Shown piece by piece: positions 1 through 64,000 of a stretch of 64,000 nucleotides of DNA; the first letter of the stretch is position 1; every line of letters starts with the position of its first letter. The position numbers were made by a program, and so were the translations under genes. A model generated the notes under the pieces. That model had not been told where the DNA came from. It worked only from the letters and a program-made list of their open reading frames with translations, and did not search any database. The stretch is from positions 1 through 64,000 of IMG/VR virus record IMGVR_UViG_3300045971_000149. One strand, 5' to 3'. Source of the stretch: a virus.

Positions 1-3000
1 GTACTGCTGTAAGTGCGGTGAGCGCAACTACTGCAACTTCTGCTGCGGTTGCCTACTCATTAGCAAGTACCTCAACTACCCAGGTTGGATACGCAAATAC
101 TGCTACTTCTGCTGCTATGGCTTACTCACTAGCAAGTACATCCACTACACAAGTAGGATATGCAACTACTGCTACATATGCATTTACTGCGACAAGTGCA
201 GCCGTTGCGTATTCCTTATTAGGATCTGCTTCCTTGCAAGTGGCATCTGCAACCACTGCAACAAATATCGCAGGTGGCACTGCTGGAGTAATTCATTATC
301 AGATCTCTCCGGGAATTACTGGATTTATTGGTACTGGTACTACTGGTCAAGTATTGGCGATGGGCGCAAATACAGCGACATTTGTATCGACTACAACATT
401 GTTAGTCGGAACTGCTGTAAATGCTGTGAGCGCAACTACCGCAACTTCTGCGGCTACCGCATATGCATTAGCAAGTACTTCAACAACTCAAGTAGGATAC
501 GCAACCACTGCAACAAATGCATTTACTGCGACAAGTGCGGCCGTTGCATATTCCCTAGTTGGGTCGTCTACATTACAAGTGGCATCTGCAACTACTGCAA
601 CTAATATCGCAGGTGGAACTTTTGGAGCAATTGCATATCAAACTGCATCCGGCCTAACTGGATTCATCGGAACTGGTACTACTGGTCAGCTATTGGCGAT
701 GGGTGCAAATACAGCGACATTTGTATCGACTTCGACACTTCAAGTTGGATTTGCAAATACTGCAACATCTGCCGCTGTTGCTTACTCATTAGCTAGTACT
801 TCGACCACTCAAGTTGGATTTGCAAATACTGCAACTTCTGCTGCGGTTGCGTATTCCTTATTAGGATCTGCTTCCTTGCAAGTGGCATCTGCAACCACTG
901 CAACAAATATCGCAGGTGGCACTGCTGGAGTAATTCATTATCAGATCTCTCCAGGAATTACCGGATTCATTGGTACAGGTACTACAGGTACGTTGCTACA
1001 GATGGGTGCAAATACCGCAACATTTGTATCAACATCAACACTTCAAGTAGGCTATGCTAACACAGCCACATCTGCTGCTGTTGCTTACTCATTAGCAAGT
1101 ACATCAACTACACAAGTGGGATTTGCTAACACTGCTACTTCTGCCGCAGTTGCGTATTCCTTATTAGGATCTGCTTCTTTACAAGTGGCATCTGCAACTA
1201 CTGCAACTAATATCGCAGGCGGAAGTGCAGGAGCAATTGCATATCAAACTGCATCTGGACTAACTGGATTTATTGGAACAGGTACTACTGGTCAAGTATT
1301 GACAATGGGTGCAAATACTGCAACATTTGTTTCAACTACCACATTGTTAGTCGGAACTGCTGTAAGTGCTGTGAGTGCAACTACTGCGACAAGTGCGGCT
1401 ACCGCATATGCGTTAGCAAGTACTTCCACTACACAAGTCGGTTATGCAACTACTGCAACAAATGCATTTACTGCGACATCGGCCGCAGTTGCATATTCCC
1501 TAGTTGGGTCGTCTACATTACAAGTCGCTTCGGCAACTACCGCTACAAATATTGCGGGTGGAACAGCCGGAGTAATTCATTATCAGATCTCTCCAGGAAT
1601 TACTGGATTTATTGGTACAGGCACAACTGGTTCGATACTACAGATGGGCGCAAATACAGCGACATTTGTATCAACAACGACTCTTCAAGTTGGATATGCA
1701 GTTAATGCAACTACTGCGACAAGTGCGGCTGTTGCTTACGCATTGGCAAGTACATCAACTACACAAGTAGGATTTGCAAATACTGCGACAAGTGCGGCTG
1801 TTGCTTATTCCTTAGTAGGATCTTCTGCATTACAAGTATCTTCTGCGACAACATCTACAAATATTGCAAACGGTACTGCTGGAGCACTACCTTATCAGAT
1901 CTCCCCAGGAGTTACTGGATTCATTGGAACTGGTACTACTGGTCAAGTGTTAGTGATGGGTGCAACTACTGCTACCTGGCAAAATGCAGCAGGAACAATT
2001 GGAAATGCAACCACTGCAACTAACATTGCAGGTGGAACTTTTGGAGCAATTGCATATCAAACTGCATCCGGCCTAACTGGATTCATCGGAACTGGTACTA
2101 CTGGTCAAGTATTGACAATGGGTGCAAATACAGCGACTTGGCAAAATTCTGCAGGAACAATTGCAAATGCAGTTACCGCAACTAATATTGCTGGCGGCCT
2201 TTCAGGTGCTATCCCAATTCAGACAGCCGCAGGAATAACATCGTTTATTGCTACAGGTACATCGGGTACGTTGTTACAAATGGGAACAAATAGTGCATCG
2301 TTTGTTTCGACTACAACATTGTTAGTCGGAACTGCGGTAAGTGCGGTAAGTGCAACCACCGCAACAAGTGCGGCTACTGCTTATTCGTTAGCAAGTACAT
2401 CAACTACACAAGTAGGATTTGCAAATACTGCAACTTCTGCTGCCGTTGCGTATTCGTTAGCAAGCACATCAACTACACAAGTGGGTTATGCAAATACTGC
2501 GACAAGTGCGGCTGTTGCTTATTCCTTAGCAAGTACATCAACTACACAAGTGGGTTATGCAATAACTGCAACTAATGCATCTGCATTAGTGACAGCGGCG
2601 GTTAATACAAACGCATCATTCTATCCAAGTTTTGTAAGTGCAAATAATGCGGCGCCTGGTACTTCAATGGCGCATTATACTACTAGCTCGTTTGCAGTTA
2701 ATCCGTCAACTGGAGTAGTAACTTTATCTAATAATATTCCTTCATTAACTTCGGGGGCATTAAGATTAACCGGCGCCAATTTAATAGGTCAACACGCAGC
2801 CGGTATTCTTCAAGTTGGCACTAGCTTAAATTATACGATGGCAGATATAATGGCATCGTTTGCAAGGAATACAACTACTTCAATTTCGGTAGCAATGCAG
2901 AATCAAAGTTCGAGTGCGACTGCAAGCACCGACCTTATAATACTAAATGATGATGTATTGTTTAACGGTGGCGCAGGGCGGGGGTTAGACATCGGTATTA

Positions 3001-6000
3001 ATAGTAGCCTATATGTCCCTACACTTGGCACTGATCCGTTCGGAAAGCCGAGCGGCGGCTATGTAGCAGCGTTCGGCGCATCGATGACAGTTGGAACAAT
3101 GGGCACAAATGCAACACAGTTTGGAACAACTGCAACGTTATATCTAGTAACATCGAGCACCATAAGAATGTCATTTGATGGCTCGGGCGGCGTTCTTCTA
3201 GCAGCGCGAACAACTGTAACAAATACAACGTCTGTATCTTCAACAAATACAGGTGCATTGCAAGTTGCAGGTGGAGTTGGTATTGCAGGTGGAATGTTTG
3301 TAGGTGGAACTATTACTGCAACTACATTTGTAGGTACATTTGCAGGATCAATTTCGACTGCAACTAACATTGCAGGTGGAACAGCTGGAGCAATTGCATA
3401 TCAAACTGCGTCTGGACTTACTGGATTTATTGGAACAGGAACTGTTGGTCAAGTATTGGCAATGGGTGCAAATACTGCAACGTTTGTATCAACAACTACA
3501 TTATTAGTTGGAACTGCTGTGAGTGCCGTAAGTGCAACTACTGCGACAAGTGCGGCTACTGCTTACTCATTGGCAAGTACTTCAACAACTCAAGTTGGTT
3601 TTGCAAATACAGCGACAAGTGCGGCCGTTGCCTATTCACTAGCAAGTACTTCAACAACTCAAGTAGGATTTGCAAATACAGCAACCAGTGCGGCTGTTGC
3701 TTACTCATTAGTGGGATCTGCTTCTTTACAAGTGGCGTCAGCAACAACTGCAACAAATATCGCAGGTGGCACTGCTGGGGTGATCCCTTATCAAACTGCA
3801 TTAGGTGTAACCGGATTTATTGGTACAGGTACTACTGGTCAAGTATTGACAATGGGTGCAAACACTGCAACATGGCAAAACTCGTCAGCGGCATTTACCG
3901 GTGGAACAGTAGCAAATACAACTACGTTCTTATCAACAGTTACAATTGCAAGTACTGCACCTACTATCTCAACAAACACAGGTGCATTGCAGGTTGCAGG
4001 TGGAGTTGGTATTGGCGGCGGATTATATGTAGGCGGAATTGTAACAGCAACTCAACTACAACAAACAAGCCAACAAGTCCAGATAGGTGCAGGAGCAAAA
4101 TCCGCTGCGCAGGGCGTGGCAATTGGTAATAGTGTAAATGCAAACTTCGGTTATGCAATTGGAATTGGGTATAATGCAGGATTAAACGGGATTGGCCAAG
4201 GTGCAGTAGCAATTGGTTCTTTTGCAGGTGGCGCAGCGCAAGTCCCTGCAAATGCAGTTATTATTAGCGGTCAAAACGGAAATCTTGCTGCGTATAACGC
4301 TGGATTCTATGTTGCTCCAGTTAGGGCAGATGCAACTTCAAGTGCAACAGCATTTGCAGTTTACTATAATCCAGATAGCAAGGAACTTACTACTTCAACA
4401 GGTGGATCGAGTAATGCTACAAACTTAACTGGTGGCACTGCTGGAGTGATCCCTTATCAATCAGCATCAGGTGTAACTGGTTTCATTGGAACTGGTACTA
4501 CTGGTCAAGTATTGACAATGGGGGCAAATACTGCAACATGGCAAAATTCCTCAGCAGCATTTACTGGTGGAACAGTTGCAAATACAACTACGTTCTTATC
4601 AACTGTTACAATTGCAAGTACTGTTGCTTCGATATCGACTACTACTGGGGCATTACAGGTTGCAGGTGGGGTAGGTGTTGCCGGTGATTCCTGGTTTGGT
4701 GGTAGAATATCTATCCAAACAAATCCGTTCACAGCAAACCCATTGGTAATCACAGATAGTGGAGGTGGAGGAAACATATATATAAGTGGCGGAACTTTAG
4801 CATTATCGGGTGGAGCGACTAATCCCGGGGGAACTTCCCCCGGGATAACAATGGCTAATGTTTCGGCGCTAACATTATCCGGTGGTAACGGTGGCGTTTC
4901 TATATCAGGCGGAAACAACTCTACGTTAATTGTTACTTCTACAAGTGCAACTATTTCGACAGGTACAGGTGCATTAATAGTTAACGGCGGTGTCGGAGTT
5001 GCTGGAAACATGATTGTAGGCGGTACTATAACTGCTGGAGCATTTGCAGGATCAATTTCAACTGCAACTAATATTGCAGGTGGAACAGCCGGTGCACTTC
5101 ATTATCAAATCTCTCCAGGAGTTACTGGATTCATTGGAACTGGTACTACTGGTCAAGTATTATCAATGGGTGCAAATACTGCTTCTTGGATAACATTGTC
5201 GAGCAGTTTCAACGGCGGCACGATTTCTAATCCGTTAGTTATTAACAATGCAACACAAGCAACATCCACTACTACCGGTGCATTACAAATTGTAAACGGC
5301 GGCGCAGGAATTGGTGGAAATGTATATGTTGGTGGAACATTCAACACTCTAAACTCTGCAACATTAAGTCTACCTGCAGGTAATCAAGTTGTTGTAAATG
5401 CAGCGGTTGCTCCTACAAACGATTTACAGGTTATTACTAACGTCGGATTCCCTGTAGTAACAGCCGGTGCTAGTGCATTACAGGTCGACTACTATGGTGG
5501 TGCTGCGGCAATCGAAGCGTCTTCTTTAAGAGTTAATATAACTCCGGGATCGACATCCGGCGGCACATGGAATAGTACAAGAATAGTAGCAGCCGGCGCA
5601 GCAGCAGCCGGCGTTACACTAAACGGTACGAAGTACGATTCTAAAGCAACTGGCGCAGGTGTAAGTAACGGTATATACTTTGGTACTGGTTGGGATAATA
5701 TTCTTAGCTACACAGGTACTACAGTTATTTCAGGAACTGGTCAAGTGTTCTCCGGCGGATTTGCAGTGTCGACTGGTACAGTTGTTAATGATATTGCATC
5801 AATCACAACATTCTACCCGACATTTATTAGCACAAGTACTGGAGCATCGATGACATTAACAGTGTCAACTAGCAACTTGTCGTTTGTTCCGTCAACTGGT
5901 GTGTTGTCTGCATTGATCTTCACATCCTTATCAGATCGAACACAAAAGACAAACATACAACCAGTAACAAATGCAACTTCGGTTGTTGTGCAATTACAGG

Positions 6001-6203
6001 GCGTGTCGTTTGATTACTTGCATAGCGGAAAGAGTTCATATGGTGTTATTGCGCAAGATATTGAAAAGGTTTTACCTGAAGTTGTTCATACTAACGAACA
6101 AGGTATAAAATCTGTAGATTATCAAGCGTTGTCAGCTTTCTTAATCGAATCTATTAAGGAATTAAATAAGCGTATTAGTGAATTAGAGAATAAGCAGAAA
6201 TGA
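1..6203 (+). CDS. Long tail fibre / adhesin with Thr-Ser-Ala repeats and C-terminal peptidase S74 (intramolecular chaperone); 5'-truncated
   Basis: Frame is open from the window start (TAVSAVSATT). Repeats include ATSAAVAYSLASTSTTQVG, ATNIAGG-TAG-YQ-G-TGFIGTGTTG and STxTGALQVAGGVG. The C-terminal SDRTQKTNI...GVIAQDIEKVLPEVV...VDYQALSAFLIESIKEL is typical of S74. Confidence 0.85.
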   Translation, partial: TAVSAVSATTATSAAVAYSLASTSTTQVGYANTATSAAMAYSLASTSTTQVGYATTATYAFTATSAAVAYSLLGSASLQVASATTATNIAGGTAGVIHYQISPGITGFIGTGTTGQVLAMGANTATFVSTTTLLVGTAVNAVSATTATSAATAYALASTSTTQVGYATTATNAFTATSAAVAYSLVGSSTLQVASATTATNIAGGTFGAIAYQTASGLTGFIGTGTTGQLLAMGANTATFVSTSTLQVGFANTATSAAVAYSLASTSTTQVGFANTATSAAVAYSLLGSASLQVASATTATNIAGGTAGVIHYQISPGITGFIGTGTTGTLLQMGANTATFVSTSTLQVGYANTATSAAVAYSLASTSTTQVGFANTATSAAVAYSLLGSASLQVASATTATNIAGGSAGAIAYQTASGLTGFIGTGTTGQVLTMGANTATFVSTTTLLVGTAVSAVSATTATSAATAYALASTSTTQVGYATTATNAFTATSAAVAYSLVGSSTLQVASATTATNIAGGTAGVIHYQISPGITGFIGTGTTGSILQMGANTATFVSTTTLQVGYAVNATTATSAAVAYALASTSTTQVGFANTATSAAVAYSLVGSSALQVSSATTSTNIANGTAGALPYQISPGVTGFIGTGTTGQVLVMGATTATWQNAAGTIGNATTATNIAGGTFGAIAYQTASGLTGFIGTGTTGQVLTMGANTATWQNSAGTIANAVTATNIAGGLSGAIPIQTAAGITSFIATGTSGTLLQMGTNSASFVSTTTLLVGTAVSAVSATTATSAATAYSLASTSTTQVGFANTATSAAVAYSLASTSTTQVGYANTATSAAVAYSLASTSTTQVGYAITATNASALVTAAVNTNASFYPSFVSANNAAPGTSMAHYTTSSFAVNPSTGVVTLSNNIPSLTSGALRLTGANLIGQHAAGILQVGTSLNYTMADIMASFARNTTTSISVAMQNQSSSATASTDLIILNDDVLFNGGAGRGLDIGINSSLYVPTLGTDPFGKPSGGYVAAFGASMTVGTMGTNATQFGTTATLYLVTSSTIRMSFDGSGGVLLAARTTVTNTTSVSSTNTGALQVAGGVGIAGGMFVGGTITATTFVGTFAGSISTATNIAGGTAGAIAYQTASGLTGFIGTGTVGQVLAMGANTATFVSTTTLLVGTAVSAVSATTATSAATAYSLASTSTTQVGFANTATSAAVAYSLASTSTTQVGFANTATSAAVAYSLVGSASLQVASATTATNIAGGTAGVIPYQTALGVTGFIGTGTTGQVLTMGANTATWQNSSAAFTGGTVANTTTFLSTVTIASTAPTISTNTGALQVAGGVGIGGGLYVGGIVTATQLQQTSQQVQIGAGAKSAAQGVAIGNSVNANFGYAIGIGYNAGLNGIGQGAVAIGSFAGGAAQVPANAVIISGQNGNLAAYNAGFYVAPVRADATSSATAFAVYYNPDSKELTTSTGGSSNATNLTGGTAGVIPYQSASGVTGFIGTGTTGQVLTMGANTATWQNSSAAFTGGTVANTTTFLSTVTIASTVASISTTTGALQVAGGVGVAGDSWFGGRISIQTNPFTANPLVITDSGGGGNIYISGGTLALSGGATNPGGTSPGITMANVSALTLSGGNGGVSISGGNNSTLIVTSTSATISTGTGALIVNGGVGVAGNMIVGGTITAGAFAGSISTATNIAGGTAGALHYQISPGVTGFIGTGTTGQVLSMGANTASWITLSSSFNGGTISNPLVINNATQATSTTTGALQIVNGGAGIGGNVYVGGTFNTLNSATLSLPAGNQVVVNAAVAPTNDLQVITNVGFPVVTAGASALQVDYYGGAAAIEASSLRVNITPGSTSGGTWNSTRIVAAGAAAAGVTLNGTKYDSKATGAGVSNGIYFGTGWDNILSYTGTTVISGTGQVFSGGFAVSTGTVVNDIASITTFYPTFISTSTGASMTLTVSTSNLSFVPSTGVLSALIFTSLSDRTQKTNIQPVTNATSVVVQLQGVSFDYLHSGKSSYGVIAQDIEKVLPEVVHTNEQGIKSVDYQALSAFLIESIKELNKRISELENKQK

Positions 6204-7381
6204 CTACAAATTATATTAAACAAGATGTCACCTTCGGGGAATTAGATCTAGACGAAGAGTATATTACCGATGCGTGGCTTGTCGAAAAATACGTAGGAAA
6301 TAATTTAATAACCTGCGGATATAATAACGGAATTGGTGCAATGGGAATAAGTGCACCTTTAACTGACTACTCTTCTCCTATCCAAGTTGGATCATTAACA
6401 AATTGGAAGCAGGTATCAACTGTATCTGCAAATGCATTTGCAATTAAAACAGACGGAACATTATGGGCATGGGGATCAAACGCAACCGGCCGGTTAGGAG
6501 TAGGAACTACTACTCTTACTTACTATTCGAGTCCTGTACAAATTGGCGCGTTAACAAACTGGAAGCAAATTGCAGACGCTGCTGGGTGGTGCATGGCAGT
6601 AAAGACTGACGGAACGCTATGGGGCTGGGGAACGAACGGTGTAGGGAATCTCGGAAACGGTGCAACAGTTGCCTCATACTCGAGTCCAAGTCAAGTTGGT
6701 TCGTTAACTACTTGGAAACAGGTTGCTTGCGGTCGGAATCATAGTGCGGCTGTAAAAACAGATGGAACACTTTGGACATGGGGGCAAGGGAACCTAGGCC
6801 AATTGGGTAATAGCACTACTCTTGTCTATTCGAGTCCAATACAAGTCGGGTCTGCAACTAACTGGAAACAGGTTTCATGTGGCGGACAAGTAACAGTAGC
6901 AATAGCAACAAACGGTACGTTGTGGAATACTGGAAATCAAACTAATGGATCTTTAGGCAACGGAGTAATAACCGGAAATATATCCACAATGGTGCAACTT
7001 GGTTCTGATACGAACTGGAGGCAAGTAAGCACACTAGGTGCATTTACTATGGCAATAAAAACCGATGGTACATTGTGGGGTTGGGGATATAATTTGTTCG
7101 GCTGCTTAGGCGCTGGCGATGCAGTTTCAAAATCTACTCCTGTACAGATAGGCTCGTTAACTAATTGGAAATCAGTGCACTGTGGTTATTATTTTCACGG
7201 TGCAATTAGAACCGACGGAACTGCCTGGGTTGTTGGTTATAACAATAAAGGGCAATTAGGTCAAGGTAACACTACTAATTATTCGAGCCATGTGCAACTA
7301 GGATCGAGCACTAAATGGAAACAGATCTCATGCGGATACTCAAGCCAACTAGCAGCACTTACTTTTACTGACTATAATTAA
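6200..7381 (+). CDS. RCC1/BLIP-II repeat beta-propeller protein (paralogue 1)
   Basis: About 7 repeats of SSPxQVGxLTNWKQVxxG...AIKTDGTLWxWG.N..G.LG; ATGA overlap with the fibre stop. Confidence 0.9.
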   Translation: MTTNYIKQDVTFGELDLDEEYITDAWLVEKYVGNNLITCGYNNGIGAMGISAPLTDYSSPIQVGSLTNWKQVSTVSANAFAIKTDGTLWAWGSNATGRLGVGTTTLTYYSSPVQIGALTNWKQIADAAGWCMAVKTDGTLWGWGTNGVGNLGNGATVASYSSPSQVGSLTTWKQVACGRNHSAAVKTDGTLWTWGQGNLGQLGNSTTLVYSSPIQVGSATNWKQVSCGGQVTVAIATNGTLWNTGNQTNGSLGNGVITGNISTMVQLGSDTNWRQVSTLGAFTMAIKTDGTLWGWGYNLFGCLGAGDAVSKSTPVQIGSLTNWKSVHCGYYFHGAIRTDGTAWVVGYNNKGQLGQGNTTNYSSHVQLGSSTKWKQISCGYSSQLAALTFTDYN

Positions 7382-7393
7382 GAGACAACATAT

Positions 7394-8068
7394 ATGAACT
7401 ACTTTTACCTCCTTGTAGAAAATCAAACAACAGTATTACTGGGACCAACACAGTGGCGTCCTCGATACTTTCAAAGCGAATTAACTGACTTAGAAGTGGA
7501 GTATGCATTACCACTTACTGAACCGGGGTATATTAAAATAAATGATATGCTGGAATTATTTCCACTCGGAACATCAAATGCTGTATCTTTTGATCCTATA
7601 TATCAAGCACCGGTAGGTCCGTATTATACATATGTTAATAACGAAGCACACGAAAACTATACATATAGAGATGTTTCAATTGCAGAATCTCAATCAAAAT
7701 TAGTGCCAATAGTAACCGCAGAACGATATCGCAGAGAACACCTTACAACTACCGCAACTGTTCAATCTACAGTAGTAACACTTGATACCTCTAGAGATAC
7801 TCGTAATGCATTTATACAAAAATTCTTATTAATGGGTGTTGATGAAATAGCGACGTGGAAATTTCCAGAAGGGTGGATCACTCTTACAAAGGCCGATGTA
7901 GAAACATGTATCAAGGAAATTTCCACGTATGTACAAACACAGTTTGATTGGGAAAATTCCGTAATATCAAGCATTAATTCTGCAACTACTCAGGCAGAAT
8001 TAAAGTCAATATTTGCACTAGAATTTCCACCAACCCCTGGTCCTGCAACTCTTGGGGGACTTAGATAA
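7394..8068 (+). CDS. DUF4376-like tail fibre assembly/associated protein
   Basis: ERYRRE...LDTSRDTR...WKFPEGWITLT...YVQTQFDWE pattern; located within the fibre module. Confidence 0.6.
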   Translation: MNYFYLLVENQTTVLLGPTQWRPRYFQSELTDLEVEYALPLTEPGYIKINDMLELFPLGTSNAVSFDPIYQAPVGPYYTYVNNEAHENYTYRDVSIAESQSKLVPIVTAERYRREHLTTTATVQSTVVTLDTSRDTRNAFIQKFLLMGVDEIATWKFPEGWITLTKADVETCIKEISTYVQTQFDWENSVISSINSATTQAELKSIFALEFPPTPGPATLGGLR

Positions 8069-9345
8069 TGGCAGTATCTCCTAAAACCGGGTTTACAGTT
8101 AAAGATCCAGTTAGTGGTAGAACTCAGGATCTAGGTAATAGGTACGTTTCGAAAGATATGCTTTTAGACATGTATCCGAACATTGCATCGGCACTAGGTG
8201 GAAGAGTCACCCCTGGACTTTGGGTGTGGGGTCCGAATTGGCTCGGCCAGTTAGGGCAAAATAATACTACTTTTGGATATTATTCATCGCCTACACAAGT
8301 TGGTGCACTAACTAATTGGAAACAAGTATCTTGTGGGTACCAGCATACCGCAGCGGTAAAGACAGACGGAACATTGTGGGTTTGGGGATCAAATGCAAAT
8401 GGTGCGTTAGGTTTAGGAACAACGACACTTGCAGTATATTCTAGTCCAGTACAAGTCGGTGCATTAACTACTTGGCGGCAAGTATCTTGCGGCTATCGGT
8501 CTACGTTTGCTGTAAAAACTGATGGAACTGCATGGTCGTGGGGAGATGCTCATTTTGGCCAATCAGGAAGAGGAACTACGGTAAATTCGTCGTCCCCGAT
8601 TCAAATTGGAACATTAACAAATTGGCGTCAAATCGAAACGGGCGGGCTAACTACATACGCAGTTAAAACAACCGGCACACTGTGGGCATGGGGAGCTGGC
8701 TCGTCGGGCCAATTAGGAAACGGAACCCTTCTTCTATATTCGTCCCCTATACAAGTCGGATCTGCAACTAACTGGCGGTCTGTTTCGGGAACTTCACCAT
8801 CAATCGGGTCCGGCTTTTACGGAAATATGGCTGCAATTCAGGACAACGGGACATTGTGGGCATGTGGATACAACGGCCGAGGCGAAGTTGGGAATGGAGT
8901 GTTAGGCGGGACTATATCAACTATGGTACAAGTTGGCTCATCGACAGCATGGAGACAGGTTATGTACACATATTATGGAGCAGTTGATGCAAATGCTTTT
9001 GGAATTCAACAGGATGGATCGCTATGGGGCTGGGGATTTGGCCTACTTAGTAATATACCCGGGTATACTACAGATCAACCTGCCCCTGTTCAAATAGGAA
9101 CCGAAACAAATTGGAGACAGGTCGGATCATCAAAATCGGGATTATTCGCAATTAAAACTGACGGAACTCTTTGGTCATGGGGAAGTCAATTTTGGGGCGC
9201 ACTCGGTGATAGTGTGTACGCCGGCGGCGGCACTAACCAGTCCTCTCCTGCACAAATTGGAACATTAAAAACGTGGAAGCAGCTTGCATGGTCCGGCAGC
9301 AATATAGGACAGCATTTTGCCGCAATAAAAGATGGATACGATTAA
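8068..9345 (+). CDS. RCC1 repeat protein (paralogue 2)
   Basis: Same repeat unit as 6200-7381. Confidence 0.9.
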   Translation: MAVSPKTGFTVKDPVSGRTQDLGNRYVSKDMLLDMYPNIASALGGRVTPGLWVWGPNWLGQLGQNNTTFGYYSSPTQVGALTNWKQVSCGYQHTAAVKTDGTLWVWGSNANGALGLGTTTLAVYSSPVQVGALTTWRQVSCGYRSTFAVKTDGTAWSWGDAHFGQSGRGTTVNSSSPIQIGTLTNWRQIETGGLTTYAVKTTGTLWAWGAGSSGQLGNGTLLLYSSPIQVGSATNWRSVSGTSPSIGSGFYGNMAAIQDNGTLWACGYNGRGEVGNGVLGGTISTMVQVGSSTAWRQVMYTYYGAVDANAFGIQQDGSLWGWGFGLLSNIPGYTTDQPAPVQIGTETNWRQVGSSKSGLFAIKTDGTLWSWGSQFWGALGDSVYAGGGTNQSSPAQIGTLKTWKQLAWSGSNIGQHFAAIKDGYD

Positions 9346-9354
9346 AGGTTAACA

Positions 9355-10545
9355 ATGTCAACTTCAGGTTTTAAATTTCCCATTCTAACAGTAAACGGAA
9401 CCGCAACTAGCACAATTGTTGATTTCGACGACATGTTTGTTCGTAAGGAATTATTCCTTGATGCAGGGCTGTTCTCATGGGGAGCATCTCCGCAAGGTGA
9501 AAATGGGTTAGGTGCTACTACTTCTGTTTCGTCTCCTGTACAAATTGGCGCGTTAACTAACTGGAAACAAATGGTATGTGCTGCAAACTGTACTGCGGCA
9601 ATTAAGACCGACGGGACATTGTGGTCGTGGGGGTTAAACACATCGGGCCAGTTAGGACAAAATATTGCCGCAACAACAAAGCAATCAAGCCCTAACCAAG
9701 TCGGTTCGTTAACTACATGGAAACAAGTTGCAGCCGGCAATGGCTCGTTTGGCGGAATAAAAACCGACGGAACATTGTGGATGTGGGGGTTAAACACAAC
9801 AGGGGTGTTAGGAAACAGCACCACAAACGCATCTTACTCGAGTCCTATTCAAGTCGGTGCATTAACTACTTGGGCATCAATGTCTATCAGCGGGTTTAAC
9901 GCAGTCCACGCAATAAAAACTGATGGAACTCTTTGGGCTTGGGGAAGAAACAATGAAGGTGCGTTAGGTAACGGGTCAACAGTAAACACTTCGAGCCCTA
10001 TTCAAATAGGAACATTGACTGGCTGGATTCAAGTTAACGGTGGCAATGCAAGTACTAAAGCAATTCGCTCTGATGGAACACTGTGGGCATGGGGGTTTAA
10101 CGGCGGTGGGGATATGGGAATAGGAAATACTATTAACTACAGCTCGCCTGTTCAAGTAGGATCGTTAAATGATTGGAAATTTATTACTCAAGACGAAAAT
10201 AGTACTGTGTTTGCGATAAAAAATAATGGAACACTTTGGGCATGGGGATTTAATAATACAGTCGGCATGCTGGGCCAGAACACTACAACTCCGGCATACT
10301 ATTCAAGCCCGATTCAAGTTGGTGCATTAACTAATTGGAAGCAGGTTTCAGTTGGATTAGCCCATGTGGTAGCAGTTAAAACTGACGGCACTCTTTGGGC
10401 ATGGGGGCTGAATACATCTGGGCAGTTAGGACAAAGTAATACAACATCTGTTTCTAGTCCAATTCAAGTTGGTTCACTAACCAATTGGCGAGTAGTAAAA
10501 GCTGCCTTTAACGGGACCCGAGCAATCGCAGCACCTGATAATTAA
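9355..10545 (+). CDS. RCC1 repeat protein (paralogue 3)
   Basis: Same repeat unit as 6200-7381. Confidence 0.9.
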   Translation: MSTSGFKFPILTVNGTATSTIVDFDDMFVRKELFLDAGLFSWGASPQGENGLGATTSVSSPVQIGALTNWKQMVCAANCTAAIKTDGTLWSWGLNTSGQLGQNIAATTKQSSPNQVGSLTTWKQVAAGNGSFGGIKTDGTLWMWGLNTTGVLGNSTTNASYSSPIQVGALTTWASMSISGFNAVHAIKTDGTLWAWGRNNEGALGNGSTVNTSSPIQIGTLTGWIQVNGGNASTKAIRSDGTLWAWGFNGGGDMGIGNTINYSSPVQVGSLNDWKFITQDENSTVFAIKNNGTLWAWGFNNTVGMLGQNTTTPAYYSSPIQVGALTNWKQVSVGLAHVVAVKTDGTLWAWGLNTSGQLGQSNTTSVSSPIQVGSLTNWRVVKAAFNGTRAIAAPDN

Positions 10546-10551
10546 AAATAT

Positions 10552-10581
10552 TTGACATCACTCCTTCCGGTGCTATATAAT
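10552..10581 (+). promoter_or_regulatory. sigma70-type promoter for the modification-enzyme operon
   Basis: TTGACA (10552-10557), 18 nt, TATAAT (10576-10581), then AAGGAG RBS and TTG start at 10600. Confidence 0.75.
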
Positions 10582-10599
10582 AGTACAAAGGAGTTTCAA

Positions 10600-11373
10600 T
10601 TGAAAAAATATCATTTTATTTCCGGGTTGCCACGTTCCGGAACAACTTTACTCTCTACTATCCTTAAACAAAATCCAAAATTTGAAGCAAGTGTTTCGGG
10701 GCCATTGGCAAGATTTACTAGAGCAATTATACAAGAATCGTCAAGTCAAGGTGGATATAGATTTGAATGCCCGCCAGAAAAACGCAAGCAACTCATTAAC
10801 GGGTTGTTTGAAAACTATTATGACGACCCCACAAAAGAAGTAGCATTTAACACTAACCGCGGTTGGCCATTATTGCTCCCGACTATTAAGGATTTATATC
10901 CTGAAAGCAAAATGATTCTATGTGTGCGTGATATTGGTTGGATTCTTGATAGCTTTGAAATGCTTCAGCGAAAAAATCCTTATACATTTACGAGTATGTT
11001 CAGTGATGCTGAAAGAATTAACGTATATAGCCGCTGCGAAACATTACTGAATAATGCACGAACCTTGGGGTTTGCATATGCAAGCGTAAAAGAAGCTATT
11101 ACTTCAGAATATAAAAGCTCAATAATGGTTGTTGATTACATTCAACTTGCAAAAGACCCTGCACGGACAATGCGAGCATTATATAGTTTTATCGGAGAAG
11201 AGTATTACCAACACGATTTTGATAATGTAGAAGCAAGCTACGACGAATTTGATGAAGACATTCAACTACCGGGATTACATACAACTCGAAAGAAAGTTCA
11301 GTACATAGAACGTGACACGGTTATTCCTCCCGATATTTGGCAAAGAGTAAACGGTATGGAAGTTTGGAAATAA
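10600..11373 (+). CDS. Sulfotransferase family protein
   Basis: N-terminal ISGLPRSGTTLL PAPS-binding loop; start moved to the TTG after the RBS. Confidence 0.85.
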   Translation: MKKYHFISGLPRSGTTLLSTILKQNPKFEASVSGPLARFTRAIIQESSSQGGYRFECPPEKRKQLINGLFENYYDDPTKEVAFNTNRGWPLLLPTIKDLYPESKMILCVRDIGWILDSFEMLQRKNPYTFTSMFSDAERINVYSRCETLLNNARTLGFAYASVKEAITSEYKSSIMVVDYIQLAKDPARTMRALYSFIGEEYYQHDFDNVEASYDEFDEDIQLPGLHTTRKKVQYIERDTVIPPDIWQRVNGMEVWK

Positions 11374-12096
11374 ATGATTCTTAACATAACACACGAAACA
11401 TTCTGTACACGGGGGATCCGTAATGGAGATCTTGTTGCGGTTTGCAATGTTGTGCAATACTTGAGAAAGATGAAAAATAATCCAGGAATACAATTCTATA
11501 TGGGAGAAGGCACAGTAATTCCCGACGAATACTGTCAACAGTTCTTCCAATTTTTATGTAAGCAAACTGATTGTTTTTCATTAGTGCCGGGTAAACAGGA
11601 ACTTCCGTGGAAGAATGTTAACTTATGGGATTACAGAGATATCTGTGGCGATGTCGTAAAAATATATAACGACAAAGAAATGAAAAAGAAAATAGTAGTG
11701 TTTCCTATTTACGATGCACTGTATCACGTATATAGAAATTGGCCAATGGAACTATTTCATAAAGTATTAGCGCACTGTTCTGCACAATATCCCGACCATG
11801 AAAAAATTGTGTGTGTTAAAGATATACCTGATCCGAGAGCAGGGATTAATTTACATGATTTTAAATTGAGCACAGATTTCATGACTAACATAAAACACAT
11901 TATGGATGCTGAAATATTCATAGGTGGTGATACCGGAGTTAGTCACTTTGCCGCGGCCCTTGACAGAGGCCCGAAGGAACTTGTGTATTATTATTCAAGT
12001 AGGGGAATGCTACATACAACTCCATTCTATGCATTGCAAGGAAAGGGTATATTAAACACCTATTGGCTTGACTGTGAAGGAGTAACATGGGAATAA
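11374..12096 (+). CDS. Glycosyltransferase, GT9/heptosyltransferase-like
   Basis: FIGGDTGVSHFAAAL motif. Confidence 0.65.
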   Translation: MILNITHETFCTRGIRNGDLVAVCNVVQYLRKMKNNPGIQFYMGEGTVIPDEYCQQFFQFLCKQTDCFSLVPGKQELPWKNVNLWDYRDICGDVVKIYNDKEMKKKIVVFPIYDALYHVYRNWPMELFHKVLAHCSAQYPDHEKIVCVKDIPDPRAGINLHDFKLSTDFMTNIKHIMDAEIFIGGDTGVSHFAAALDRGPKELVYYYSSRGMLHTTPFYALQGKGILNTYWLDCEGVTWE

Positions 12097-12770
12097 GCGT
12101 TTCGTGTATAGACACATTAAATTATGATGTAACTATACGAGCATTAAAAACTACGATAGAAACATTACAAGGTAAAGTTACTAAAGTATATTGGTTTAGT
12201 GATATTAAATTTCCGGAGAAAATAGATATCCCAGTTAAATGGATTCCGATAAACAAATTTGTTAGGTATACGGATGAATATAATTATGTCACCCTTAAAC
12301 TAATGCCGTCAGTTATAGAAGAATCACATAACTTAACAATACACGGCGACGGATTTGCAGTTAATTCCGATGCATGGACAGATGTGTTCTTACAATACGA
12401 TTATATAGGAGCAGTCTGGCCTATGTATGCAGATAAGCGAGTAGGCAATGGCGGGTTTACTTTAAGATCGAAAAAATTGTATGATACATTAGCACGGATA
12501 AATGTAAAGTATAGAACTGAAGAGTTTTTAGGTGAAACTGATCTTACTCTATTCAATACTGATAATAAGGGCGATCGGATAGTTCCAGAAGATAACATTA
12601 TTTGTAGATACTATAGAACAAGATTAGAAGACGAGTTCGGAATTGAGTTTGCCCCGGTTCCTATTGCAGACCGATTTAGCATAGAGTTAAACACTGATTC
12701 GTTGTGGCTCGGAAAGAGTCTAGGTTTTCACAACAAGAGAATAGCACACCATTATGGAGTTGAATTATGA
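12087..12770 (+). CDS. DUF5672-family putative glycosyltransferase
   Basis: YDYIGAVW...VGNGGFTLRSKKL...PED motifs. Confidence 0.75.
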   Translation: MGISVSCIDTLNYDVTIRALKTTIETLQGKVTKVYWFSDIKFPEKIDIPVKWIPINKFVRYTDEYNYVTLKLMPSVIEESHNLTIHGDGFAVNSDAWTDVFLQYDYIGAVWPMYADKRVGNGGFTLRSKKLYDTLARINVKYRTEEFLGETDLTLFNTDNKGDRIVPEDNIICRYYRTRLEDEFGIEFAPVPIADRFSIELNTDSLWLGKSLGFHNKRIAHHYGVEL

Positions 12771-13360
12771 AAGTAAATTTAGGTAGCGGATATAAACGCA
12801 TTGAAGGATTTGTTAATGTAGATGACGATCCGTTGGTTAATCCCGAATATGTTGTTAATTTAGAGAAAGGTAAATTACCGTTCGACGATAACACAGTAGA
12901 AGAAGTTGTTGCACATCATATATTAGAACATATAGGTGAAGGATTCATACCGTTGATGCAAGAAATTTATCGAGTTTGTAAGAACGGCGCAATAATAGAT
13001 ATAGTTGCGCCACATCATTTTCATGAAGTATATGTTAGTGATCCCACACATAAACGACCTATCACAGTTGATGGAATGATGCTGCTTGGAAAGAAGTTTA
13101 ATAGAGAGCATATTGAAAAGCATACCTCTAGTTCGGGTCTCGGATTAAAATTTAATATAGATTTTGAAGTTATTTGGTACGATTATGACTTCGATGTATT
13201 TTATGATGCAATGATAACAGATTTTAAAAAGAGAAAAGAAGAAGGTAAAGTTGCTCAAGAAGAAGATTTTATGATTCAACGGTTACTACGTGAAGCGACT
13301 AATGTCGCAATAAACACTAAAATAAAATTAATGGTGAAGAAAGATGGTCCAACCGCTTAA
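12767..13360 (+). CDS. Class I SAM-dependent methyltransferase (Methyltransf_11-like)
   Basis: VNLGSG, LPFDDNTV, HILEH, EIYRVCK, DPTH motifs. Confidence 0.85.
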   Translation: MKVNLGSGYKRIEGFVNVDDDPLVNPEYVVNLEKGKLPFDDNTVEEVVAHHILEHIGEGFIPLMQEIYRVCKNGAIIDIVAPHHFHEVYVSDPTHKRPITVDGMMLLGKKFNREHIEKHTSSSGLGLKFNIDFEVIWYDYDFDVFYDAMITDFKKRKEEGKVAQEEDFMIQRLLREATNVAINTKIKLMVKKDGPTA

Positions 13361-14765
13361 ATATTCAGAAACACGCCAACCGTTAGAACACATTGTTGAT
13401 TTTTTAGAAAAAGCCAACGAAGATGCATTAGCAGCAAAAGTAATAGAAGTGTTTGCTCGTCATTCATTCAATATAGAGCAGTTTAATCTCATAGCTAAAC
13501 TGTTCCTAGATGTACGTGATATTCCCCTTGCAGAGAAGTATGCATTAAAAGTGCTTGAAATGACTGACGATCTAAATCAGAAATTTGCTGCGAGAGCAAA
13601 CTTGGCAAAGATGTATAACAATATCAACATGCCGGAGAAGTCATTATTTTACACAAATATCAATCGTGCAATAATGCCTAAAGATCCAGATACATTATTA
13701 GAATCTGTATTTTCTCTTTACTTGTTAGGTCGTAAACCCGAAGCTGAAATTATTCTTAGAGATATGGAAACATATAAAGACCAGTTAAGTGAGCGACACC
13801 GAGATATTGTTAATTTCAATCTCGGTACATATAACATGGAGAAAGGCAAATTCTTAGAAGGGCTTGGCGGGTTCTTACTTAATGTTAAGAAACTTGAGAT
13901 ATGGTTTTCCCCTAAAGAACTTCCGTATAAGTTCTGGGACGGCGGCGCATATCCAGGTAAGACACTTATTATGTTTATGGAAGGTGGCGGAATCGGAGAC
14001 GAGATGCTTACTGTAAGATTCTACGACAATCTTAAAGCAATGGGATTTGATCCAGTGTACTATACCGGCCGAAAAGATTTGTATGAAATTTTTAATCGAT
14101 GCGGATATAAAACTATAATGACTCTGGATGGCATTCCGGAAGATGCAATGTGGACATATGCGATGCAAACACCGCTATGGTTGCAATGCAAGCCAGAAGA
14201 AGTTATTAGATCAAACTACTTATATCCGTCTAATGAAGCTAGAGACAAATGGGCATTTATCAAAGAAGATAAGAAGCTTCGAATAGGAGTTCGTTGGCAA
14301 GGTAATGCAAAGAATGAGCGAGACTTGCATAGAAAAGTACCAATTGCAGATATGATGAAGACATTGCATGAAGTATATGATGGACAAGATGTCTCATTTT
14401 ACTCTCTACAACTCGGCGACGGCGTAGAAGAAATGAGCAATTATCCAGAACTGATCGATATTAGCGATAGAATTTCTTCATATAACGATACGTTAGCATT
14501 GATGGAAAACTTGGATCTAGTTGTAACATCTTGTACCAGTGTGTTACATGCTGCTGCAATTGTAGGGACTCCGACAATGGGCATGATTCCTATCTCTGCA
14601 TACTTCACTTGGGTAAGTCCCCCGACCCCCGGCCGCCCCGACAACTCTAGTATTTGGTACGAAGATAACTTACGTTTGTTTAGGCAGATAGTACCAAATA
14701 ATTGGGATAAACCGTTTAATGAGCTTAAAACGTTTTTAATTGAGCATTGGCCCAGCGCAAAATAA
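13344..14765 (+). CDS. TPR-containing GT9-like glycosyltransferase
   Basis: Helical TPR-like N-terminus; EGGGIGDE, IGVRWQG and LDLVVTSCTSVLHAAA motifs. Confidence 0.75.
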   Translation: MVQPLKYSETRQPLEHIVDFLEKANEDALAAKVIEVFARHSFNIEQFNLIAKLFLDVRDIPLAEKYALKVLEMTDDLNQKFAARANLAKMYNNINMPEKSLFYTNINRAIMPKDPDTLLESVFSLYLLGRKPEAEIILRDMETYKDQLSERHRDIVNFNLGTYNMEKGKFLEGLGGFLLNVKKLEIWFSPKELPYKFWDGGAYPGKTLIMFMEGGGIGDEMLTVRFYDNLKAMGFDPVYYTGRKDLYEIFNRCGYKTIMTLDGIPEDAMWTYAMQTPLWLQCKPEEVIRSNYLYPSNEARDKWAFIKEDKKLRIGVRWQGNAKNERDLHRKVPIADMMKTLHEVYDGQDVSFYSLQLGDGVEEMSNYPELIDISDRISSYNDTLALMENLDLVVTSCTSVLHAAAIVGTPTMGMIPISAYFTWVSPPTPGRPDNSSIWYEDNLRLFRQIVPNNWDKPFNELKTFLIEHWPSAK

Positions 14766-14851
14766 TCGTCATAAAAAGCCACAAAACATGCAAAATAGGT
14801 TCTCTTTTTGCACGTTTTAGACCCTTAACCGAGGCCTTTTAAGCAGTTTGC

Positions 14852-15013
14852 TTAGGAGGCCTTTCTTACCTTGGTCAGCGGCTTCTTTGCTGCTTTCTTA
14901 TGAACGTAATGCGGATGGTATTTTTTTACTACTGGTTTCTTAGTAGCAGCCTGTGCTCCGCTAACTCCAAATAATGCAAAAATAGTTGCAGCAATAATTA
15001 AAACTTTTTTCAT
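14852..15013 (-). CDS. Small exported Lys/His-rich peptide (53 aa; not in ORF track)
   Basis: MKKVLIIAATIFALFGVSGAQA/ATKKPVVKKYHPHYVHKKAAKKPLTKVRKAS; GGAG RBS; ATAAATA upstream. Confidence 0.7.
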   Translation of the reverse strand: MKKVLIIAATIFALFGVSGAQAATKKPVVKKYHPHYVHKKAAKKPLTKVRKAS

Positions 15014-15063
15014 ACAAACTCCAATTTAGTACGTTGTGGGATATTTATGAGTTAAATATCACG

Positions 15064-15624
15064 ATGACAAAAATAGAAAATCTTACAGGTAAAATAATTA
15101 TTGCCCAGCCTGCATTTTATAGTGGCCATTTTAGCAAGAGTATTGTATTAATTGCCCAACACGGAGAAGGCGGATCGTGGGGAGTTGTATTAAATCGACT
15201 TGCGCGGACTGTTACTATGAAAGAAGTAATGAAAGCAGCAGGAGTTGAATACCATAGAGATGAAGCTATCTATATCGGTGGCCCCGTAGAGCCCACACGC
15301 ATACACGTTGTTCATTCGTTAGATTGGTCATCATCCGGAACAATGTGTATTAATGACGAAATTGGAATCACTGGCGATTTAAGTATACTAGCTGCAATAA
15401 GTGCAGGAGAAGGTCCTGACTATTATAGGGCAGGTATTGGTCTTGCAGTATGGAGTGCAGGCCAACTAGATGGGGAAATGAAAGGGCAGTCCCCTTGGAA
15501 ACCAGAACAAAGATGGCTTACAACTGATGCCACTGTAAATCTCTGCTTCAATGAGCTCGGAGAAGAACAGTGGCATAATGCTATCGGACATTGTATCGAA
15601 GAACGAGTATCTGATCTCTTTTAA
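15064..15624 (+). CDS. YqgE/AlgH (DUF179) family protein
   Basis: FSKSIVLI.QH...G.VLNR, IYIGGPV, G.A.WSAGQL.GE. Confidence 0.9.
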   Translation: MTKIENLTGKIIIAQPAFYSGHFSKSIVLIAQHGEGGSWGVVLNRLARTVTMKEVMKAAGVEYHRDEAIYIGGPVEPTRIHVVHSLDWSSSGTMCINDEIGITGDLSILAAISAGEGPDYYRAGIGLAVWSAGQLDGEMKGQSPWKPEQRWLTTDATVNLCFNELGEEQWHNAIGHCIEERVSDLF

Positions 15625-17090
15625 TCTTTTTCGGAATTCATTCCAGCAAGCATTTCTCTAATCTTTGTGCTTCCTGCAATACCTTTAATCTTCCCAATAC
15701 TACTTCCTTCAGTCGGGTCTCGAATTTCCCCAGTATCTTGATCAATAATTGTAGATGTTTTCTTCAGTCCTGCATACAACCCGGGCTTTCCATTTCCGTT
15801 ACCATTACCTTGACCGCCACCATTACTAAAACTAGATTCTTGTTCGTCTTCGTCTAGGTTGCTAATACGCAATGAGTCTAAGTTAAATTCAAGATCGACT
15901 TTTTGCCCAACACCGCTACTAGAACGAGTTTTCATAAACTGAATCTGAAAGCGTCCGCGTTCTTTCATTGCACGACTTGTAAAGATACCAATAACATTGT
16001 CTGCTGTCATGATCTTTGATAATCCGCCTGATATGTGACTGTGATCAAATTCAATCTCTTCAACTGCACTACGATTTAACTGAGACGCGGTGACTGTGAC
16101 GCATTGTGTTTCCATTGCTAAGTTACGAATTTCTTCTGATACATACTTGTCCTTAACGAACAAATCACTTGGGCTAACTTTAACGCTAAGTGGCATCATT
16201 AAATCCAAATAGTCGATTAGCAATACATCGGGTTTCACGCCCTTCTTAACTTGATACTCTTTTAGATACGCACGAATATCGTTACAGTTCTTACCAGATG
16301 GCATATATTTGACTTGCAAGTTACCGCTCTTCTTACCGATCATCTTAACTTTAAGTTCAACATCGTCTAAGCTCTTAAAGATCTCGCGTGTGCCAATCCC
16401 TGTCATCATACTGTCAAGCCGCATTGCAACTAATCCTTCGCTCAATTCGAACGTTAGGTACAATACATTTAATCCTTGCAATGCCCAATTAACCCCCATA
16501 TTCGCTAAGAACAGAGATTTACCACCGCCTGATCCTGCACAAAAGATGTTCAGTTCACCGCGATTAAATCCGCCGTACAGCTTACGATCCATTGACGGCC
16601 ATCCTGTGCTAATTTGACCATTACCGTCTTTTAACTTGCTCAATCGTGCTCTAGGATCTTCAAAGTAATCAGTACCCATGTCTTTGTTCAAGCTAATCTG
16701 AATTGCATCTTTGATTAACTTTTCAACTGGACCGTATTCGCCCTTTTCAAGCAAGTCTGCTGACTGCAAAATTGCTCGCTCTAATCCCTTATGACGAGAA
16801 AAGTTTTCAAACTCGTTCATTAACCAATCATAATTTTCTTTAGGTAATTCAACCGGGTTTAGATCAGTGTTGCAAGATGCATTAACAATTTGTGCCTCGG
16901 GCATGATCTTGTATTCGTTAACATAATCGTTAATGAAAGTTGCTACATCTTGTAACTTTCTATCAAAATTCAACGGCTCAAAAATGTTCTGGCAACGCAC
17001 AAATGTCGCTGCATCGCTCATAAACATTTCTATATATAACTTCTGAATGTCGTGACTATAACTAGGTGCTACTTGTTTATTCTCCGCCAT
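15621..17090 (-). CDS. Replicative DnaB-like helicase (T4 gp41-like)
   Basis: Walker A GSGGGKS, LIDYLD, TASQLNR. Confidence 0.93.
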   Translation of the reverse strand: MAENKQVAPSYSHDIQKLYIEMFMSDAATFVRCQNIFEPLNFDRKLQDVATFINDYVNEYKIMPEAQIVNASCNTDLNPVELPKENYDWLMNEFENFSRHKGLERAILQSADLLEKGEYGPVEKLIKDAIQISLNKDMGTDYFEDPRARLSKLKDGNGQISTGWPSMDRKLYGGFNRGELNIFCAGSGGGKSLFLANMGVNWALQGLNVLYLTFELSEGLVAMRLDSMMTGIGTREIFKSLDDVELKVKMIGKKSGNLQVKYMPSGKNCNDIRAYLKEYQVKKGVKPDVLLIDYLDLMMPLSVKVSPSDLFVKDKYVSEEIRNLAMETQCVTVTASQLNRSAVEEIEFDHSHISGGLSKIMTADNVIGIFTSRAMKERGRFQIQFMKTRSSSGVGQKVDLEFNLDSLRISNLDEDEQESSFSNGGGQGNGNGNGKPGLYAGLKKTSTIIDQDTGEIRDPTEGSSIGKIKGIAGSTKIREMLAGMNSEKD

Positions 17091-18069
17091 GCTCTATCCT
17101 TTTCTTTAACATTGTTATTTTAATCTCACCGTGCACTCTATATTTGAGGATAGTGAGAAGTGTGTAAATTCTACCAAATTTCTTAACAGCATCTGCAACG
17201 TCTTTAACATCCGGCCCCCAATCAGGCAAACTAACTGACCAATTGTGTGCTACTGCTGCCTTGAGCATTTGTATGCCTGCCTTATCATTATCGGGGACTA
17301 CTATTACTTCTCTCGCTAACTGATTAATTCTAGATATTTGTGTTTCATTAGGATCGTTATGGCCTATTGCTACTCCGTCTACTGCAATTGCATCAAACTG
17401 ACCTTCTACTACGATGACAAATTTTCTATCATCTTTTTGATTGTCAATATTAAACACATATCCAGGTTGTCCGTGTGCAAGATACTTAGGTTTGCCATCT
17501 CTAATTTTACGCCCGGTCCATCCTGTAATGCGACCTTCGTGATAATACGGAATAATAACTCGGTCTCTATAGCCGCTAGCTGAACACCAGTGCCAGTTAC
17601 ACCAATCTAAGCTCATGCCTCGATCAAGTATGTACCCTACTACTTCTAAAAAGTCGCTGTCTTCGCATCCTTTGTTAATCCATTGTTGTATGGGTAAACA
17701 ATCTTCTGGTAATTCTGTTGTCTCTAATTCAAAATTTGGAAGTTTTACTGCTTTCGGTTGATCGTCTTTCTGTTTGATAGCATCAAATGCCAATTGCTGG
17801 ATCTCGCTATCAGATATACTTAGCCAGCTAAACAGGCTTCGCGTATTTTTCGATAGTAGCTTCCCTGGTTGCCAACCTGCTTTGAAACTACAATTAAAAC
17901 AGTGATAAGTAAATCCGTCGCCGCTGAACATTATGCCGCCGCGTTTACGTGTATCGACCTTTTCGCCATTATGATGACAGCAGGGCGCATTAAAGCTTTC
18001 CCATCCCGACGGAGTTATCTTTCTTTTAGGTGGCAAGGCTAACTGCACTCTTGCCTGTATAGTATTCAT
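17077..18069 (-). CDS. DNA primase (gp61/DnaG-like)
   Basis: Zn finger (CCHH...HCFNC); TOPRIM VEGQFDA, PDND. Confidence 0.9.
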   Translation of the reverse strand: MNTIQARVQLALPPKRKITPSGWESFNAPCCHHNGEKVDTRKRGGIMFSGDGFTYHCFNCSFKAGWQPGKLLSKNTRSLFSWLSISDSEIQQLAFDAIKQKDDQPKAVKLPNFELETTELPEDCLPIQQWINKGCEDSDFLEVVGYILDRGMSLDWCNWHWCSASGYRDRVIIPYYHEGRITGWTGRKIRDGKPKYLAHGQPGYVFNIDNQKDDRKFVIVVEGQFDAIAVDGVAIGHNDPNETQISRINQLAREVIVVPDNDKAGIQMLKAAVAHNWSVSLPDWGPDVKDVADAVKKFGRIYTLLTILKYRVHGEIKITMLKKRIEHGGE

Positions 18070-18078
18070 ACTACTAGT

Positions 18079-18984
18079 TTAACTGAAATACTGAATTTTA
18101 TCAATGAAACCGGACGGGAACTTATTGATATTACTTCCAATAGGATTGCCGGTAGGGTAGTAGTCAACACCAAACGCATCGTTAACTGGTTTTACTTTAA
18201 AGCGAACTGCTGTAATATTAGTGTTCCAAGATAATTGGATATTACTAGTCGTGGGTGCAATAGATGTATAACTTGCAATTTCAAAAGCTTGTGCATTTGC
18301 AGAACCTTGTGGGCTCGGCGAGTTAGCAAGTGTGCCTTCTATTGTAATTTTTCCAACAAAGTTGTTTAATGAAAACATTGCACTTTGCGGGGTAGAGATT
18401 GTCATAGCACTCGGAAATGGGCGATACCATCCTGTAAAGAAAATATATCCCATATTTAACGGATCTCTATTGTACTCTTGCCCTTGTTCTAATTGTATTG
18501 AATTAACAACTTGAACAGGAAATCCTAAAGCGAACCCGTCTTCTACTATTTCAATTTCGCCAGTAATTTCATAGTAAGTATTAGCATATGCAGGAGTGAA
18601 TGTTCCGTCACCATTATCTTTTTTCACAAGGAATCGGTAACTACCTGCAGATAGATTTATAGTATCAATGGGATTAAATGTAGCTAAACTAAGGCCTCGA
18701 GTAGATGTAGTGACTTGATCGTCGATTAGCGTTAATTGCTTTGTTAATACTCGTTGACGACCAGAGGAATCTATCATATCAAACCAGTAATTTGTGCTAG
18801 TAGATAGCGGTACTGGTTTCTGATCTGAATTTTTAAATTGAATTTGTACGGAGTCTTTAAACCCTTTTTGAATTTTTAGCTTGCGTTGATACATGATCTG
18901 GTGGATACTCCTGGTTTGATCCAAATCCAATATTACGTCAAGTAAATTGGAGTATAAATAGACTGGTAACTTGTTCATATGCAT
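18079..18984 (-). CDS. Hypothetical protein, probably virion structural
   Basis: 301-aa beta-rich ORF; ATAAATA late motif directly upstream. Confidence 0.5.
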   Translation of the reverse strand: MHMNKLPVYLYSNLLDVILDLDQTRSIHQIMYQRKLKIQKGFKDSVQIQFKNSDQKPVPLSTSTNYWFDMIDSSGRQRVLTKQLTLIDDQVTTSTRGLSLATFNPIDTINLSAGSYRFLVKKDNGDGTFTPAYANTYYEITGEIEIVEDGFALGFPVQVVNSIQLEQGQEYNRDPLNMGYIFFTGWYRPFPSAMTISTPQSAMFSLNNFVGKITIEGTLANSPSPQGSANAQAFEIASYTSIAPTTSNIQLSWNTNITAVRFKVKPVNDAFGVDYYPTGNPIGSNINKFPSGFIDKIQYFS

Positions 18985-18997
18985 ATTTATCGATTAA

Positions 18998-19384
18998 ATG
19001 AAACCAATTAAAAGCAACGATTTTCAACAGAATTTTCCGTTTATAACCTGCATTCGCTGCTGTGACGACGAGTACGTCGGCATTATCATCAACCTCGATT
19101 TGCAGGTTACTAGCATATATGATTTTAGCATACTGAAAACTGACGGAGACAAACAGAAATTTTTAGAACTAGGTGAGATTTGGTGGTGGGAATCTAATAG
19201 GAAGATACCTATTAATATCTTTTTAAAGGCAGATATGATTGCATTCCGCCCTATGATCAAGACATTTAGTTCTAAAGATATTTCCGTAGTATTTGGGCCT
19301 ACGGTAAATTTAAGTGATATTGCAGAAAAGCGGGTAAAGCGTAAATCAATACAGCTTGTTAAGAACCCGAAGAAGCTTCGCTAA
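18998..19384 (+). CDS. Conserved phage hypothetical protein
   Basis: 128-aa ORF with WWWESNRKIPINIFL motif. Confidence 0.6.
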   Translation: MKPIKSNDFQQNFPFITCIRCCDDEYVGIIINLDLQVTSIYDFSILKTDGDKQKFLELGEIWWWESNRKIPINIFLKADMIAFRPMIKTFSSKDISVVFGPTVNLSDIAEKRVKRKSIQLVKNPKKLR

Positions 19385-19952
19385 TCTGTTCGCAAATGAG
19401 ATTTAATTGCATCACAATAAGATGTGCGTAACTAACAGCATGACTCTTTTTAAAGTAATACGCTTCGTCAGTTTTAACCCAAATATCATTCTTAATCGCC
19501 TCGAAGCCTTCTTCCTTGCATATTGGCAACAGATGCTTTTTACCAGGTCTAATTAATGCCAATACTATTGCTAATTCTAGTATACTGGTCGGCTTTAATT
19601 GTTCTAACAGCGAATGATAACCATTAATATGTACCAACTGATCGCATATATCTTTCTCGTAAATCAACTCCCATAATGGTTCTACGGCAAGTAGCTTACT
19701 AATATGTTCTTCGTTCTTAACGTCTTTATATGCAGATACATTTAAGAAATCTATCTTAAAATAACCGCGCTCTTCCGCAGACTTATACTCGATACTAGAA
19801 AGTCCGGTTAATGGATTGAACGGAACAGAGTGACAATATACTCCAGAATTATGTTTCTTTGCAATACCGTGGTCAAGTCGCATTGCAGAAATATGCTTAA
19901 TTTTCGATAGCACTTCGTCTCTATCAGCGAAATCAATATCTATATCCGGCAT
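19359..19952 (-). CDS. Miniature DNA polymerase III alpha (DnaE)-like protein
   Basis: MPDIDIDF, YFKIDFL, LALIRPG and YYFKKSHAVSYA match DnaE motifs. Confidence 0.8.
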   Translation of the reverse strand: MPDIDIDFADRDEVLSKIKHISAMRLDHGIAKKHNSGVYCHSVPFNPLTGLSSIEYKSAEERGYFKIDFLNVSAYKDVKNEEHISKLLAVEPLWELIYEKDICDQLVHINGYHSLLEQLKPTSILELAIVLALIRPGKKHLLPICKEEGFEAIKNDIWVKTDEAYYFKKSHAVSYAHLIVMQLNLICEQISEASSGS

Positions 19953-20274
19953 TTACGCCTCCTCCACATAGTGCCAACACATTTAAATATTGATCCCATG
20001 CTTTTTGCACTGCGGGATATCTGCGCCTAATCTCAACGTTCTCTAAAGATTCTTCGTTAAACACTTGCATCATGTCTTTTACGCGAGGTTCGGGCACATG
20101 AAATGCAATAGCTTTCACATCTGTAACTGTATACTCTGGGTATAAGGTTGACATAGAAGTAGTATATGTATATGGATCGATCTGTTGTCGAACAGCAAAT
20201 CGTATTTCACTATCGGTCACTTTTGCATCAAATTGATCGCAGAATTTATTGTATTTTTGAGAATAATCTTTCAT
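19933..20274 (-). CDS. Hypothetical protein
   Basis: In-operon ORF with overlapping boundaries. Confidence 0.6.
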   Translation of the reverse strand: MKDYSQKYNKFCDQFDAKVTDSEIRFAVRQQIDPYTYTTSMSTLYPEYTVTDVKAIAFHVPEPRVKDMMQVFNEESLENVEIRRRYPAVQKAWDQYLNVLALCGGGVNAGYRY

Positions 20275-20966
20275 AGTATCTTTGCTTCCTTACATATCTC
20301 TTTAACCATTATAGCATCTTCTTTCTGTTCTTTAAACTTACGCAGCCAAAATGTTAAGTCGAATACAGGAGAAATCATCTCCAATTGTTCATCGCTAAAC
20401 TTTGCAAGCATATCTGTGCCGCCTTTACAGTTTAACATTACCCAACAACTAATCTTACCATTCTTAATGTGATGCACTGCACGATTTAAGTTGACGTATA
20501 AGAAGTAATGGTTAAACTCAACCTTATTTTCGTCAGCCCATTCCATCATAGTTGTAATAGATCTCTGCACTGCTGACTCAACTGGCTCAATTTTTAGCAT
20601 CTCGTATAGATAGGTTTCGTATAGTGCGTCCTTACACCAGTGATCGAGTTTAACTCCACTCTTAATCACATAGTCAATAAATCTATCAGGATATAAAGGA
20701 TTAACATTATTAACAAAACTTCCAAACTTAACGAAGGCGTTGTAATAAGATGTTTTACAGAACTCATCATATGTTTTATCTTTTTTGGCATTTTGGGTAA
20801 GTCTAAAGAATCTGTTAAATGCGAAGAACCCTGCTTGCACTCGCTTTTCGCTTTGTTGTAGCGCCCTACGTTTTTGCTCGCACATGTGCGCTACAAGAGT
20901 CTTTTCTTTCATGAAACTCTTGTTGCAATGTACACAATTGTAAGGTTGTTCTTCTAAATTAATCAT
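20271..20966 (-). CDS. Conserved phage protein with N-terminal C2H2-like zinc finger
   Basis: CVHCNKSF...HMC. Confidence 0.65.
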   Translation of the reverse strand: MINLEEQPYNCVHCNKSFMKEKTLVAHMCEQKRRALQQSEKRVQAGFFAFNRFFRLTQNAKKDKTYDEFCKTSYYNAFVKFGSFVNNVNPLYPDRFIDYVIKSGVKLDHWCKDALYETYLYEMLKIEPVESAVQRSITTMMEWADENKVEFNHYFLYVNLNRAVHHIKNGKISCWVMLNCKGGTDMLAKFSDEQLEMISPVFDLTFWLRKFKEQKEDAIMVKEICKEAKIL

Positions 20967-21193
20967 GCACTCTTTGCGTTATCGTATTCTTTTACCATTC
21001 TATACAACGGATCTTGTTCCCATATGATAAGACGTTCTGGGAAATTCATTGCTTTTTTGCTACCATCGAGATATAAGTTGTCACCGTCAATTTTTGTTAC
21101 TTCACAAATATCAAGCATGGGACTCTTGCCAATCATTACTGCTCGAATAACCTTGCATCCAACATGAAATGAGAACCCTAATTTATCCTTCAT
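20963..21193 (-). CDS. Hypothetical protein
   Basis: ATGA-coupled small ORF. Confidence 0.6.
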   Translation of the reverse strand: MKDKLGFSFHVGCKVIRAVMIGKSPMLDICEVTKIDGDNLYLDGSKKAMNFPERLIIWEQDPLYRMVKEYDNAKSA

Positions 21194-21654
21194 TCGTAAT
21201 CCTTTCGTTGCTTCTTATCAAAGCCCATCTTATCGAATAGTTCTTCTTTATCTTTCTTGTCCATCATCTTTGCAAGCATTTTAATATCGGCCATCTTCAT
21301 AGCAGGATAGATGTCAGCTAACAATTTTTCAATCTTAACTGCCTTTTCTTTCGATCCTGCTTTAAGATATGGGTGATACAACTTGACACCTGCACCTGTA
21401 CCAGCAAATAGCTTCCACAGAAGTGCTTTATGATTCTTACTTAGTGTCCAATGATCTTTATTCACAAGTTCGTTAGTTCGTTCTACAAACCATTCTTGTG
21501 TTTCTCGATCGCCTTCAACATTTGCAACATACCGCATTAGGATATACGGGCTGAATACTTTTTGCTCTTCGGGAGTAAGTTTATCGTAGAAATCGTAGTT
21601 CCTGAGATCTACGCCTGCGAGTTCACGTTTGATGTCAAGTTGTGCAGTTGCCAT
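21190..21654 (-). CDS. Putative clamp-loader small subunit (gp62-like)
   Basis: FSPYILMRY resembles the gp62 motif; start moved to MATAQL. Confidence 0.45.
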   Translation of the reverse strand: MATAQLDIKRELAGVDLRNYDFYDKLTPEEQKVFSPYILMRYVANVEGDRETQEWFVERTNELVNKDHWTLSKNHKALLWKLFAGTGAGVKLYHPYLKAGSKEKAVKIEKLLADIYPAMKMADIKMLAKMMDKKDKEELFDKMGFDKKQRKDYE

Positions 21655-21935
21655 TATACTGGATGATGAGGTGGAACATATGACGCATGCTGCGTCGACA
21701 GGTGATATATCATTATACACTGTTCTAGTGCTTTTTGCAAGGTAATATTACTCTTTGATGCTCGACGAATATTGCCCCAAAGAGTATCTTCTTCTAACTC
21801 GTTCATTAGATACATTGCCTTTAAACTTTGTCCAACCATTACTCGCTTACTGCTACCTTCTTCTCTGGCAAAAATAGTTTCGCCTCCGTCAGGGCTTTCG
21901 TAAATGAGCGTGACACCTGGAGTAAGTGATCCCAT
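21654..21935 (-). CDS. Hypothetical protein
   Basis: IYESPDGGETIFARE; coupled to neighbours. Confidence 0.6.
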   Translation of the reverse strand: MGSLTPGVTLIYESPDGGETIFAREEGSSKRVMVGQSLKAMYLMNELEEDTLWGNIRRASKSNITLQKALEQCIMIYHLSTQHASYVPPHHPV

Positions 21936-21937
21936 TT

Positions 21938-22609
21938 TTATACTCCGTTATTTCTTACTAAGAAAATTCCAGATCCGTTATGCCAATCGCTAGGGAACCC
22001 CGGATTTTCGCCCGTTTCTATTTCTACTTTATATAGGATTTCTAGATTGGTTTTTGCAAAACCGTTGTATGTACCAGTTTTAACATGCGATACTTCTCCA
22101 CCGTGATCATTCCAATCATCGATAATGATTAGCGACACTGGATCTAATGCAGGTACTGCTCGTACAATTGCGTTAAAATGTTCTTCTTCCTCGTGCCCTG
22201 CGTCATACAAATATACATTAAACTTGCCATGCGCTGAGAAATCAAAGTTTTCGAATTTAAAGTCAATAACATTGATGTCAGTATTCAGTCCTTTAACAGA
22301 ATCAACATTTGCTCTACATTGAGCTAAACTGCTACCACCGTATGAAAAATCATCAACTGCTAATGCTTTGATGTTATCAATACCACCAACTGCTGCACAT
22401 AAGGTCGAACCAGTAAACGACCCTAATTCTAAATAGCGAGGATCACTGATCAATCGCATATAGTTGTTAATAAATCGGCGGTATTTCAAACCGCTCATAC
22501 CCGGAATAGTTAATGCAATTGGAGGGATGCTGCTTTCAAGCGTAAACGCATCGCGAATCAATTTAATATTTGGGTGATCTGAATAGAGAAATTCTGTAAT
22601 AGTTGTCAT
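21938..22609 (-). CDS. Class I SAM-dependent methyltransferase (Methyltransf_24-like)
   Basis: YLELGSFTGST, YDAGH, IIIDDW. Confidence 0.8.
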   Translation of the reverse strand: MTTITEFLYSDHPNIKLIRDAFTLESSIPPIALTIPGMSGLKYRRFINNYMRLISDPRYLELGSFTGSTLCAAVGGIDNIKALAVDDFSYGGSSLAQCRANVDSVKGLNTDINVIDFKFENFDFSAHGKFNVYLYDAGHEEEEHFNAIVRAVPALDPVSLIIIDDWNDHGGEVSHVKTGTYNGFAKTNLEILYKVEIETGENPGFPSDWHNGSGIFLVRNNGV

Positions 22610-22615
22610 ATAGTG

Positions 22616-23119
22616 TTACCAGCATTTAGTATAGTGAACGATTTCACTTTGGCGGCTAACTTCTTTAACAAAGTAAGCGCAGACGGGTTTATCTCCTGCA
22701 TGAAGTGGAGTGCAAAGTAGTTGTCCAGGTTTCATCTTTGGAAAATACCATTTAACGTCTTGATAAACATTAACGATATCGATATCAAAAAATTCAGGAC
22801 GAAAACTACTTAGTGGGTTAAACGTAAAGGTTCTAAAACCTCGATCATTTAAACTTGTTAATGGAAGAACTTCCATATCTGGACCTTCCGGATCTCCTAC
22901 AATACAACACCAATCCAAGGGCATTGGTACTTCGTAAGGTCCGATTTTAAGGACGGCGGCAGGTCCAGTGAATGATTCCAAAAAGATTAATGGCAGATAA
23001 AAGTAATCGGGATTTAAATTATCCGAATTATCCATTACTGCATACCTTAAGTCTTCATCGACTTCTTCAGGTAATTCATTTAGATAAAATGTTTTATTTT
23101 CTAGTGTTAATATTTGCAT
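22616..23119 (-). CDS. Conserved phage hypothetical protein
   Basis: 167-aa ORF coupled to uvsW. Confidence 0.65.
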   Translation of the reverse strand: MQILTLENKTFYLNELPEEVDEDLRYAVMDNSDNLNPDYFYLPLIFLESFTGPAAVLKIGPYEVPMPLDWCCIVGDPEGPDMEVLPLTSLNDRGFRTFTFNPLSSFRPEFFDIDIVNVYQDVKWYFPKMKPGQLLCTPLHAGDKPVCAYFVKEVSRQSEIVHYTKCW

Positions 23120-24576
23120 TATTGTTTTACTTTTTCTATAGTGAATGGATATTGAGCATCTTTATAGAATTTTTTACGTTCAGTTAAATGTCTCTTTGCG
23201 TATTTTGTATTTGCGGTAAAATCCCAGATGTTTACAAAATCTTTGTCTTTGGCTTTTCGGATGCCTCGTCCAATAGATTGAATAACTCTAACAAATGACT
23301 TTCCAGGTTCAAGTAATATAAGATTAAAAATACGGGGAATGTTAATACCAACAGCAGCAACACCATACGTCGCAATAGTAATAGTATTATCTGACGTAGC
23401 AATTTCGTCGTATTCATCCTTTCGATCAGTTGTCTTCATTGCACCAGATATGAACGCAACTTCGTCGCCGAAGTATTCTTTTAGCATCTTCCCGGTTTCG
23501 ATTCGGTCAACTAACACAAGTGCATTGCCGGTTTCTGCAATCTGCTTGATACGTTTTGCTAAGAACTCTACTCGATCTTTATCAGTAACAAGGTATTTGA
23601 GTTCTTCTGGATAACTTTTGAACTCTTTCCACTCCTGTGTTTGCACAATGTTAACATGACAAGTACTTAATACACCTTTCTGTTGTAGCTCGTATGCACT
23701 TACGCGACCTACTACATTACCGAGGCTGCATCGTATGCTTTCAAATTCAAGTGAATCCTTGGGAACAGTTCCGGTAAGTCCCCAACGGATCGGAGCATTA
23801 CGCAAGTTTTGTGTAAGTAGATTCTTCAATACTTCTGCTTTAGCTTGATGCACTTCGTCAATAATAACAGTGCTAACACCTTCAAGGAACTCTGCAAGTG
23901 TGATTAAATCAGCTTCACCATTCTTAGTTTTCTTATCAAGTACGTTCAGACTTTGCCAAGTGCAGATTGTGTGCGTCTTATCAAGATCCTTTCGATCACC
24001 GTAATAAACGCCAACATCTAACCCAACGTTAATAAAATCTTCTTCAGTTTGTTCAACTAGACTCTTGTTAGGAACTACAGTAATAGTACGTCCGTACTTC
24101 TCGCAAATCTTGCTAAGTGTTGCAGTCATGATAGTCTTGCCTGCACCTGTTGCAATTTCTTGCAATGCTTGTGGATTCTCTAAGAATACATTAACTGTGT
24201 CAACTTGGTCGTCCCGCAATCTAATAGGTTCGCCTTCAAATCGATGTCCCTTTGGCCAGCATTGATTCCCCCAAAAATCTTCTTTAATTTTTGAGAACTC
24301 TAACGGTACAGATGTGCGTTCGTCGTCGACTTCGATGTAATACCCTTCACTTTCAATAATTGGCAATACCTGATCTAGTAAACTAACATATGTGGTGCCG
24401 CCTAATCCAAAAAAGCCAACGCACCCATCCCACCTACCTAACCGATATGAGGGTTGATACTTTGCACTTTGTTGAAAATACTTAAACTTCTTAACTAACT
24501 TTTTACGAGTGTCAAGATCCAATCCATCGATCTTGACATTGACCTCGTCTTTAATTACAATTCTAGCTGTCGCCAT
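23119..24576 (-). CDS. uvsW: SF2 DNA helicase (UvsW-like)
   Basis: ATGAGKT, IIDEVH, GLTGT, QSIGRGIR. Confidence 0.9.
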   Translation of the reverse strand: MATARIVIKDEVNVKIDGLDLDTRKKLVKKFKYFQQSAKYQPSYRLGRWDGCVGFFGLGGTTYVSLLDQVLPIIESEGYYIEVDDERTSVPLEFSKIKEDFWGNQCWPKGHRFEGEPIRLRDDQVDTVNVFLENPQALQEIATGAGKTIMTATLSKICEKYGRTITVVPNKSLVEQTEEDFINVGLDVGVYYGDRKDLDKTHTICTWQSLNVLDKKTKNGEADLITLAEFLEGVSTVIIDEVHQAKAEVLKNLLTQNLRNAPIRWGLTGTVPKDSLEFESIRCSLGNVVGRVSAYELQQKGVLSTCHVNIVQTQEWKEFKSYPEELKYLVTDKDRVEFLAKRIKQIAETGNALVLVDRIETGKMLKEYFGDEVAFISGAMKTTDRKDEYDEIATSDNTITIATYGVAAVGINIPRIFNLILLEPGKSFVRVIQSIGRGIRKAKDKDFVNIWDFTANTKYAKRHLTERKKFYKDAQYPFTIEKVKQ

Positions 24577-25778
24577 CTGGTGTTCCTTGCTGGTTCTTTC
24601 ATACTATAATACACTAAATTAGTTGCATTATCAACCACTGTATTCATCGTAGAATGAACATAATTGTAATAACCTAAATTAATTACTGTGGTAAATTTTA
24701 CTCCGGACTTAACTAACGGCTTTGTGATCTTGGTACTAACAAACGCAAGTTGAGTGTTTTCTGTGACTGGATTATTTAAACTTGCATCTTTTACAAACAT
24801 ATTAAATTCTGCTTTATCACTGGGCAATCTAAACATAACACTGATCTGCTCAACATCTATACCCAGTGATATTGCGAATGTAACCCATTGCTGCAAAAGT
24901 GGAAGTTCGTTTCCCCCAGGTACAATTACAATTGCAGGCCCGCCGTATTTTAATAAATCTGAAAACTCGTTAATAGGAACAGCGGCATCATCTATCCACA
25001 ACGGTTTTGTTCTTGTTGTGTGTGCTATGATTCGCTTAGTTACTTTAGATATCCCGGCAATTTCCATTAATGCACTAATAGTGTCATCCCATGTTTCGAT
25101 ACCGTAGCTTTTTGCGTGAAATAGTACTTCTGCTAATTCGTCAGATTTTGGTTGAGGAATATTCTTATGTGCATTTATAATTGCAAACTTATCGTCAACC
25201 CAAGATACCATTGGTAAATATTTCTCAGCTGATGCAACAATTTCAGTAACAGAACTATACAGCTCTGCAAACTCTTCAGTTACTGTAAATCCGCGTGGAA
25301 TTAATATATCCCCGATGTACGCAATATTACGTTCGGTTAAACCGTAAATCCACAGCTTCTGTTCAGTGCTCCATTGGCCTCGATGAATTTCATGTAAGTC
25401 ACTATTACGCTTCTTAAGTAAATCGATGATATCTTGATCATACGGAAATTCAACAAAGATTTTCTTTCGGGACTCGTGCTGTTCGATACGAATGCTTTTT
25501 ACTTTAGGTAATACTCTAAAGGGTTTCTTCCACTTCGGATTTTCTAATACGTCGTTGATGTTAGGAACAACCGGACGAATCTTATCTTTGTTTGCAGTTA
25601 ATGTTCTTAATGCAAAGTATGCTTGCTTTTCTGTAAGAGCATGACCGTGTGTTAACTGAACACCAATACTCTCAATTATAGTACGATCGGGCCCTGACCA
25701 ATCTATTGTCTGAACAGTCGTACCGGTATACACTAGGACAACATCTGCTACTAGTTCTATTAAATCTTCGATAAACAT
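24555..25778 (-). CDS. Hypothetical protein
   Basis: 407-aa ORF in the recombination cluster. Confidence 0.65.
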   Translation of the reverse strand: MFIEDLIELVADVVLVYTGTTVQTIDWSGPDRTIIESIGVQLTHGHALTEKQAYFALRTLTANKDKIRPVVPNINDVLENPKWKKPFRVLPKVKSIRIEQHESRKKIFVEFPYDQDIIDLLKKRNSDLHEIHRGQWSTEQKLWIYGLTERNIAYIGDILIPRGFTVTEEFAELYSSVTEIVASAEKYLPMVSWVDDKFAIINAHKNIPQPKSDELAEVLFHAKSYGIETWDDTISALMEIAGISKVTKRIIAHTTRTKPLWIDDAAVPINEFSDLLKYGGPAIVIVPGGNELPLLQQWVTFAISLGIDVEQISVMFRLPSDKAEFNMFVKDASLNNPVTENTQLAFVSTKITKPLVKSGVKFTTVINLGYYNYVHSTMNTVVDNATNLVYYSMKEPARNTRWRQLEL

Positions 25779-25783
25779 GAGTA

Positions 25784-26239
25784 TTAGATATGTACATCTT
25801 CCATGCCGGCAGTTCGCAATTTAATGATATTACTCATCTGCCATTGTTTAATATCCAACGCCTTGATAATTCCAAGCCATTGGTTCCTTAGTAAAGCAAA
25901 TTCGTTGATGATCTTTTCTAAGTCAACAACATCAGCTTCACCGTCAACATACTTTTCACAATCTCTCGAACTGAGAGCACGTTGATAGTTTTCTAGATAT
26001 TTCTTGAATGCTTTTGAGCGTGTTCTTCTAAGCTCAATATTAAGATATTCTAACACAGCTTCAATTTCTTGAAGCTGGTTAAAACGCTGTTCAACAATGC
26101 CGGGTAAAAGAGAAGAAGCTTTTTCTAAGTTTCCAAATACTTTGACTTCTTTTCTAGCATCATCTAATTGGACGTAGAAGTACTCAATACAGTCAGGCAA
26201 ATGACTAATGTCTCTACTGACTTTTGAGTACCAGCTCAT
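25784..26239 (-). CDS. uvsY: Recombination mediator (UvsY-like)
   Basis: YVDGEADV...IKALDIKQWQMSNIIKLR..G; lies between uvsX and uvsW. Confidence 0.7.
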   Translation of the reverse strand: MSWYSKVSRDISHLPDCIEYFYVQLDDARKEVKVFGNLEKASSLLPGIVEQRFNQLQEIEAVLEYLNIELRRTRSKAFKKYLENYQRALSSRDCEKYVDGEADVVDLEKIINEFALLRNQWLGIIKALDIKQWQMSNIIKLRTAGMEDVHI

Positions 26240-26476
26240 TTAATCCTCGTCTTCGTTGTAATCGTCTTCTTCGTCTTCGAAATCTTCATCGGCAACAGCT
26301 TTGATTGCATCATCAAGATGCGGATCATACCCTGTAAACGACTGTAGGTCGTCGATACTAATATCATTGCCTAGCAAAAAATCAACGTATTGATTTGCTG
26401 CCATTTCGCGATTCTTTTCGGGAATATATTCACGGAACATATCCCATACTGTCATAATTAAACTCTCGTCCATCAT
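26240..26476 (-). CDS. Small acidic hypothetical protein
   Basis: Coupled to uvsX. Confidence 0.6.
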   Translation of the reverse strand: MMDESLIMTVWDMFREYIPEKNREMAANQYVDFLLGNDISIDDLQSFTGYDPHLDDAIKAVADEDFEDEEDDYNEDED

Positions 26477-27528
26477 GGCTCCTCAGGTTCTTCTACGGAA
26501 GTTGTCGATTGAACCGACTTTTCATCCCATTGTTTCATAATTAACTGTAACTTTTCTTCAGTCCAATTCTTACGAAACTCTGCAATAATCTCTCCAGTGT
26601 CCTTATCAGTATAAGCAAGTTTGTTGCCTACCTTAGATAATACACTCATCTTTTCAAACATGTCAACTAACCCAGATGTAGGCGCCATTCCTGTTGAATA
26701 TGGGATTTGAATCTGTACACTTTCAAATGGCTTTGCGTAACGTGTTTTCATAATCTTGCAAGCTGCACGAATACCTAAAACATCAGTCACTTTGTTTCCA
26801 TCTTCATCCAACTTTAGTTTTAACTTTTTCATTGCAACTACAATTGAACTTGCATAAACAAATCCTTGGCCACCGCTAATCTTATCATCTGGATCAAACA
26901 TATCCTGACTTGCATATGTGTGATTAGTACATACCAATCCTACATTATAACTTCCAAACATATTTACACAGTTGCGAACTAGCGAAGTTAGTGCTTTGGG
27001 CTTACGGCCCATATCACCCTTCATTTCGCCTGCTTCGAATTGATTTACATCAGTCGGAGTAAGCAACATCCCCAATGAGTCAACTACAAATAATACCTTT
27101 GGACGTTCGTCCTGCGGCATAGTTTTGTATTCTTTCATGAATTCTGATATTGTTTTTGCAACATCGTCAATCATTGCCATGTTCAACTTCAACAGTTTTT
27201 CAGCTGAAGTATCAACGCCAAGATCAATTAGCCACTTTTCGTCAAGTGCATTTTCGCTATCAACTAAGACAACAAAAATTCCCTGTTCTTGTGCATGTCT
27301 GATAATGTTACCTGAACAAATATAAGACTTGCCCGCACCAGACTCTCCAGCAAACACTGTTACCTTACCAAGAGGAACTCCCCTAAAGAAGTCCCCCGAG
27401 ATAAGATAATTTAGTGCGTAGTTGCCAGTTGAGATCCAGTCAGTAGGATCGTTAAAGCCGATTCCTAATCCATCAATTGATTTAGTAATACTTTTTCTAA
27501 ACTTACTTATATCAAATGCTTTACCCAT
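26473..27528 (-). CDS. uvsX: RecA-like recombinase (UvsX)
   Basis: GESGAGKS, DSENAL, VVDSLG, NHTY, SGG. Confidence 0.93.
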   Translation of the reverse strand: MGKAFDISKFRKSITKSIDGLGIGFNDPTDWISTGNYALNYLISGDFFRGVPLGKVTVFAGESGAGKSYICSGNIIRHAQEQGIFVVLVDSENALDEKWLIDLGVDTSAEKLLKLNMAMIDDVAKTISEFMKEYKTMPQDERPKVLFVVDSLGMLLTPTDVNQFEAGEMKGDMGRKPKALTSLVRNCVNMFGSYNVGLVCTNHTYASQDMFDPDDKISGGQGFVYASSIVVAMKKLKLKLDEDGNKVTDVLGIRAACKIMKTRYAKPFESVQIQIPYSTGMAPTSGLVDMFEKMSVLSKVGNKLAYTDKDTGEIIAEFRKNWTEEKLQLIMKQWDEKSVQSTTSVEEPEEP

Positions 27529-28207
27529 GATATTCCTTTTTTAATTTACAATTTTCCCCGTGCCATCTGGTATAGTTCGACTTTGATATATCAACTATTC
27601 CGCAATATTCACAGGATTTTCTATTTTCTAAATTGTTCACCCAATGATTAATCCCTTTGAACTTAGCTGCAATCTCTGGTCTGCGCATTGGATTATTATC
27701 GCCCTCTTGATAAGGTCGTTTAATGCCAGTTAACGCCACGCTAATTTTTTCTGCGTTCTTAGGATTTTTGTTAGGATGATTGTCTCCGCGAATAGAATTT
27801 CTTATCTGTCCTTTTTGAGGATGGTCTTTACCCTGTAAATTATGTGTCCAGTGCTTGTCTCCTCGATGTTTATCAGCCATTCTTTTTGCAATAATTGGAT
27901 TTTTCATCGGATTTAACTCGCCCGGGCTAGGTCGCAAATCCCCATTGTGCATGTTATAACTCATTGGGTTATTGCGAACATCCATAGCAGTTAAGTAGTT
28001 TGTTTCGAGCTCAACAATGTAATCAGGTGTCCCTATGACTAACACTTCTCGGACCCAATCTGATTTATTAGATAATATCATTGGCTTAACTACAGAACTA
28101 GAACAAATATATCCATCATCAGGATAGCAACCTTTTGCAGTCCTGGACCCAACATACCATTTTTGTGTGCTATGTTGAGTCCATTTATACAGATATGCTA
28201 AAGTCAC
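27521..28207 (-). CDS. GIY-YIG (Seg-like) homing endonuclease
   Basis: YLYKW...WYVGSR; repeated NPMK/HPxKG DNA-binding modules; C-terminal CEYC...RWHGENCK; inserted between ssb and uvsX. Confidence 0.8.
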   Translation of the reverse strand: MTLAYLYKWTQHSTQKWYVGSRTAKGCYPDDGYICSSSVVKPMILSNKSDWVREVLVIGTPDYIVELETNYLTAMDVRNNPMSYNMHNGDLRPSPGELNPMKNPIIAKRMADKHRGDKHWTHNLQGKDHPQKGQIRNSIRGDNHPNKNPKNAEKISVALTGIKRPYQEGDNNPMRRPEIAAKFKGINHWVNNLENRKSCEYCGIVDISKSNYTRWHGENCKLKKEYHG

Positions 28208-29208
28208 CCTTCTTTCTTTTGACGGTTTTTAATCATTTGTAGAATATCTTTTGCGCGATCGCTTGCTTCTGATCCGGCTGCTTTTGGAGCATCTTCAGCT
28301 ACTGGTGCTGCAAAAGATTTTTCAGCTTCTGCTACATCATCTTCGTCAATTGCATGCGCTGCTGGCTTTGCTGCTGGCTTTGCTGCTGACGGAGTTGCTG
28401 AACCTGTCGACTGTCCACTACCACCCATACCAGCTGGCTTAAAGTATGCGCCCCAACGATCCATGTCAAATGCTTCACCGTCCACCGACGCTTCAAACAT
28501 TTCTTTCATGATCTTGAGTTCAACTTCGCCTGGCTTCTTAGGTAGGAAGCTCTTCAAATCAAACAAACCATATTGTTCGATAGCTGCTTTTTCAGCATCG
28601 CCTAATGCACGTTCACGACGCGCCCAGCTTGATGTAGAATAGTCAGCATATCCGCCCTTGCTGGTCTTAGTAATCTTGAAGTCAAGCCCACGAACATAAT
28701 CCGTTGGTAGTTCTTCAATCTCGCTATCCATCAATGCGTTCTTAACCAGATTAAAAATCTGACTGCCGATAATGAATCGACGAATTGGATTTTCTGGTGT
28801 CTTATCCTCAGGCATTTTACTGTCTGTTACAAACCCTTGGAACAAGTAACTGCGCTTCTTCCAGTACTTACGTCCCAACTCTTCGAGTGACTTATCCTTA
28901 AACCAAGGACGCACCTCGGTAAGAATTGGACAAGTCTCGCCCCACATTTCCATGCAAGGTACTTGAACTGTTACGGGTTTGGAATTTGCTTCACCCTTAA
29001 CTCCTGCGAATGGCAATTTAATCATTGCGCGTTCAATCCAGAAGAAGGTGTTTGCTGGGTCTGCATCAGGCAGGAAACGAATTGTAGTCGTTGTACCTTC
29101 TGCTGCGTTCCAGTGTGCGAAAATCGCGTTGTCTCCACCAGCTTGACCGCCAGTGTTTTGTTGACTTGATGCCTGTAGTTTTGCTCTAATTTCTGCCAAA
29201 GATGCCAT
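28204..29208 (-). CDS. Single-stranded DNA-binding protein (gp32-like)
   Basis: IRFLPD, PC...CPI, FKITKTSKGGYADYSTS; Ala/acidic tail. Confidence 0.88.
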   Translation of the reverse strand: MASLAEIRAKLQASSQQNTGGQAGGDNAIFAHWNAAEGTTTTIRFLPDADPANTFFWIERAMIKLPFAGVKGEANSKPVTVQVPCMEMWGETCPILTEVRPWFKDKSLEELGRKYWKKRSYLFQGFVTDSKMPEDKTPENPIRRFIIGSQIFNLVKNALMDSEIEELPTDYVRGLDFKITKTSKGGYADYSTSSWARRERALGDAEKAAIEQYGLFDLKSFLPKKPGEVELKIMKEMFEASVDGEAFDMDRWGAYFKPAGMGGSGQSTGSATPSAAKPAAKPAAHAIDEDDVAEAEKSFAAPVAEDAPKAAGSEASDRAKDILQMIKNRQKKEG

Positions 29209-29271
29209 GTTAATACTCCTTAAAAAATGTGCCTTTGTGTTTGCCTCTTTTCTCTATGCAACTACATAAAG

Positions 29272-29307
29272 AAAAAACTTAGCATACGTTATATTGTATG
29301 CTAAGTT
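29272..29307 (-). terminator. Intrinsic terminator-like hairpin
   Basis: AACTTAGCATAC-8nt-GTATGCTAAGTT followed by a T-run on the minus strand. Confidence 0.6.
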
Positions 29308-29344
29308 ATTTATCTTCGCAAGCCTATTCGGCGTTTATTTTAGG

Positions 29345-31363
29345 TTATTTTAATCCGGCTAATTTTCTCATTTCGGCAATAGCAGCAACTTCTGGACCGA
29401 CAACTTTTGCTTCCTGGCTCAATTTCATAATAAAGTTTTTAGCAAGTTCGCCCGCTTCAGGACCAAATTCACGAACAATGCCGGCAACGATACCAGGTCG
29501 GCCTTTTGTCCAAGTGCCTTTATCTCTATCGAAAAAACCAACAATTGCTTTAGCAATTTCTTGTGGAGTCGCTTTCTTAGCAGGCTCTTCTTCTGGCTCA
29601 ATTACTTGATCAGCTGGATTAACTTCTGGCTCAATAGTATCTTCATCGGAAAACTGATTACGAACTCTAGCTAAGAACACACTATCCGGATCTTTTTCTT
29701 GTGCATTTACTTTATCTATTAATGCAGCTTTCTTTGCAGCAACCGTTGCCATCAGTTGCTTGATCTTTTGCAATGATCCAGTATCATTAAACTTCTTAGA
29801 TTGTATATACAAATCATTTAAGTGTTTGATCTTCGCACTTAGCTCTCTAATTTCTAATGTAAGTGCAGGGTCTGCAAGTTCAGAAATAACACTTTCTGCA
29901 ACTGGTTGTTCGGGTGCGGGTGCAGGTGCAGCCTGTAGTTGTTGAGCAGGATCTAATTCTTGTGGTTGCTCCGGTTCAGGAGCAGCACCTGCAATTGTTT
30001 GTGCAGCTTGTGGATCGGCTTGATCTAACCAAGACATAATCGTATGTTTAATTAAGTCTGAATCAGCATTCGGATTCATTTTAGCCAGTTGATTTAAACT
30101 AGCAAACAACTCGGCTCCAACATCGGCATCAATACCGATTCCTTGTAATGACTGAATGAGCTCACCGCTCGCACCTAATTGTAAATCTTGAGTTAATAAT
30201 TCTTGAAGACCGTTAGTTGTATCGGGTGTCAAAGTACCTTCAGCAATCTGATGAGCCCAGGATTCAAATGCAGCAAATTCTTTAATTCCTTCGCTAGTAT
30301 TACATTCGCATGGGCTTTCTTTGCACTCTGGGCAGATATCTTCATCTTTTGCTTCGCCCACGTATTCTTCAAGATCGATTTCGCTTTCTTCTTGCATGAT
30401 CGAGTGGATAAGCGGGAATGCTTCTGCAAGACCTTCATCAAAGCCACGTACGGTAAATGTATCTTTGTAGCTTTCCATGGTAGCATCATCTAACACTACT
30501 GGATCTGCTGACTTAGGTTGGAACTGTTCTTTCCAGGATTCGTAATACTTTTGCTGACTAAGGCATTCCATATGATTACGCAGACTTTTTAGTTTTGCAT
30601 TTGTGCGCTCTGAAATATTCATTGCATCTGGATTCATGCTCTTTGTCTTGTTGCGCACATGCTTTTGAAAACTAGCAAGCTGTAAACACTTTGCGGCTGT
30701 TTCAATGATGTCTTTACCGTGATCGTCATGCGGCATACCGCCGTGATATACATGACGTTGCAACGCACGACCTAAGGGCAACCAAGCAAACGGACTCTTA
30801 AATCTCTCACCTTCTGCGTTCTGGATGAAGATGTTCTTAATCTTACGGCTGCGAGAGCCAGGAATTGAATCGTCGATTTTACCATCATGTCTAACAATAA
30901 GTAATGTTTCGCCAACTTTTCTTTTGGAAGTCTTTGAGCTCCCAAACATTTTAGATTCTGCCATAGTTTCTTCCTGTGTGCCGTTACTTCGTTTCTGCGC
31001 AAGATATTGGAAGTCTGTCTTATCCAAATTATCTTTAGTAATATCGCGTGTGTCAAATCTCATAAGTCTACGTTTTGCAAAAAAGCGCATTTCTCTTAAG
31101 AAATCAAACCACATGTCTTGTGTTGTTTCGTCGGTATCTTCTGTGATGCCTTGACTAAAGAAGATTTTTAAGTTACCAGTATCGTTAATACTAATGCTAA
31201 CTCGCCCTAGATTATTGCCTTCTATTACAAAGTCAAAATCAAAAAATCTTGCATCAGCAGGGTTTGCTGTAACAGCACCATTGTCATCACCCATCTGTAA
31301 GTTGGAGAAACGGCTGCGTACTTTGTCGAATAAATCTTGGGCGATAATTTCTATAGGCTTCAT
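29345..31363 (-). CDS. Large conserved hypothetical protein, late/virion-associated
   Basis: 672 aa; ATAAATA immediately upstream; follows the terminase. Confidence 0.6.
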   Translation of the reverse strand: MKPIEIIAQDLFDKVRSRFSNLQMGDDNGAVTANPADARFFDFDFVIEGNNLGRVSISINDTGNLKIFFSQGITEDTDETTQDMWFDFLREMRFFAKRRLMRFDTRDITKDNLDKTDFQYLAQKRSNGTQEETMAESKMFGSSKTSKRKVGETLLIVRHDGKIDDSIPGSRSRKIKNIFIQNAEGERFKSPFAWLPLGRALQRHVYHGGMPHDDHGKDIIETAAKCLQLASFQKHVRNKTKSMNPDAMNISERTNAKLKSLRNHMECLSQQKYYESWKEQFQPKSADPVVLDDATMESYKDTFTVRGFDEGLAEAFPLIHSIMQEESEIDLEEYVGEAKDEDICPECKESPCECNTSEGIKEFAAFESWAHQIAEGTLTPDTTNGLQELLTQDLQLGASGELIQSLQGIGIDADVGAELFASLNQLAKMNPNADSDLIKHTIMSWLDQADPQAAQTIAGAAPEPEQPQELDPAQQLQAAPAPAPEQPVAESVISELADPALTLEIRELSAKIKHLNDLYIQSKKFNDTGSLQKIKQLMATVAAKKAALIDKVNAQEKDPDSVFLARVRNQFSDEDTIEPEVNPADQVIEPEEEPAKKATPQEIAKAIVGFFDRDKGTWTKGRPGIVAGIVREFGPEAGELAKNFIMKLSQEAKVVGPEVAAIAEMRKLAGLK

Positions 31364-31371
31364 TACTATAT

Positions 31372-32949
31372 TTATCCCATTCCAGACATGTAGATAGGCA
31401 AGGGTAGGATCAATTCATCTCCTACATGCTCGTGCATCTTATCGTATATAGCAGGATCCCAGTCTTGTAACATCATAATCATACGGACGTTAAGTAGTAC
31501 GCTTGCTACTAAGTCGTCATGTTCACCAGTTTTTGCTTCAAAACTTAACCCTTTTGCCACAAAAGCTTTGAGTTGCGTAATTAGCGGTTTGCTATAAATT
31601 TTAAAAGTCTTACTTTCGATTAATTGCTTTAGCTTTGCACATGCTGCAATTTTAGACTTAGGAGTAGTTAAAAATCCCTTGCGGAATCTACGAGCGTGCC
31701 CTTTCTTAATAGGCTCACTTAGGAACAATCCCGGGTATGTTTCTTCGCCAAGTTCACTAATTGCAACTAGTGCAGCTTCACCGATTGTATTATTTTCTAC
31801 AGAATAGTAAATGCTAGAGGTCTTACCATCTGCTGTAAATTGCTCGTCAATGTGTTTGGCAATATCCCGCATTATTCGAACCTGTTTTTGAATAGGTGTA
31901 GTGTTATGATGCCACTCCCCAACTTGTTCTAAACTAGGAATTTCAATAATTTCGAGTCCTGCAAAGTCTCCACCGGTGCCTAAACACGGGTCTAACGATA
32001 TAATATAGGTTGCATCTGTGTTAATTTTCTTATACCATCGGACTTGACCCATTTTCATAATAGGCTCTTTGCCCACAAGGTCGAACAACGATATCGAATT
32101 GATAAGAGTTTCGTCAAAGATTAAGAATTCGCATTCGTGTTCTCGACGGAACCGTTCTTCACCGATACGTGCTTTTTCTTCATCAGCCCACTTTTGATTA
32201 CGATCTGGATGTTCTTGCCAAAATGCTTGGAATGGAAAGAATCCGTTCTTTCCGAGGATTGTTTCATTTCCGAATTCGTCTTCTTTTTTATTAGCTTCAT
32301 TCCAAATTTGTGCAAACTGATCTTCGTCACTATTAGGAGTGCTAGTAATAATAGCTTTACCACCTGTTGCAAGTGTAGGTGAAATAGAAGTCCAGAATTC
32401 TGTAGCGATATTTGGCGGAACGAACGCAAACTCGTCGCAGTATAGAAGCGAAAGTGACATACCCCGTCCAGTAGTTTCTGTTGTAGTCTGTGCTACAATA
32501 CGACTACCGTTTTCAAATTCCATACTTTGTTTGTTATAACTAGTAACTCCTGCACGAATGTGATCGGGACAAAGTTCGTATGCATAACGAATACGATTCA
32601 TAATTTCCATAGCACCTGTATATTTGTGTGCTGCAATTAGGATAGTTGAATCCGGAACAAACATTGCATACCATAAAATATATCCGGCTGCGGTTGTAGT
32701 TTTACCAGTCTGGCGCGGAAGTAAGTTTACATTAAATCTATGGTTGTGATAACTATCGATTAATCTACGCTGGTAATCGAATGCAGTGTAATGCAACTTT
32801 CCTTTAGTAGGATGCTGAATATGAAAGAAGTGATCAAGAAAATAATGGGGATCATCAGTACATAACGAAATATCCTGAACATCTTGTTCCGTAAACCGCT
32901 GCTTCTTATGCGCAGTTTTAATTAAATTGCCTTCGAGTATTTTAGCCAT
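31372..32949 (-). CDS. terL: Terminase large subunit (gp17-like)
   Basis: PRQTGKT, YCDEFAF, TSTPN, RNase-H-like domain with HDDLV. Confidence 0.95.
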   Translation of the reverse strand: MAKILEGNLIKTAHKKQRFTEQDVQDISLCTDDPHYFLDHFFHIQHPTKGKLHYTAFDYQRRLIDSYHNHRFNVNLLPRQTGKTTTAAGYILWYAMFVPDSTILIAAHKYTGAMEIMNRIRYAYELCPDHIRAGVTSYNKQSMEFENGSRIVAQTTTETTGRGMSLSLLYCDEFAFVPPNIATEFWTSISPTLATGGKAIITSTPNSDEDQFAQIWNEANKKEDEFGNETILGKNGFFPFQAFWQEHPDRNQKWADEEKARIGEERFRREHECEFLIFDETLINSISLFDLVGKEPIMKMGQVRWYKKINTDATYIISLDPCLGTGGDFAGLEIIEIPSLEQVGEWHHNTTPIQKQVRIMRDIAKHIDEQFTADGKTSSIYYSVENNTIGEAALVAISELGEETYPGLFLSEPIKKGHARRFRKGFLTTPKSKIAACAKLKQLIESKTFKIYSKPLITQLKAFVAKGLSFEAKTGEHDDLVASVLLNVRMIMMLQDWDPAIYDKMHEHVGDELILPLPIYMSGMG

Positions 32950-32962
32950 ACTGTATTTACTC

Positions 32963-32990
32963 AAAAAAATAGCCCCCGAAGGAGCTATTT
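32963..32990 (-). terminator. Intrinsic terminator
   Basis: AAATAGCTCC-TTCG-GGGGCTATTTTTTT on the minus strand. Confidence 0.85.
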
Positions 32991-33004
32991 GATGTAAGCA
33001 AGAA

Positions 33005-33913
33005 TTACTTCTTACTAACTTTACCTGAGCGTAAACGATCTAACAACTCATCGTCGTTCGGACCAGTGATTGCCTTGCCGACTTTCTTTGCAATCTTACT
33101 AACAATTCCCTGCTTCTTTTCAGGTTCTGGTTTATAATGTTGTCTAGCTTTGCTCGATTCTTCTGCTTCTGCCATGTATGTCTTATAGTCTTTCAATAAT
33201 TGAGTCTTAACTGTTTCAACTGCTTCAGCAAATGGGTTGCCGCCACCGTCTTTCTTTGCTGGTTCTTTTGGCTTAGATGTTACTTGATCGTCGCCGTAAT
33301 CGTGATCTTTAACTTTTGGCTCTGGAGAATTATCATAATGTGCTCCGTCGCTTGTTAACTCGTCAGTCATATCACGAACATCATCCGCCATATCGTTAAA
33401 ATGTGCTGCTTGTGCTGGCTCTTCTGCACCGCCGATGCTTTCATCTTCGTCGCCTAGGCCCGGTGCATCCATTGGCTCATCACTACCTTGTGGACCGTTC
33501 ATTTTATCAACGATGCCGATCATGTTTGCCATGTCATCAACTGGCTCCATGTGCCCTGCTTCTGGTTCAATTTCAACTTCTGCGTGTGGCTCCATTCCTG
33601 GTTCCATTCCCATTGTATCGCCAACTGGCTTCATGCCTGCTAACGATAAGATTTGACCAAGCATGTTTGCAACTTCGTCGCCAGTTTCAGCAGTTCCGTT
33701 GATGCTAAAGCTTGCTGGCATACGTGGAGGTTGCATACCACCCATCATCCCTAATGGTCCGCATTCAGCAACTGACGATTCTTGTACAGTTGACTTACCT
33801 GCAATATTAGAGATTGTCCCCATGCTCTTTTCTTGAGACATTGTTGGCTTCGCAACATTAGGGTTTGTAGCATCAATTTCAGCTAGACGTTTCATTACAT
33901 CGATCATTTGCAT
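33005..33913 (-). CDS. Acidic low-complexity protein (possible head scaffold/internal protein)
   Basis: Glu/Asp/Met/Pro-rich; morphogenesis context. Confidence 0.5.
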   Translation of the reverse strand: MQMIDVMKRLAEIDATNPNVAKPTMSQEKSMGTISNIAGKSTVQESSVAECGPLGMMGGMQPPRMPASFSINGTAETGDEVANMLGQILSLAGMKPVGDTMGMEPGMEPHAEVEIEPEAGHMEPVDDMANMIGIVDKMNGPQGSDEPMDAPGLGDEDESIGGAEEPAQAAHFNDMADDVRDMTDELTSDGAHYDNSPEPKVKDHDYGDDQVTSKPKEPAKKDGGGNPFAEAVETVKTQLLKDYKTYMAEAEESSKARQHYKPEPEKKQGIVSKIAKKVGKAITGPNDDELLDRLRSGKVSKK

Positions 33914-33924
33914 AATAATTTCCT

Positions 33925-34494
33925 TTACTTTGCCACAGGGCTTTTAGTGTTTTGTGGCAAGTCATTGGTTGTTTGTCCTTTGCCTTCTGTAGGGATAACT
34001 TCCCCACGTTCCTTTCTCTTTGCTTTTAAGTCGTCGTTCAACGCCTTTACAAGGCTGAGATTATATTTGTCACCGTAGTATTCTTCACTATTAACTTTTG
34101 GATGTTCAGAATAATTGCTATCGTTTAATAGCGCACCTGCGCGTTTTTCTGGAGCATTCTGATATTCTTCTTGAGGTTCGCCGGGGTTTCTAACTACGAT
34201 ATTCTGTTCATTAATTTGTAGACCGTTGCCTAAGTAACTCATTAATTCGTGGCCTGTAACCGGATAGTCAACAGTCACTTCGTAAATGTTAACTTCTACA
34301 TTACGATGTCTTGGAAAATCTAAAGGTAGTGATTGAACTGGAGTTCTTCCTGACTTTTTAAATTCTACAACTTTATACTTGTCTAACAGCGATTTAAGAG
34401 TGGCTTCCTGTTCGGTAGTGATTACTCCTGCAATCTTAACCTTAAAAGGATAGGTCTTTTTGCTTTCTGTTAGGTGTTCTTTAAATGACTTCAT
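33925..34494 (-). CDS. Conserved head-associated hypothetical protein
   Basis: MKSFKEHLTES N-terminus typical of T4-like head-targeted proteins. Confidence 0.55.
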   Translation of the reverse strand: MKSFKEHLTESKKTYPFKVKIAGVITTEQEATLKSLLDKYKVVEFKKSGRTPVQSLPLDFPRHRNVEVNIYEVTVDYPVTGHELMSYLGNGLQINEQNIVVRNPGEPQEEYQNAPEKRAGALLNDSNYSEHPKVNSEEYYGDKYNLSLVKALNDDLKAKRKERGEVIPTEGKGQTTNDLPQNTKSPVAK

Positions 34495-34512
34495 TGGTAT
34501 GTTCCTAGTATG

Positions 34513-34992
34513 TTATTTATCAACATTTTTAAGTTTTGCTAGGAGACTATTGCGGTCAGTAATAATAAATCCTTTGCCCTCTACAGCATCTTCGGAGTTT
34601 TCTCCGACTGTCTTTTTGTCAATAGCAAGCTTCTTTAATTGTAGCTCGACCATTTTTAATTTTTTATCAATCTTAGCACTCTTTGCATCGACCGCAGTTT
34701 TTAGCATTGCACCTGCTACTTCAAACATTCTGCTCCCGTATCTTGCTTCAACGTTCATGCCTAAGTCCATTAAATCGTCAAATGCATCTTCTGCTTTCTT
34801 AGCAAGACCGTCTAGCTCAGTATCGCTCATCGAGCCCAATCCCTCTACTTTAGGTAGTGCTGCACTAATTTTATCAAATTCTTCTAATCGATCCTGCAGA
34901 TTTATAACAGCGGCAGGCGCTTCTTTACGAGGTTTAACTAGCGGCACTTCCGTGGAAGGAAGATTTAATAAAGTTTCAAGTTTCTTTGTCAT
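34513..34992 (-). CDS. Putative terminase small subunit (gp16-like)
   Basis: Helical protein with RMFEVAGAMLK and C-terminal DRNSLL; upstream of terL. Confidence 0.55.
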   Translation of the reverse strand: MTKKLETLLNLPSTEVPLVKPRKEAPAAVINLQDRLEEFDKISAALPKVEGLGSMSDTELDGLAKKAEDAFDDLMDLGMNVEARYGSRMFEVAGAMLKTAVDAKSAKIDKKLKMVELQLKKLAIDKKTVGENSEDAVEGKGFIITDRNSLLAKLKNVDK

Positions 34993-35000
34993 ATGATTAT

Positions 35001-35444
35001 TTAACGCTTCTTACCGCCCATATGGAAAATATCTTCTTCTGTGATAACTCTAAACATTAATCCTTGCTTTGCACACCACTGCCTAGCAACTTGCCACTTA
35101 GCCATGTTCTTGATATAGTGTGCTTGATTAAATTTATTCTTTCCTACTGACTCTGCAAATGCTTGATTACGCGGTTTAATTTCCCATATTTCAGCATGTT
35201 TCTTTTGATCTTTGTCAGTATACACAACAAGAAAGTCTGGAACATAAACAGTTGCTTTACCAGTTAACGGATCTCTATAAGGTATTTTAATACTCTCACT
35301 AGCCCATTGTTGTATGCCCGGATTTTCATCGAGCATTTTCATAACTGCTAATTCCCAGCTTGAACGATATCTCGGAACTCCGTTACCTATATATTTCTCA
35401 GAATTTTTAGGTTGAAAGGAACCTTGTGCATATTTTAAGCTCAT
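35001..35444 (-). CDS. Head completion nuclease (gp4-like, TnsA fold)
   Basis: YRSSWE, WASE, YVPDF, EIKP, FRVITE. Confidence 0.88.
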   Translation of the reverse strand: MSLKYAQGSFQPKNSEKYIGNGVPRYRSSWELAVMKMLDENPGIQQWASESIKIPYRDPLTGKATVYVPDFLVVYTDKDQKKHAEIWEIKPRNQAFAESVGKNKFNQAHYIKNMAKWQVARQWCAKQGLMFRVITEEDIFHMGGKKR

Positions 35445-35818
35445 GCAACAATATTCCTAGCAACTTCTTCAGACACTGTAAATGCATTGCCGACCCCTAA
35501 GCTACTAGTTTTATATCTATTGTAGTTTAGCACCTGTGTAACTATTGCGCTAAGTTGTAAGTTTGAAACATTTTTAAGAGTTTCAATTAGTTCAAATGGA
35601 TTCACTTGATCGATTGTGCTTTGTTTAAGCATAATATATGCAATACTAGTTGCAGCATCTTTTTCGAACCCTCTGCTTTCGAAGAATCCTATCATCGCTG
35701 CATAGGTAGTTCCTTCTATACTAATAGGAGTGTTAGTATATGCATCAAATACTTTTAGAGTAAAATCTGCACTATCAGAAAGTTTAGATGTTTGGGGAGT
35801 ATTATTAATATATGTCAT
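35441..35818 (-). CDS. Hypothetical structural-module protein
   Basis: In-operon ORF. Confidence 0.55.
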   Translation of the reverse strand: MTYINNTPQTSKLSDSADFTLKVFDAYTNTPISIEGTTYAAMIGFFESRGFEKDAATSIAYIMLKQSTIDQVNPFELIETLKNVSNLQLSAIVTQVLNYNRYKTSSLGVGNAFTVSEEVARNIVA

Positions 35819-35825
35819 GGTAATA

Positions 35826-37028
35826 TTACTTAGTCACACTAACAGGAGTTCCTTGAAAAGTGCCAGCTTGCCGGCCGCCTAGATTAATTCCTAATCCGCT
35901 AAGTGTGTTTCCTAACCCTGGGGCATTTTGTTGAATAATATTTCCTAGCACGCCAGTAGGACTCACTCCGCCACCGAGTATCGAGCTCTGTGCACCTGAT
36001 AATACACCCGCACCCATTACCGCAGCATTTAACAGATTAATTGGACTCTTACCGGTATTGCCTAGCCCAGTAACGTCCCCTATTAAGTCTAACGCGCCAT
36101 TAACAGTTCCGTTCATATGATCGCCGATGCCTAACGGGCTTGCAGTATGATCGTACTGTAATTTAGCAAATCCAGTAGGATTATCTTCTACCACTTGTCC
36201 TTTTCCGTAGAATACAGTTTCGTACATAATTGACATTCTACTTTCTGCAATTTTATTACCAGAAGTTTGATCTAATTTATCATGTTCCCAGTTGGAAATG
36301 ATTGGATTGACTAACTGGAAACTAGTAAACAATTGTCTGTTTAACTGATATATTGTAATGTTTTTAAAGAACGGGGATTTTACTACCGGTGAATTTAACC
36401 CGTAATCTGTTGCCCCGTATAGATTGTTTAGATTTGAATATTGAGAACTAGGTTCGAAGCCACCTTTACCGCCTCCGGCAATGCCACCGATTGCACTGCT
36501 AACTGCACTACCTGCCATTCCACCTAATACGCCGCCGAGTAACCCGCCGCCGAGTACTCCACCTACTGCATTCTTAGCTAGCGCCCCTGCACCGCCGGAT
36601 AACTGTGTACCTAGCCCATTATTTGCATCGGCAAAATAATATCTATAATAGTTTAGCCATAAATTATGTGTAGCATTACTTTGATCGTCGTGCATTGTAA
36701 TGTTAACAGGATTATATGTTATTCCTTTCTGAATAACAGTTTTTCTATTATACTGATGCATTACTTCAGTCTGTGGAGTAAATTTAGGAAGGTCGGCGGT
36801 CTTTACTAACATACCTACTATCGACTGATCTCTTGCTAACCAACTAGCATCTGTTATTGCGTCCTGATTTATCTCGTATGTCACATAATACATCCAGCTC
36901 ACTTTCGGAGCCAATGCATAAGGGAGCCCGTCCCTAGAATCTAAGTAGAGTCTTGCTGCGTGAGAATAGTCCTTTACTAAAACATCAGTATGGATATTAG
37001 GAGTAATATAGGCATTAATATTTGACAT
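35826..37028 (-). CDS. Tail tube-like baseplate/tube initiator (gp48/gp54-like)
   Basis: VKTADLPKF...YNPVNITMHDD tube-fold pattern; follows the tail tube gene. Confidence 0.65.
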   Translation of the reverse strand: MSNINAYITPNIHTDVLVKDYSHAARLYLDSRDGLPYALAPKVSWMYYVTYEINQDAITDASWLARDQSIVGMLVKTADLPKFTPQTEVMHQYNRKTVIQKGITYNPVNITMHDDQSNATHNLWLNYYRYYFADANNGLGTQLSGGAGALAKNAVGGVLGGGLLGGVLGGMAGSAVSSAIGGIAGGGKGGFEPSSQYSNLNNLYGATDYGLNSPVVKSPFFKNITIYQLNRQLFTSFQLVNPIISNWEHDKLDQTSGNKIAESRMSIMYETVFYGKGQVVEDNPTGFAKLQYDHTASPLGIGDHMNGTVNGALDLIGDVTGLGNTGKSPINLLNAAVMGAGVLSGAQSSILGGGVSPTGVLGNIIQQNAPGLGNTLSGLGINLGGRQAGTFQGTPVSVTK

Positions 37029-37044
37029 AATAATATTTAGTCAT

Positions 37045-37070
37045 AAAAAAAGGCCCATTGCTGAGCCTTT
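37045..37070 (-). terminator. Intrinsic terminator after tail tube gene
   Basis: AAAGGCTCA-GCAA-TGGGCCTTTTTTT on the minus strand. Confidence 0.8.
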
Positions 37071-37085
37071 CTATTTGAAACAGTA

Positions 37086-37715
37086 TTACTTACCTTGACC
37101 AGTTGCCTGAGCAGAAGCAGAATCAAACGGAGCACGTTTAACAGTATCACCTGTAATAGTAGCAGCAGTTTGAACAGCATTATCAAATGTTAACATCATA
37201 GTAATATCCATTGGATCACTAGACTTATAATCGCCACCTTGGTATGTTACTTTGTTTAAGTAGCATCCATAAAGTGTCCATGTTTCTAGCGTAGTAGGAG
37301 TATATGCGCCGTTGCCGCCGTCGAGTAACTCGATGACTGCTGAGAACTTATAATCAATACCAGATGCTGCACTTGCTTGTTCGAAGAAGTCGAACTGCTT
37401 CTGAAGTTGTTCAGAAACTAAACGGCTAACTGCATTAGAAACGTCGTCGCGCACAACAAGAGTAGCATCAGCCCAGCTAGGCTTACCAGCGTACTTAATC
37501 TTACTGTTATATACGTCGAGAGTGATTGTCTCAAACGATACTTCAGGACGTGAGCAAGTTACAACCTGCTTTGTCAGTTCTGTTCTAGGAGTTGTTACAC
37601 CAAAGTTTTCCAAAGTAACGCGGAAGCGATACTTTAACTTTGGCATCAACATACCTTCGTTTTGTGCACCGCCTACTACCGGTACTGATAATTTGTTTAA
37701 ACTTGCTACGGCCAT
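37086..37715 (-). CDS. Tail tube protein (gp19-like)
   Basis: PKLKYRFRV, KYAGKPSW, WTLYGCY; downstream of the sheath gene. Confidence 0.88.
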   Translation of the reverse strand: MAVASLNKLSVPVVGGAQNEGMLMPKLKYRFRVTLENFGVTTPRTELTKQVVTCSRPEVSFETITLDVYNSKIKYAGKPSWADATLVVRDDVSNAVSRLVSEQLQKQFDFFEQASAASGIDYKFSAVIELLDGGNGAYTPTTLETWTLYGCYLNKVTYQGGDYKSSDPMDITMMLTFDNAVQTAATITGDTVKRAPFDSASAQATGQGK

Positions 37716-37745
37716 AATATGCTCCTTGTCCTTTTATTTATTGTG

Positions 37746-40700
37746 TTAAGCTAGGGTGTATGTTCCAGACTTAATAGCACCAGTGTTTACAATACGTAAT
37801 GGAACGTAAATGAACTCAACTGCCTTAACTGGCTCAATAGCAAGGTCTAACCATAGTTCTGAACGGTCAATTCTTGCAGGTGTATTGTTAGATTCATCGC
37901 AAACTACGATAAAGTCATACAATGCACGTTGACCGACAAGTTCCAACAACAGACTTGTTACAGCATTTTTAATTTCGTTGCGTGTAATCTTGTCATTTGG
38001 TTCAAACAAATATGGGCGGCTTAAAACATCTAGCTGACGACGTAAGTATGCAACTAATCTCGATACATTAATACGATCCAACGCACTTGAGCCATTAGCA
38101 CGAGTGTATTGTCCCATTGCAACAATGCCAGCACCAGTTAATGTAGCGATTGGATTAATCTTAACACTTGCCATCACATCACGCACGCCTGTTGGCAATG
38201 CTGTTGACTTGAATTCACCATTTTCTAAGTAACCGACTGAAGTAGCATTATCAATACCACCACGACGGATACCAGCTGGAGCAAACCATGGATAGCTCTT
38301 TGCGTCACTATTAACAATCATACGCAATGCCATGTGGCTTGGCGGAACAACAATATAGTTGCCTGCTAAGTCGTTTGTATATCCGCTTGGATAGTACATT
38401 GCCATATATTCGTTATAGCTAACTCCGCCCTTATCGCTGTTGTCAAATGCTCCGTTAGAGTTAAGACCCCATGCCTTCAAGTCAGTACCCGTTGCCTTTA
38501 AGCGCATCGGAGTGTCACCAATAACAAATCCAGAGAATGCACGATCAGCATTTAAGCTAATCATATTCTGAATCAATTCTGGGTAACCTGGGCAAACAAT
38601 TAGATTGTATGTTAATGTATCGGTATCTCTAATCGAAACATTTGCATCCATTGCGCTCTTAAGTCCCTTAATAACAAAGCCACGTTGTGCATGACGTCCA
38701 AAACTTCCTGCACCTGTATCTTGATTCGGACTTACGCTAATCCAACGATTTGCATTGTATCGAACTGTTCCACCTGAACCGTCCATTGGAAGATTCATAC
38801 GTAAGTTAATACCGTTGTTAGCAAGTACATTGATGTAATCTGCAACATATTGCTTAACATTAAATCCTGAACGACGAAGATTCCACAATCTCATACCACG
38901 TGGATATTCGGCTGGATCCGGTGCATCTGGATCAACAAAACTACTAAAACGTAAATCTGCAATAGAACTTGGATTTACTGCGTCGCCGCTTGTTGCCCAA
39001 CGTGCATCAGCAAACAACCATCCTGTTGGGCTTGTTTGATCTGTAGGATCTTGAAGAATCCAAGATAAAGTATATAGACCGTCGTACACATAAATTACTT
39101 GGCCGTATTGTTCGATATCAGCGGTGCTAATCCAGATATCACCGTCTGCAAGCGGAGTACCTTTGCTCTGTGTAAGAGGTTTAGTAGCACTTACAATTGG
39201 CCCATTAACGTCTGCGTTAGGGAATACTGTGGCATAACCTGCCCACTTTTGACCGTCGTGAACCATAACATCCACTTGATCAACTATTGAACTATACCAA
39301 AGTTGACCATTTGCAGGAGCAGAACTTGGGGAAGTTGCACTAGCAGAAAATACTAATGTTCTCCAGTTACTTGCTTTAGCAGTAGCACCTGTTGGTTCAT
39401 AAGCACCTGCTGAATAAAAATTAGCAGTATGATCCCACTGACCTGTAACACTATTGTAAACAGAAGGAATAAATCCAACAGTACCTAAGATGTTAGTAGT
39501 ATCTTTAAATAGAATTTCTCCGCCAGTGTTGTGAACAATGCTAACTGATCCATCTACATTAATTGTTGAATTGATATTAGGAATTCCAGATGCATTAACT
39601 GCTGCAACGAAATCACTAATAGTAGTTCCTTGTATTGTAACAGTAGTTGTGTTAACATAACCAGTAACTCCTGCAACGGATGCACTAATCTGTAAGCTAG
39701 AACCGGTAGTTAATGCAACAGTTGTTGTTGAAACATTGCTAGTAATTGTAGTAGGGCTAATACCAACTCTGCGTTGAACTGTGAAGTTTGCAAACGATGG
39801 AAGTCCTGGAGTAGAGTCGTTACCGTGATTATAATTGCTTTCAATAAACAATGTGCCAACTGGAATATTCACTCCCCCGCCTGCCTTATCTAAGCTGTAA
39901 GTTGCCTCTGCACCTGTAGCATAGATTGGAGATTTTACTAAGTTAAATGCATTACTTGTAGCATTATATTGTTTAACTGACCAGTATGCACCACCATTTG
40001 GAATAGTAGTCTTAACATAAACGCTTCCTGCTGGACGAGCAGATGAGCCTGTCCAAGATGGAAACTGTGTGTGAGGTCCGACAAATACTGTTGGGCCAAA
40101 ATATGTCTTTGCGCTCAATCCAAGTTGTGCAAGTAAAGTTGCATCGCCGCTGATAGCAATATTACCATCTGCGGTAACTCCGTTGCTCTTAGCAGTTGAA
40201 GAAGCAAATAATGCCAATGCGCCGCCGACTACCTTTGCACCAACACCCTTAGTTTGAAGTAATGGGTTAATTGCAAGGGCAATATCAGCCATTGCATATC
40301 CGGATGCAACTGTAACTGTAGTAGCATTAATAATTAGTGTACCTGCAACGGATGTAGCTGCAAGAATCTTACCTGTAGCAGTTGGCCAACTTGTTGCCCA
40401 TGATGTGCTAACGAATGTATTATTTGATGCGCCGGTAAAATTAGCTTCGATGTTTGATCCAACTTCAACCCAATTACCGTTTAAGTTCTTGTAGAATGTA
40501 TGAACTTGTTCAAGTGGTTGATTAACTGCAACTGCATAAGAACCTACAACGCCGAAGCTAGCTTTTGGCTTTTGATTAATTGAATCAAATTGTGTTGCGG
40601 CATTGCTATCGTCGATAATAAGCGGAGTAACATCTTTAAATGCACCAGTAGATCCCCATTCGAAAATACCAAACTGTGAGTTCGAAGTGTCAACCCAATA

Positions 40701-41102
40701 TGCGCCATCTTTAGGGGCACCAGACGGAGTACTTGATTGCGGAGTAAGACCTGAAAGATCAACTCCGGCTCTAACAACATACGCCTGCGAGCTAACGCCT
40801 AACAAACTGTAAGCTGCTTGAAGACCGTACTCGTTAAGTTCTCCACCGTGAACAGGATTACCTGATGCATCAGTGTAGAATACTGGAACACCAAAGGTGT
40901 CTGCCAAATCACGTTGGCCAGTTACTGTCCAAATCTTTCCGGCGTTTGACGGAAGTGTTCCAGGTGCAGTAACACCCGATGGATTCTTCTTGTTACTTGC
41001 TGAAGCAACAAAGATTAAAGGAATTGTCCCTGGTGCAGCTTGTGTATAGAAACTCTCGTTAACTACGCTAACTGCTACGCCTGGTGAATTTAGTGTGGCC
41101 AT
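37746..41102 (-). CDS. Contractile tail sheath protein (gp18-like) with large insertion domains
   Basis: LNSPGV, WFAPAGIRRG, LDRINVSRL, FEPND, VCDESNN, PVKAVEFI. Confidence 0.95.
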   Translation of the reverse strand: MATLNSPGVAVSVVNESFYTQAAPGTIPLIFVASASNKKNPSGVTAPGTLPSNAGKIWTVTGQRDLADTFGVPVFYTDASGNPVHGGELNEYGLQAAYSLLGVSSQAYVVRAGVDLSGLTPQSSTPSGAPKDGAYWVDTSNSQFGIFEWGSTGAFKDVTPLIIDDSNAATQFDSINQKPKASFGVVGSYAVAVNQPLEQVHTFYKNLNGNWVEVGSNIEANFTGASNNTFVSTSWATSWPTATGKILAATSVAGTLIINATTVTVASGYAMADIALAINPLLQTKGVGAKVVGGALALFASSTAKSNGVTADGNIAISGDATLLAQLGLSAKTYFGPTVFVGPHTQFPSWTGSSARPAGSVYVKTTIPNGGAYWSVKQYNATSNAFNLVKSPIYATGAEATYSLDKAGGGVNIPVGTLFIESNYNHGNDSTPGLPSFANFTVQRRVGISPTTITSNVSTTTVALTTGSSLQISASVAGVTGYVNTTTVTIQGTTISDFVAAVNASGIPNINSTINVDGSVSIVHNTGGEILFKDTTNILGTVGFIPSVYNSVTGQWDHTANFYSAGAYEPTGATAKASNWRTLVFSASATSPSSAPANGQLWYSSIVDQVDVMVHDGQKWAGYATVFPNADVNGPIVSATKPLTQSKGTPLADGDIWISTADIEQYGQVIYVYDGLYTLSWILQDPTDQTSPTGWLFADARWATSGDAVNPSSIADLRFSSFVDPDAPDPAEYPRGMRLWNLRRSGFNVKQYVADYINVLANNGINLRMNLPMDGSGGTVRYNANRWISVSPNQDTGAGSFGRHAQRGFVIKGLKSAMDANVSIRDTDTLTYNLIVCPGYPELIQNMISLNADRAFSGFVIGDTPMRLKATGTDLKAWGLNSNGAFDNSDKGGVSYNEYMAMYYPSGYTNDLAGNYIVVPPSHMALRMIVNSDAKSYPWFAPAGIRRGGIDNATSVGYLENGEFKSTALPTGVRDVMASVKINPIATLTGAGIVAMGQYTRANGSSALDRINVSRLVAYLRRQLDVLSRPYLFEPNDKITRNEIKNAVTSLLLELVGQRALYDFIVVCDESNNTPARIDRSELWLDLAIEPVKAVEFIYVPLRIVNTGAIKSGTYTLA

Positions 41103-41202
41103 TTATTGCTCTCCAAATATGGTTTTATCTAGTATATTTAGTTCAGCAATCAAATTTCGCCGGGTAAATATATAGTGAAAAGGCACCAAAAAGGGCGGGG
41201 TT

Positions 41203-41538
41203 ATGAGAGGATTATGTAAAACCTGTGGAAGTAGACCAGTTGCAATCAACTATAAAAAAGAAGAAAGGGTTTTCTATCGGAGTCAGTGCGACCATTGTGC
41301 AAAGGGACGCAATATCGGAAAGCCGATGTGGTATATCTCGGGCTATCGACTAAAGTGTAAATGTGATAGGTGTGGGTTTGAAAGCAAATACAAAGAGCAA
41401 TTCGATGTATTCTATATTGACGGCAACCCCACAAATTGCCGTCATACAAATTTAAAAAGTGTCTGTGCTAATTGCCAACGTATTCTCCATGCGCTTCGAT
41501 TACCGTGGAAACGGGGAGACCTGACGCCAGACTTTTAA
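41203..41538 (+). CDS. HNH-like zinc-finger protein
   Basis: CxxC pairs; IDGNPTNC..NL..VCANC. Confidence 0.7.
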   Translation: MRGLCKTCGSRPVAINYKKEERVFYRSQCDHCAKGRNIGKPMWYISGYRLKCKCDRCGFESKYKEQFDVFYIDGNPTNCRHTNLKSVCANCQRILHALRLPWKRGDLTPDF

Positions 41539-42130
41539 CTTGTTGGTATAACTCGTCAATATTTCCGTTATTATCAATTACTGCATCGAACGGTGTTCCT
41601 ACCCATGCCCATTCACTTGCATGAACTTCGGGAAATGCTGTACGCATATGGTTAAAGGTACTGCGATTTGATTCAACTGCAAGATTATACCATTCCGGTA
41701 ATGCGCCACGCTGTACCCAAACTACTTGGCCGCCTTGTGCTTTAATAGCGGTTATCTCATTTGGAAATCGGCAGTCGCTAATTACAATATCATCTGTACT
41801 AGATCGAAGTTTATTCTCTAAGCTTGCAATCCACATATCATTATGAAAACCGTTTCGACAAACTTCGGTTCCCCAGTGTTGCAAAATCCATCGCGGAGTA
41901 AGTTGTGGCATTCCTAATCGAGCAGCCCACCAAGTATCTATTTGCTCACGCCACTCTCGAGCAGCTTTTGTACGGCCTTCAAGCAGTTCTCTATCCCAAC
42001 CGAATACTGCGGCAACTGCATCTTTCAAAGTTGCAGCAAACGAATCACGCCGAAATTCGTGGAAGTTTACAAGATAGTCCGCAACAGTATCTTTACCTGC
42101 ACCAATAAACCCACATACACCTATAATCAT
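41468..42130 (-). CDS. Deoxynucleoside monophosphate kinase (gp1-like)
   Basis: GFIGAGKDT, PRWILQHWGTEVCR, ISDCRFPNE, HASE. Confidence 0.92.
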   Translation of the reverse strand: MIIGVCGFIGAGKDTVADYLVNFHEFRRDSFAATLKDAVAAVFGWDRELLEGRTKAAREWREQIDTWWAARLGMPQLTPRWILQHWGTEVCRNGFHNDMWIASLENKLRSSTDDIVISDCRFPNEITAIKAQGGQVVWVQRGALPEWYNLAVESNRSTFNHMRTAFPEVHASEWAWVGTPFDAVIDNNGNIDELYQQVKSLASGLPVSTVIEAHGEYVGN

Positions 42131-42184
42131 AGCATCTCCTGATACTATAATTTACTATAATTTAATATAATTGTCAATAATTTA

Positions 42185-42943
42185 TTAGCCAACTACAAAC
42201 CACATTGGCTTCTCACCGGCGCTGTATGACATTATTTCCACTTCTAGTTCTTTAAGTGAAGTGAGCCCTTCTTGTTTTAGGGCATCGCCATTTAAATTAG
42301 TACCGCCTTGTGGTCCGGCAATTGTTGCAAACTTGCTACGAGCTTCACCTAAAATAACCTTGGCTTGTGCTAGTGCATAATCTTTAAGCCAAATTCCGGC
42401 GTACGGATCTTCTAATAAAACAAAGTCCGGTTTATGATTGTACATCCACAATAGGATTGTTTCTTCACCACGAGGCCGCTGCATAATAGTAAGCTTCTTA
42501 GTTGCAGGATTCCATGTAAAATTAATCTCACTACCGAACATTTTACCAACCATCTTTTGGTAGGATGCAAATGCATAGTATGTAGCAAGCCCGCCCATAT
42601 TACTAGAATTCATTAGATATGTATTTGAGTATGCAAGGTTAAACGGTTCAAATAAGCTACCTGTATCGCCGCCACCAGTTCTAGACCCGACACTTCTACG
42701 GTATAACTGTCTAACTTCGATCACTTCGCTGCTTAATGTGTATTCATTAACATCTTGTTCCAATGTCATAAATGAAAAGCTTTCTTCTACGCTATTACTA
42801 GACTTCTGTCGGAACTTTGCAAATGCTCGGTCAATAGCGGTGTTGTAATGCTTTGGATCGAGTTCAATATCAATCATACCATCACCAAGCATGGTTTTAA
42901 TGTATTCAACTACTTGTTGGCGGGGGTTTTCTAATGTGCTCAT
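42185..42943 (-). CDS. Neck protein (gp13-like)
   Basis: LGDGMIDIEL, WLKDYALA, KFATIAGPQGGTNLNG. Confidence 0.85.
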   Translation of the reverse strand: MSTLENPRQQVVEYIKTMLGDGMIDIELDPKHYNTAIDRAFAKFRQKSSNSVEESFSFMTLEQDVNEYTLSSEVIEVRQLYRRSVGSRTGGGDTGSLFEPFNLAYSNTYLMNSSNMGGLATYYAFASYQKMVGKMFGSEINFTWNPATKKLTIMQRPRGEETILLWMYNHKPDFVLLEDPYAGIWLKDYALAQAKVILGEARSKFATIAGPQGGTNLNGDALKQEGLTSLKELEVEIMSYSAGEKPMWFVVG

Positions 42944-42971
42944 GTCAATATTTATCAATAAATATACTACT
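42944..42971. promoter_or_regulatory. Back-to-back late promoter motifs
   Basis: aaTATTTATcaATAAATAtactactATG between the divergent neck genes. Confidence 0.65.
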
Positions 42972-44183
42972 ATGCCAAGACTATCACTTTATAAACCCGA
43001 AAAGGGCAACGACTTTCGATTCCTAGACCGGGTTATCGGTGAACAATTTCAAGTGGGCGGAACTGACTTATTTGTCCATAGGTACTTAGGGCCAGTAAAT
43101 CCTGCTGCGGGGGAAGCAAGTCCCGGCGTTCCGACACAAACTAATCCGATTAGTGAGTTAGGCATCCAAGATGTTATCTTAATGGAAAACAGAGATAGAC
43201 ATTATGATCCTAATGTATATGTAATGCGTGCCATTTATACATTACAAGATTTAGATTTTAACCTAAGCCAGTTCGGTATTTTTCTAAACAACGATAATAT
43301 TTTTATTCACTTGCATCTAAGCAATTGTGTTAACACTTTAACTAGAAAAATAATGGCAGGCGATGTTATAGAGTTGCCTCACTTAAAGGACGAGTATGCA
43401 TTAGATGATGCAATGGTTGCATTAAAGAGATTCTACGTTGTACAAGATGTCACTCGTGCAGCGAGTGGGTTTAGTCAAACGTGGTATCCACACTTACTTA
43501 GAGTTAAGTGTGTACCGTTAGTTGACAGTCAAGAATATAAAGAGATTCTTGATGCAAGTGCAGGTGACGGGTCTAATCAAACATTACGTGACATTCTTAG
43601 TACTTACAATAAGAGTATCGAAGTTAACAATGCAATTATTGCCCAAGCAGAAGAAGATGCACCTCTTAGTGGTGCAAGTACAAACAACTTATATGTTATA
43701 CCAGAGAATGGAGACTTACTATCTCAAGATATTGATGCATCTAGCGATACCCTTAATGCAGATGATAACATTACTGATGCAAGCATAGTATTACAGTCGC
43801 CTGATCATAATTATTATGTTGGATACGGGACGGGCGACGGCAAACCACCAAACGGTGCTCCGTATACTTTTGGAACAACATTTCCGTCGGCATCAGTTGC
43901 AGGACAATTCCATCTACGCACCGATTATTTCCCGAATAGATTATTTCGCTGGAATGGAACATTTTGGGTTAAATTTGAGGATAATGTAAGAATGACATTG
44001 ACAAATAGTTACGATCCAAATGTGCCAAATCAAAGCTCTACAACGACTACATACAGTACAGCTATTAGAGAAACACAGCGTTCGGGCTTTATTAACAATA
44101 ACAATACTGCAACTATTGCAGGAAATATTGTTCAAGAGCGTCAAGCACTTTCTAAAGCACTTAAACCGAAGGCAGATAATTAA
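42972..44183 (+). CDS. Neck/head-closure protein (gp14-like)
   Basis: LSQFGIFL...AGDVIELPHL; position between gp13-like and gp15-like genes. Confidence 0.7.
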   Translation: MPRLSLYKPEKGNDFRFLDRVIGEQFQVGGTDLFVHRYLGPVNPAAGEASPGVPTQTNPISELGIQDVILMENRDRHYDPNVYVMRAIYTLQDLDFNLSQFGIFLNNDNIFIHLHLSNCVNTLTRKIMAGDVIELPHLKDEYALDDAMVALKRFYVVQDVTRAASGFSQTWYPHLLRVKCVPLVDSQEYKEILDASAGDGSNQTLRDILSTYNKSIEVNNAIIAQAEEDAPLSGASTNNLYVIPENGDLLSQDIDASSDTLNADDNITDASIVLQSPDHNYYVGYGTGDGKPPNGAPYTFGTTFPSASVAGQFHLRTDYFPNRLFRWNGTFWVKFEDNVRMTLTNSYDPNVPNQSSTTTTYSTAIRETQRSGFINNNNTATIAGNIVQERQALSKALKPKADN

Positions 44184-45631
44184 TGGAACATTTTTACGAC
44201 GCGCAAATAAAACGTTACCTAACACAGTTTATGCGACTTATGAGCAACTTTGCATATAAAGATGCAAAGGGAAAACTCACACAGATTCCTGTACGGTACG
44301 GAGATATGAATAGACAAGTTGCGCAGATCATGAGAAAGAACAGCGAGAATGTTGTTCAAAGTGCTCCGTTTATTGCTTGCTATATAAAAAGTCTAGATTT
44401 TGCTAGAGATAGACTGCAAGACCCTACGTATGTTAGTAAAGTGAATATCCGTGAACGTGCATATGATGCACAAGGTCGCGAATACCTAAATACACAAGGT
44501 GAGAATTATACAGTAGAACGATTAATGCCAACTCCTTTTACTTTGCAGTTCACCGCAGATATTTGGACCACTAATACTGATCAAAAGTTTCAATTACTAG
44601 AACAAATACTAGTGTTGTTTAATCCGTCTATGGAAGTACAGTCTAGTAGTAATTATTTAGATTGGACAAGATTAAGTGTAATCGAACTTACGAATATGAC
44701 ATTCTCTAGTAGGCAAGTACCTCAAGGGCTTGAACAAGATATTGATATTGCAACGCTAAACTTCACTGCACCTATTTGGATTACAACTCCTGCGAAAGTT
44801 AAGAAACTAGGAATTATTACACAAATTATTACAAGCATGTTTGTAGATCCAGTCGGAACTATTGAATCTGGAGTATATGCAGATTCGGCTGATACTAATT
44901 TCTTCGATACTAGAAATCCAGTAAGTGTTGATTATATTACATTAGGTAACTTAGAATTACTAGTGCTCAATAACACTGCAAAGTTAACTCCTTCAAATGA
45001 AGTAATTAAGGCTCCGAACAATATTGATATTCCTCAAATATTTGGATCCGGCATAAATTGGGTTAGGATATTAGATTTGTATCCCGGGAAGTTTACAGCA
45101 GGCCTGAGTCAACTACGATTAACTAAGCCCGACGGTAATGAAATTGTAGGACACATTAGTTTAGATCCGCTAGATGATCAAACAATGCACATTAGCTTCG
45201 ATACTGATACTGTTCCAATGAATACTATCCTAACTGATGCTCTGAATACACATTCGAGAGGAACTGTTGATGCAATCGTAGATCCACAAACATTTAACCC
45301 TCGACCACTAATAAACGGAGTGCTAGGTAATGCAACTATTGATGCTCGTTACTTAATACTTGAAGATATTAATCCAAATATAGGCACTCCAAATTACTCC
45401 GGACCGACTGCTTGGAAGAATCTAAATAACTCGGACTTTGTTGCCCATGCTAACGACATAATCCAGTGGGACGGATCTCAATGGAATGTACTGTTCAATA
45501 GTCGAGTAGTTAGTGCATTAACATATATAACTAATGCACGAACTGGTGTGCAGTATGCTTGGGACGGTGCGAGTTGGATGAAGAGTTACGAAGGCATCTA
45601 TACCGCGGGAAAATGGCGGTTAGTTCTATGA
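44183..45631 (+). CDS. Tail terminator/sheath stabiliser (gp15-like)
   Basis: HFYDAQIKRY, IPVRYG, QLLEQILVLFNPS. Confidence 0.8.
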   Translation: MEHFYDAQIKRYLTQFMRLMSNFAYKDAKGKLTQIPVRYGDMNRQVAQIMRKNSENVVQSAPFIACYIKSLDFARDRLQDPTYVSKVNIRERAYDAQGREYLNTQGENYTVERLMPTPFTLQFTADIWTTNTDQKFQLLEQILVLFNPSMEVQSSSNYLDWTRLSVIELTNMTFSSRQVPQGLEQDIDIATLNFTAPIWITTPAKVKKLGIITQIITSMFVDPVGTIESGVYADSADTNFFDTRNPVSVDYITLGNLELLVLNNTAKLTPSNEVIKAPNNIDIPQIFGSGINWVRILDLYPGKFTAGLSQLRLTKPDGNEIVGHISLDPLDDQTMHISFDTDTVPMNTILTDALNTHSRGTVDAIVDPQTFNPRPLINGVLGNATIDARYLILEDINPNIGTPNYSGPTAWKNLNNSDFVAHANDIIQWDGSQWNVLFNSRVVSALTYITNARTGVQYAWDGASWMKSYEGIYTAGKWRLVL

Positions 45632-46056
45632 CAAATATAACCTGCTCGGGCGGATTGTTCCTGGCAAAAGATACACAACGATTTCTATTTCTGCTTCGTG
45701 CACAAGGTAAAACCGCGGGTACTTGGGGACTTGTAGGCGGGAAGAAAGAGCCGTCTGACATCACTGCATACGATGCATTGCTTAGAGAAATCCAGGAAGA
45801 AATTGGTTCAGTACCAAATAACGTTAAGCCAGTACCGTTAGAATGGTATTCTAGTAGAGATGATATGTTCTCGTATCATACCTATGTAATGATTGTGGAG
45901 CATGAGTTTATTCCTCTTCTAAACGAAGAGCATACAGGATACTGTTGGGTTGGAATAAATGATTGGCCACGCCCGTTACACTCCGGAGTAAGAAATACCC
46001 TTATTAGTAGAACTACTAAAGGTAAAATTCAAACTATTCTAGATGTTATACGGTAA
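45628..46056 (+). CDS. NUDIX hydrolase
   Basis: GGKKE...ALLREIQEEIG Nudix box. Confidence 0.9.
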   Translation: MTNITCSGGLFLAKDTQRFLFLLRAQGKTAGTWGLVGGKKEPSDITAYDALLREIQEEIGSVPNNVKPVPLEWYSSRDDMFSYHTYVMIVEHEFIPLLNEEHTGYCWVGINDWPRPLHSGVRNTLISRTTKGKIQTILDVIR

Positions 46057-47839
46057 CTGTTATCACATCCCAAAATAAGTCTTGCGAATTATAAATTGTT
46101 GAAAAGTACATAACCTTCCCCGCCACGGTAGATGTTGATAACGGTGCAGTGCTAAACGCACGGAATCCGCCGGTTGAAGTTGTCCACGATAACACATGAG
46201 AAATTCCATCATCCTTAATACGGATCATTAATCGTTGACCATCATTCTTTAACCCAACCGGTGCCGCAATCGTCGTATCAGTCGATAGTGCTAGCACTGA
46301 ATATTGTCCAACACTGCTGTTAGGGGTTATAGTAATGTTTGATGTTGTACTAGCAGTTCCCTGTATTACAGTGCCTGTTGAAACTACCGATGCTACAGTT
46401 AATGTATTTGTAAACGATGTAGCTCCAGTAACTCGACCGCCTGATGTTAAGTTTAGCGAGCTAACTGAATTAACTGCTAACGAAACTAACGTACCTGTGG
46501 TAAATGACTGTGCAAATTTTGCAATACTCGAAGTTGATGCAAAGTATGCATTTGTCGCAGTGAATGCAATATTGGCGTATGTAGATGTTCCTGCAACATC
46601 GGCATAACTTGAAGTCGATGCAAAGTACGCATTAGTTGCAGTATTAGCAACAGCAGCAAGACCAACAAACGTAGTAGAAGTATTAACAAGTGTGAATGCA
46701 ACAGACGCAGTAGTTGCATACCCTACTTGTGTAGTTGATGTATTAACGAGGGTGGATGCAAATGCTGATAACGTAGCAGTATTAGCAATACTTGCATATG
46801 TTGAGGTGGTTGCCTGATACGCAAAGGACGAAGTTGTTGCTTGATACGCAAATGTTGCAGTAGTTGCAAAACTTGCATTAGTCGATGTAGTTGCTTGAAA
46901 CGCAAATGTTGCAGTAGTTGCAATGCTCGCGTTTGTTGCAGTAGTTGCAGTATTGGCATAACCAACTTGTGTAGTTGATGTGCTGGCCAATGAATAAGCA
47001 ACAGCGGCAGAGGTAGCAGTAAATGCGTATGATGCAGTATTGGCATAACCAACTTGTGTAGTCGATGTACTAGCCAACGAATAAGCAACTGCTGCACTAG
47101 TTGCAGTGTTTGCATAACCTACTTGTGTGGTTGAAGTACTTGCAAGCGAGTAGGCAACCGAGGCACTTGTTGATGTAGTTGCCTGAAACGCAAATGTTGC
47201 AGTAGTGGCGAAACTTGCATCAGTTGAGGTAGTAGCTTGAAAGGCAAATGACGAAGTTGTTGCCTGATATGCAAATGTTGCAGTAGTAGCAATGCTCGCG
47301 TTTGTTGCAGTAGTTGCCTGAAACGCAAATGTTGCAGTAGTGGCAAAACTTGCATTAGTCGATGTAGTGGCGAAACTTGCATTAGTTGATGTAGTTGCAA
47401 AACTTGCATTAGTCGATGTAGTAGCTTGATACGCAAATGTTGCAGTAGTAGCAATGCTCGCGTTTGTTGATGTAGTTGCTTGATCTGCGAGTACCGAATG
47501 TGCAACTAATGTACCAGTATTAAACGATAACGTATATCCGCTGGTAGTGGCAAAATCAGCGACTCCAACTAAATTACCAACTATTTTAGGAGCAAATACA
47601 GTATTCCCAACATACAAACTACCCGAGATTCCCGCCCCACCTGCAATAGTAATCGACCCTGTAACTGTGCTAACTGCTGTGGATGTATTACGGATAATGA
47701 AACGGTGATCAGTTACATAGTCTGTATTTGTAAACCCCCTTACTGCGGTCCAGGACTGCGCAGCAAAACTCCATATATAAATTACCGTACCTATAGTAAC
47801 GGTCTGTTGATCATAAGGATTTAGGGGAAATGTTATCAT
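46046..47839 (-). CDS. Second Thr/Ser/Ala-repeat fibre-like virion protein
   Basis: Repeats ATTSTNASFATTATFAYQ and ATSAAVAYSLASTSTTQVGY; TATAAATA upstream at about 47861-47868. Confidence 0.75.
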   Translation of the reverse strand: MITFPLNPYDQQTVTIGTVIYIWSFAAQSWTAVRGFTNTDYVTDHRFIIRNTSTAVSTVTGSITIAGGAGISGSLYVGNTVFAPKIVGNLVGVADFATTSGYTLSFNTGTLVAHSVLADQATTSTNASIATTATFAYQATTSTNASFATTSTNASFATTSTNASFATTATFAFQATTATNASIATTATFAYQATTSSFAFQATTSTDASFATTATFAFQATTSTSASVAYSLASTSTTQVGYANTATSAAVAYSLASTSTTQVGYANTASYAFTATSAAVAYSLASTSTTQVGYANTATTATNASIATTATFAFQATTSTNASFATTATFAYQATTSSFAYQATTSTYASIANTATLSAFASTLVNTSTTQVGYATTASVAFTLVNTSTTFVGLAAVANTATNAYFASTSSYADVAGTSTYANIAFTATNAYFASTSSIAKFAQSFTTGTLVSLAVNSVSSLNLTSGGRVTGATSFTNTLTVASVVSTGTVIQGTASTTSNITITPNSSVGQYSVLALSTDTTIAAPVGLKNDGQRLMIRIKDDGISHVLSWTTSTGGFRAFSTAPLSTSTVAGKVMYFSTIYNSQDLFWDVITVTV

Positions 47840-47886
47840 AGGAGTGGGCTCAGTTTAGTATATTTATACCGAACCCACTAGCGAAA

Positions 47887-48552
47887 TCAGACCGTAGTAT
47901 TATTTTGAACCAACGGAATATATTTCTGCGCTAACTTAGTTCGCATTTCTCTACTTTGCCCGGGCCAATGCATGATCCAATCGCCGGAATGCCACTGTCC
48001 GTCGGTTCCTATTCTGTCTAACGTACTCTCAATAGGTTGATGTGCCCCGTCACTATAGCATGCCGCATTTAATTCACGTTGTGGCACAATCTTAATAATA
48101 TCCTTAAACCTGTAAAAGCTATCGATGATTACTTGTTGTTCTTTCCAATCTCTATGAGCATATTGTGGATACTGGTCCAGAATAAATTGTAAGTAATCCC
48201 GCCCCTGTGGACTATTCCGCACCATCATAACCCCGGCATTAATATCGTTAAAATACGTGGCAATAATAAAGTGAAACCTATCATCTACTCTATCTTCTAT
48301 GCGAACATCAAAGTTAGTAATTAACGCATCTGTATCGATCCATAAAAACCAATCAATATCGGGATTCAATTTCCCCAGTTCCAGTAAGTCACGTATCTTT
48401 GCAAACCCCGGACTCAAGTCTCCTTGTTGATAATCAATAACATGATATTGATAATCGTGTTTCTCACAATACAACCGTTGATTTTGTTCCCAAGTCATGT
48501 CGCTTAACCAACGATACCCTTCGTCTTGCATTGTAATTAGTGCACAGTTCAT
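47887..48552 (-). CDS. Glycosyltransferase family 34 (GMA12/MNN10-like)
   Basis: YCEKHDY, WFLWIDTDA (DxD), INAGV, EQ, DWIMHWPG. Confidence 0.85.
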   Translation of the reverse strand: MNCALITMQDEGYRWLSDMTWEQNQRLYCEKHDYQYHVIDYQQGDLSPGFAKIRDLLELGKLNPDIDWFLWIDTDALITNFDVRIEDRVDDRFHFIIATYFNDINAGVMMVRNSPQGRDYLQFILDQYPQYAHRDWKEQQVIIDSFYRFKDIIKIVPQRELNAACYSDGAHQPIESTLDRIGTDGQWHSGDWIMHWPGQSREMRTKLAQKYIPLVQNNTTV

Positions 48553-48724
48553 ACAGATCCTTTATGTTCACATATTTAAATATTCGCCAGCCCCTACTTA
48601 ATAATACTGACTATTTGGTAAAACCAGGCGTCACATCAGCCAAAATAGAGAGCGCAGCGACTGCGAAGCAGCGAGCGGAAAATTTTTTACTTGCGTTAAG
48701 TACATATATAACCTATACTAAACT

Positions 48725-48985
48725 ATGTCCCTTAAAATCCGGTTCCAATTTCCCCGCGGTGAATTCACGGGCCCGAACATTATCTTCCACAATGAATTCA
48801 CCCACGAAATCCGTAAATGGACACACGCTAGAAACATTGAAAATCATTTACTCAAGTTAGAATACAATAGTGATACAAATACAACAGTAGTAACATTTCC
48901 CAGCGATAAGGCCGTTCTACTGTTCGTAATGACTTGGACTTCTAAACACAAGTGGTGCACACAATACAAGGTATTACAGGAATGA
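48725..48985 (+). CDS. Hypothetical protein
   Basis: 86-aa ORF. Confidence 0.55.
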   Translation: MSLKIRFQFPRGEFTGPNIIFHNEFTHEIRKWTHARNIENHLLKLEYNSDTNTTVVTFPSDKAVLLFVMTWTSKHKWCTQYKVLQE

Positions 48986-49229
48986 CGGTGGGATCGACGC
49001 TGATTTCACTGCGACAATTGAAGCACTTACATGTTTTACACGGTAGAACAATATGTGACCAATGATGAATGAATAGTTCATAGTGACTCTGTTGCTTAAA
49101 TCGCAAAGTAATAACAGTATCCCGTAGAGTGAAGACATATTCGATTCCTGCTGTGCAATAGTTCTGAGTGAGGAACCACTTACATTGATCAAAGTAGGAA
49201 TACGGTATTTGTACGGGAGTTGAAGTCAT
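48942..49229 (-). CDS. Hypothetical protein with Cys-rich C-terminus
   Basis: 95-aa ORF; TAAATA upstream. Confidence 0.45.
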   Translation of the reverse strand: MTSTPVQIPYSYFDQCKWFLTQNYCTAGIEYVFTLRDTVITLRFKQQSHYELFIHHWSHIVLPCKTCKCFNCRSEISVDPTVIPVIPCIVCTTCV

Positions 49230-49589
49230 ACAAGTATTTAAAGTGAATTCCCGTACTAAAGTGTTAGCACATTTCCAAAGAGTACGAGCCCAGACCGGGT
49301 CCTTGCCCTCAAAATTTTCCTGCGTAAAATTTTTAGATCTTCGATTTAAAACCGAGGGGAAGTTTTAAAACCGGTAAAACACGTTGTAAAAAAATGTGCT
49401 TGCAAAAATAAAGAGAGTTGGAGATCTGTACCCATGGTGATTTGCTAACCCCATGGCTCAAAAATTTGCATGCATGCTGCTGCTACTGCATGCTGCTTGT
49501 GGGATAGAACCCCCCACCACCTCGGCAATGCGCATCATCCTGCGCATTGCTCCCCAATCAACTTATAAAGCGCAGCATCCTGCGCATTA

Positions 49590-50402
49590 TTAGCAGCGGT
49601 CCCAGTTGTTCTTCACATAGGTGCGTGCCAGTGCAGCCTTCATGCCTAGTGCCACGATGCCGTACTGCACAGCCTTCTCAAACGCTTCGCTGCCGCTGTC
49701 TGCTTTAGCTATAGTAATGTATGCACGGATGCGCTCTGCATTGCTGCTGCCACTGTGCTGTGCTACTACAGGCATACGCATACGCGCCATGATGTCTACA
49801 GCCTTAGCAGGAGCAATGGGTGCTGCCACCTTAGTCACTGTGGGTGCAGTCAGCATGGATGCGTTAGTCATTGTGTACGGCTGTGCCTTGCTTACGCGAC
49901 CCTTGCCGCGGAACATGTAGGATGCGCCGCGTGTCTGTATCTTGCGATGTATGACAGGGCTAACGGCAACAATGTGGCCAGTGGATGTAGTGTATGCATA
50001 CGGCTTAGCCTTAGCCACTGCTTCGGGTGCGTCTTCTTGTTTGTAGCAGCGTGAGCCATTGCCGCCTAGTGCTACACATACACGCTTCCAGCCTGCATCA
50101 TGATTGCGTCCAAACTGTGGAAACGCTTGGCATACACTGTGCGCGACTTCATGCGGCACTGTGTCGTTTAGGATGTGTTCCCAGCTCTGGCCACCAAGGC
50201 GCATATGCACAGTGTTGAAGCGCAGGTACATGTCATGTGCAGTACGCTCAAAGCGATCAAGCTTGCAGCCTGCCATACCAGCAGCACGGCCAGTAAGGTC
50301 GAAGCGGATTTGGATTGCGGGCATCTTAATGCCAAACTTGCTTTCTGCAAGGGCGATACACTGTGCAACTTTGGCTTTGACTGCTTCGACTTTTGCTTGC
50401 AT
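49590..50402 (-). CDS. SprT-like zinc metalloprotease
   Basis: LTGRAAG.A, DTVPHEVAH, HDAGWK. Confidence 0.88.
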   Translation of the reverse strand: MQAKVEAVKAKVAQCIALAESKFGIKMPAIQIRFDLTGRAAGMAGCKLDRFERTAHDMYLRFNTVHMRLGGQSWEHILNDTVPHEVAHSVCQAFPQFGRNHDAGWKRVCVALGGNGSRCYKQEDAPEAVAKAKPYAYTTSTGHIVAVSPVIHRKIQTRGASYMFRGKGRVSKAQPYTMTNASMLTAPTVTKVAAPIAPAKAVDIMARMRMPVVAQHSGSSNAERIRAYITIAKADSGSEAFEKAVQYGIVALGMKAALARTYVKNNWDRC

Positions 50403-50485
50403 GTTATGTCCTACTGTTTGTTTGCTATGTGTGTATTATAACAAAGAACGACGAGACTGTCAAGTCCCGCCGCCCTGTAGGGTTA

Positions 50486-51373
50486 TCAGTTAGTCAGTAC
50501 GTACTGCGCAATGGCTTTCCAATTGCCGCCTGCTGCCCGAAGCTTTGTCACTGCTTGCAGTGTGCGCAGGCTAAGCTCTTTCACTTCGCCTTGCACGGAG
50601 CGGATAAGTGCCATCGCGTCGTCTTTATGCTTTTGGCTGTACTGCGGCATGAAAGTTGCACTGCTTGTCATATGCTGCATGCGTTCCACTTTCTGATCGC
50701 TTGTCATCTTCAAGTCAATGCAGTAAGCACGAGTCAACAGTGCGTTGGCTACTTGCTCGCGGCGCATGTTAGAGATGAAGATGATGCGTCCTTGGAATAC
50801 AAAGCTACGCGGCAGGTCGTCGTCTTTCATGTCTGCGTTCCAGCTAATCACTCGCTTGTCGTAGCTGTCCAAAGCGCCCTTCAGCAGGTTCAATGCAGTA
50901 GCATCTTTGAGCACATCGTCGCAGTCATCAAACACTAGCACACTGTCGCGATTCATGTACAGCTCGCGATACAAGCCCTTAGCAGTGCTATAGCCTTTGA
51001 TCATCTTGTATGCTTTAGACGGGGCGTCGCTTTCGAAGCTAGACACATCCTCAAGTCCGTTTGCAGCGAGTGCTTCCTTCACAGTGTGCGTCTTGCCCAA
51101 TCCGCCGGGACCAGTGATCAGTACGCTAGTCGCGTTGCCTTGTGCAATCATGTTAACGAGCTGCGTCACAAACTCGAAGCGCTGATTGATTGGCCATTTA
51201 GTGTCTTCGCCGTCTTGCGGAGCAGTGACATCTTCGCTTGCAGGCACAGTGACCTTGTGTCCCGCCTTAGCCATCATCTTCACAACGCGAGTCTGGTCGT
51301 AGGACTTAACGACTTTCTTTCCCATGTACATGCCAATCCAGTTGCCGTCTGCATAAACAATTTTAGCTTGCAT
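50486..51373 (-). CDS. AAA-type P-loop ATPase (paralogue A)
   Basis: GPGGLGKT, VFDDCD, IFISN; start moved to MQAKIV downstream of the promoter. Confidence 0.85.
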   Translation of the reverse strand: MQAKIVYADGNWIGMYMGKKVVKSYDQTRVVKMMAKAGHKVTVPASEDVTAPQDGEDTKWPINQRFEFVTQLVNMIAQGNATSVLITGPGGLGKTHTVKEALAANGLEDVSSFESDAPSKAYKMIKGYSTAKGLYRELYMNRDSVLVFDDCDDVLKDATALNLLKGALDSYDKRVISWNADMKDDDLPRSFVFQGRIIFISNMRREQVANALLTRAYCIDLKMTSDQKVERMQHMTSSATFMPQYSQKHKDDAMALIRSVQGEVKELSLRTLQAVTKLRAAGGNWKAIAQYVLTN

Positions 51374-51460
51374 TTCGTTTCCTTTTACTGCTTCGTTTAA
51401 CATGTATGTATTATAGTCTCATTGTGCAGAACAGTCAAGTCCCGCCAACTTGTAGGGTTA

Positions 51461-51664
51461 TTAGTAAGAAAGTGCTTTGGCTAGCGTCGCAGCATTCAAT
51501 GCGTTTTGCGCATCATACAGTGTGGCCGTTGCGCGGGCTACTGTGGCGTTAGATGCTTTCTCGCTGTTGTTTGCTACGTGGTACGCTACTAGCGCATCGG
51601 CGTATGCGAACACAAGTGCTTTGACTGTTCGATTGTGCTGCGCTGCGACTTTGACTGTTGCCAT
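51461..51664 (-). CDS. Small Ala-rich early protein
   Basis: Own promoter and AAGGAG RBS. Confidence 0.75.
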   Translation of the reverse strand: MATVKVAAQHNRTVKALVFAYADALVAYHVANNSEKASNATVARATATLYDAQNALNAATLAKALSY

Positions 51665-51744
51665 GCTGTACTCCTTGTTGCGATGTATGTATTATAGTCT
51701 CATTCAACGGAACTGTCAACAACCCTATGATCCATAGGGTTATT

Positions 51745-52085
51745 GTGAATAGGTGCTGTTCGTTTGGACTCTTACCACAGTGTTTCCCGATATGGCTAAC
51801 CGGCGCGGTTGATCACCGCAAAGGACATAGACAGCTTAGTCCTACTGTTTACTTCTCGCCTGATCAGGACGACTAGTTAGTTAAGGCGTTTCGAGCGATG
51901 GAAGATTTTACACTGTCTTGCGACTGAAGTGACTCCGTCTTTCGATGCGCTGTATGGCACCGGCCCCACTACCTTATTGTAACATGCTCGGGGAATACTG
52001 GCCCATTGCCAATCACTAGATCGGGTGAACGTTCAAACCTAAACACATTACAATAAGGGCACTGTAGTTTCCTACAGTGCTGTAC
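51745..52085 (-). ncRNA. Candidate structured non-coding RNA
   Basis: No credible ORF; 9-bp GAAA hairpin, 15-bp long-range stem, GCAA tetraloop stem and further hairpins. Confidence 0.6.
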
Positions 52086-52089
52086 CTAC

Positions 52090-52359
52090 TTACAGTACAA
52101 AGCCCAAACGCTGGCCTTCTTCAGCGACAGCTTGCGCAACATCCAAATCGTCGCAAACCCAATCGCTGTTAAGCAAAGCGTCTACGCAATCTTCTTGTCG
52201 CTCTGCTTGCGCCAACTCAATAAAGCGCACGTCAGTGTGACCGTTACGCTCCAGCACACCCTTACGGCCTTTGCTGTTAGCATAGCGCACAGCAAACACG
52301 CCGTTTTGCTTGGAAACGCCGACGAAAGTAAAAGTGTTTGTGTTAATGTCTTTTGCCAT
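52090..52359 (-). CDS. Small early protein, paralogue of 63112-63549
   Basis: FTFVGVSKQNGVFAVRYAN...VLERNGHTD matches FSHAGVSKLNGEYKVRYAN...VLAKNGHVD. Confidence 0.8.
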   Translation of the reverse strand: MAKDINTNTFTFVGVSKQNGVFAVRYANSKGRKGVLERNGHTDVRFIELAQAERQEDCVDALLNSDWVCDDLDVAQAVAEEGQRLGFVL

Positions 52360-52443
52360 TTTTAACTCCTAGTGTGTTTGTGTATGTATGTATTATAACG
52401 CCGTTTTGCTTTACTGTCAACTACCCTATGCACTGTAGGGTTA

Positions 52444-52653
52444 TTAGTATTTCTGTACGCGGATGATCTGATGCAAGTAAGCCCAGCTGCCGTTCTTGTC
52501 ATCGCCGCTTGCCAACGTGTAGCCAATGCCGGGAATGCCGTTCTTTATGTCTGCATCCACTTCGTCGACAATAGCGCGGACGCCCATGCCGCTGCCGAAG
52601 TTTGTGGCAACCCAAACGATGCTTCCCACCTTTACGTCGCGTAGTGTAATCAT
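52444..52653 (-). CDS. Small early protein
   Basis: MITLRDVKVG...; own promoter and RBS. Confidence 0.75.
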   Translation of the reverse strand: MITLRDVKVGSIVWVATNFGSGMGVRAIVDEVDADIKNGIPGIGYTLASGDDKNGSWAYLHQIIRVQKY

Positions 52654-52812
52654 ATAGTCCTTTGTTTGCATGTATGTATTATACTCTCAAACTGCAGAAC
52701 TGTCAACAACCCTATGCACCGTAGGGGCTTTATTGTGTTAGGCACAATCGCCGTCCATCCCCGCCTTGTTCGAAGTATGTATTGTAACACCTTCGATCAA
52801 GTTTGTCAATCC

Positions 52813-53058
52813 CTATCGTAGATCACCAAACAGGCTGAATCCAGTCTTGGGATCAGGAAGATCTGCGTTGTCGATTGGATGTATGACAGGCTCATCCTCT
52901 TGTTCAGCTTCGTCGGACAGCTTGATCAGGTTGAGCTCCTCCCATGCTCTCCACAGGTCGTAGTCAGGATCGCCAGTGTTGCTTTCCATAGCGGCTATTC
53001 CTTGTTGCAGGAACTGCAGGGCGATCTTAGCCCGGATGAGTTTCTCTTTGTGTTTCAT
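52813..53058 (-). CDS. Small early protein
   Basis: AAGGAAG RBS. Confidence 0.7.
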   Translation of the reverse strand: MKHKEKLIRAKIALQFLQQGIAAMESNTGDPDYDLWRAWEELNLIKLSDEAEQEDEPVIHPIDNADLPDPKTGFSLFGDLR

Positions 53059-53070
53059 GTTATTGCTTCC

Positions 53071-53211
53071 TTAGAATATGATTACTTCGTCGCCGTCGTC
53101 TTTAACTTCGTCGATCGGGTTAGTGCAGTCCCACTCGCCACACCACACAGTTACCTGCTTGTCCTGATCCATACGAGACAACATCTCCATCAATTCGCGT
53201 ACAGTCATCAT
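53071..53211 (-). CDS. Small early protein (46 aa; not in ORF track)
   Basis: MMTVRELMEMLSRMDQDKQV...; AAGGAG RBS after the promoter. Confidence 0.75.
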   Translation of the reverse strand: MMTVRELMEMLSRMDQDKQVTVWCGEWDCTNPIDEVKDDGDEVIIF

Positions 53212-53267
53212 CTACTCCTTTGTTGCTATGTATGTATTATACTCTCTTTTGGACAGAGTGTCAACCG

Positions 53268-53495
53268 CTATCGCACTTCGAATCGACCTTTAGCGTCACG
53301 AGCTGGATTGCGATAGATGTCACGATAGCTGCCAGATGCTAGTTGATAGACTGCGATGTCGCGTTGCTCTGTCTTCCAGAGATTGTATACAAAGTTGCAG
53401 CATTCGCCTAGACTGTTGCTTTCAAACAACACCACAGCGTCATCATCGTGTGCCAGCTTGAACTCGGGATTAAGGTAGAAGCATTGGTATTCCAT
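53268..53495 (-). CDS. Small early protein
   Basis: MEYQCFY...RDAKGRF. Confidence 0.65.
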   Translation of the reverse strand: MEYQCFYLNPEFKLAHDDDAVVLFESNSLGECCNFVYNLWKTEQRDIAVYQLASGSYRDIYRNPARDAKGRFEVR

Positions 53496-53496
53496 C

Positions 53497-53658
53497 TTAG
53501 ATCTTTGCGTCCTTAACCATAGCTTGACAGAAAAAACGGTAGCCATTGTCGCCACCAACAGACATACCACCTTGCAGTTTCCAACCATCTTCCAACATCT
53601 CGTTTACTGTGTCAGTGAGTGCGTCTGCGCTGGATTCTTGAACTGCAAAATATTCCAT
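53497..53658 (-). CDS. DUF1737-like small protein (53 aa; not in ORF track)
   Basis: LTDTVNEMLEDGWKLQGG...FCQAMVK. Confidence 0.7.
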   Translation of the reverse strand: MEYFAVQESSADALTDTVNEMLEDGWKLQGGMSVGGDNGYRFFCQAMVKDAKI

Positions 53659-53709
53659 TGTGTGTCCTTTGTTGCTATGTATGTATTATACTCTCTTTTG
53701 GACAGAGTG

Positions 53710-54252
53710 TCAACCAAAGTCCCGTGCCATCTTGTACTCGCAACGAGCAATCTCTTCCAACTGCTCCTTGATGCTATGCAAGCGATCATACAGGCGTTCC
53801 ATAGCCATATCCTGCTCAGGACCTTCGCCCAATGCACCTTCCTGGTATGCATCCAACTGCTCCTGGATAGCGATCTGCTCTTCGCACAGGTTGCCCACAT
53901 CGCCTACCATCACCTTAGGAACCATAACCTTAGCCACTGCGGCAGCGGCCTTCTCCTGTGCAATCTCTACCAACTGGCCTGCATACTTGTTGATGCGCGG
54001 CACACCTTTCACGTTGGGCTTGCGCCAGTATGCGATCTGCTTGTCGGACAAGCGGTTGAACTTGCTGTAGAAGTTAGCCATTGACGTGCCCATACGTGCA
54101 TCGGCGGGTGTGAAGCCAATGCCGTTCTGGTAGCGGGTCTGTTCGCTTACTTGCTCGTCACGCACTTGGCGTTCGTTGAGCACTACCAAAGCACGGGCAA
54201 TGGCCTTGTTAGAAGTGTTCAGCAGGTCCAGGATTTGTTGCTTGCTTGTCAT
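53710..54252 (-). CDS. Early hypothetical protein
   Basis: 180 aa; own promoter/RBS; stop codon lies in the next -35 box. Confidence 0.8.
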   Translation of the reverse strand: MTSKQQILDLLNTSNKAIARALVVLNERQVRDEQVSEQTRYQNGIGFTPADARMGTSMANFYSKFNRLSDKQIAYWRKPNVKGVPRINKYAGQLVEIAQEKAAAAVAKVMVPKVMVGDVGNLCEEQIAIQEQLDAYQEGALGEGPEQDMAMERLYDRLHSIKEQLEEIARCEYKMARDFG

Positions 54253-54287
54253 ACAGTACTCCTTGTTGCGATGTATGTATTATACAA

Positions 54288-54467
54288 TCAAACAGAAGCC
54301 TTGTCAACCTCTTTCTTCAGTTCGCTGTAGTTCTTCATCACAAAGACGTACTCGTCCTGTGTGAGTTTTGTTGCAGAAGCAGCTCTAGGATCGAGCATGT
54401 TCCACTTGCCGCTGCGTTGCACCTTGACGTAGGCTTTGAAGTCTTTCAGTTGCTTTGCTGTAAACAT
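54288..54467 (-). CDS. Small early protein
   Basis: MFTAKQLKDFKAYVKVQRSGKWNM; own promoter/RBS. Confidence 0.75.
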   Translation of the reverse strand: MFTAKQLKDFKAYVKVQRSGKWNMLDPRAASATKLTQDEYVFVMKNYSELKKEVDKASV

Positions 54468-54527
54468 TGTGTCTCCTTGTTGCGATGTATGTATTATACA
54501 ATCAAACTGCAGACCTGTCAACCGGAA

Positions 54528-54701
54528 TCAGTACGTCTCTTTGTGGATTGTGAACTGATCTGCAGGATACTTTGCTTTGAACTCATCCGTAGCCATGTAC
54601 TCGCGCAAGGCTTTGGCGTCAAAGAACACCTTACTCAGGACCGATTGTAGCTTGCCGATTGGGCACACTGTAAGATAGACTGACTTCGCTTTACCTGCCA
54701 T
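54528..54701 (-). CDS. Small early protein (57 aa; not in ORF track)
   Basis: MAGKAKSVYLTV...IHKETY; AGGAG RBS. Confidence 0.7.
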   Translation of the reverse strand: MAGKAKSVYLTVCPIGKLQSVLSKVFFDAKALREYMATDEFKAKYPADQFTIHKETY

Positions 54702-54811
54702 TAGAGTTCTCCTGTGATCAAATAGAATGCCAAGTCGGCATCAAAGGGTTCCCAAGGGACGATACATTCCAATCCTACCCAATGAATGTACTCGTTGCTG
54801 AATGTAGACAT
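54701..54811 (-). CDS. Small early peptide (36 aa; not in ORF track)
   Basis: MSTFSNEYIHWVG...; RBS; TAATG coupling to the next ORF. Confidence 0.6.
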   Translation of the reverse strand: MSTFSNEYIHWVGLECIVPWEPFDADLAFYLITGEL

Positions 54812-54844
54812 ATCGTTCCTTTGTTTGTGTGCTATTATAACACG

Positions 54845-55216
54845 TTATTGCAGATTGAGCAACTCTTTTTCTTCCTGGCTCAACTTCGCAAGGGCGTTCT
54901 GACGAACCAAATACTTGCGCTCTGCTTCGGCACGTTCTTCTTCTTTCCACTTCACTGCCCAGCTTAGGTCGTCCAAATCAGACTCTGCATCGGTGCTGTA
55001 GAAGAAGTCGACTTCGAAGTAAGTGCGATCGCGTTTGTCCAGATCAAACAGGCTAAACGTCATGTCGTTGCGAGCAGCCATTTCAAAGTTCGCGTGTTGG
55101 GCACGTTGCAGGACTGCCATCAAACGATTTGGGTAGGATGCCTCTTGTTCTTCAAGCATTGCCTGACGCACTACTTCTTCCCGGGCCATACGCTCTGCTT
55201 TAGTTTCTTTTGCCAT
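54845..55216 (-). CDS. Early hypothetical protein
   Basis: C-terminal ALAKLSQEEKELLNL; own promoter. Confidence 0.75.
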   Translation of the reverse strand: MAKETKAERMAREEVVRQAMLEEQEASYPNRLMAVLQRAQHANFEMAARNDMTFSLFDLDKRDRTYFEVDFFYSTDAESDLDDLSWAVKWKEEERAEAERKYLVRQNALAKLSQEEKELLNLQ

Positions 55217-55376
55217 TTCGTTCATCCTTTTTGTCTATGCGTTAATTATAGCAAGGTTTTACCAAAGCGTCAACACCTATTTCAAAGACCCTACAGGGTG
55301 ATGGGATAAATAAAAGTGCCGCTCGCGACACGCCAATGTCCAGCAGCTCTAACAGTTTATAAGGAACTAATCAGCA

Positions 55377-55727
55377 ATGTATTTACACTTCTATGTCTAC
55401 GCCTATCTGCGTATTGACGGCACACCCTACTACAAAGGCAATGGTGATCGAGCTTACGCAAAACACCGCATTCCTGTGCCAAAAGATCGATCGAGGATCG
55501 TGTTCCTTGAGACAAACCTAACTGATATCGGCGCATTGGCAATTGAGCGCAGACTGATTGCTTGGTACGGACGCAAGGACTTAGGCACAGGTATCTTGCG
55601 TAACCTTACAGACGGCGGCGAAGGTTCAAGTGGAGCAACTAGATCACAAGAAACTCGCGATAAAATATCAGCCGCAAAGAAAGGCATACCTGCTCATAAC
55701 AAAGGAAAAACGAGTAGGAAGAGTTAG
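55377..55727 (+). CDS. GIY-YIG/NUMOD3 homing endonuclease-like protein, probably defective
   Basis: [49 protein letters not shown]; the IG of the YIG motif is missing. Confidence 0.8.
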
Positions 55728-55771
55728 TTCCTACTGTTTGTTGCTATGTATGTATTTTACAACCGAAATGT

Positions 55772-55927
55772 CTACTTGTCAAGTGCTGTTAGGTCTTTTT
55801 TCAACCATGCAAGGTTAGTGGAACTCATCAACCGCAGACCATGGCGGAAGGCTATGTAGACTGACTTGGCGCCGCCTACGTGCTTCTCAATTATGAAAGT
55901 CTTGTACTGAAACCTATCTTTGATCAT
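55772..55927 (-). CDS. Small early protein
   Basis: MIKDRFQYKTF...; follows the 55929 ORF. Confidence 0.6.
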   Translation of the reverse strand: MIKDRFQYKTFIIEKHVGGAKSVYIAFRHGLRLMSSTNLAWLKKDLTALDK

Positions 55928-55928
55928 G

Positions 55929-56120
55929 TTAGGCAACCTTTGTGATCTCACCGCGCCAGTAGCACTCGTAGGATCCACCGTCCCAACGTGCCTTGTAGGC
56001 CTGCGCTTCTTCCAGTGTTGTAAAGAACTTGGTGTCACTTGGATCGCAGCGTTGACCCCAACCTGCTTCGTACTCGGTGATCACTACCTTATACAGTGTT
56101 CCCATCTTGACTTCGGACAT
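55929..56120 (-). CDS. Small early protein
   Basis: ITEYEAGWGQR; AAGGAG RBS. Confidence 0.75.
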   Translation of the reverse strand: MSEVKMGTLYKVVITEYEAGWGQRCDPSDTKFFTTLEEAQAYKARWDGGSYECYWRGEITKVA

Positions 56121-56170
56121 TTGCTTCTCCTTACTTGATGTATGTAGTATAACGCCGATCAGAGAAGATG

Positions 56171-56365
56171 TCAACCAACGAACTCCCTAACCCAATGAAA
56201 CCGTGTTGTAGCAGGCATCCACCGATACTGTTGACGCCTGCGTTCCTCTGTCTCAAAGTCGTAGCAGACGCAAACCCAACCGCGGTCTTCGGAGAACGCC
56301 ACCTTGTCAGCGACCTTCACAACCTGTACATACCTGCCGTCCATCATCTTTGCTACTATCATCAT
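56171..56365 (-). CDS. Small early protein
   Basis: AGGAGG RBS; stop codon in the -35 box. Confidence 0.7.
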   Translation of the reverse strand: MMIVAKMMDGRYVQVVKVADKVAFSEDRGWVCVCYDFETEERRRQQYRWMPATTRFHWVREFVG

Positions 56366-56528
56366 ATCGCCTCCTAGTCCATGCATGTATTATAGCAAAG
56401 AATAAAGACCCTGTCAACTGATGGGAATTAAACGGTTTACAGCAATGTTTCAGGTGGTCTGCGCATTAGCGACAACAGCAGCGATTCTACCGCTGTACGT
56501 CTATCTGAGGCCTATATAAATCAATGAC

Positions 56529-56717
56529 TTACGTCGCCTTAACCGTAGCATCTGAGACAACTTTAAGTAGATCAAATAAACGAGCCGTTCCGCAGGAGTA
56601 GGCAACAGTGTGAAGCTCGCCCTTATGCCCACACGTTCCACTCCGAACACAAGGGCAATCACATCGGAAAGGGCACACCTGCCCAATTGGGATCCTGCCC
56701 TGCACAAGGGTGCTCAC
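56529..56717 (-). CDS. Small Cys-rich protein
   Basis: GTGA coupling; CPFRCDCPC..C.H..C. Confidence 0.55.
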   Translation of the reverse strand: MSTLVQGRIPIGQVCPFRCDCPCVRSGTCGHKGELHTVAYSCGTARLFDLLKVVSDATVKAT

Positions 56718-56839
56718 TTTGCCACCTGTGTCACTGCCGCCTTAGTCGCTTCGATTCCTTTATCAGCAACCTTAGCAACCCCAGCGAAGCCCACGGTTGC
56801 TACCGCGATGCCCAAGATGAATCCGATTAGAAATTGCAT
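56714..56839 (-). CDS. Small membrane peptide (41 aa; not in ORF track)
   Basis: MQFLIGFILGIAVATVGFAGVAKVADKG...; AAGGA RBS. Confidence 0.7.
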   Translation of the reverse strand: MQFLIGFILGIAVATVGFAGVAKVADKGIEATKAAVTQVAK

Positions 56840-56851
56840 AGTGTTTCCTTG

Positions 56852-57211
56852 TTAAGCAATTGACTTGAAGTAACCATAAGGGATGCCTTGTTCCCAGCAA
56901 AAGTAGTCCCAGTCGCCGTTGCAACCGCTAGCTTCCATCAACCAACGCAGTGCATCTTCACGTGAACCAGCACCAGTTGCAATCGTAGCGCGAACCAGCA
57001 ACTCCAGCTTCTCGATAGCCGCAACCTGATCCAACTCACGTTGTTCCCACACAACCTTAGCCTGCTCACCCAAACGGGTTAGCATCTCCACCAAGTCTTC
57101 TTCTGTGCAGGAAGCAAAGTCTACCCAACGAGGACGCACGTTGTACACTTCCTTGTAGAAGTCCCAGTACTCTGCTACCAGTTCGTCTTTGCGGGTCATT
57201 ACGTATTCCAT
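56852..57211 (-). CDS. Conserved phage early protein
   Basis: YWDFYKEVYNVRPR...GIPYGYF. Confidence 0.8.
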   Translation of the reverse strand: MEYVMTRKDELVAEYWDFYKEVYNVRPRWVDFASCTEEDLVEMLTRLGEQAKVVWEQRELDQVAAIEKLELLVRATIATGAGSREDALRWLMEASGCNGDWDYFCWEQGIPYGYFKSIA

Positions 57212-57267
57212 TGTGTGTCCTTTGTTGCTATGTATGTATTATACTCTCAATTCGCAGGGCTGTCAAC

Positions 57268-57384
57268 CTATCCCTTAGCGATCTTGATAGCAAGTGCAAT
57301 CAACTGTGCGGTAGTCAACGGAACGAACTTTTGGTCCTGAGCCCGCTTAACGTGATCTGCTTGAACAATAGTAAACTGTGGCAT
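57268..57384 (-). CDS. Small early peptide (38 aa; not in ORF track)
   Basis: MPQFTIVQADHVKRA...; own promoter/RBS. Confidence 0.6.
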   Translation of the reverse strand: MPQFTIVQADHVKRAQDQKFVPLTTAQLIALAIKIAKG

Positions 57385-57439
57385 GTTGTTTCCTTAGTGT
57401 GTTGCGATGTATGTATTATAAGGCCAATTCGGAAAACTG

Positions 57440-57757
57440 TCAAGTAGTCTCTTCCAGTTCTTCCCATCCCATAGAAGCACACAAGTAGTTCACACCGTCC
57501 ACTTCTACAATGTCGCCTACACTAACAGAGCGACCACGTCCGTACAGTTGCTCGCGTTCGCCTTGACGCGACGGGTTGTTTGTCAGGTCAAATGCTTCTT
57601 CAGCAGCGTCAATGCCTTCTGCATCAACTGCAAAGCAAGGGCGGATCTCATAGGATTTGTAGTTGTCCATTGCCACGTTGGCTTGACCACGCTTGCTAGT
57701 GTAGAAAGACATTATCAGTTCTGCAGGGGCTAGCTTGATAGTTACTACTGAAATCAT
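57440..57757 (-). CDS. Early hypothetical protein (YodL-like RSVSVGDIV motif)
   Basis: RSVSVGDIVEVDG...YLCASMGW. Confidence 0.75.
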   Translation of the reverse strand: MISVVTIKLAPAELIMSFYTSKRGQANVAMDNYKSYEIRPCFAVDAEGIDAAEEAFDLTNNPSRQGEREQLYGRGRSVSVGDIVEVDGVNYLCASMGWEELEETT

Positions 57758-57821
57758 TGTGTGCTCCTTGTTGCGATGTATGTATTATAACAAAGAAAGC
57801 AGGGGCTGTCAACCCCGTTGC

Positions 57822-58043
57822 TTACTTGAGACCAAACAGTCTTGCAGCTTCTAACGCAGCAGCAGGCAGCGGCTCGCCCGTGCTTTTTGCAATAGTAAAC
57901 GCGGCTTGCATTGCAGCAAGTTGCGCAGGGCTAACACGCACACCCAAATAGGAGCCAACCTCAACTTTAGCTTGCAAACTGCGCAAACTGTTAAGTTGAC
58001 GCTTGGACAAGTTGGAAACTACTGCGGATTGTACTGGAGTCAT
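57822..58043 (-). CDS. Small early protein
   Basis: Own promoter/RBS. Confidence 0.7.
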   Translation of the reverse strand: MTPVQSAVVSNLSKRQLNSLRSLQAKVEVGSYLGVRVSPAQLAAMQAAFTIAKSTGEPLPAAALEAARLFGLK

Positions 58044-58107
58044 TTTGTGTTCCTTTGTTGCGATGTATGTATTATAGCGCCTTTCAATAACCCTGTCAAC
58101 CGATGGG

Positions 58108-58317
58108 TTATTCCTTCTCTTGCACCCAGAGGCTATCTAGGTCTGCATCTAGGTCTGCCAGCAACCCTGCAATCGCAAAGGCGTACTCATCACCAACATC
58201 TGTACCACCTAACTCTTGGGCAATAATTGCAGCGGCCGACTCCAGGCGCATCTTGGCCTGTGACAGGTTGTAGATTGCCTTACGTTGCTCTGCGGTGAGC
58301 GTTGCGGTGTTAGTCAT
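58108..58317 (-). CDS. Small early protein
   Basis: Second gene of the cassette. Confidence 0.65.
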   Translation of the reverse strand: MTNTATLTAEQRKAIYNLSQAKMRLESAAAIIAQELGGTDVGDEYAFAIAGLLADLDADLDSLWVQEKE

Positions 58318-58320
58318 GCC

Positions 58321-58494
58321 CTATGCGCCTTCAATGCTTTCCAGCTCATGCAGTTGCACCATCAAGTCCAAACGCACGGCGTACAGGGCGTTGATCTCAT
58401 CCTCCATCCCATCCAACAGTTCCAGCAAGTCAATAGATCCTTGCAAGCGCAGGATTGCCATTTCCAAGTGGTGTGTTGCAGTAGTTCCGTCCAT
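58321..58494 (-). CDS. Small early protein (57 aa; not in ORF track)
   Basis: MDGTTATHHLEMAILRL...; AAGGAG RBS. Confidence 0.7.
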   Translation of the reverse strand: MDGTTATHHLEMAILRLQGSIDLLELLDGMEDEINALYAVRLDLMVQLHELESIEGA

Positions 58495-58576
58495 TGTGTA
58501 CTCCTTGTTGCGATGTATGTATTATAACGCTAAAGTGTGCAGCAGTCAACCAAAGACCCTGCACACTATAGGGCTA

Positions 58577-58810
58577 TTAATTTACTGTGTTGCAGCCCAT
58601 CAACTTACCCTTCAAGCTGTACGCACAAGCGTAAATGCGACCGGGCTCCATGCTGTCCTCTGTGCACGTTACAAACGCAAGCACTTCATCCTTGCCCTGA
58701 TACTTTACAACTTTAGCACTTTGTTGCAGGAAGTTGTTGCCGAAGGGCAGTTGCTTTTTAGCAACGGTGAATGCAATGCCGTTTGCGCTAACAGTAATGT
58801 CGTTTTTCAT
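58577..58810 (-). CDS. Small early protein
   Basis: MKNDITVSANG...; own promoter. Confidence 0.7.
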   Translation of the reverse strand: MKNDITVSANGIAFTVAKKQLPFGNNFLQQSAKVVKYQGKDEVLAFVTCTEDSMEPGRIYACAYSLKGKLMGCNTVN

Positions 58811-58889
58811 AAAGCCCTTTGTGTTGTTTAAGTATGTATTATAACGCAAAGAAGGGCTACTGTCAACAATAGCCCTTCACGTTAGTCAA

Positions 58890-59150
58890 CTATGCAAGCA
58901 CACACTTGACAGTAATTCCTGCACCAAAACTACGGTGCCATGCCTCGGGTTCCTGCGTAAGCGTAACATTTTCCGCACCGCAAGCGGCACGCAATGCAGC
59001 AAGTGCCTTGTCGTTTCCGCGGTAATAGCACTTAACGCGGCGTTGGTTGCCCGTGTGTCCTGTTGTTTTGTTTGTGTACATCATATTTCCGTTAACGCCG
59101 TTGGCGCGCATGATGTTACGGACTTGCAGGGTGGTAAGCAGTTTAGCCAT
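58890..59150 (-). CDS. Small early protein
   Basis: Own promoter/RBS. Confidence 0.75.
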   Translation of the reverse strand: MAKLLTTLQVRNIMRANGVNGNMMYTNKTTGHTGNQRRVKCYYRGNDKALAALRAACGAENVTLTQEPEAWHRSFGAGITVKCVLA

Positions 59151-59230
59151 TTCGTTTCCTTTTGCGTTTAAAAATGTATTATAACAGCAAAGCGCAAAGT
59201 TGTCAACAACCCTACGCTTTACTCAACTAC

Positions 59231-59551
59231 TTAAAATTCGTACACGTCGTCCGTTTCCTCAACCCACAGTGTGCCATCCTTGCGTTTGTACACTACAACG
59301 TCCTTGCCGTAAAAGCGTTCGTCTTCGTATGCACTGCCCATAAAGTCGTACACTTCCACACCTTCAACCCGCTTCATGTCGCGCAGTGCAAAGCGTTCCA
59401 CAATCGTGTCGCCGTCATCGCCGTCGCTTGCAAGTGTCCAACCTTCTGTTCCAATGTTGTACTTCACATTGTCTTGCCAACGTGCGTCATCTTGCCACAG
59501 TGTTTGCAACAATTGCAGTTTCACAAACTTCAGCGTTTTAACTTCTTTCAT
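59231..59551 (-). CDS. Small acidic early protein
   Basis: Own promoter/RBS. Confidence 0.75.
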   Translation of the reverse strand: MKEVKTLKFVKLQLLQTLWQDDARWQDNVKYNIGTEGWTLASDGDDGDTIVERFALRDMKRVEGVEVYDFMGSAYEDERFYGKDVVVYKRKDGTLWVEETDDVYEF

Positions 59552-59625
59552 ACAGTTCCTTTGTTGCTATGTGTGTATTATAGCAGCAAAGCGCAAAGCT
59601 GTCAACAACCCTATGCACTGTAGGG

Positions 59626-59904
59626 TTATACCTCTTCCTCTTCTGTCTCCTTGACTTCCCACAACGGCTCAGCGAAGTCGTAGCCTTCTGATATCAGTTC
59701 CTCTGCTGCACGGATGAACTCGGCTTGTAGATCCCATACTGCGGCTGCGATGCGTTCGTCTTTCTTGCGGCGTGCTCGAGCAGTGCCTTCCTGATAGATC
59801 ATTCCGTAGTGTTCTTTGCAGTAGCTCGATTCATTGTGAAGAGCAGTGCAACCACAAGGAACGTTGCCGTTCCCCAGGTATTGGCATTCAGTTACTTTGT
59901 CCAT
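59626..59904 (-). CDS. Small Cys/His zinc-binding protein (GcrA C-terminal-like)
   Basis: CQYLG...CG.....SSYCKEHY..IY. Confidence 0.55.
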   Translation of the reverse strand: MDKVTECQYLGNGNVPCGCTALHNESSYCKEHYGMIYQEGTARARRKKDERIAAAVWDLQAEFIRAAEELISEGYDFAEPLWEVKETEEEEV

Positions 59905-59925
59905 TTTCGTTATCCTTTGTTATTT

Positions 59926-60801
59926 TTAAATTCGACGCATGCAGGTAGTCTTGCACATTGCTTGCCAGCTAGCAGGAAAGCTCTTGCGCAAGTCAGCAAC
60001 CTTCAACACCATACGTAGTGACAGTTCGCGCAGCTTATCCTTGTTGTCATTAATAAACTTAACAACCTCGGCTTCCACTTCGGGCTCGAACTCGTAGTTA
60101 GCAAGCATCTTTGCGCCGGTAACCACTTGGTGTATACGCAGCATCTTTTCACGTTGCGTATCCATTTGCAGATCGATATAGTGACAACGGCTTTCCAATG
60201 CTGCCAAGTGCTCCTTCAAACGTTTAGACTTAACGTGCTCAAACTTAATGTTAGTAATAAAGATCGCAGAACCTTTAAACTCGAAACGATCCGGGATGCC
60301 TTCGCCACGCAGCAAGCGGCTATCAGTGTTCCAGCTAATCCAACGCTTCTCGGAACTGTCCAATGCACCTTTCAAGATGTTCAGGCTAATCTCGTCCAAC
60401 AGCACAGAGTCGCAGTCGTCGAATACAACCACACTACCTTTAGCAGAGTACTCATACAGCTTGCGGTACAGGCCTAGTGCGCTAATAGCACCACCTTTGA
60501 CGATTTCGTACTTTGGCTTCTTATTGGCAAGCTTAGTGAACAGGTCATCCTTTTCCAGGACTTTCTCAATACCAAAGGACTTACCAACACCAGGAGGGCC
60601 ACTAACAATCATTGCACGTACATCGCCGCTCTTCACAGCCTTTGCCATCTCCGTTAGGATCATAAAGCGTTCTTCAAGACGCGCAAGGATCTCTTCGTCG
60701 GTTTCGCGGGCCACCTCTTGCTCACGTGCTTTGATCTTATCGTGATCAAACTCAAGTACTGTTGCGCCTGCGGATGCTTTTTTGGATGCTGCTGTTGCCA
60801 T
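59926..60801 (-). CDS. AAA-type P-loop ATPase (paralogue B)
   Basis: GPPGVGKS, VFDDCD, IFITN, LESRC. Confidence 0.88.
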   Translation of the reverse strand: MATAASKKASAGATVLEFDHDKIKAREQEVARETDEEILARLEERFMILTEMAKAVKSGDVRAMIVSGPPGVGKSFGIEKVLEKDDLFTKLANKKPKYEIVKGGAISALGLYRKLYEYSAKGSVVVFDDCDSVLLDEISLNILKGALDSSEKRWISWNTDSRLLRGEGIPDRFEFKGSAIFITNIKFEHVKSKRLKEHLAALESRCHYIDLQMDTQREKMLRIHQVVTGAKMLANYEFEPEVEAEVVKFINDNKDKLRELSLRMVLKVADLRKSFPASWQAMCKTTCMRRI

Positions 60802-60874
60802 TGTATATTCCTTAGTGTGGTTGTGTATGTGTGTATTATAACAAAGAAACGTTACCTTGTCAACCTCTTTATGC

Positions 60875-61099
60875 TTACAGAGTAAACTGTTTCAGCAATG
60901 TCGTTGCCATCTTGGTATCGTTAACCTTATCCATAAAGGCCAGGATCATCAACTCTACCACAGTCTCGGCGTCCTTGCGATCAGCCTTACCCAGAGTGGC
61001 AATAAAGCGTCGAACCTGATCCTGCCCCTCCATTGCCCATATGATGTCAGCGAATGCCATCTGCTTTGCGGAAAGTCCCGGGATTACAATATCGTTCAT
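60875..61099 (-). CDS. Small early protein
   Basis: AAGGA RBS. Confidence 0.7.
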   Translation of the reverse strand: MNDIVIPGLSAKQMAFADIIWAMEGQDQVRRFIATLGKADRKDAETVVELMILAFMDKVNDTKMATTLLKQFTL

Positions 61100-61108
61100 G
61101 ATAGTTCC

Positions 61109-61243
61109 TTACTTCTTAGGCTTGACTTGCTTTGCTTCTTGTGCAGCGATCTTGCCGCTGTAGGCCTTGCCTGCTTTGTGGATAAGGCCGGTCTTTGTGT
61201 AAACAATTGTACCGCCAGTGGATGATGCTTTGGATGCTTGCAT
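61109..61243 (-). CDS. Small basic peptide (44 aa; not in ORF track)
   Basis: MQASKASSTGGTIVYTKTGLIHKAG...KPKK. Confidence 0.7.
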   Translation of the reverse strand: MQASKASSTGGTIVYTKTGLIHKAGKAYSGKIAAQEAKQVKPKK

Positions 61244-61302
61244 TGTGTATTCCTTTGTTGCTATGTATGTATTATAACGTCTATCTTCTAACCTGTCAAC
61301 CT

Positions 61303-61557
61303 TCAGGGTTCAAACCACTCGGTGCTTTCAACACGAACGAGCTTAGTGCGGGTGAGATGATGGAACTCAGGATCTTCGTCCTGCTCTGCCATCTCCTGGA
61401 AGAAGAAGTGATAATCCTCACCGCTGTCTTCGTCCAATGCACAGAAGGCACCTTCGTCAAAGTCTGTCCATTGCATACGCAGCCACATGCCACCGGGCGT
61501 AACATAGAAGCAAGCACCTTCAGCCGCTTCAAAGATCTGTTTAGCAGTGTATTTCAT
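61303..61557 (-). CDS. Small early protein
   Basis: ATGA-coupled. Confidence 0.7.
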   Translation of the reverse strand: MKYTAKQIFEAAEGACFYVTPGGMWLRMQWTDFDEGAFCALDEDSGEDYHFFFQEMAEQDEDPEFHHLTRTKLVRVESTEWFEP

Positions 61558-61706
61558 TCTGTTTCCTTTTCAACGAATTCGACGTTGTCAATGTCTTCGC
61601 CACGCCCGGGCTCCAAATTAGTCCAGATGGCATCAGCAACCCAATTGCGGGGATGTGATGCTTCATCGTCCAGGATCAAGTCAAAGGATACGCGGTATGT
61701 TTTCAT
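61554..61706 (-). CDS. Small early protein
   Basis: MKTYRVSFDL...HPRNWVAD; GGAG RBS. Confidence 0.7.
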   Translation of the reverse strand: MKTYRVSFDLILDDEASHPRNWVADAIWTNLEPGRGEDIDNVEFVEKETE

Positions 61707-61707
61707 T

Positions 61708-61872
61708 TCAGTAATCTCCGTAGACTGCGTCAAGTTGCTCTTCAAAGTCAGCGATGATCTCTTCCACAATCTCCTGCGGCACAGAAGTAATAGCAGCAAT
61801 CTCGTCAGCAGCAAGACCTTGCTCGTCGTACAGCTCAGTAATCTCGCAGTACAGTTCTTTCATTTTGGACAT
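61708..61872 (-). CDS. Small acidic HTH-like protein
   Basis: GLAADEIAAITSVPQEIVEEII. Confidence 0.65.
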   Translation of the reverse strand: MSKMKELYCEITELYDEQGLAADEIAAITSVPQEIVEEIIADFEEQLDAVYGDY

Positions 61873-61942
61873 TGTGTGTTCCTTTGTTGCTATGTATGTA
61901 TGTATTATAACAGCCTTTTTACGGGCTGTCATCAAAGACCCT

Positions 61943-62191
61943 TTACACTAGTCGGAAATTCTTGCTGAGGAACTTTGACACTTTGCTGTAACCGTGCTCC
62001 TTAATCAGCTCGCTCACCAGTGCGTCTGCTTCGGGCGCATTGCCGCAAGTGGTCATACGATCTGCATCCAGCACCATTTCGATTGCATCCCCATTGGACT
62101 CGCAGAACTCCATAGCATCGGAACCAATGTAGTTCCAAGTTGCGTAAACGGCTTGATTGAGTTGGGAAATAACTGTTGCGTCTAGCTTCAT
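61943..62191 (-). CDS. Small early protein
   Basis: Own promoter/RBS. Confidence 0.75.
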   Translation of the reverse strand: MKLDATVISQLNQAVYATWNYIGSDAMEFCESNGDAIEMVLDADRMTTCGNAPEADALVSELIKEHGYSKVSKFLSKNFRLV

Positions 62192-62246
62192 ACTGTACTC
62201 CTTGTTGCGATGTATGTATTATAGCGCCTATTGAAAAAACAGTCAA

Positions 62247-62273
62247 GAGAAACCCGCCACAAAGGACGGGTTT
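62247..62273 (-). terminator. Intrinsic terminator-like hairpin
   Basis: AAACCCGTC-loop-GGCGGGTTTCTCT on the minus strand. Confidence 0.6.
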
Positions 62274-62290
62274 AAGTGAGCTAGGAAAGC

Positions 62291-62563
62291 TTACAGAGTG
62301 ATGCCAAGTGCACGCGCCTTGAAGCCCAATGCAACGATCTCACGGCTTGGACGTCCGAGTTCGTATTCTGTGACTACAACGCCATTGCCAGCAGTGCGAG
62401 TATTTGCGTAGACTGCGTATCCGAATTGACGGATACGTGATGCTTCTGCGCGTAGATTGCCAACTGAGAAGCGATTACGTGCTTCTGCTTGTGTCAACTT
62501 CTCGCCTGCTGCCAATGCTGCGAATACCTTACCGGTCTTAGTGTCTTGATTAATCTTCTTCAT
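62291..62563 (-). CDS. Winged helix-turn-helix DNA-binding protein
   Basis: AL..GEKLTQAEARNRFSVGNLRAEASRIRQFGYAV...YELG. Confidence 0.75.
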   Translation of the reverse strand: MKKINQDTKTGKVFAALAAGEKLTQAEARNRFSVGNLRAEASRIRQFGYAVYANTRTAGNGVVVTEYELGRPSREIVALGFKARALGITL

Positions 62564-62625
62564 TTGTTATTCCTTGTAATACTGCTTAACAGTTAATACA
62601 AGTATAACAACAACGATTTGGTAAA

Positions 62626-62847
62626 TCAAGCACTTATCTTGCCAAATTCCTTTTTCGTGTGATAGTTAGCCAGCATCTCGTGTACCATACTAACTACATT
62701 GTCGTGATCTTCAGTTAGAAGGAACTGAACAGGGCTTTTACTCCAAGAGCGGTTCTTCAAGAACTCTGAATAGATATCACGATGCTTCTTGTCCGCCGGA
62801 TTGAACATTACAGTCGGACGGCCATAGTTTTGCAAAACGCTTGCCAT
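62626..62847 (-). CDS. Hypothetical protein
   Basis: FNPADKKHR...WSKSPVQF. Confidence 0.7.
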   Translation of the reverse strand: MASVLQNYGRPTVMFNPADKKHRDIYSEFLKNRSWSKSPVQFLLTEDHDNVVSMVHEMLANYHTKKEFGKISA

Positions 62848-62848
62848 A

Positions 62849-63064
62849 TTAGCTAGACTTTATAGAAGATTTAAACAACAAGCCGCACAGGACATTGATT
62901 CCTAATGCAGTCCATACAGAGTTGATTGGATGAATTCCGTCAACAACTCCTACCAAGCAATCATTCCATAGCCACATTGTAGGGTATGCAAACAGCAATG
63001 CCATTACCACAACGATTGCAACAATGCCAACGATTCCGACAATAACAACAAACAACTTATCCAT
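62849..63064 (-). CDS. Small membrane protein
   Basis: Two hydrophobic segments, PTMWLWN. Confidence 0.75.
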   Translation of the reverse strand: MDKLFVVIVGIVGIVAIVVVMALLFAYPTMWLWNDCLVGVVDGIHPINSVWTALGINVLCGLLFKSSIKSS

Positions 63065-63111
63065 ATTCAACTCCAGTTAAAGTACTATACAGCGGGGTCT
63101 TGGGTATTGAA

Positions 63112-63549
63112 TTAAACCAATGCTTCGCCAACGGCCTTAAGTGCTTCGTCGTCGGTAAGCTTCTTCTTAATAACTGCCTTTGCTTCGGCGATAGTCACGA
63201 GCGGGCCAGTAGGGCCTTCAACTGCGGGCAGCTTAGCCTTAACAGCTTTAGTCTTTGCAGGAGCTTCCTTCTTGGGCTTGTCTTTGGATGCAGCTTTAGG
63301 AGCGGGTTCGGAACGCTTGTCAACTTCAGCTTCCAATGCAGCACGGATCTCTGCTTTGCCGTTGTCAAAGTCAATGCCGATCAAATATGCAACTGCATCT
63401 TCCTTGGACATTGGGTGTTTCAATTCCACGATATCAATATCAACGTGGCCGTTCTTTGCAAGCACCTTAACGCGCATTGCGTCATTGGCATAGCGAACTT
63501 TGTATTCGCCGTTCAGTTTAGATACGCCAGCATGTGAAAAAGTAGTCAT
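63112..63549 (-). CDS. Conserved early protein with Lys/Ala-rich tail
   Basis: AGVSKLNGEYKVRYAND; own promoter/RBS. Confidence 0.8.
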   Translation of the reverse strand: MTTFSHAGVSKLNGEYKVRYANDAMRVKVLAKNGHVDIDIVELKHPMSKEDAVAYLIGIDFDNGKAEIRAALEAEVDKRSEPAPKAASKDKPKKEAPAKTKAVKAKLPAVEGPTGPLVTIAEAKAVIKKKLTDDEALKAVGEALV

Positions 63550-63635
63550 TTGTAGTTCCTTCTGTGTGTGTTTTAAACAGCACCTTGCTGTCTATGTGTT
63601 AATTATAACGCCTAATGGAAAATTCGTCAACCAAT

Positions 63636-63749
63636 TTATTGTTGTTTTTCTGCAACAATATTGAAGCCTGCTTCGGCTTGCTCATCTGCTTCGTATTGTG
63701 TATACACTGTGAACAGGTACAGTTCACCGTCCCAAATTTGATAGCTCAT
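63636..63749 (-). CDS. Small peptide (37 aa; not in ORF track)
   Basis: MSYQIWDGELYLFSV...; ATGA-coupled. Confidence 0.6.
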   Translation of the reverse strand: MSYQIWDGELYLFTVYTQYEADEQAEAGFNIVAEKQQ

Positions 63750-64000
63750 TCCGCATCCTTTGCCATAGCTGTAGTCAGGTCTTCAAAACCGTTGTCGTCA
63801 ATGTTCACATACCACTTGCCGTCAGTACGCAGGATGTAGTCAAATCCTTGCATGTCTCCGCTGTTTTGGTAGTGCAGGAAGTCAGTAAAGCGTTCCTTGC
63901 CTTGCTCAGTATCACCGCGATCGCGTCCGTAGAACACGCATACGCCCTTCTGTGCGTTTTCGAACCAATGTGCCCCGGTTGGCTCAACAGCCGCAGCAAG
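63746..64000 (-). CDS. Phage hypothetical protein (YGRDRG motif), 5'-truncated
   Basis: Frame is open to the window end. Confidence 0.7.
   Translation of the reverse strand, partial: LAAAVEPTGAHWFENAQKGVCVFYGRDRGDTEQGKERFTDFLHYQNSGDMQGFDYILRTDGKWYVNIDDNGFEDLTTAMAKDAE

Follow-up and report, generated by a model that had tools for sequence, protein, structure and literature searches.

The probable main early, hyperplastic region of this uncultured jumbo myovirus is an array of co-oriented promoter-leader units with small genes behind them. We propose, with a probability of roughly 75%, that these units serve both as sigma70 early expression signals and as short-homology exchange sites, by the mechanism described for the promoter-early stem-loop (PeSL) elements (Arbiol et al. 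2010, PMC2839356; Comeau et al. 2014, PMC4122927). The window analysed is a stretch of 64,000 nucleotides from the record IMGVR_UViG_3300045971_000149, which is 158 kb long with a CheckV completeness of 44%; relatives with complete genomes measure 322–383 kb, and the nearest cultured relatives, Atu_ph07, PA5oct and the 121Q group, show a tail-sheath identity of about 37–42%. The preliminary description of this DNA had ended the array at 63630, but it continues past the window edge to contig position 68140, so that it comprises 36 units over 17.7 kb; a divergent plus-strand promoter, at 68179, marks its far end.

The minus strand carries, from 50435 to 63630, 27 sites that agree with TTGACA-N17-TATAAT at 11 or all 12 positions, all co-oriented, all with the 17-bp spacer that had been claimed throughout, and 18 of them perfect. 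In 200 shuffles of the stretch the mean was 0.045 such sites and the maximum 1, and the plus strand of the same interval has no site of this quality; the promoter array is thus real, and the earlier count of 29 corresponds to these 27 together with two weaker sites (9 of 12) at 63004 and 62629. Within a unit the promoter is followed by the leader ACATACAT(C/A)GCAACAA(A)GGA and then by ATG, the distance from the -10 to the ATG being 22–36 nt (median 26) with the exception of a 52-nt leader at 63630. To say that most units share this leader was slightly generous, as 12 of the 27 window units (17 of 36 in the whole array) have it exactly and 15 of 27 come within three substitutions of the quoted form, although ACA directly follows the -10 in nearly all. 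The leader is short, unstructured and A/C-rich, with a strong Shine-Dalgarno (SD) sequence; sequence conservation within units spans about -37 to about +22 after the -10. The exact 26-nt core formed by the -10 and leader is found in 72 stretches of other viral contigs. The array within the window and its units are as follows.

50400–63630, minus strand: portion of the early cassette array inside the window; about 42 small genes behind 27 promoter-leader units
63547–63630, minus strand: unit TTGACG/TATAAT (11/12), atypical 52-nt leader with a small hairpin; drives g16–g19
62189–62246, minus strand: unit (11/12), exact leader, terminator-like hairpin AAACCCGTC...GGCGGGTTT just upstream; drives g20
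61870–61932, minus strand: unit ATGACA (11/12), extra ACAT in the leader; drives g21–g23
61241–61299, minus strand: perfect unit; drives g24 (44 aa) and g25
60799–60863, minus strand: perfect unit; drives g26 (AAA ATPase) and g27
59549–59605, minus strand: perfect unit preceded by hairpin AACCCTAcagtgcaTAGGGTT; spacer matches that of unit 59148–59206 at 15 of 17 positions
59148–59206, minus strand: perfect unit, -35 enclosed by a hairpin
58808–58866, minus strand: perfect unit, 12-bp hairpin with TTGACA in the loop, then a T-rich spacer; terminator-like in appearance
58492–58549, minus strand: unit TTGACT (11/12), exact leader, CCC-N11-GGG hairpin upstream
58041–58099, minus strand: perfect unit, -35 enclosed by AATAACCC...GGGTTATT
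57755–57812, minus strand: perfect unit, exact leader, hairpin CGGGG-TTGACA-GCCCC around the -35
57382–57443, minus strand: perfect unit; the TGA in TTGACA is the stop codon of upstream g34
57209–57266, minus strand: perfect unit, exact leader; drives g36–g38
56363–56417, minus strand: perfect unit, divergent leader ACATGCATGGACTAGGAGG
56118–56174, minus strand: unit TATACT (11/12); the TGA in the -35 is the stop codon of g39
55705–55782, minus strand: unit TAAAAT (11/12), leader passing directly into hairpin AGTAGGAAC..TTCCTACT and a T-run
55214–55273, minus strand: unit TTGACG (11/12), leader variant TAACGCATAGACAAAAAGGA; drives g43–g45
54465–54521, minus strand: perfect unit with exact leader; 92% identity to unit 54250–54307 across 51 nt
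54250–54307, minus strand: perfect unit, exact leader; drives g47 (180 aa)
53656–53713, minus strand: perfect unit, shares 51 nt at 100% identity with the unit at 53264; g47 stops at the TGA in this -35
53209–53264, minus strand: perfect unit, twin of the unit at 53713
52756–52809, minus strand: unit TACAAT (11/12), then only a 6-codon ORF and a hairpin; next unit at 103 bp
52651–52706, minus strand: perfect unit preceded by hairpin CCCCTAcggtgcaTAGGG
52357–52420, minus strand: perfect unit, leader class ACACACTAGGAG; drives g53
51662–51719, minus strand: perfect unit, exact leader, 11-bp hairpin upstream
51371–51438, minus strand: unit TTGACT (11/12); drives g55
50400–50463, minus strand: perfect unit, the last in the array, 14-bp hairpin around the -35; drives the SprT-like gene 49590–50402

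The units, 45–86 bp long, are the only DNA repeats inside the array. Unit 58041–58099 shares 94.7% identity with the unit at contig position 64935 over 75 nt, and the spacer and leader of unit 52357–52420 are 91% identical over 58 nt to those at contig position 66556. Spacers of adjacent units in this genome are more alike than those of non-adjacent ones (p=0.008), and of the nine closest spacer matches, five are between immediate neighbours; the units at 53713 and 53264, which flank the cassette g48–g49, are identical at 51 of 51 positions.

The whole array holds about 56 genes; the median product is 75 aa long, and 41 genes encode fewer than 100 aa. One to four ORFs follow each promoter, where one to three had been described, and the units at 52809 and 55782 are without a normal gene: the latter has no SD-ATG downstream, and the former looks like an empty or degraded cassette. 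The cassette genes are mostly mutually unrelated ORFans; 43 of 45 small proteins of the array have no Pfam match, and the only paralogue pairs within it are g26/g55 and g16/g53. The clade's conserved anchor gene is g26 (59926–60801), whose product is a 291-aa AAA ATPase; g55 encodes its 295-aa paralogue. As to what the cassette genes do, we can only infer that they might act in host takeover or anti-defence. Elsewhere in the window are three genes of T4-type recombination.

25784–26239, minus strand: UvsY-like recombination mediator (phrog_231, E 1.3e-15; no match to the Pfam UvsY model)
26473–27528, minus strand: UvsX-like recombinase (phrog_97, E 4.8e-69; Pfam RecA, E 2.4e-16)
28204–29208, minus strand: gp32-like single-strand DNA-binding protein (phrog_1192, E 9.7e-66)

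At least 577 relatives of the array ATPase were found; of 80 loci that were retrieved, nearly all show a dense co-oriented array upstream of the ATPase gene. After dereplication, 85 arrays comprise 1745 genes in 560 families, of which 389 are singletons. About half of the ORFs in our array are conserved at the protein level in relatives, while 27 of the 56 have no homologue among the 80. The preliminary description had held that identical gene order among relatives, or breakpoints unrelated to the repeats, would speak against cassette exchange; the order of conserved genes differs among related contigs, the g24 cassette sits in differing contexts, and 13 crossovers between units are in register, so that the idea of exchange came through this comparison. 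Adjacency of genes is conserved less across a promoter (0.23) than where no promoter intervenes (0.35; p=0.008).

The crossovers come from clade members whose anchor protein is 70–77% identical, and from close pairs among these. Inside the arrays, 43% of 328 alignment breakpoints fall within units, which make up 11% of the bases. In close pairs, 13 of 27 clean indels are flanked by two units in one genome, in whose place the other genome has a single seamless hybrid unit with the switch point inside the common -10/leader core (about 13–41 nt in six aligned pairs); the other 14 do not have a unit on both sides and mostly show an overlap of at most 17 nt at the joint. Both arrangements of one pair (L092/L083) recur at 99% identity or more in contigs of several samples, which argues against an assembly artefact. 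Between a unit's upstream half and the gene before it there is only a weak association, and between leader and downstream gene none.

That breakpoints lie in units, as had been suggested, holds against random positions but not against gene boundaries: with random whole-gene blocks of similar size as the null, 9.85 unit-flanked indels are expected against the 13 seen (p about 0.09, not significant), which leaves the units unsupported as preferred anchors. As the units occupy most of the intergenic space, comparative data do not separate recombination that prefers units from the survival of intergenic breaks only. This stricter null thus leaves room for an explanation in which the units are kept simply as an optimal host promoter and leader, and turnover proceeds by illegitimate or microhomology events at any gene boundary. 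The 14 indels that are not unit-to-unit fit such a scheme, functional constraint alone could suffice to keep the exact leader across phages whose proteins are about 70–77% identical, and the SPO1 host takeover module (PMC6873191) combines dense strong promoters and small early genes with no claim of shuffling. We nevertheless consider it rather unlikely that expression is the whole function, since the 13 hybrid units, in register and switching in the common core, are what homologous alignment of units and not random joining would produce; the unusual similarity of neighbouring units in this genome and the more frequent loss of adjacency across promoters also speak against it.

Hairpins upstream of or enclosing the -35 are present at roughly one third of units and could attenuate read-through, although folding energy at units is not below that of control windows (p=0.35), with 6 of 36 units under the control 5th percentile. 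The upstream gene ends inside the unit or at most 10 nt away in 19 of 35 cases, leaving no room for a terminator, so many cassettes are uninsulated; to call them self-contained was an overstatement. A dyad CCC-N11-GGG, often within AACCC...GGGTT, occurs in 13 of the 36 units and in 125 of 921 distinct units of relatives; CCC-Nx-GGG spacing peaks sharply at N=11 (and 12), GGG-Nx-CCC has no peak, and the offsets of the dyad from the -35 take few discrete values. Such regularity, together with the speculation of the PeSL authors on a protein binding their G/C stem, might indicate a phage protein that recognises the dyad and either shuts off the early promoters or catalyses exchange. We find this very improbable, as most dyads are stems of ordinary hairpins in one repeated sequence family, whose spread by copying from a common ancestor accounts for much of the fixed spacing, the dyad is absent from two thirds of the units, the crossovers map to the -10/leader core instead, and no recombinase or repressor candidate was identified. 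Least credible to us is that the consensus promoters chiefly titrate host sigma70 holoenzyme, with the ORFs secondary. The number and perfection of the promoters are what suggests it, but nearly every unit lies at a fixed distance from a strong SD and ATG, and this coupling, with the protein-level conservation of about half of the ORFs, speaks for selection on expression; moreover, 8–26 perfect units per whole genome suffice in complete relatives.

If the units serve both expression and exchange, as we favour, each of the 36 would act as a near-perfect host sigma70 promoter followed by a leader with a strong SD, so that about 56 mostly orphan small proteins would be made at once by host RNA polymerase and ribosomes right after infection. 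Being the sole repeated sequence along the array, the units would also offer short-homology substrates for T4-type recombination by UvsX, UvsY and gp32, with the UvsX-like protein the putative catalyst of unit-to-unit exchange. A crossover in the TATAAT-ACA(T/C)ACAT core, perhaps by way of a circular intermediate, would remove, insert or relocate entire promoter-gene cassettes, each time with a single intact hybrid unit left behind.

The resemblance of the array to integrons is functional only. Both have co-oriented, small, unrelated and exchangeable genes parted by a repeated recombination sequence, and a very large accessory pool (here 560 families in 85 arrays), but our array has no integrase, no attI/attC and no single common promoter; each cassette has its own promoter, and exchange apparently proceeds by general short-homology recombination. 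The SPO1 host takeover module (Stewart et al. 1998 via PMC6873191) is likewise a compact block, 26 small early genes within about 12.4 kb, with strong expression signals, its operons having promoters and ribosome-binding sites typical of high expression and many of its products being toxic to the host. It has far fewer promoters per gene and no reported cassette-exchange role for its regulatory sequences, and it lies in the terminal redundancy of a phage of another family with a Gram-positive host, whereas the arrays here are internal in the genomes of complete relatives.

The closest match is the PeSL, known in RB49/phi1, T4/PST and KVP40/nt-1 and defined as a sigma70-consensus -35/N17/-10, SD and ATG in front of ORFans within hyperplastic regions; its stem-loops lie upstream of, over or between the promoter boxes, and mini-circle crossovers between the -10 and ATG have been published (PMC2839356, PMC4122927). 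The preliminary description was apt in naming this precedent, as the published anatomy fits unit for unit: TTGACA-N17-TATAAT with SD and ATG in a conserved unit of about 60–100 bp, units clustered in a hyperplastic early region before small ORFans, stem-loops at variable positions around the promoter, a unit at either end of indels between relatives, the crossover falling between -10 and ATG, and T4-type UvsX, UvsY and gp32 in the phage. Our phage differs in belonging to an uncultured jumbo clade that is not T4-like (Straboviridae), and its array is larger and somewhat denser, with 36 units along a single 17.7-kb stretch, where RB49 at its densest has 8 in about 5 kb; the leader after the -10 is highly conserved (26 nt with the -10 identical in the 72 other stretches), stem-loops occur at about a third of units with overall folding no stronger than background, and an AT-rich upstream tract was not noted. 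The idea of integron-like shuffling with no integrase was already put forward in the published PeSL hypothesis and is not new here; what the array adds is a large new case of this known design, in a clade distant from the T4-like phages.

Between 48000 and 64000, a consensus scan returns 27 minus-strand sites with 11–12 of 12 matches to TTGACA/TATAAT, 18 of them perfect and all with a 17-bp spacer, and a second, independent scan finds the same 27 sites between 50463 and 63630. On the plus strand of 50463–63630 the same scan finds no such promoter site, and 200 shuffles of 50421–63630 give a mean of 0.045 sites (maximum 1). The preliminary description had counted 29 promoters; this total adds to the 27 two weaker sites, at 63004 and 62629, which have only 9 of 12 matches, although the uniform 17-bp spacer that it reported is confirmed at every one of the 27. 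We will refer to each TTGACA-N17-TATAAT promoter, together with its leader, SD and ATG, as a unit, named by its minus-strand start position. The whole array extends to contig position 68140, where a divergent plus-strand promoter at 68179 forms the boundary; its 36 units occupy 17.7 kb and are spaced at a median of 449 bp. Further along the contig and beyond the window, a sparser second set of consensus promoters with a 17-bp spacer lies on the plus strand at 147500–157000; the leaders there, (T/A)A(A/T)TACAT in type, resemble those of the array, and the set points to a further early region encoded on the other strand.

Alignment of the units on the -35 shows a conserved stretch that begins 2 bases before TTGACA and continues through the -10 and about 22 nt beyond, giving the consensus TATAAT-ACATACAT(C/A)GCAACAA(A)GGA(G). 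The leader is exact in 17 of the 36 units and within three substitutions in 21; in the window, the common leader described previously is exact in 12 of 27 units. The -10 is 22–36 nt from the ATG (median 26), the sole exception being 52 nt at unit 63630, and 34 of the 36 units have, at the 3' end, an SD and then the start codon ATG of the downstream gene. The two units without a normal gene are 55782, which has no SD-ATG, and 52809, which has a 6-codon ORF only. The array holds about 56 minus-strand genes of 36–295 aa (median 75 aa), and these are indeed small ORFs, although they number 1–4 per promoter rather than the 1–3 initially proposed. Self-comparison of the array yields only repeats of 45–86 bp, which are the units themselves, and at the protein level the only paralogues are g26/g55 (the AAA ATPases, in our numbering of the array genes) and g16/g53.

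Stretches of the array with closely spaced units, a leader hairpin or no ORF.
52706-52809, minus strand: two units 103 bp apart, with a 6-codon ORF (ATGGACGGCGATTGTGCCTAA) and a CCC-N11-GGG hairpin between them
55705-55782, minus strand: leader of unit 55782 passing straight into a hairpin, AGTAGGAAC-TAACTC-TTCCTACT, followed by CGTTTTT
51722-52090: 368 nt without an ORF of at least 30 aa on the transcribed strand, with a terminator-like hairpin at 52059-52080

The first of these stretches has the look of a cassette that is empty or has decayed, much as the 'half PeSLs' that have been reported close to indels in T4-like phages (PeSLs being the promoter-early stem-loop cassettes published for that group). 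The second may give rise to a short transcript that is non-coding, or may act as an attenuator; the ORF that follows unit 55782 (55454–55687) has no SD. There is no Rfam or tRNA match in the third, and scans of the entire array gave no tRNA and, from Rfam, only a sub-threshold snoRNA match that we take as chance.

The junctions between cassettes are of two kinds. At 19 of 35 the upstream gene stops inside the unit or at most 10 nt from it, and in five cases its stop codon is the TGA within the -35 hexamer TTGACA, so that gene end and promoter overlap with no spacer.

Stop codons inside the -35 hexamer (TGA in TTGACA), minus-strand array.
64506-64509
64216-64219
57440-57443
56171-56174
53710-53713

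A dozen other junctions have a spacer of 11–45 nt before the -35 (about 21–28 nt in nine of them), and such spacers often hold a hairpin of the type AACCCTA-N7-TAGGGTT. Clear hairpins are present at about 12–14 units, situated either upstream (the CCCTA..TAGGG type) or around the -35; in units 50463, 58866, 57812 and 59206 the -35 lies in the loop and a T-rich spacer follows, and three of the -35-enclosing hairpins have a terminator-like score. As a general property of the units, stem-loops are not borne out by the comparison of folding energies, which over all units are not below those of control windows (p=0.35), with 6 of 36 units under the control 5th percentile. The cassettes had been called self-contained, and this is true of some but not of all, because the overall folding energy is no lower than in controls and the tight junctions leave so little after the upstream stop.

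The units are not confined to this genome. The exact 26-nt string of -10 plus leader is present in 72 stretches of other viral contigs, the 291-aa array ATPase (g26, the anchor gene of the clade) has at least 577 relatives at about 70–77% identity, and a dense array of co-oriented consensus promoters lies upstream of that ATPase in nearly all of 80 loci fetched. Gene content is highly variable: 85 dereplicated arrays hold 1745 genes in 560 families, with 389 singletons, and 27 of the 56 array genes here are without a homologue in the 80 loci, g28–g54 (about 51.4–59.6 kb) being almost wholly private to this genome. Two paralogous AAA ATPases (50486–51373 and 59926–60801, minus strand, 33% identity), both matching phrog_1250, a family of unknown function, flank this genome-specific part; in most relatives the array stops at the first ATPase. 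Conserved genes differ in order between relatives, rather than keeping the identical order that had been named as contrary to a role for the units in gene shuffling. Some blocks are kept together (g14-g16-g18-g19 and g26-g27), and the mobile genes, g02/g03, g07/g08, g11, g13, g17, g24 and g25, usually each have their own promoter. Adjacency is kept less often across promoter-bearing than across promoter-free junctions (0.23 vs 0.35, p=0.008).

The gene after the last unit is SprT-like, and among 45 other small proteins two have Pfam matches, one to a winged helix and one to a DUF, and ten match PHROGs of unknown function. It is therefore from position and size alone that we infer a host-takeover or anti-defence role for the array genes.

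To locate breakpoints we used chained alignments of 26 pairs of clade members at 85–97% identity, taking each unit to span -12 to +65. Of 328 distinct breakpoints in the arrays, 43% fall within units, which make up 11% of array bases. In 13 of 27 clean indels, one genome has units flanking the segment on either side where its partner has just one unit, and in five of six such events that we aligned the single unit corresponds to the left copy up to the TATAAT-ACA(C/T)ACAT core and to the right copy from there onward, the expected product of homologous exchange between two units. This crossover site is where the published crossovers of PeSL mini-circles map. In the sixth event, between the related loci L092 and L083 (about 86% identical), the switch could not be located because of divergence in the left flank. 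The common cores of the six pairs are short (about 13–41 nt), as might be the case if the hybrid units were products of chimeric assembly, but this origin is unlikely, as the L092 and L083 arrangements are each seen again in contigs of several samples, with identities of at least 99%. At the level of the aligned sequences, exchange at units is thus demonstrated in clade members, and it is to them that the crossover evidence belongs, because near relatives of this genome were not found: megablast and blastn with the array gave no match among the 50,697 phage records searched. The other 14 clean indels have no unit on both sides, and the overlap at the joint is mostly 17 nt or less. The suggestion that the units serve as homology anchors is therefore borne out by 13 in-register exchanges, but a preference for units over gene boundaries is not supported by a significant excess, with 13 unit-flanked indels against 9.85 expected for random whole-gene blocks of matching size (p about 0.09); since units fill most of the intergenic space, any whole-gene indel is likely to touch them.

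In this genome, the spacers of neighbouring units are more alike than those of random pairs (p=0.008). A trend for the spacer to go with the upstream gene is in the expected direction but small, and there is no trend for the leader to travel with the downstream gene. Several pairs with similar spacers flank one cassette, as would be expected following a recent integration or of a substrate for excision.

Unit pairs with similar spacers flanking a single cassette.
53713/53264: 51/51 identical
64509/64219
59605/59206
54521/54307

Two further explanations of the units ascribe to them something other than expression. Promoter number by itself would fit the idea that the array acts as a sink for host RNA polymerase, but nearly every unit is tightly coupled to an SD-ATG and about half of the ORFs are conserved as proteins, and for these reasons we argue that expression is the probable selected function of the units. 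The other explanation concerns a dyad, CCC-N11-GGG, found in 13 of the 36 units here (50466-61955 and on the contig to 68140, minus-strand array); in relatives, 125 out of 921 distinct units carry it. Its spacing peaks sharply at N=11–12, a peak that is missing for the reverse arrangement, and its offsets from the -35 are few and discrete (-24, -8/-9, -33/-34 and -20), so that a dedicated factor that binds the dyad might be envisaged. We give this a low probability, as the majority of the dyads form the stems of a single family of repeated hairpins and the crossovers lie elsewhere. A bolder proposal is that the unit is not just an incidental substrate but the common currency of a clade-wide exchange of cassettes among co-infecting jumbo phages, in which a dedicated phage factor would recognise the dyad or the invariant leader and thereby direct recombination or shut the array down. 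We regard this as improbable, at roughly one chance in eight; were it true, the exchange network, which would span 577 or more contigs and, in the arrays sampled, over 560 gene families, would be a genuine integrase-free analogue of an integron.

The record from which the window derives, as its first 64 kb, is 157,925 bp (CheckV completeness 44%), and complete relatives in IMG/VR are 322–383 kb. The window also encodes a large terminase, a DnaB-like helicase, a primase, a 2061-aa fibre protein and an 1118-aa tail sheath, for which the best matches in culture, at 37–42% identity, come from jumbo phages: Atu_ph07, the PA5oct group and the 121Q group. The phage is a distant member of the wider T4-related world and not T4-like proper. 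Its recombination genes are the following.

Recombination genes of T4 type in the window.
25784-26239: UvsY-like mediator (PHROGs match)
26473-27528: UvsX-like recombinase
28204-29208: gp32-like SSB

The Pfam UvsY and RegB models have no match on this 44%-complete contig and equally none in 14 of 14 control genomes, so that absence of either is not established by them. An ORF between the UvsX-like and gp32-like genes (27521–28207, minus strand) has weak matches to intron-like and homing endonuclease PHROGs, covering only about 28 C-terminal residues, and is a candidate for a mobile endonuclease within the recombination module. In several relatives (loci L083, L097 and L113) a DnaB-helicase/primase module is situated 3–8 kb downstream of the array ATPase; here it lies at 15000–20000, at a distance of about 40 kb in which structural and recombination genes are found, and a large rearrangement therefore separates the genomes.

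The preliminary observation is thus confirmed and extended, and its interpretation is supported in part. Taken together, these features indicate that a new phage lineage carries, in this region, a large array of putatively early cassettes of the PeSL type. The defining description of PeSLs, from RB49/phi1, gives units about 100 bp long that combine an AT-rich tract containing the upstream stop codon, a stem-loop that can take five positions with respect to the boxes, -35/N17/-10 boxes of sigma70 consensus, an SD and an ATG. Each genome has 51–52 of them, at densities of up to 8 in about 5 kb, and most precede ORFans in hyperplastic regions; mini-circles arose by crossing-over either in the stem-loop or from the -10 to the ATG (PMC2839356). 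They were later extended to T4/PST and KVP40/nt-1 (PMC4122927). The preliminary description was right to name them as precedent: the sigma70-consensus boxes with a 17-bp spacer (27 units in the window, 36 on the contig), the SD-ATG (34 of 36), a hyperplastic region of mostly ORFans (27 of 56 genes without a match; 560 families in 85 arrays) and, in clade members, unit-bounded indels that leave one hybrid unit (13 of 27) are all found. As the PeSL literature already describes this design, the reading amounts to the published hypothesis in a new lineage, and the array reveals no new principle. What it does provide is an extension of the idea that regulatory cassettes double as recombination joints, from cultured T4-like phages to an uncultured jumbo clade, and an unusually clean case, thanks to the great length of the array, a unit that recurs unchanged in many genomes, and metagenomic relatives in which crossovers are legible at the nucleotide level. 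The presumably early ORFans that it marks, about 56 in this genome and hundreds of families across the clade, become candidates for host takeover or counter-defence, and the unit, a compact consensus promoter plus leader, is a candidate expression part.

A second precedent is SPO1's module for host takeover, with dense, strong early signals before small genes (PMC6873191). As for integrons, these have a tyrosine-recombinase integrase with attI/attC; in the array, no repeats came to light other than the promoter units, and there is no recombinase-family match among the array proteins scanned. A full-text literature search gave no description of PeSLs beyond T4-like phages, and the known carriers belong to the Straboviridae, unlike the carrier here, whose sheath is about 42% identical to those of Atu_ph07 and PA5oct. 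It nonetheless resembles the T4-like carriers in having T4-type UvsX, UvsY and gp32 together with a DnaB-like helicase, and carriage by the Straboviridae is a matter of where PeSLs were found rather than of how they work.

Follow-up and report, generated by a model that had tools for sequence, protein, structure and literature searches.

The early region of this phage raises the question of what a short dyad, CCC-N11-GGG, does beside so many of its promoters. The 64-kb window, the whole stretch of DNA analysed here, is the start of a 158-kb record of an uncultured jumbo phage, a member of a large uncultured clade. The minus strand carries its early genes, preceded by ~33 near-identical sigma70 promoters that each drive 1-3 small genes. 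The ~33 cassettes, within 50.4-67.6 kb, are intergenic among these genes, most of which have no homologue in 80 related loci; a few core genes have one. The promoter unit is TTGACA-N17-TATAAT followed by a conserved leader, ACATACAT(C/A)GCAACAAGGAG, that contains AAGGAG, and then ATG; 18 promoters agree with TTGACA-N17-TATAAT in all 12 positions, and another 9 deviate in one. We consider it probable that the dyad supplies the GC core of a short hairpin of palindromic sequence, the stem-loop part of terminator/promoter cassettes of the promoter-early stem-loop (PeSL) type, which here occupy the hyperplastic early region of this jumbo myophage.

An initial annotation of this DNA had taken the dyad for an unrecognised operator of a dimeric protein, or a recombination site. 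Its ten exact CCC-N11-GGG sites, and the CCC-N11-CGG at 61939-61955, all lie where it had placed them (Table 1), with the dyad straddling the -35 at 56409 and 58091 and upstream of the -35 elsewhere. The dyad is real, non-random and associated with promoters, as ten sites occur in the 13.6 kb from 50.4 to 64 kb against 0.74 expected (0 of 1000 dinucleotide shuffles); the whole window holds 11 against 3.75 expected, and none of 100 shuffles reached 11. In a scan of the whole 158-kb record for CCC-Nk-GGG with k from 3 to 24, the sole peak was at k = 11, with 20 sites, 13 of them within 50-68 kb, compared with 3-13 sites for any other k. The series runs on beyond the window end with three more sites (record positions 64927, 65609, and 67554). 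Several dyads fall into near-identical groups (52424/59609, 58091/64927, and 50466/65609), so the ten sites represent a few groups of near-identical cassettes and not ten independent events. Half-dyads without a partner occur at 59206, 65957, and 61939. The promoter-associated element, the winged-HTH signature of a neighbouring protein and the idea of recombination all survive from the annotation, whereas the element is not unrecognised and an operator fits it less well than a hairpin.

Table 1. Dyads, junction hairpins and associated features of the early region (window coordinates)
Feature	Coordinates	Strand	Details
Sigma70-type early-promoter array	50403-63640	-	~27 promoters in the window; ~33 to 67.6 kb in the record
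CCC-N11-GGG	50466-50482	-	After TAA stop; 3' GGG shared with a stronger -35-centred hairpin, 50445-50476
CCC-N11-GGG	51441-51457	-	Immediately 3' of TAA stop; weak pairing, 3-bp core; -35 from 51438
CCC-N11-GGG	51723-51739	-	13-bp stem, 3-nt loop, -17.4 kcal/mol, z = -5.5; -35 from 51719
Dyad TAACCCTA-CAGTGCA-TAGGGT	52424-52440	-	After TAA stop; -8.2 kcal/mol; -35 from 52420
Dyad CCCTA-CGGTGCA-TAGGG	52710-52726	-	-5.1 kcal/mol; -35 from 52706
Dyad	55289-55305	-	Likelier fold is an inner mini-hairpin ACCC-TGTA-GGGT, then CTTTG; -35 TTGACG from 55273
Dyad around -35 hexamer, CCCATCAG-TTGACA-GGG, then TCTTTATTCTTT	56409-56425	-	Very weak fold, -2.6 kcal/mol
Dyad around -35, AATAACCC-ATCGGTTGACA-GGGTTATT	58091-58107	-	8-bp stem, 11-nt loop, -9 kcal/mol, z = -2
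Dyad GCCCT-N9-AGGGT, then CTTTGG	58557-58573	-	-35 next, at 58549
Dyad ATAACCCTA-CAGTGCA-TAGGGTTGT	59609-59625	-	After TAA stop; -9.6 kcal/mol; -35 from 59605
Degenerate dyad, minus-strand CCG-N11-GGG	61939-61955	-	3' half GGGTCTTTG retained before -35 ATGACA
CCC-N12-GGG variant, AAACCCGTC-CTTTGT-GGCGGGTTT	62253-62270	-	9-bp stem, 6-nt loop, -11.9 kcal/mol
Hairpin GGGGTT-GAC-AGCCCC around -35	57802-57816	-	G/C polarity opposite to the dyad
Unrelated strong hairpin, -35 at apex, TTTGCGTT tail	58851-58878	-	12-bp stem, -18.4 kcal/mol
-35-centred hairpin	59191-59218	-	12-bp stem with G-U pairs, -14.8 kcal/mol; 5' arm is the lone half-dyad TAGGGTTG
Winged-HTH (HTH_39) early protein, 90 aa, candidate binder	62291-62563	-	Pfam HTH_39, 23.3 bits (cut-off 21.3)

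Related phages contributed 148 further distinct dyad sequences. Among the promoter-adjacent dyads of the 80 related loci, 107 have a spacing of 11 and 74 a spacing of 12 (181 sites in 1.2 Mb, with k = 11 and k = 12 counted apart), and the distribution is sharp, with almost none at 10 or 13. The spacing had been said never to change; a shift of +/-1 bp is in fact common, also within the class that carries the -35 in the loop, and this would be acceptable in a loop but not to a rigid dimer. On the minus strand, the 5' end of the dyad coincides with the upstream stop codon or lies close to it, and the dyad either stops short of the next -35 or encloses it. For the 107 dyads with a nearby upstream ORF end, taken from the record and the 80 related loci, the stop codon starts 3 nt before the CCC in 43 and 6 nt before it in 23. 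The distance from GGG to the -35, on the other hand, takes at least 10 values over a 27-nt range (-17 to +10, -35-in-loop cases included), and the dyad centre occupies many positions relative to the -35, out of helical phase. The position of the dyad is therefore tied to the gene end, not to the promoter.

This positioning bears on whether the dyad could serve, as double-stranded DNA, as the operator of a dimeric protein from the phage or its host. The bound protein would silence or modulate some of the early promoters, most directly the three with a dyad-bracketed -35. The candidate binder, the product of 62291-62563, does carry the winged-HTH domain ascribed to it in the annotation and is present in 42 of the 80 related loci. 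The existence of this conserved early protein, the coupling of CCC and GGG at a sharp spacing of 11, sometimes 12, around a free interior, and the weak folding of the window copies are consistent with an operator, and the authors of the PeSL work themselves speculated that the conserved stem might be a protein target (PMC2839356, Discussion). However, the invariant spacing and fixed promoter position of a dimeric-repressor operator are absent from the family dyads, which change spacing even when the -35 lies in the loop and are locked to the upstream stop codon while out of phase with the -35. We regard an operator as unlikely, and as less likely than a hairpin.

The flanks of the dyad point toward a hairpin of the terminator kind. 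The 8 nt before CCC are 47-49% adenine and the 8 nt after GGG are 52% thymine (typically GGGTCTTTGG), against a background of 27-29%, and runs of 5-6 T are frequent after the dyads of relatives. The statement that the sites have no U-tract was thus too strong, with T at 52% against 27% in the background. The family consensus is palindromic, AAWRACCCTAC-N5-GTAGGGTYWTT, and the two arms prefer the same sequence, ACCCTAC / GTAGGGT, as two half-sites of an operator also might. The sharp k distribution and the symmetric arm preference are equally expected of a dimeric binding site. In an independent scan of viral contigs, the extended motif adjoined TTGAC in more than 119 stretches, many of them canonical terminators with an A-tract, a 7-8-bp stem, a 5-nt loop and T5-6. 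The A-tract and T-tract flanks and the T5-6 runs of relatives are terminator features and speak against a protein operator.

We examined pairing of the arms in the family and in the window. Across 110 sites the covariation score was 0.138, compared with 0.113 +/- 0.009 in shuffles (2 of 500 reached it) and 0.055-0.082 with slid partners. Native 5' and 3' halves folded to -12.65 kcal/mol and chimeras to -11.71 kcal/mol (0/50), and a second test gave -10.57 and -9.26 kcal/mol (0/30). The -35-in-loop class displayed no mutual arm fitting in the native-versus-chimera test, and in the first family sample flank pairing equalled the shuffle expectation. Pairing of the dyad appears to be under selection, with modest covariation; covarying arms and mutually fitted halves are not expected of the independent half-sites of an operator. 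In the window, folding surpasses that of shuffled sequence by more than a slight margin only for the dyads at 51723 (z = -5.5), the sole strong hairpin among the ten, and 58091 (z = -2.0). The other eight range from -2.6 to -9.6 kcal/mol (all ten, -2.6 to -17.4); four of them surpass shuffles slightly (z -0.56 to -1.40), the remaining four not at all. Sense and antisense folding revealed no asymmetry, so folding does not distinguish action in RNA from action in DNA.

The same pairing evidence would serve a hairpin that acts in RNA without terminating, as a processing or stability signal or as the site of a phage RNA-binding protein on read-through early transcripts, with antitermination or translational control as the outcome. 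The weak U-tracts of the window copies make efficient termination doubtful, and the CCCU/AGGG stem core may resemble the lambda boxB stem. Against such a role, the loops of the family dyads share no sequence that a protein could recognise, the stems fall well below the length that RNase III needs, the family flanks are classic terminator tracts, and a search of Rfam gave no family match at the gathering score (a lax-threshold match over 51714-51749 was weak and irrelevant). We consider this role very unlikely.

Hairpins are also found at junctions that lack the dyad. A hairpin of -8 kcal/mol or below occurs in 20% of 723 family promoter contexts, compared with 4% in shuffles, and 107 of these 143 hairpins use sequence other than the dyad. 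In the window, the hairpins at 58851-58878, 59191-59218 and 57802-57816 fill the same junction role as the dyads with different sequences, the first of them with no CCC-N11-GGG. The stem at 62253-62270, downstream of the winged-HTH gene, was found by a search permitting G-U pairs; with CTCTTGAC on its 3' side, the hairpin ends 3 nt before the -35 TTGACT at 62246. The junctions share structure rather than sequence, and that unrelated hairpins stand in for the dyad is a further argument against an operator. A GC-rich stem of at least 5 bp with a loop of 3-8 nt and a following U-rich tract, our definition of an intrinsic terminator, is present in many relatives and in the neighbouring hairpins 58851-58878 and 50445-50476, while in a simple terminator scan of the transcribed (minus) strand 0 of the 10 window dyads passed.

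A terminator hairpin would operate as follows. In the minus-strand transcript the hairpin would form at the extreme end of the upstream gene's message, often with the stop codon in the stem, and together with the T-rich 3' flank it would attenuate read-through from the upstream promoter and cap the upstream mRNA. The next sigma70 promoter follows 2-17 nt beyond the hairpin or lies within its loop, in which case the loop must be long enough for GGTTGACA. Both action in RNA and termination are predicted from the structure and its flanks. As the window copies are weak, degenerate hairpins with poor U-tracts, they would probably be leaky, attenuators at best. The near-constant spacing and conserved CCC/GGG would follow from a single cassette family kept alike by recombination between cassettes.

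The cassettes that carry the dyad do recombine, as the annotation had suggested. In one pair of related loci (L046 and L049) the sole difference is a small gene that was lost via crossover in the shared -10/leader, and in another pair (L009 and L011) both flanking genes are conserved while the cassette between them has been replaced, with CCC-N11-GGG in both cassettes. Breakpoint ends fall within 50 nt of a promoter in 13 of 34 cases, not clearly above chance. The dyad might be functionless here, the decaying relic of a once-strong terminator that is carried along with the promoter/leader cassette, copied and homogenised by duplication and gene conversion, and contributing at most recombination homology. 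The few near-identical groups of window copies, the unpartnered half-dyads, the decay of CCC or GGG to CCA or AGG in some orthologues, the location of the sole mapped crossover outside the dyad and the folding of most window copies, which is little or no better than in shuffles, are all consistent with a relic. At an orthologous junction, however, the interior is wholly replaced while CCC-N11-GGG is retained, and this persistence of CCC, GGG and spacing, which an operator would also explain, implies selection on both arms. Coupled with the strong family-wide enrichment, including the further viral-contig stretches, it makes a relic quite unlikely.

Palindromic operators of dimeric phage regulators have, for example, the LexA-type geometry CTGT-N8-ACAG, and the phi29 p4 sites act from differing promoter positions. 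The dyad resembles such operators as an inverted repeat with a free centre, conserved arms and half-site centres ~12 bp apart, some copies overlapping the -35, but differs from them in its variable promoter register, its spacing of 11 or 12, its arm covariation and its stop-codon lock. Bidirectional-type intrinsic (Rho-independent) terminators are like the family consensus in the A-rich 5' flank, the ACCCTAC/GTAGGGT stem and the T-rich 3' flank, and like many relatives in the T5-6 runs and 5-nt loops; the window copies, in contrast, pair only 3-6 core bases, have loops of 7-11 nt and carry broken T-tracts (e.g. TCTTTGG, TTGTTGAC).

The closest likeness is to terminator-promoter cassettes already known from T4-like phages, the PeSLs of RB49/phi1, T4/PST, and KVP40/nt-1 (Arbiol et al. 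2010, PMC2839356; Comeau et al. 2014, PMC4122927), whose defining layout of stop codon, stem-loop and sigma70 promoter is the one seen here. In a PeSL the stem-loop comes after the stop codon of the preceding gene and leads into a sigma70 early promoter, in a variable register that sometimes overlaps the -35, with SD and ATG after the promoter; the G/C stems of PeSLs are conserved and one has been shown to terminate transcription (PMC2839356, PMC4122927). The present phage is not T4-type, its terminase having its best cultured match in PA5oct (53% identity), in whose genome the dyad is not enriched (18 sites per strand, against 28 for a control pattern), so its membership among the PeSLs is by architecture, not lineage. 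The dyads also reverse the G/C polarity, with the C-run 5' and the G-run 3', their GC-core spacing of 11-12 is unusually uniform, and the window hairpins, for which a terminator role is predicted, fall far short of the poly-G/poly-C PeSL stems in strength. In other respects the two systems agree. A repeated cassette precedes each of a set of small, mostly ORFan early genes, with the order stop codon, stem-loop, near-consensus sigma70 promoter, SD and ATG, and the stem-loop register varies, with some copies upstream of the -35 and others across it. Within a lineage the stem keeps its sequence (A3-4 G3-loop-C3 T3-4 in nt-1, A-rich CCC-loop-GGG T-rich here), degraded 'half' copies occur in both, and in the PeSL phages, as in the relatives of this phage, genes are gained and lost by crossover of neighbouring cassettes.

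The window, which is the first 64 kb of an IMG/VR record of 157,925 bases that is ~44% complete, carries genes for a helicase, a tail sheath of 1118 aa and a large terminase. Among cultured phages the terminase matches best that of PA5oct, a jumbo phage of Pseudomonas (53% identity). From ~50.4 to 67.6 kb (coordinates above 64,000 are record positions) the minus strand is the coding strand, and its genes are served by ~33 almost identical promoter cassettes of the form GG-TTGACA-N17-TATAAT-ACATACAT(C/A)GCAACAAGGAG-N-ATG. Dyad anatomy, flanks and folds of this early array were all read on the minus strand. Nucleotide searches of cultured phage genomes with the early region and with one cassette gave no match; Rfam returned no family at gathering score in the whole window, and a tRNA search found none. 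The most likely reading of the CCC-N11-GGG dyad of the array is as the stem-loop component of predicted terminator/promoter cassettes that resemble the promoter-early stem-loop (PeSL) cassettes, here in a new phage lineage. The initial annotation had proposed an unrecognised operator or recombination site; PeSL-like architecture is, however, already known from T4-type phages.

Coordinates of the dyads, junction hairpins and other features of the early region
Feature	Position	Strand	Description
CCC-N11-GGG dyads	50466, 51441, 51723, 52424, 52710, 55289, 56409, 58091, 58557, 59609		
CCC-N11-CGG site	61939		
Junction hairpin	58851-58878	minus	12-bp stem, tetraloop with TTGA, TTTGCGTT tail, -18.4 kcal/mol
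Further junction hairpins	50445-50476; 59191-59218; 57802-57816		
Two identical promoters	64219; 64509 (record)		spacer between -35 and -10 holds a GCGCC-GAAA-GGCGC tetraloop hairpin
AAA-type ATPase paralogues	50486-51373; 59926-60801	minus	PHROG 1250
Candidate phage ncRNA	51740-52090	minus	351 nt without ORF, between gene 52090-52359 and dyad 51723
Hairpin at start of candidate ncRNA	52059-52080		perfect 9-bp stem, GAAA loop
Probable short Seg-type homing endonuclease	55377-55727	plus	116-aa ORF opposing the early array; NUMOD3 motif (Pfam, 21.3 bits)
Two-way hairpin	55713-55735		3' end of the 116-aa ORF
Zn-ribbon gene	59626-59904		92 aa
Winged-HTH protein	62291-62563		HTH_39, 23.3 bits against a cut-off of 21.3
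Early protein	63112-63549	minus	145 aa

Several other features of the array were recorded. The two ATPase paralogues are ~33% identical to each other's relatives, and the one at 59926-60801, 70-77% identical across 80 related loci, shows the highest conservation of any early gene in the clade. A second candidate nucleic-acid binder is the early protein of 145 aa, which 45 of the 80 loci share at ~70% identity; its central segment is Lys/Ala/Pro-rich and resembles histone H1, and Pfam gave no match. The N-terminus of the opposing 116-aa ORF appears GIY-YIG-like by eye, and the ORF is absent from all 80 loci. The candidate ncRNA folds at -114.3 kcal/mol compared with -94.4 kcal/mol in shuffles (z = -3.96) and contains a long 18-bp helix; a lax Rfam search of 51650-52150 gave one weak irrelevant match and none that was credible, and no homologue was found in the 80 loci.

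All ten CCC-N11-GGG sites and the single CCC-N11-CGG site were verified at their annotated positions. The enrichment near early promoters that the annotation had put forward as a check was observed, with ten sites in the early region against 0.74 expected, a count reached in none of 1000 dinucleotide shuffles; the whole window holds 11 against 3.75 expected. A scan of CCC-Nk-GGG over the whole record for k = 3-24 gave a sole peak at k = 11 (20 sites, compared with 3-13 at any other k). Thirteen of the 20 lie in the early region, three of these beyond the window end, and the seven outside it have no common flanks and resemble background. The dyad starts at or directly past the upstream stop codon, typically as aTAACCC, and either ends 2-17 nt ahead of the next -35 or brackets it, as had been described for 56409 and 58091 and is likewise the case at 64927. 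The copies cannot be counted as independent: the 17-mers at 52424 and 59609 are the same sequence, 58091 and 64927 lie within one near-identical 75-nt cassette, and CCCTACA(A/G)G..GGCGGG is common to 50466, 51441 and 65609. Half-dyads with no partner occur at 59206, 65957 and 61939.

Relatives were collected through the neighbouring ATPase gene, which gave at least 577 viral-contig stretches, and 80 loci were kept (1.2 Mb, 858 promoters). Next to promoters in these loci CCC-N11-GGG occurs 107 times and CCC-N12-GGG 74 times, the latter count including some N11 sites with a GGGG run and some of another element, while spacings of 10 and 13 hardly occur and the reverse polarity, GGG-N-CCC, is scattered over many spacings. 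The spacing described as invariant is thus a single peak within the record but is not fixed across relatives. The distance from the GGG end to the -35 start ranges from -17 to +10, and the -35 falls in the dyad interior (loop class, as opposed to the upstream class with the dyad before the -35) in ~40% of distinct family sites. Among 107 dyads of this record and the loci that have an upstream ORF end close by, 43 have the start of the stop codon 3 nt ahead of CCC and 23 have it 6 nt ahead; in a further 23 cases the upstream ORF crosses CCC and ends 9-12 nt past its start, approximately at the TGA of TTGACA where the -35 is in the loop. Since the distance to the stop codon is near-constant and that to the -35 is variable, the gene end rather than the promoter positions the dyad. 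An operator would account for the sharpness of the spacing, but the register of the dyad to the -35 is variable and the spacing shifts by one nucleotide in either direction, loop class included.

Position matrices gave a 27-nt palindrome, A-A-W-R-A-CCC-T-A-(C)...(G)-T-A-GGG-T-Y-W-T-T, with an A-rich 5' flank (A is 47-49% of the 8 nt preceding CCC, against 27-29% background) and a T-rich 3' flank. The claim that the sites lack a U-tract fails because the 8 nt that follow GGG are 52% T, compared with the same 27-29% background, although the window's own tracts are short and broken up (GGGTCTTTGG, GGGTTGTTGAC). Decay of a former -35 hexamer was rejected as the origin of upstream-class loops, since their positions 6-7 have T at 13-18%, against 82-100% in the loop class. 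The dyad that follows the Zn-ribbon gene, which is present in 73 of the 80 loci, could not be traced as an orthologue across them because the neighborhood is not conserved. Homologues of this gene in the loci are mostly followed by a G-rich GGTGGGG-like repeat tract and no early cassette. Packing is tight both in the loci and at window junctions such as 53713, the upstream stop being the TGA within the next TTGACA at 129 of 434 dyad-free junctions.

Evidence for the dyad as a structure is mixed in the window and positive in the family, where it provides modest support. Two window dyads, 51723 and 58091, fold better than shuffles, with z = -5.5 (-17.4 kcal/mol) and z = -2.0 respectively; of the other eight, at -2.6 to -9.6 kcal/mol, four have a small advantage (z -0.56 to -1.40) and four none. 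None of the ten passed a simple terminator scan of the minus strand. Sense and antisense folding is equal on both strands, and action as RNA or as DNA is therefore indistinguishable from these data. In a first covariation test, on a family sample of 148 dyads, flank pairing was at the expectation from column composition and shuffles. Native 5' and 3' halves of the upstream class folded at -10.57 compared with -9.26 ± 0.35 for cross-site chimeras (0/30), and native halves of the loop class had no advantage.

An independent scan of viral contigs with the pattern ACCCTA-N7-TAGGGT-N2-8-TTGAC gave at least 119 stretches. Many of the 110 distinct sites aligned from it are textbook terminators, with an A-tract, an ACCCTAC/GTAGGGT stem, a 5-nt loop and a T5-6 run. 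Covariation in this alignment was 0.138 compared with 0.113 ± 0.009 in shuffles (2/500) and 0.055-0.082 with partners slid; flanking pairs occupy A-U, U-A, G-C and G-U states, and native halves gave -12.65 compared with -11.71 ± 0.20 for chimeras (0/50). Because the search pattern itself imposed the core on a set of related sites, the pairing signal is modest support and not proof. Two arms fitted to each other and flanks of terminator type argue against an operator, for which the weak folding of the window copies and the preference of both arms for the same sequence would speak.

Hairpins of other sequence occupy the same junctions. Perfect-stem hairpins of -8 kcal/mol or lower were found in 20% of 723 distinct family promoter contexts and in 4% of shuffles; 107 of these 143 are not dyad-based, and the -35 is in the loop in 37. 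At 50466 and 65609 the dyad GGG doubles as the 5' arm of a stronger hairpin. The recurrence of differing sequences at one junction position argues for structure as the common requirement. No reference terminator for comparison was found in the convergent region at 45.6-46.1 kb. The spacer hairpin of the two identical promoters beyond the window corresponds to another PeSL subclass.

That unrelated hairpins can replace the dyad also counts against an operator. In favour of one are an orthologous junction that keeps CCC, GGG and spacing despite complete interior turnover, and the protein nominated as the dyad binder, which does carry the winged-HTH signature and is an early protein conserved in 42 of the 80 loci. 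We consider it unlikely overall that the dyad is an operator. It is quite improbable, too, that the CCC-N11/12-GGG geometry is kept because a phage protein (winged-HTH or another early product) reads it as duplex DNA, an extruded hairpin or an RNA hairpin, in a family-wide switch for early-promoter silencing or insulation or as an aid to cassette exchange; the PeSL authors once speculated along such lines (PMC2839356). Only if some protein reads the dyad would a new regulatory principle be involved.

Read as part of PeSL-like cassettes, the dyad would extend beyond T4-type phages a design in which a terminator hairpin and a strong host-type promoter are fused into a portable joint that links one small early gene to the next. 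Such a design would organize the early region of a large uncultured jumbo-phage clade, judging from the stretches recovered with the ATPase gene and with the motif, and AAWRACCCTAC-N5-GTAGGGTYWTT beside TTGACA offers a clean signature by which early-gene arrays and the borders of cassettes can be located in phage contigs from metagenomes. The dyad is absent from PA5oct, the closest relative in culture for which RNA-seq data exist. Cassette exchange was seen in two cases. In one related locus (L046) two tandem cassettes flank a small gene, and in another (L049) there is one chimeric cassette with its crossover in the common TATAATACACACATGGACA segment. Two further loci have the same genes on either side (89% and 77% identity) and differing cassettes (70%), with CCC-N11-GGG in both. 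Proximity of synteny breakpoints to promoters overall was not clearly above chance.

The PeSL of T4-type phages begins with the upstream stop codon, has a stem-loop upstream of the -35, overlapping the -35 or -10, or between both, and continues with a near-consensus sigma70 promoter and, at its end, an SD and ATG; its stems are conserved per lineage (in nt-1, A3-4 G3-loop-C3 T3-4), one stem-loop equalled rrnB T1 in termination strength in a lacZ test, and the cassettes mediate gene shuffling (PMC2839356; PMC4122927). Unlike published PeSLs, the early array belongs to another phage lineage and has C-5'/G-3' polarity, a uniform spacing of 11-12 and weak copies in the window, the dyads of this record being partly degenerate and probably leaky. 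At every architectural point, however, the array matches the PeSL.

Follow-up and report, generated by a model that had tools for sequence, protein, structure and literature searches.

Results

The stretch of DNA analysed here, referred to as the window, comprises the first 64 kb (64,000 nucleotides) of an IMG/VR virus record of 157,925 bp (G000), which CheckV places at 44% completeness. The tail sheath protein of this record is 42% identical to those of jumbo myoviruses, e.g., Agrobacterium phage Atu_ph07 and Pseudomonas phage PA5oct, and the source is a fragment of a freshwater jumbo myovirus. On its minus strand, 26 sigma-70 promoter units that are nearly identical (TTGACA-17-TATAATACATA) occur between 51.4 and 68.1 kb, each of which is arranged in the order promoter, leader, Shine-Dalgarno (SD) sequence and one to three small ORFs. 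A tRNA-Met gene stands at the head of this array (68350-68424, minus strand), and one plus-strand ORF (window positions ~55372-55720) is embedded in what is otherwise a one-directional array. Beyond the window, at 143210-143285 of the record, ARAGORN reports a tRNA with the anticodon CUA, labelled tRNA-Pyl, which is of the amber-suppressor type.

Within the array, a gene-free stretch of 345 bases lies 3′ of an early minus-strand gene of 89 amino acids (aa), between the stop codon of this gene and the promoter of the next cassette at 51683-51719 (Table 1). An earlier note on this DNA had described it as the largest ORF-free stretch in the array, which is correct save for one longer gap of 407 bp at 68.1-68.5 kb; on a rough ORF/SD map, that gap holds the tRNA-Met gene and a divergent promoter. 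Stop codons break all six frames of the 345 bases, and the longest ORF has 30 aa and is truncated in the related locus L066. A 30-aa GTG frame in the 3′ domain was considered as a small gene, and the indels of the relatives are multiples of three, but a stop in L066 cuts the frame and the candidate was rejected. No promoter was found inside the stretch on either strand. Therefore, the RNA is the read-through 3′ part of the transcript of the upstream gene and not, as had been proposed, a cassette of its own; the promoter of the 89-aa gene would drive this gene and, through read-through, the RNA.

Table 1. Features of the window locus, make-up of the corresponding region in relatives, and copies of the R2-type hairpin.
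Feature	Position	Strand	Description
Sigma-70-type promoter	52384..52420	minus	TTGACA-17-TATAAT then ACATACAT; 12/12 consensus match; one of the 26
89-aa early gene	52090..52359	minus	ORF; precedes the RNA locus in all relatives carrying the RNA
P1	52059..52080	minus	9-bp hairpin GCACUGUAG-GAAA-CUACAGUGC then CCUUAUUGUA; terminator-like (consensus scan)
Long-stem module D1	51972..52058	minus	Unbroken 18-bp closing stem around a 51-nt branched interior
Type-I 3′ domain	51745..51971	minus	Multibranch; closed by GGUGC (51957-51961) and GCACC (51752-51756)
Unit end	51683..51745	minus	CCC-N11-GGG dyad hairpin (AACCCUAUG-GAU-CAUAGGGUU) and promoter of the next cassette
L066-70			P1, three long-stem modules (A, B, C) and type-I domain
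L072-74			P1, one module of the window's type and a shortened type-I domain
L084			P1, module B and the start of type I
L085			P1, modules A′ and C and a different 3′ domain (type II)
L077, L086			P1, one module and type II
L075, L095, L096			P1 and one module, nothing more
L078, L079-81			Ordinary terminator only, no RNA
R2-type copies	L107-L121, e.g., L109:7628-7713 (minus), L113:9515-9599, L117:11842-11925; also L091:1386-1471, L077:513-602		

The earlier note had treated the stretch as a single RNA of ~340 nt. Instead, three parts make it up: a terminator-like hairpin (P1), a long-stem module that can be swapped and, distinct from both, a 3′ domain of ~225 nt. P1, which the note had already pointed out and which is present in the minus-strand sequence, has G-C at five of its nine base pairs, a 4-nt loop and a U-rich tail (CCTTATTGTA); it thus has the GC-rich hairpin and U-rich tract of a predicted intrinsic terminator. 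P1 is kept in all relatives (GGCACUG..CAGUGCC type), and it abuts the stem of the module with zero spacer. This stem had been noticed as well, with a length of 15 bp, which becomes 18 bp when G.U pairs are counted: the arms at 52041-52058 and 51972-51989 form 14 Watson-Crick and four G.U pairs, and no other stem of its size on the same strand of the 158-kb record has at least 14 Watson-Crick pairs.

The fold of the type-I domain was obtained with RNAalifold on the window, L066 and L072. Its hairpins lie at ~51886-51950, 51851-51877, 51822-51843, 51805-51819, 51778-51802 and 51765-51777, the last with the loop UAAGAGU. The smaller elements that had been read from the sequence by eye, namely CACU/AGUG with GUC-GCAA-GAC, GGAC/GUCC, GCGGU/ACCGC and the closing pair GGUGC/GCACC, are all present and were recovered both by the minimum free energy fold and by RNAalifold with the two relatives. 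The folding energy of the stretch is -113.7 kcal/mol compared with -94.8 +/- 6.2 for shuffled controls (z -3.06), and none of the 100 shuffles folded as well. The opposite strand also folds (z -3.99). Because it does so equally well, the folding energy alone cannot pick the strand.

Searches at the DNA level returned no relatives of the RNA. A blastn search with the RNAs of the window and L066 against 50,697 phage records gave no match; nhmmer and blastn against 44 loci of relatives of the downstream AAA-type gene gave chance 13-17-mers only; and exact-pattern scans for motifs of type I, module B and module C gave none in viral, metagenome and genome contigs. Therefore, relatives were sought through the neighbouring proteins. 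Single-protein searches with the two flanking small genes found none. The downstream AAA-type gene led to locus L002 (74% identity) in G001, a relative of 353 kb that is 99% complete. Behind a paralogue of the 89-aa gene, this locus has a 260-nt ORF-free stretch (L002:4640-4898) that is unrelated in sequence and alike in layout, with a GAAA-loop hairpin, a perfect stem of 22 bp and a multibranch domain closed by 15 bp (z -7.1).

The 89-aa protein itself has 13 relatives (49-92% identity), and the contigs that encode them contain ten independent versions of the downstream region. At least seven lineages have the layout of a terminator-like hairpin, one to three modules with an unbroken stem of 17-22 bp, and usually a 3′ domain of ~130-230 nt. 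The make-up differs across the relatives (Table 1), and the locus is therefore a composite whose units have been swapped, added and lost. L083 was left out as an assembly chimera (an ENA contig), since an Illumina adapter (AGATCGGAAGAGCGTCGTGTAGGGAAAGAGTGT) occurs at L083:634-686, ~50 nt past the stop of the gene. A covariance model of the type-I domain (R1) matches the window at 51744-51977 and elsewhere only L066, L072 and L084, and no further copy was found in 96 loci, G000 or G001. The distribution is narrow and covers one clade of freshwater jumbo phages.

The 89-aa protein has no Pfam or PHROG match. Its AF2 model is confident (pLDDT 90), with three strands, the last of which is long, and three helices. 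An RNA-binding fold was considered for this protein and dropped, as even the confident model has no PDB fold match at E ≤ 0.001. The protein belongs to a family of 89-145 aa that includes a paralogue at 63115-63549 (minus strand) and shares the conserved pattern FVGVS..NG..VRYAN..R..VL.RNGH, and each genome has two or three paralogues. A strict linkage between the RNA and this gene fails, for no RNA is found at the closer paralogue in L002, nor in L078 and L079-81. In L051, three hairpin-flanked copies of GGAUUGCUCC, one of which is GAUUUGCUCC, precede a strong terminator (L051:2940-3100); these repeats sit downstream of a paralogous gene and a small membrane-protein ORF. Tiny promoter-driven units with the common block CGAACA(A/G)AGGGGGAUGGACG were also observed at L002:5590-5680 and in L079-L081, ~45-140 nt past the stop of the gene. 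Either a small RNA or a very short ORF (MDG.. or MDV..) may account for this block, and a similar block, GGGATGGACGGCGA, has been noted in the genome studied here.

Comparison of the relatives provides the evidence for a real RNA and for its strand. In every module, the closing stem is unbroken and 17-22 bp long, and the enclosed interior, of 30-76 nt, is branched and conserved. The stems are maintained by compensatory changes, which affect six pairs in module B, where the loops UUCUAGAUAAGUU and GUUCGAAA are conserved, three in module C, and three in the family of the window's own module D, which has homologous modules in L072, L077 and L086. Homologues, which the earlier note had proposed to search for, were found by way of the neighbouring proteins, and they show these compensatory changes. 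Transition mismatches in the long stems of the window locus and its relatives were counted with both kinds allowed, and 15 G.U pairs were found against one A.C (binomial p = 5e-4, with pairs that are not fully independent of one another). A DNA palindrome should decay symmetrically; therefore, this imbalance argues for selection on the RNA of the gene strand. The broken frames, the compensatory stems and the excess of G.U pairs agree with the earlier description of the minus-strand product as a structured RNA that codes for no protein, and we consider it highly probable that a functional structured RNA is encoded there.

The same comparison bears on the proposal that the locus is a feature of the DNA, i.e., that its long stems are MITE-like palindromic mobile elements, comparable to Correia and ERIC, or scars of cassette shuffling, and that the RNA fold is a by-product. 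The number of modules (0, 1, 2 or 3) and their identity vary among close relatives, many arms begin with CCTTA and end with TAAGG in the manner of terminal inverted repeats, the array resembles shuffling PeSL cassettes (PMC2839356, PMC4122927), and the strength of the fold on the opposite strand would also be expected. However, palindrome decay would not leave so asymmetric a set of mismatches, nor does it account for loops that are conserved over stems that covary. Moreover, a MITE-like repeat would be expected to occur in many dispersed copies and in both orientations, whereas the module is single-copy in the 158-kb record and all copies lie on the transcribed strand. Because the element is single-copy and strand-specific, it is not MITE-like, and we regard the DNA-level explanation as very unlikely.

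The sequence of the type-I domain is conserved to an unusual degree relative to its surroundings. Its first ~110 nt (the 5′ half) differ between the window and L066 or L072 by four to five substitutions outside one variable hairpin tip, and in the 3′ half, 111 of 112 positions are identical between the window and L066. For comparison, identity amounts to 78-83% in the adjacent 89-aa gene, to 59-67% at the third codon positions of this gene and to 56-69% in the promoter region upstream. Such similarity of the domain could stem from recent recombination between phages and not from purifying selection; the locus is a mosaic, and recombination therefore does happen. Among the 52 predicted pairs of the type-I fold, three have double changes and several are broken in L072. 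Because the domain is represented by three full sequences and one fragment, and so few pairs show double changes, the detailed fold is provisional.

At first sight, a stretch of this kind might also be a decayed former gene cassette whose structure is incidental, and part of the 5′ region of type I is indeed loosely similar to the leader of a cassette (CAUACA..CAUCG..GGAG). Junk sequence should nevertheless not be more conserved than the coding gene beside it, and it should not retain its stems by compensatory changes. In addition, the analogous region of L002 folds far better than chance (see z above), and no frame is conserved. Decay is in our opinion scarcely credible as an explanation.

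No match to Rfam 15 was found at the gathering threshold in the whole window, and at E ≤ 10 the window region and its relatives gave only noise, which upholds the initial impression that the RNA belongs to no Rfam family. A CRISPR-DR6 match (E 6.1) was treated as chance. The RNA might still be a strongly diverged form of a known stable RNA, such as tmRNA, RNase P RNA, or a Y RNA or tRNA mimic. Modules B and C of the relatives contain T-loop-like hairpins (GUUCGAAA; GGG-UUCGAUU-CCC), and the module in L088 described below has a canonical T-arm. The best match within the tRNA clan was a weak one to tRNA-Sec, confined to module C of L085 (20 bits against a threshold of 47; E 1.3). The 8-nt hairpin loop GGUAAGAG of type I may resemble the T-loop found at J12/13 in bacterial RNase P RNA. 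Furthermore, phage Y RNAs that mimic tRNA do exist (PMC4201824).

Other results speak against a known class. ARAGORN reported no tRNA or tmRNA in the window, L001, L002, L066, L072 and L075, and ARAGORN -m and the Rfam tmRNA models were negative; a tmRNA would combine a tRNA-like domain (T-arm and acceptor end) with a conserved tag frame that has a resume codon and a stop, but after UAGUCG both the frame and its stop vary among the window, L066 and L072. For bacterial RNase P RNA, whose hallmark is a P4 helix with the CR-I and CR-V sequences, there was no Rfam match at E ≤ 10. These results agree with the earlier note, which did not recognise the RNA as any of these three. YrlA RNAs are encoded on the strand of a Ro60 (TROVE) gene, no more than ~4 kb away from it, and carry the motif GNCGAAN0-1G near their 5′ end (PMC4201824), and conserved hairpins resembling the T- and D-arms also belong to their definition. 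Neither a TROVE/Ro60 nor an RtcB gene occurs in G000 (44% complete) or G001 (99%), the motif is absent (the window has AUCGAAAG and CUCGAAAC), no Rfam YrlA match was obtained, and T-like hairpins occur only in the modules of relatives, the window's own module having no T-loop. That the locus encodes a diverged known RNA is consequently most improbable.

Similar modules occur in three other settings in related phages, which suggest that such modules are expressed. In L056 and L060, a P1-like hairpin and a module with a 19-bp stem are followed directly by the SD sequence and start codon of the next gene. No promoter lies between the module and that gene, and these modules must therefore be transcribed through. 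In L064, a 104-nt module with a 16-bp stem (L064:613-716; z -4.0) has its own TTGACA-17-TATAAT promoter. It is the sole content of its cassette (L064:573-760), which has no ORF before the next promoter.

In G001, which has ~45 tRNA genes, long-stem modules abut some of these genes. One of them is a tRNA look-alike (L088:1398-1500, minus strand; ~347.05-347.16 kb of G001) that follows two tRNA genes without a gap and starts at a tRNA CCA. Its 'acceptor' stem is 19 bp long, a 7-bp hairpin with a loop of 4 nt replaces the anticodon arm, and its T-arm is canonical (CAGG-UUCGAAU-CCUG). Another module, in L091, lies just before a tRNA cluster, and its core, GUAAGUGACU..GAYAUCGACC, is that of the type-II domain. 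An exact-pattern scan for this core returned 15 IMG/VR loci, nearly all within tRNA clusters. The alignment of 14 distinct copies gives a long, irregular hairpin, both sides of which have changed at 15 of the 26 pairs, and the model built from those copies (R2) matches L077 (E 4e-9) and L085 (E 2e-6) as well as L091. Membership was defined by the closing stem together with the invariant core; the window's RNA lacks this combination, and R2 gave no match in the window or L102, a short resemblance (GUAAGAGUCCAAACGAAC) being all that was seen.

The R2-type hairpin has ~85 nt, with an invariant core GUAAGUGACU.GG..C.GAUAUCGACC and a covarying closing stem of 15-20 bp. In 14 distinct contigs of jumbo phages, it is found within a tRNA cluster or at the edge of one, and in many cases its first nucleotides adjoin the preceding tRNA at the CCA. 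It has no Rfam match and looks like an undescribed RNA family.

Discussion

The stretch behind the 89-aa gene is a real, conserved, unclassified and modular phage RNA locus. RNAs of this kind were known before, as processed stable RNAs with phage tRNAs and as RNase III stalks; the place and the sequences are new.

We lean towards the reading that the non-coding 3′ portion of an early transcript is formed by this stretch, a composite structured RNA from which RNase III releases small RNAs. According to this model, RNA polymerase starting at the promoter of the 89-aa gene, or further upstream, would partly read through P1. The U-rich tail of P1, which in every variant serves as the 5′ arm of the module stem, would then pair with the A-rich downstream arm, and a perfect duplex of 17-22 bp would stack on P1. 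The RNase III of the host could cut this duplex in the way that rRNA processing stalks and the sites between the genes of T7 early mRNAs are cut. The products would be an upstream mRNA that ends in P1 and, as discrete stable RNAs, the module interior and the ~225-nt 3′ domain, and these small RNAs may act early in infection.

Processing by RNase III is a reasonable supposition because the stems are perfect and 17-22 bp long. The length of its substrates, about two turns of uninterrupted duplex, is reached by the predicted stems of both the window (18 bp) and the relatives (17-22 bp). Judged from such stems, we consider the cleavage plausible, just short of probable. Neither G000 (44% complete) nor G001 encodes an RNase III or dsRBD protein. 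In addition, P1 looks like a competent terminator, and the RNA-less loci L078 and L079 have an ordinary one; therefore, the RNA downstream may be produced at a low level.

An alternative explanation is that the element is purely a cis-acting device of the 3′ untranslated region, in which P1 and the long stem regulate how stable the neighbouring mRNAs are or how they are expressed, without any action in trans. In phage lambda, the RNase III site sib behind the terminator tI causes the retroregulation of int, and T7 early mRNAs carry stabilising RNase III hairpins. One publication (PMC5371410) reportedly mentions retroregulation by RNase III. The element has no promoter of its own and begins at the terminator-like hairpin of the gene. 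In every variant, the U-tract of this hairpin supplies one of the two arms of the long stem, as would be expected if only read-through transcripts form the duplex, and the 3′ arm in L056 and L060 reaches to the SD sequence of the next gene. However, a stability hairpin needs no sequence-conserved multibranch domain of ~225 nt, nor are conserved module loops over covarying stems needed for stability. Moreover, a similar module stands alone behind a promoter in L064, others lie in tRNA clusters far from any mRNA, and the gene has paralogues and orthologues that manage without the element. We therefore find a device acting solely in cis unlikely.

With regard to what the released RNAs would do, a role in trans must be called doubtful. 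A more far-reaching idea, to which we give little credence, is that small RNAs acting in trans, tRNA mimics among them, make up a toolkit that these phages shuffle, that type I is a new RNA with a complex fold, either an RNP scaffold or a catalytic RNA, and that such RNAs act on host tRNA or translation or as decoys against tRNA-targeting defence nucleases. If this idea were true, the RNAs would be freed from early and tRNA-cluster transcripts, and the swapping of modules would be the trace of an arms race. The roles of ribozyme, decoy or anti-defence RNA put forward in the earlier note were guesses, and nothing in the present analysis was found in their favour.

Phage non-coding RNAs are badly under-annotated, and this locus is a concrete and testable example. 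The comparative support for a real RNA consists of compensatory stems, a strand-specific excess of G.U pairs and a conservation above that of the neighbouring gene. The locus also links the hyperplastic early promoter-cassette arrays of large phages with the extra structured RNAs in phage tRNA clusters, since similar long-stem modules occur in both. Should the modules be cut out as stable RNAs, the cargo of early arrays would include RNA besides small proteins, and screens of such regions for host takeover or counter-defence would have to take RNA into account. Furthermore, the two covariance models, R1 for the type-I domain and R2 for the long-stem RNA of tRNA clusters (14 contigs), could seed new RNA families.

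Comparison with known systems

In shape, the locus resembles the Y RNAs, in which a long stem formed by both ends of the RNA closes a branched domain, and modules B and C of the relatives and the L088 module share with them a T-arm-like hairpin. The window's RNA differs in that it has no accompanying Ro60/TROVE gene, no GNCGAAN0-1G motif and no T-loop in its module.

In their use of long duplexes, the modules resemble the RNase III stalks of stable-RNA operons and the sites of T7, where such duplexes flank a functional RNA or separate cistrons. These systems share polycistronic transcripts and strong sigma-70 promoters with the present locus, in which the duplex has 17-22 bp, and the element of L056 and L060, placed between two co-transcribed genes, is T7-like in its position. 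However, a T7 site is a hairpin of ~60 nt that has a bubble inside it but lacks structured cargo, whereas the perfect stems described here enclose conserved branched interiors, are followed in the window by a domain of ~225 nt, and are putative cleavage sites.

The arrangement of P1 recalls that of lambda sib and tI, where a terminator hairpin 3′ of a gene joins a larger duplex only in read-through transcripts and the terminator tail is one arm of the stem. In contrast, sib is one short site without conserved cargo, and the present locus has two distinct helices, namely the hairpin and the long stem, that are stacked.

The tRNA cluster of phage T4 carries the stable RNAs species 1 and 2 (rnaC, rnaD). 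The window's RNA differs from these in that it lies behind an early protein gene and not in a tRNA cluster, and in that it has no sequence similarity to the RNAs of enterobacterial phages. The long-stem modules of its relatives, however, do abut tRNA genes, and T4 species 1 and 2 are likewise small structured RNAs, distinct from tRNA, that are co-located and presumably co-processed with phage tRNAs.

Finally, promoter-stem-loop (PeSL) cassettes mediate modular shuffling in T4-type phages (PMC2839356, PMC4122927). The likeness lies in a hyperplastic early region with repeated promoter and stem-loop units and small unrelated genes, and both arrays appear to evolve by shuffling. The difference is that PeSLs are the boundaries of cassettes, whereas here the cargo of a cassette is RNA and not protein.
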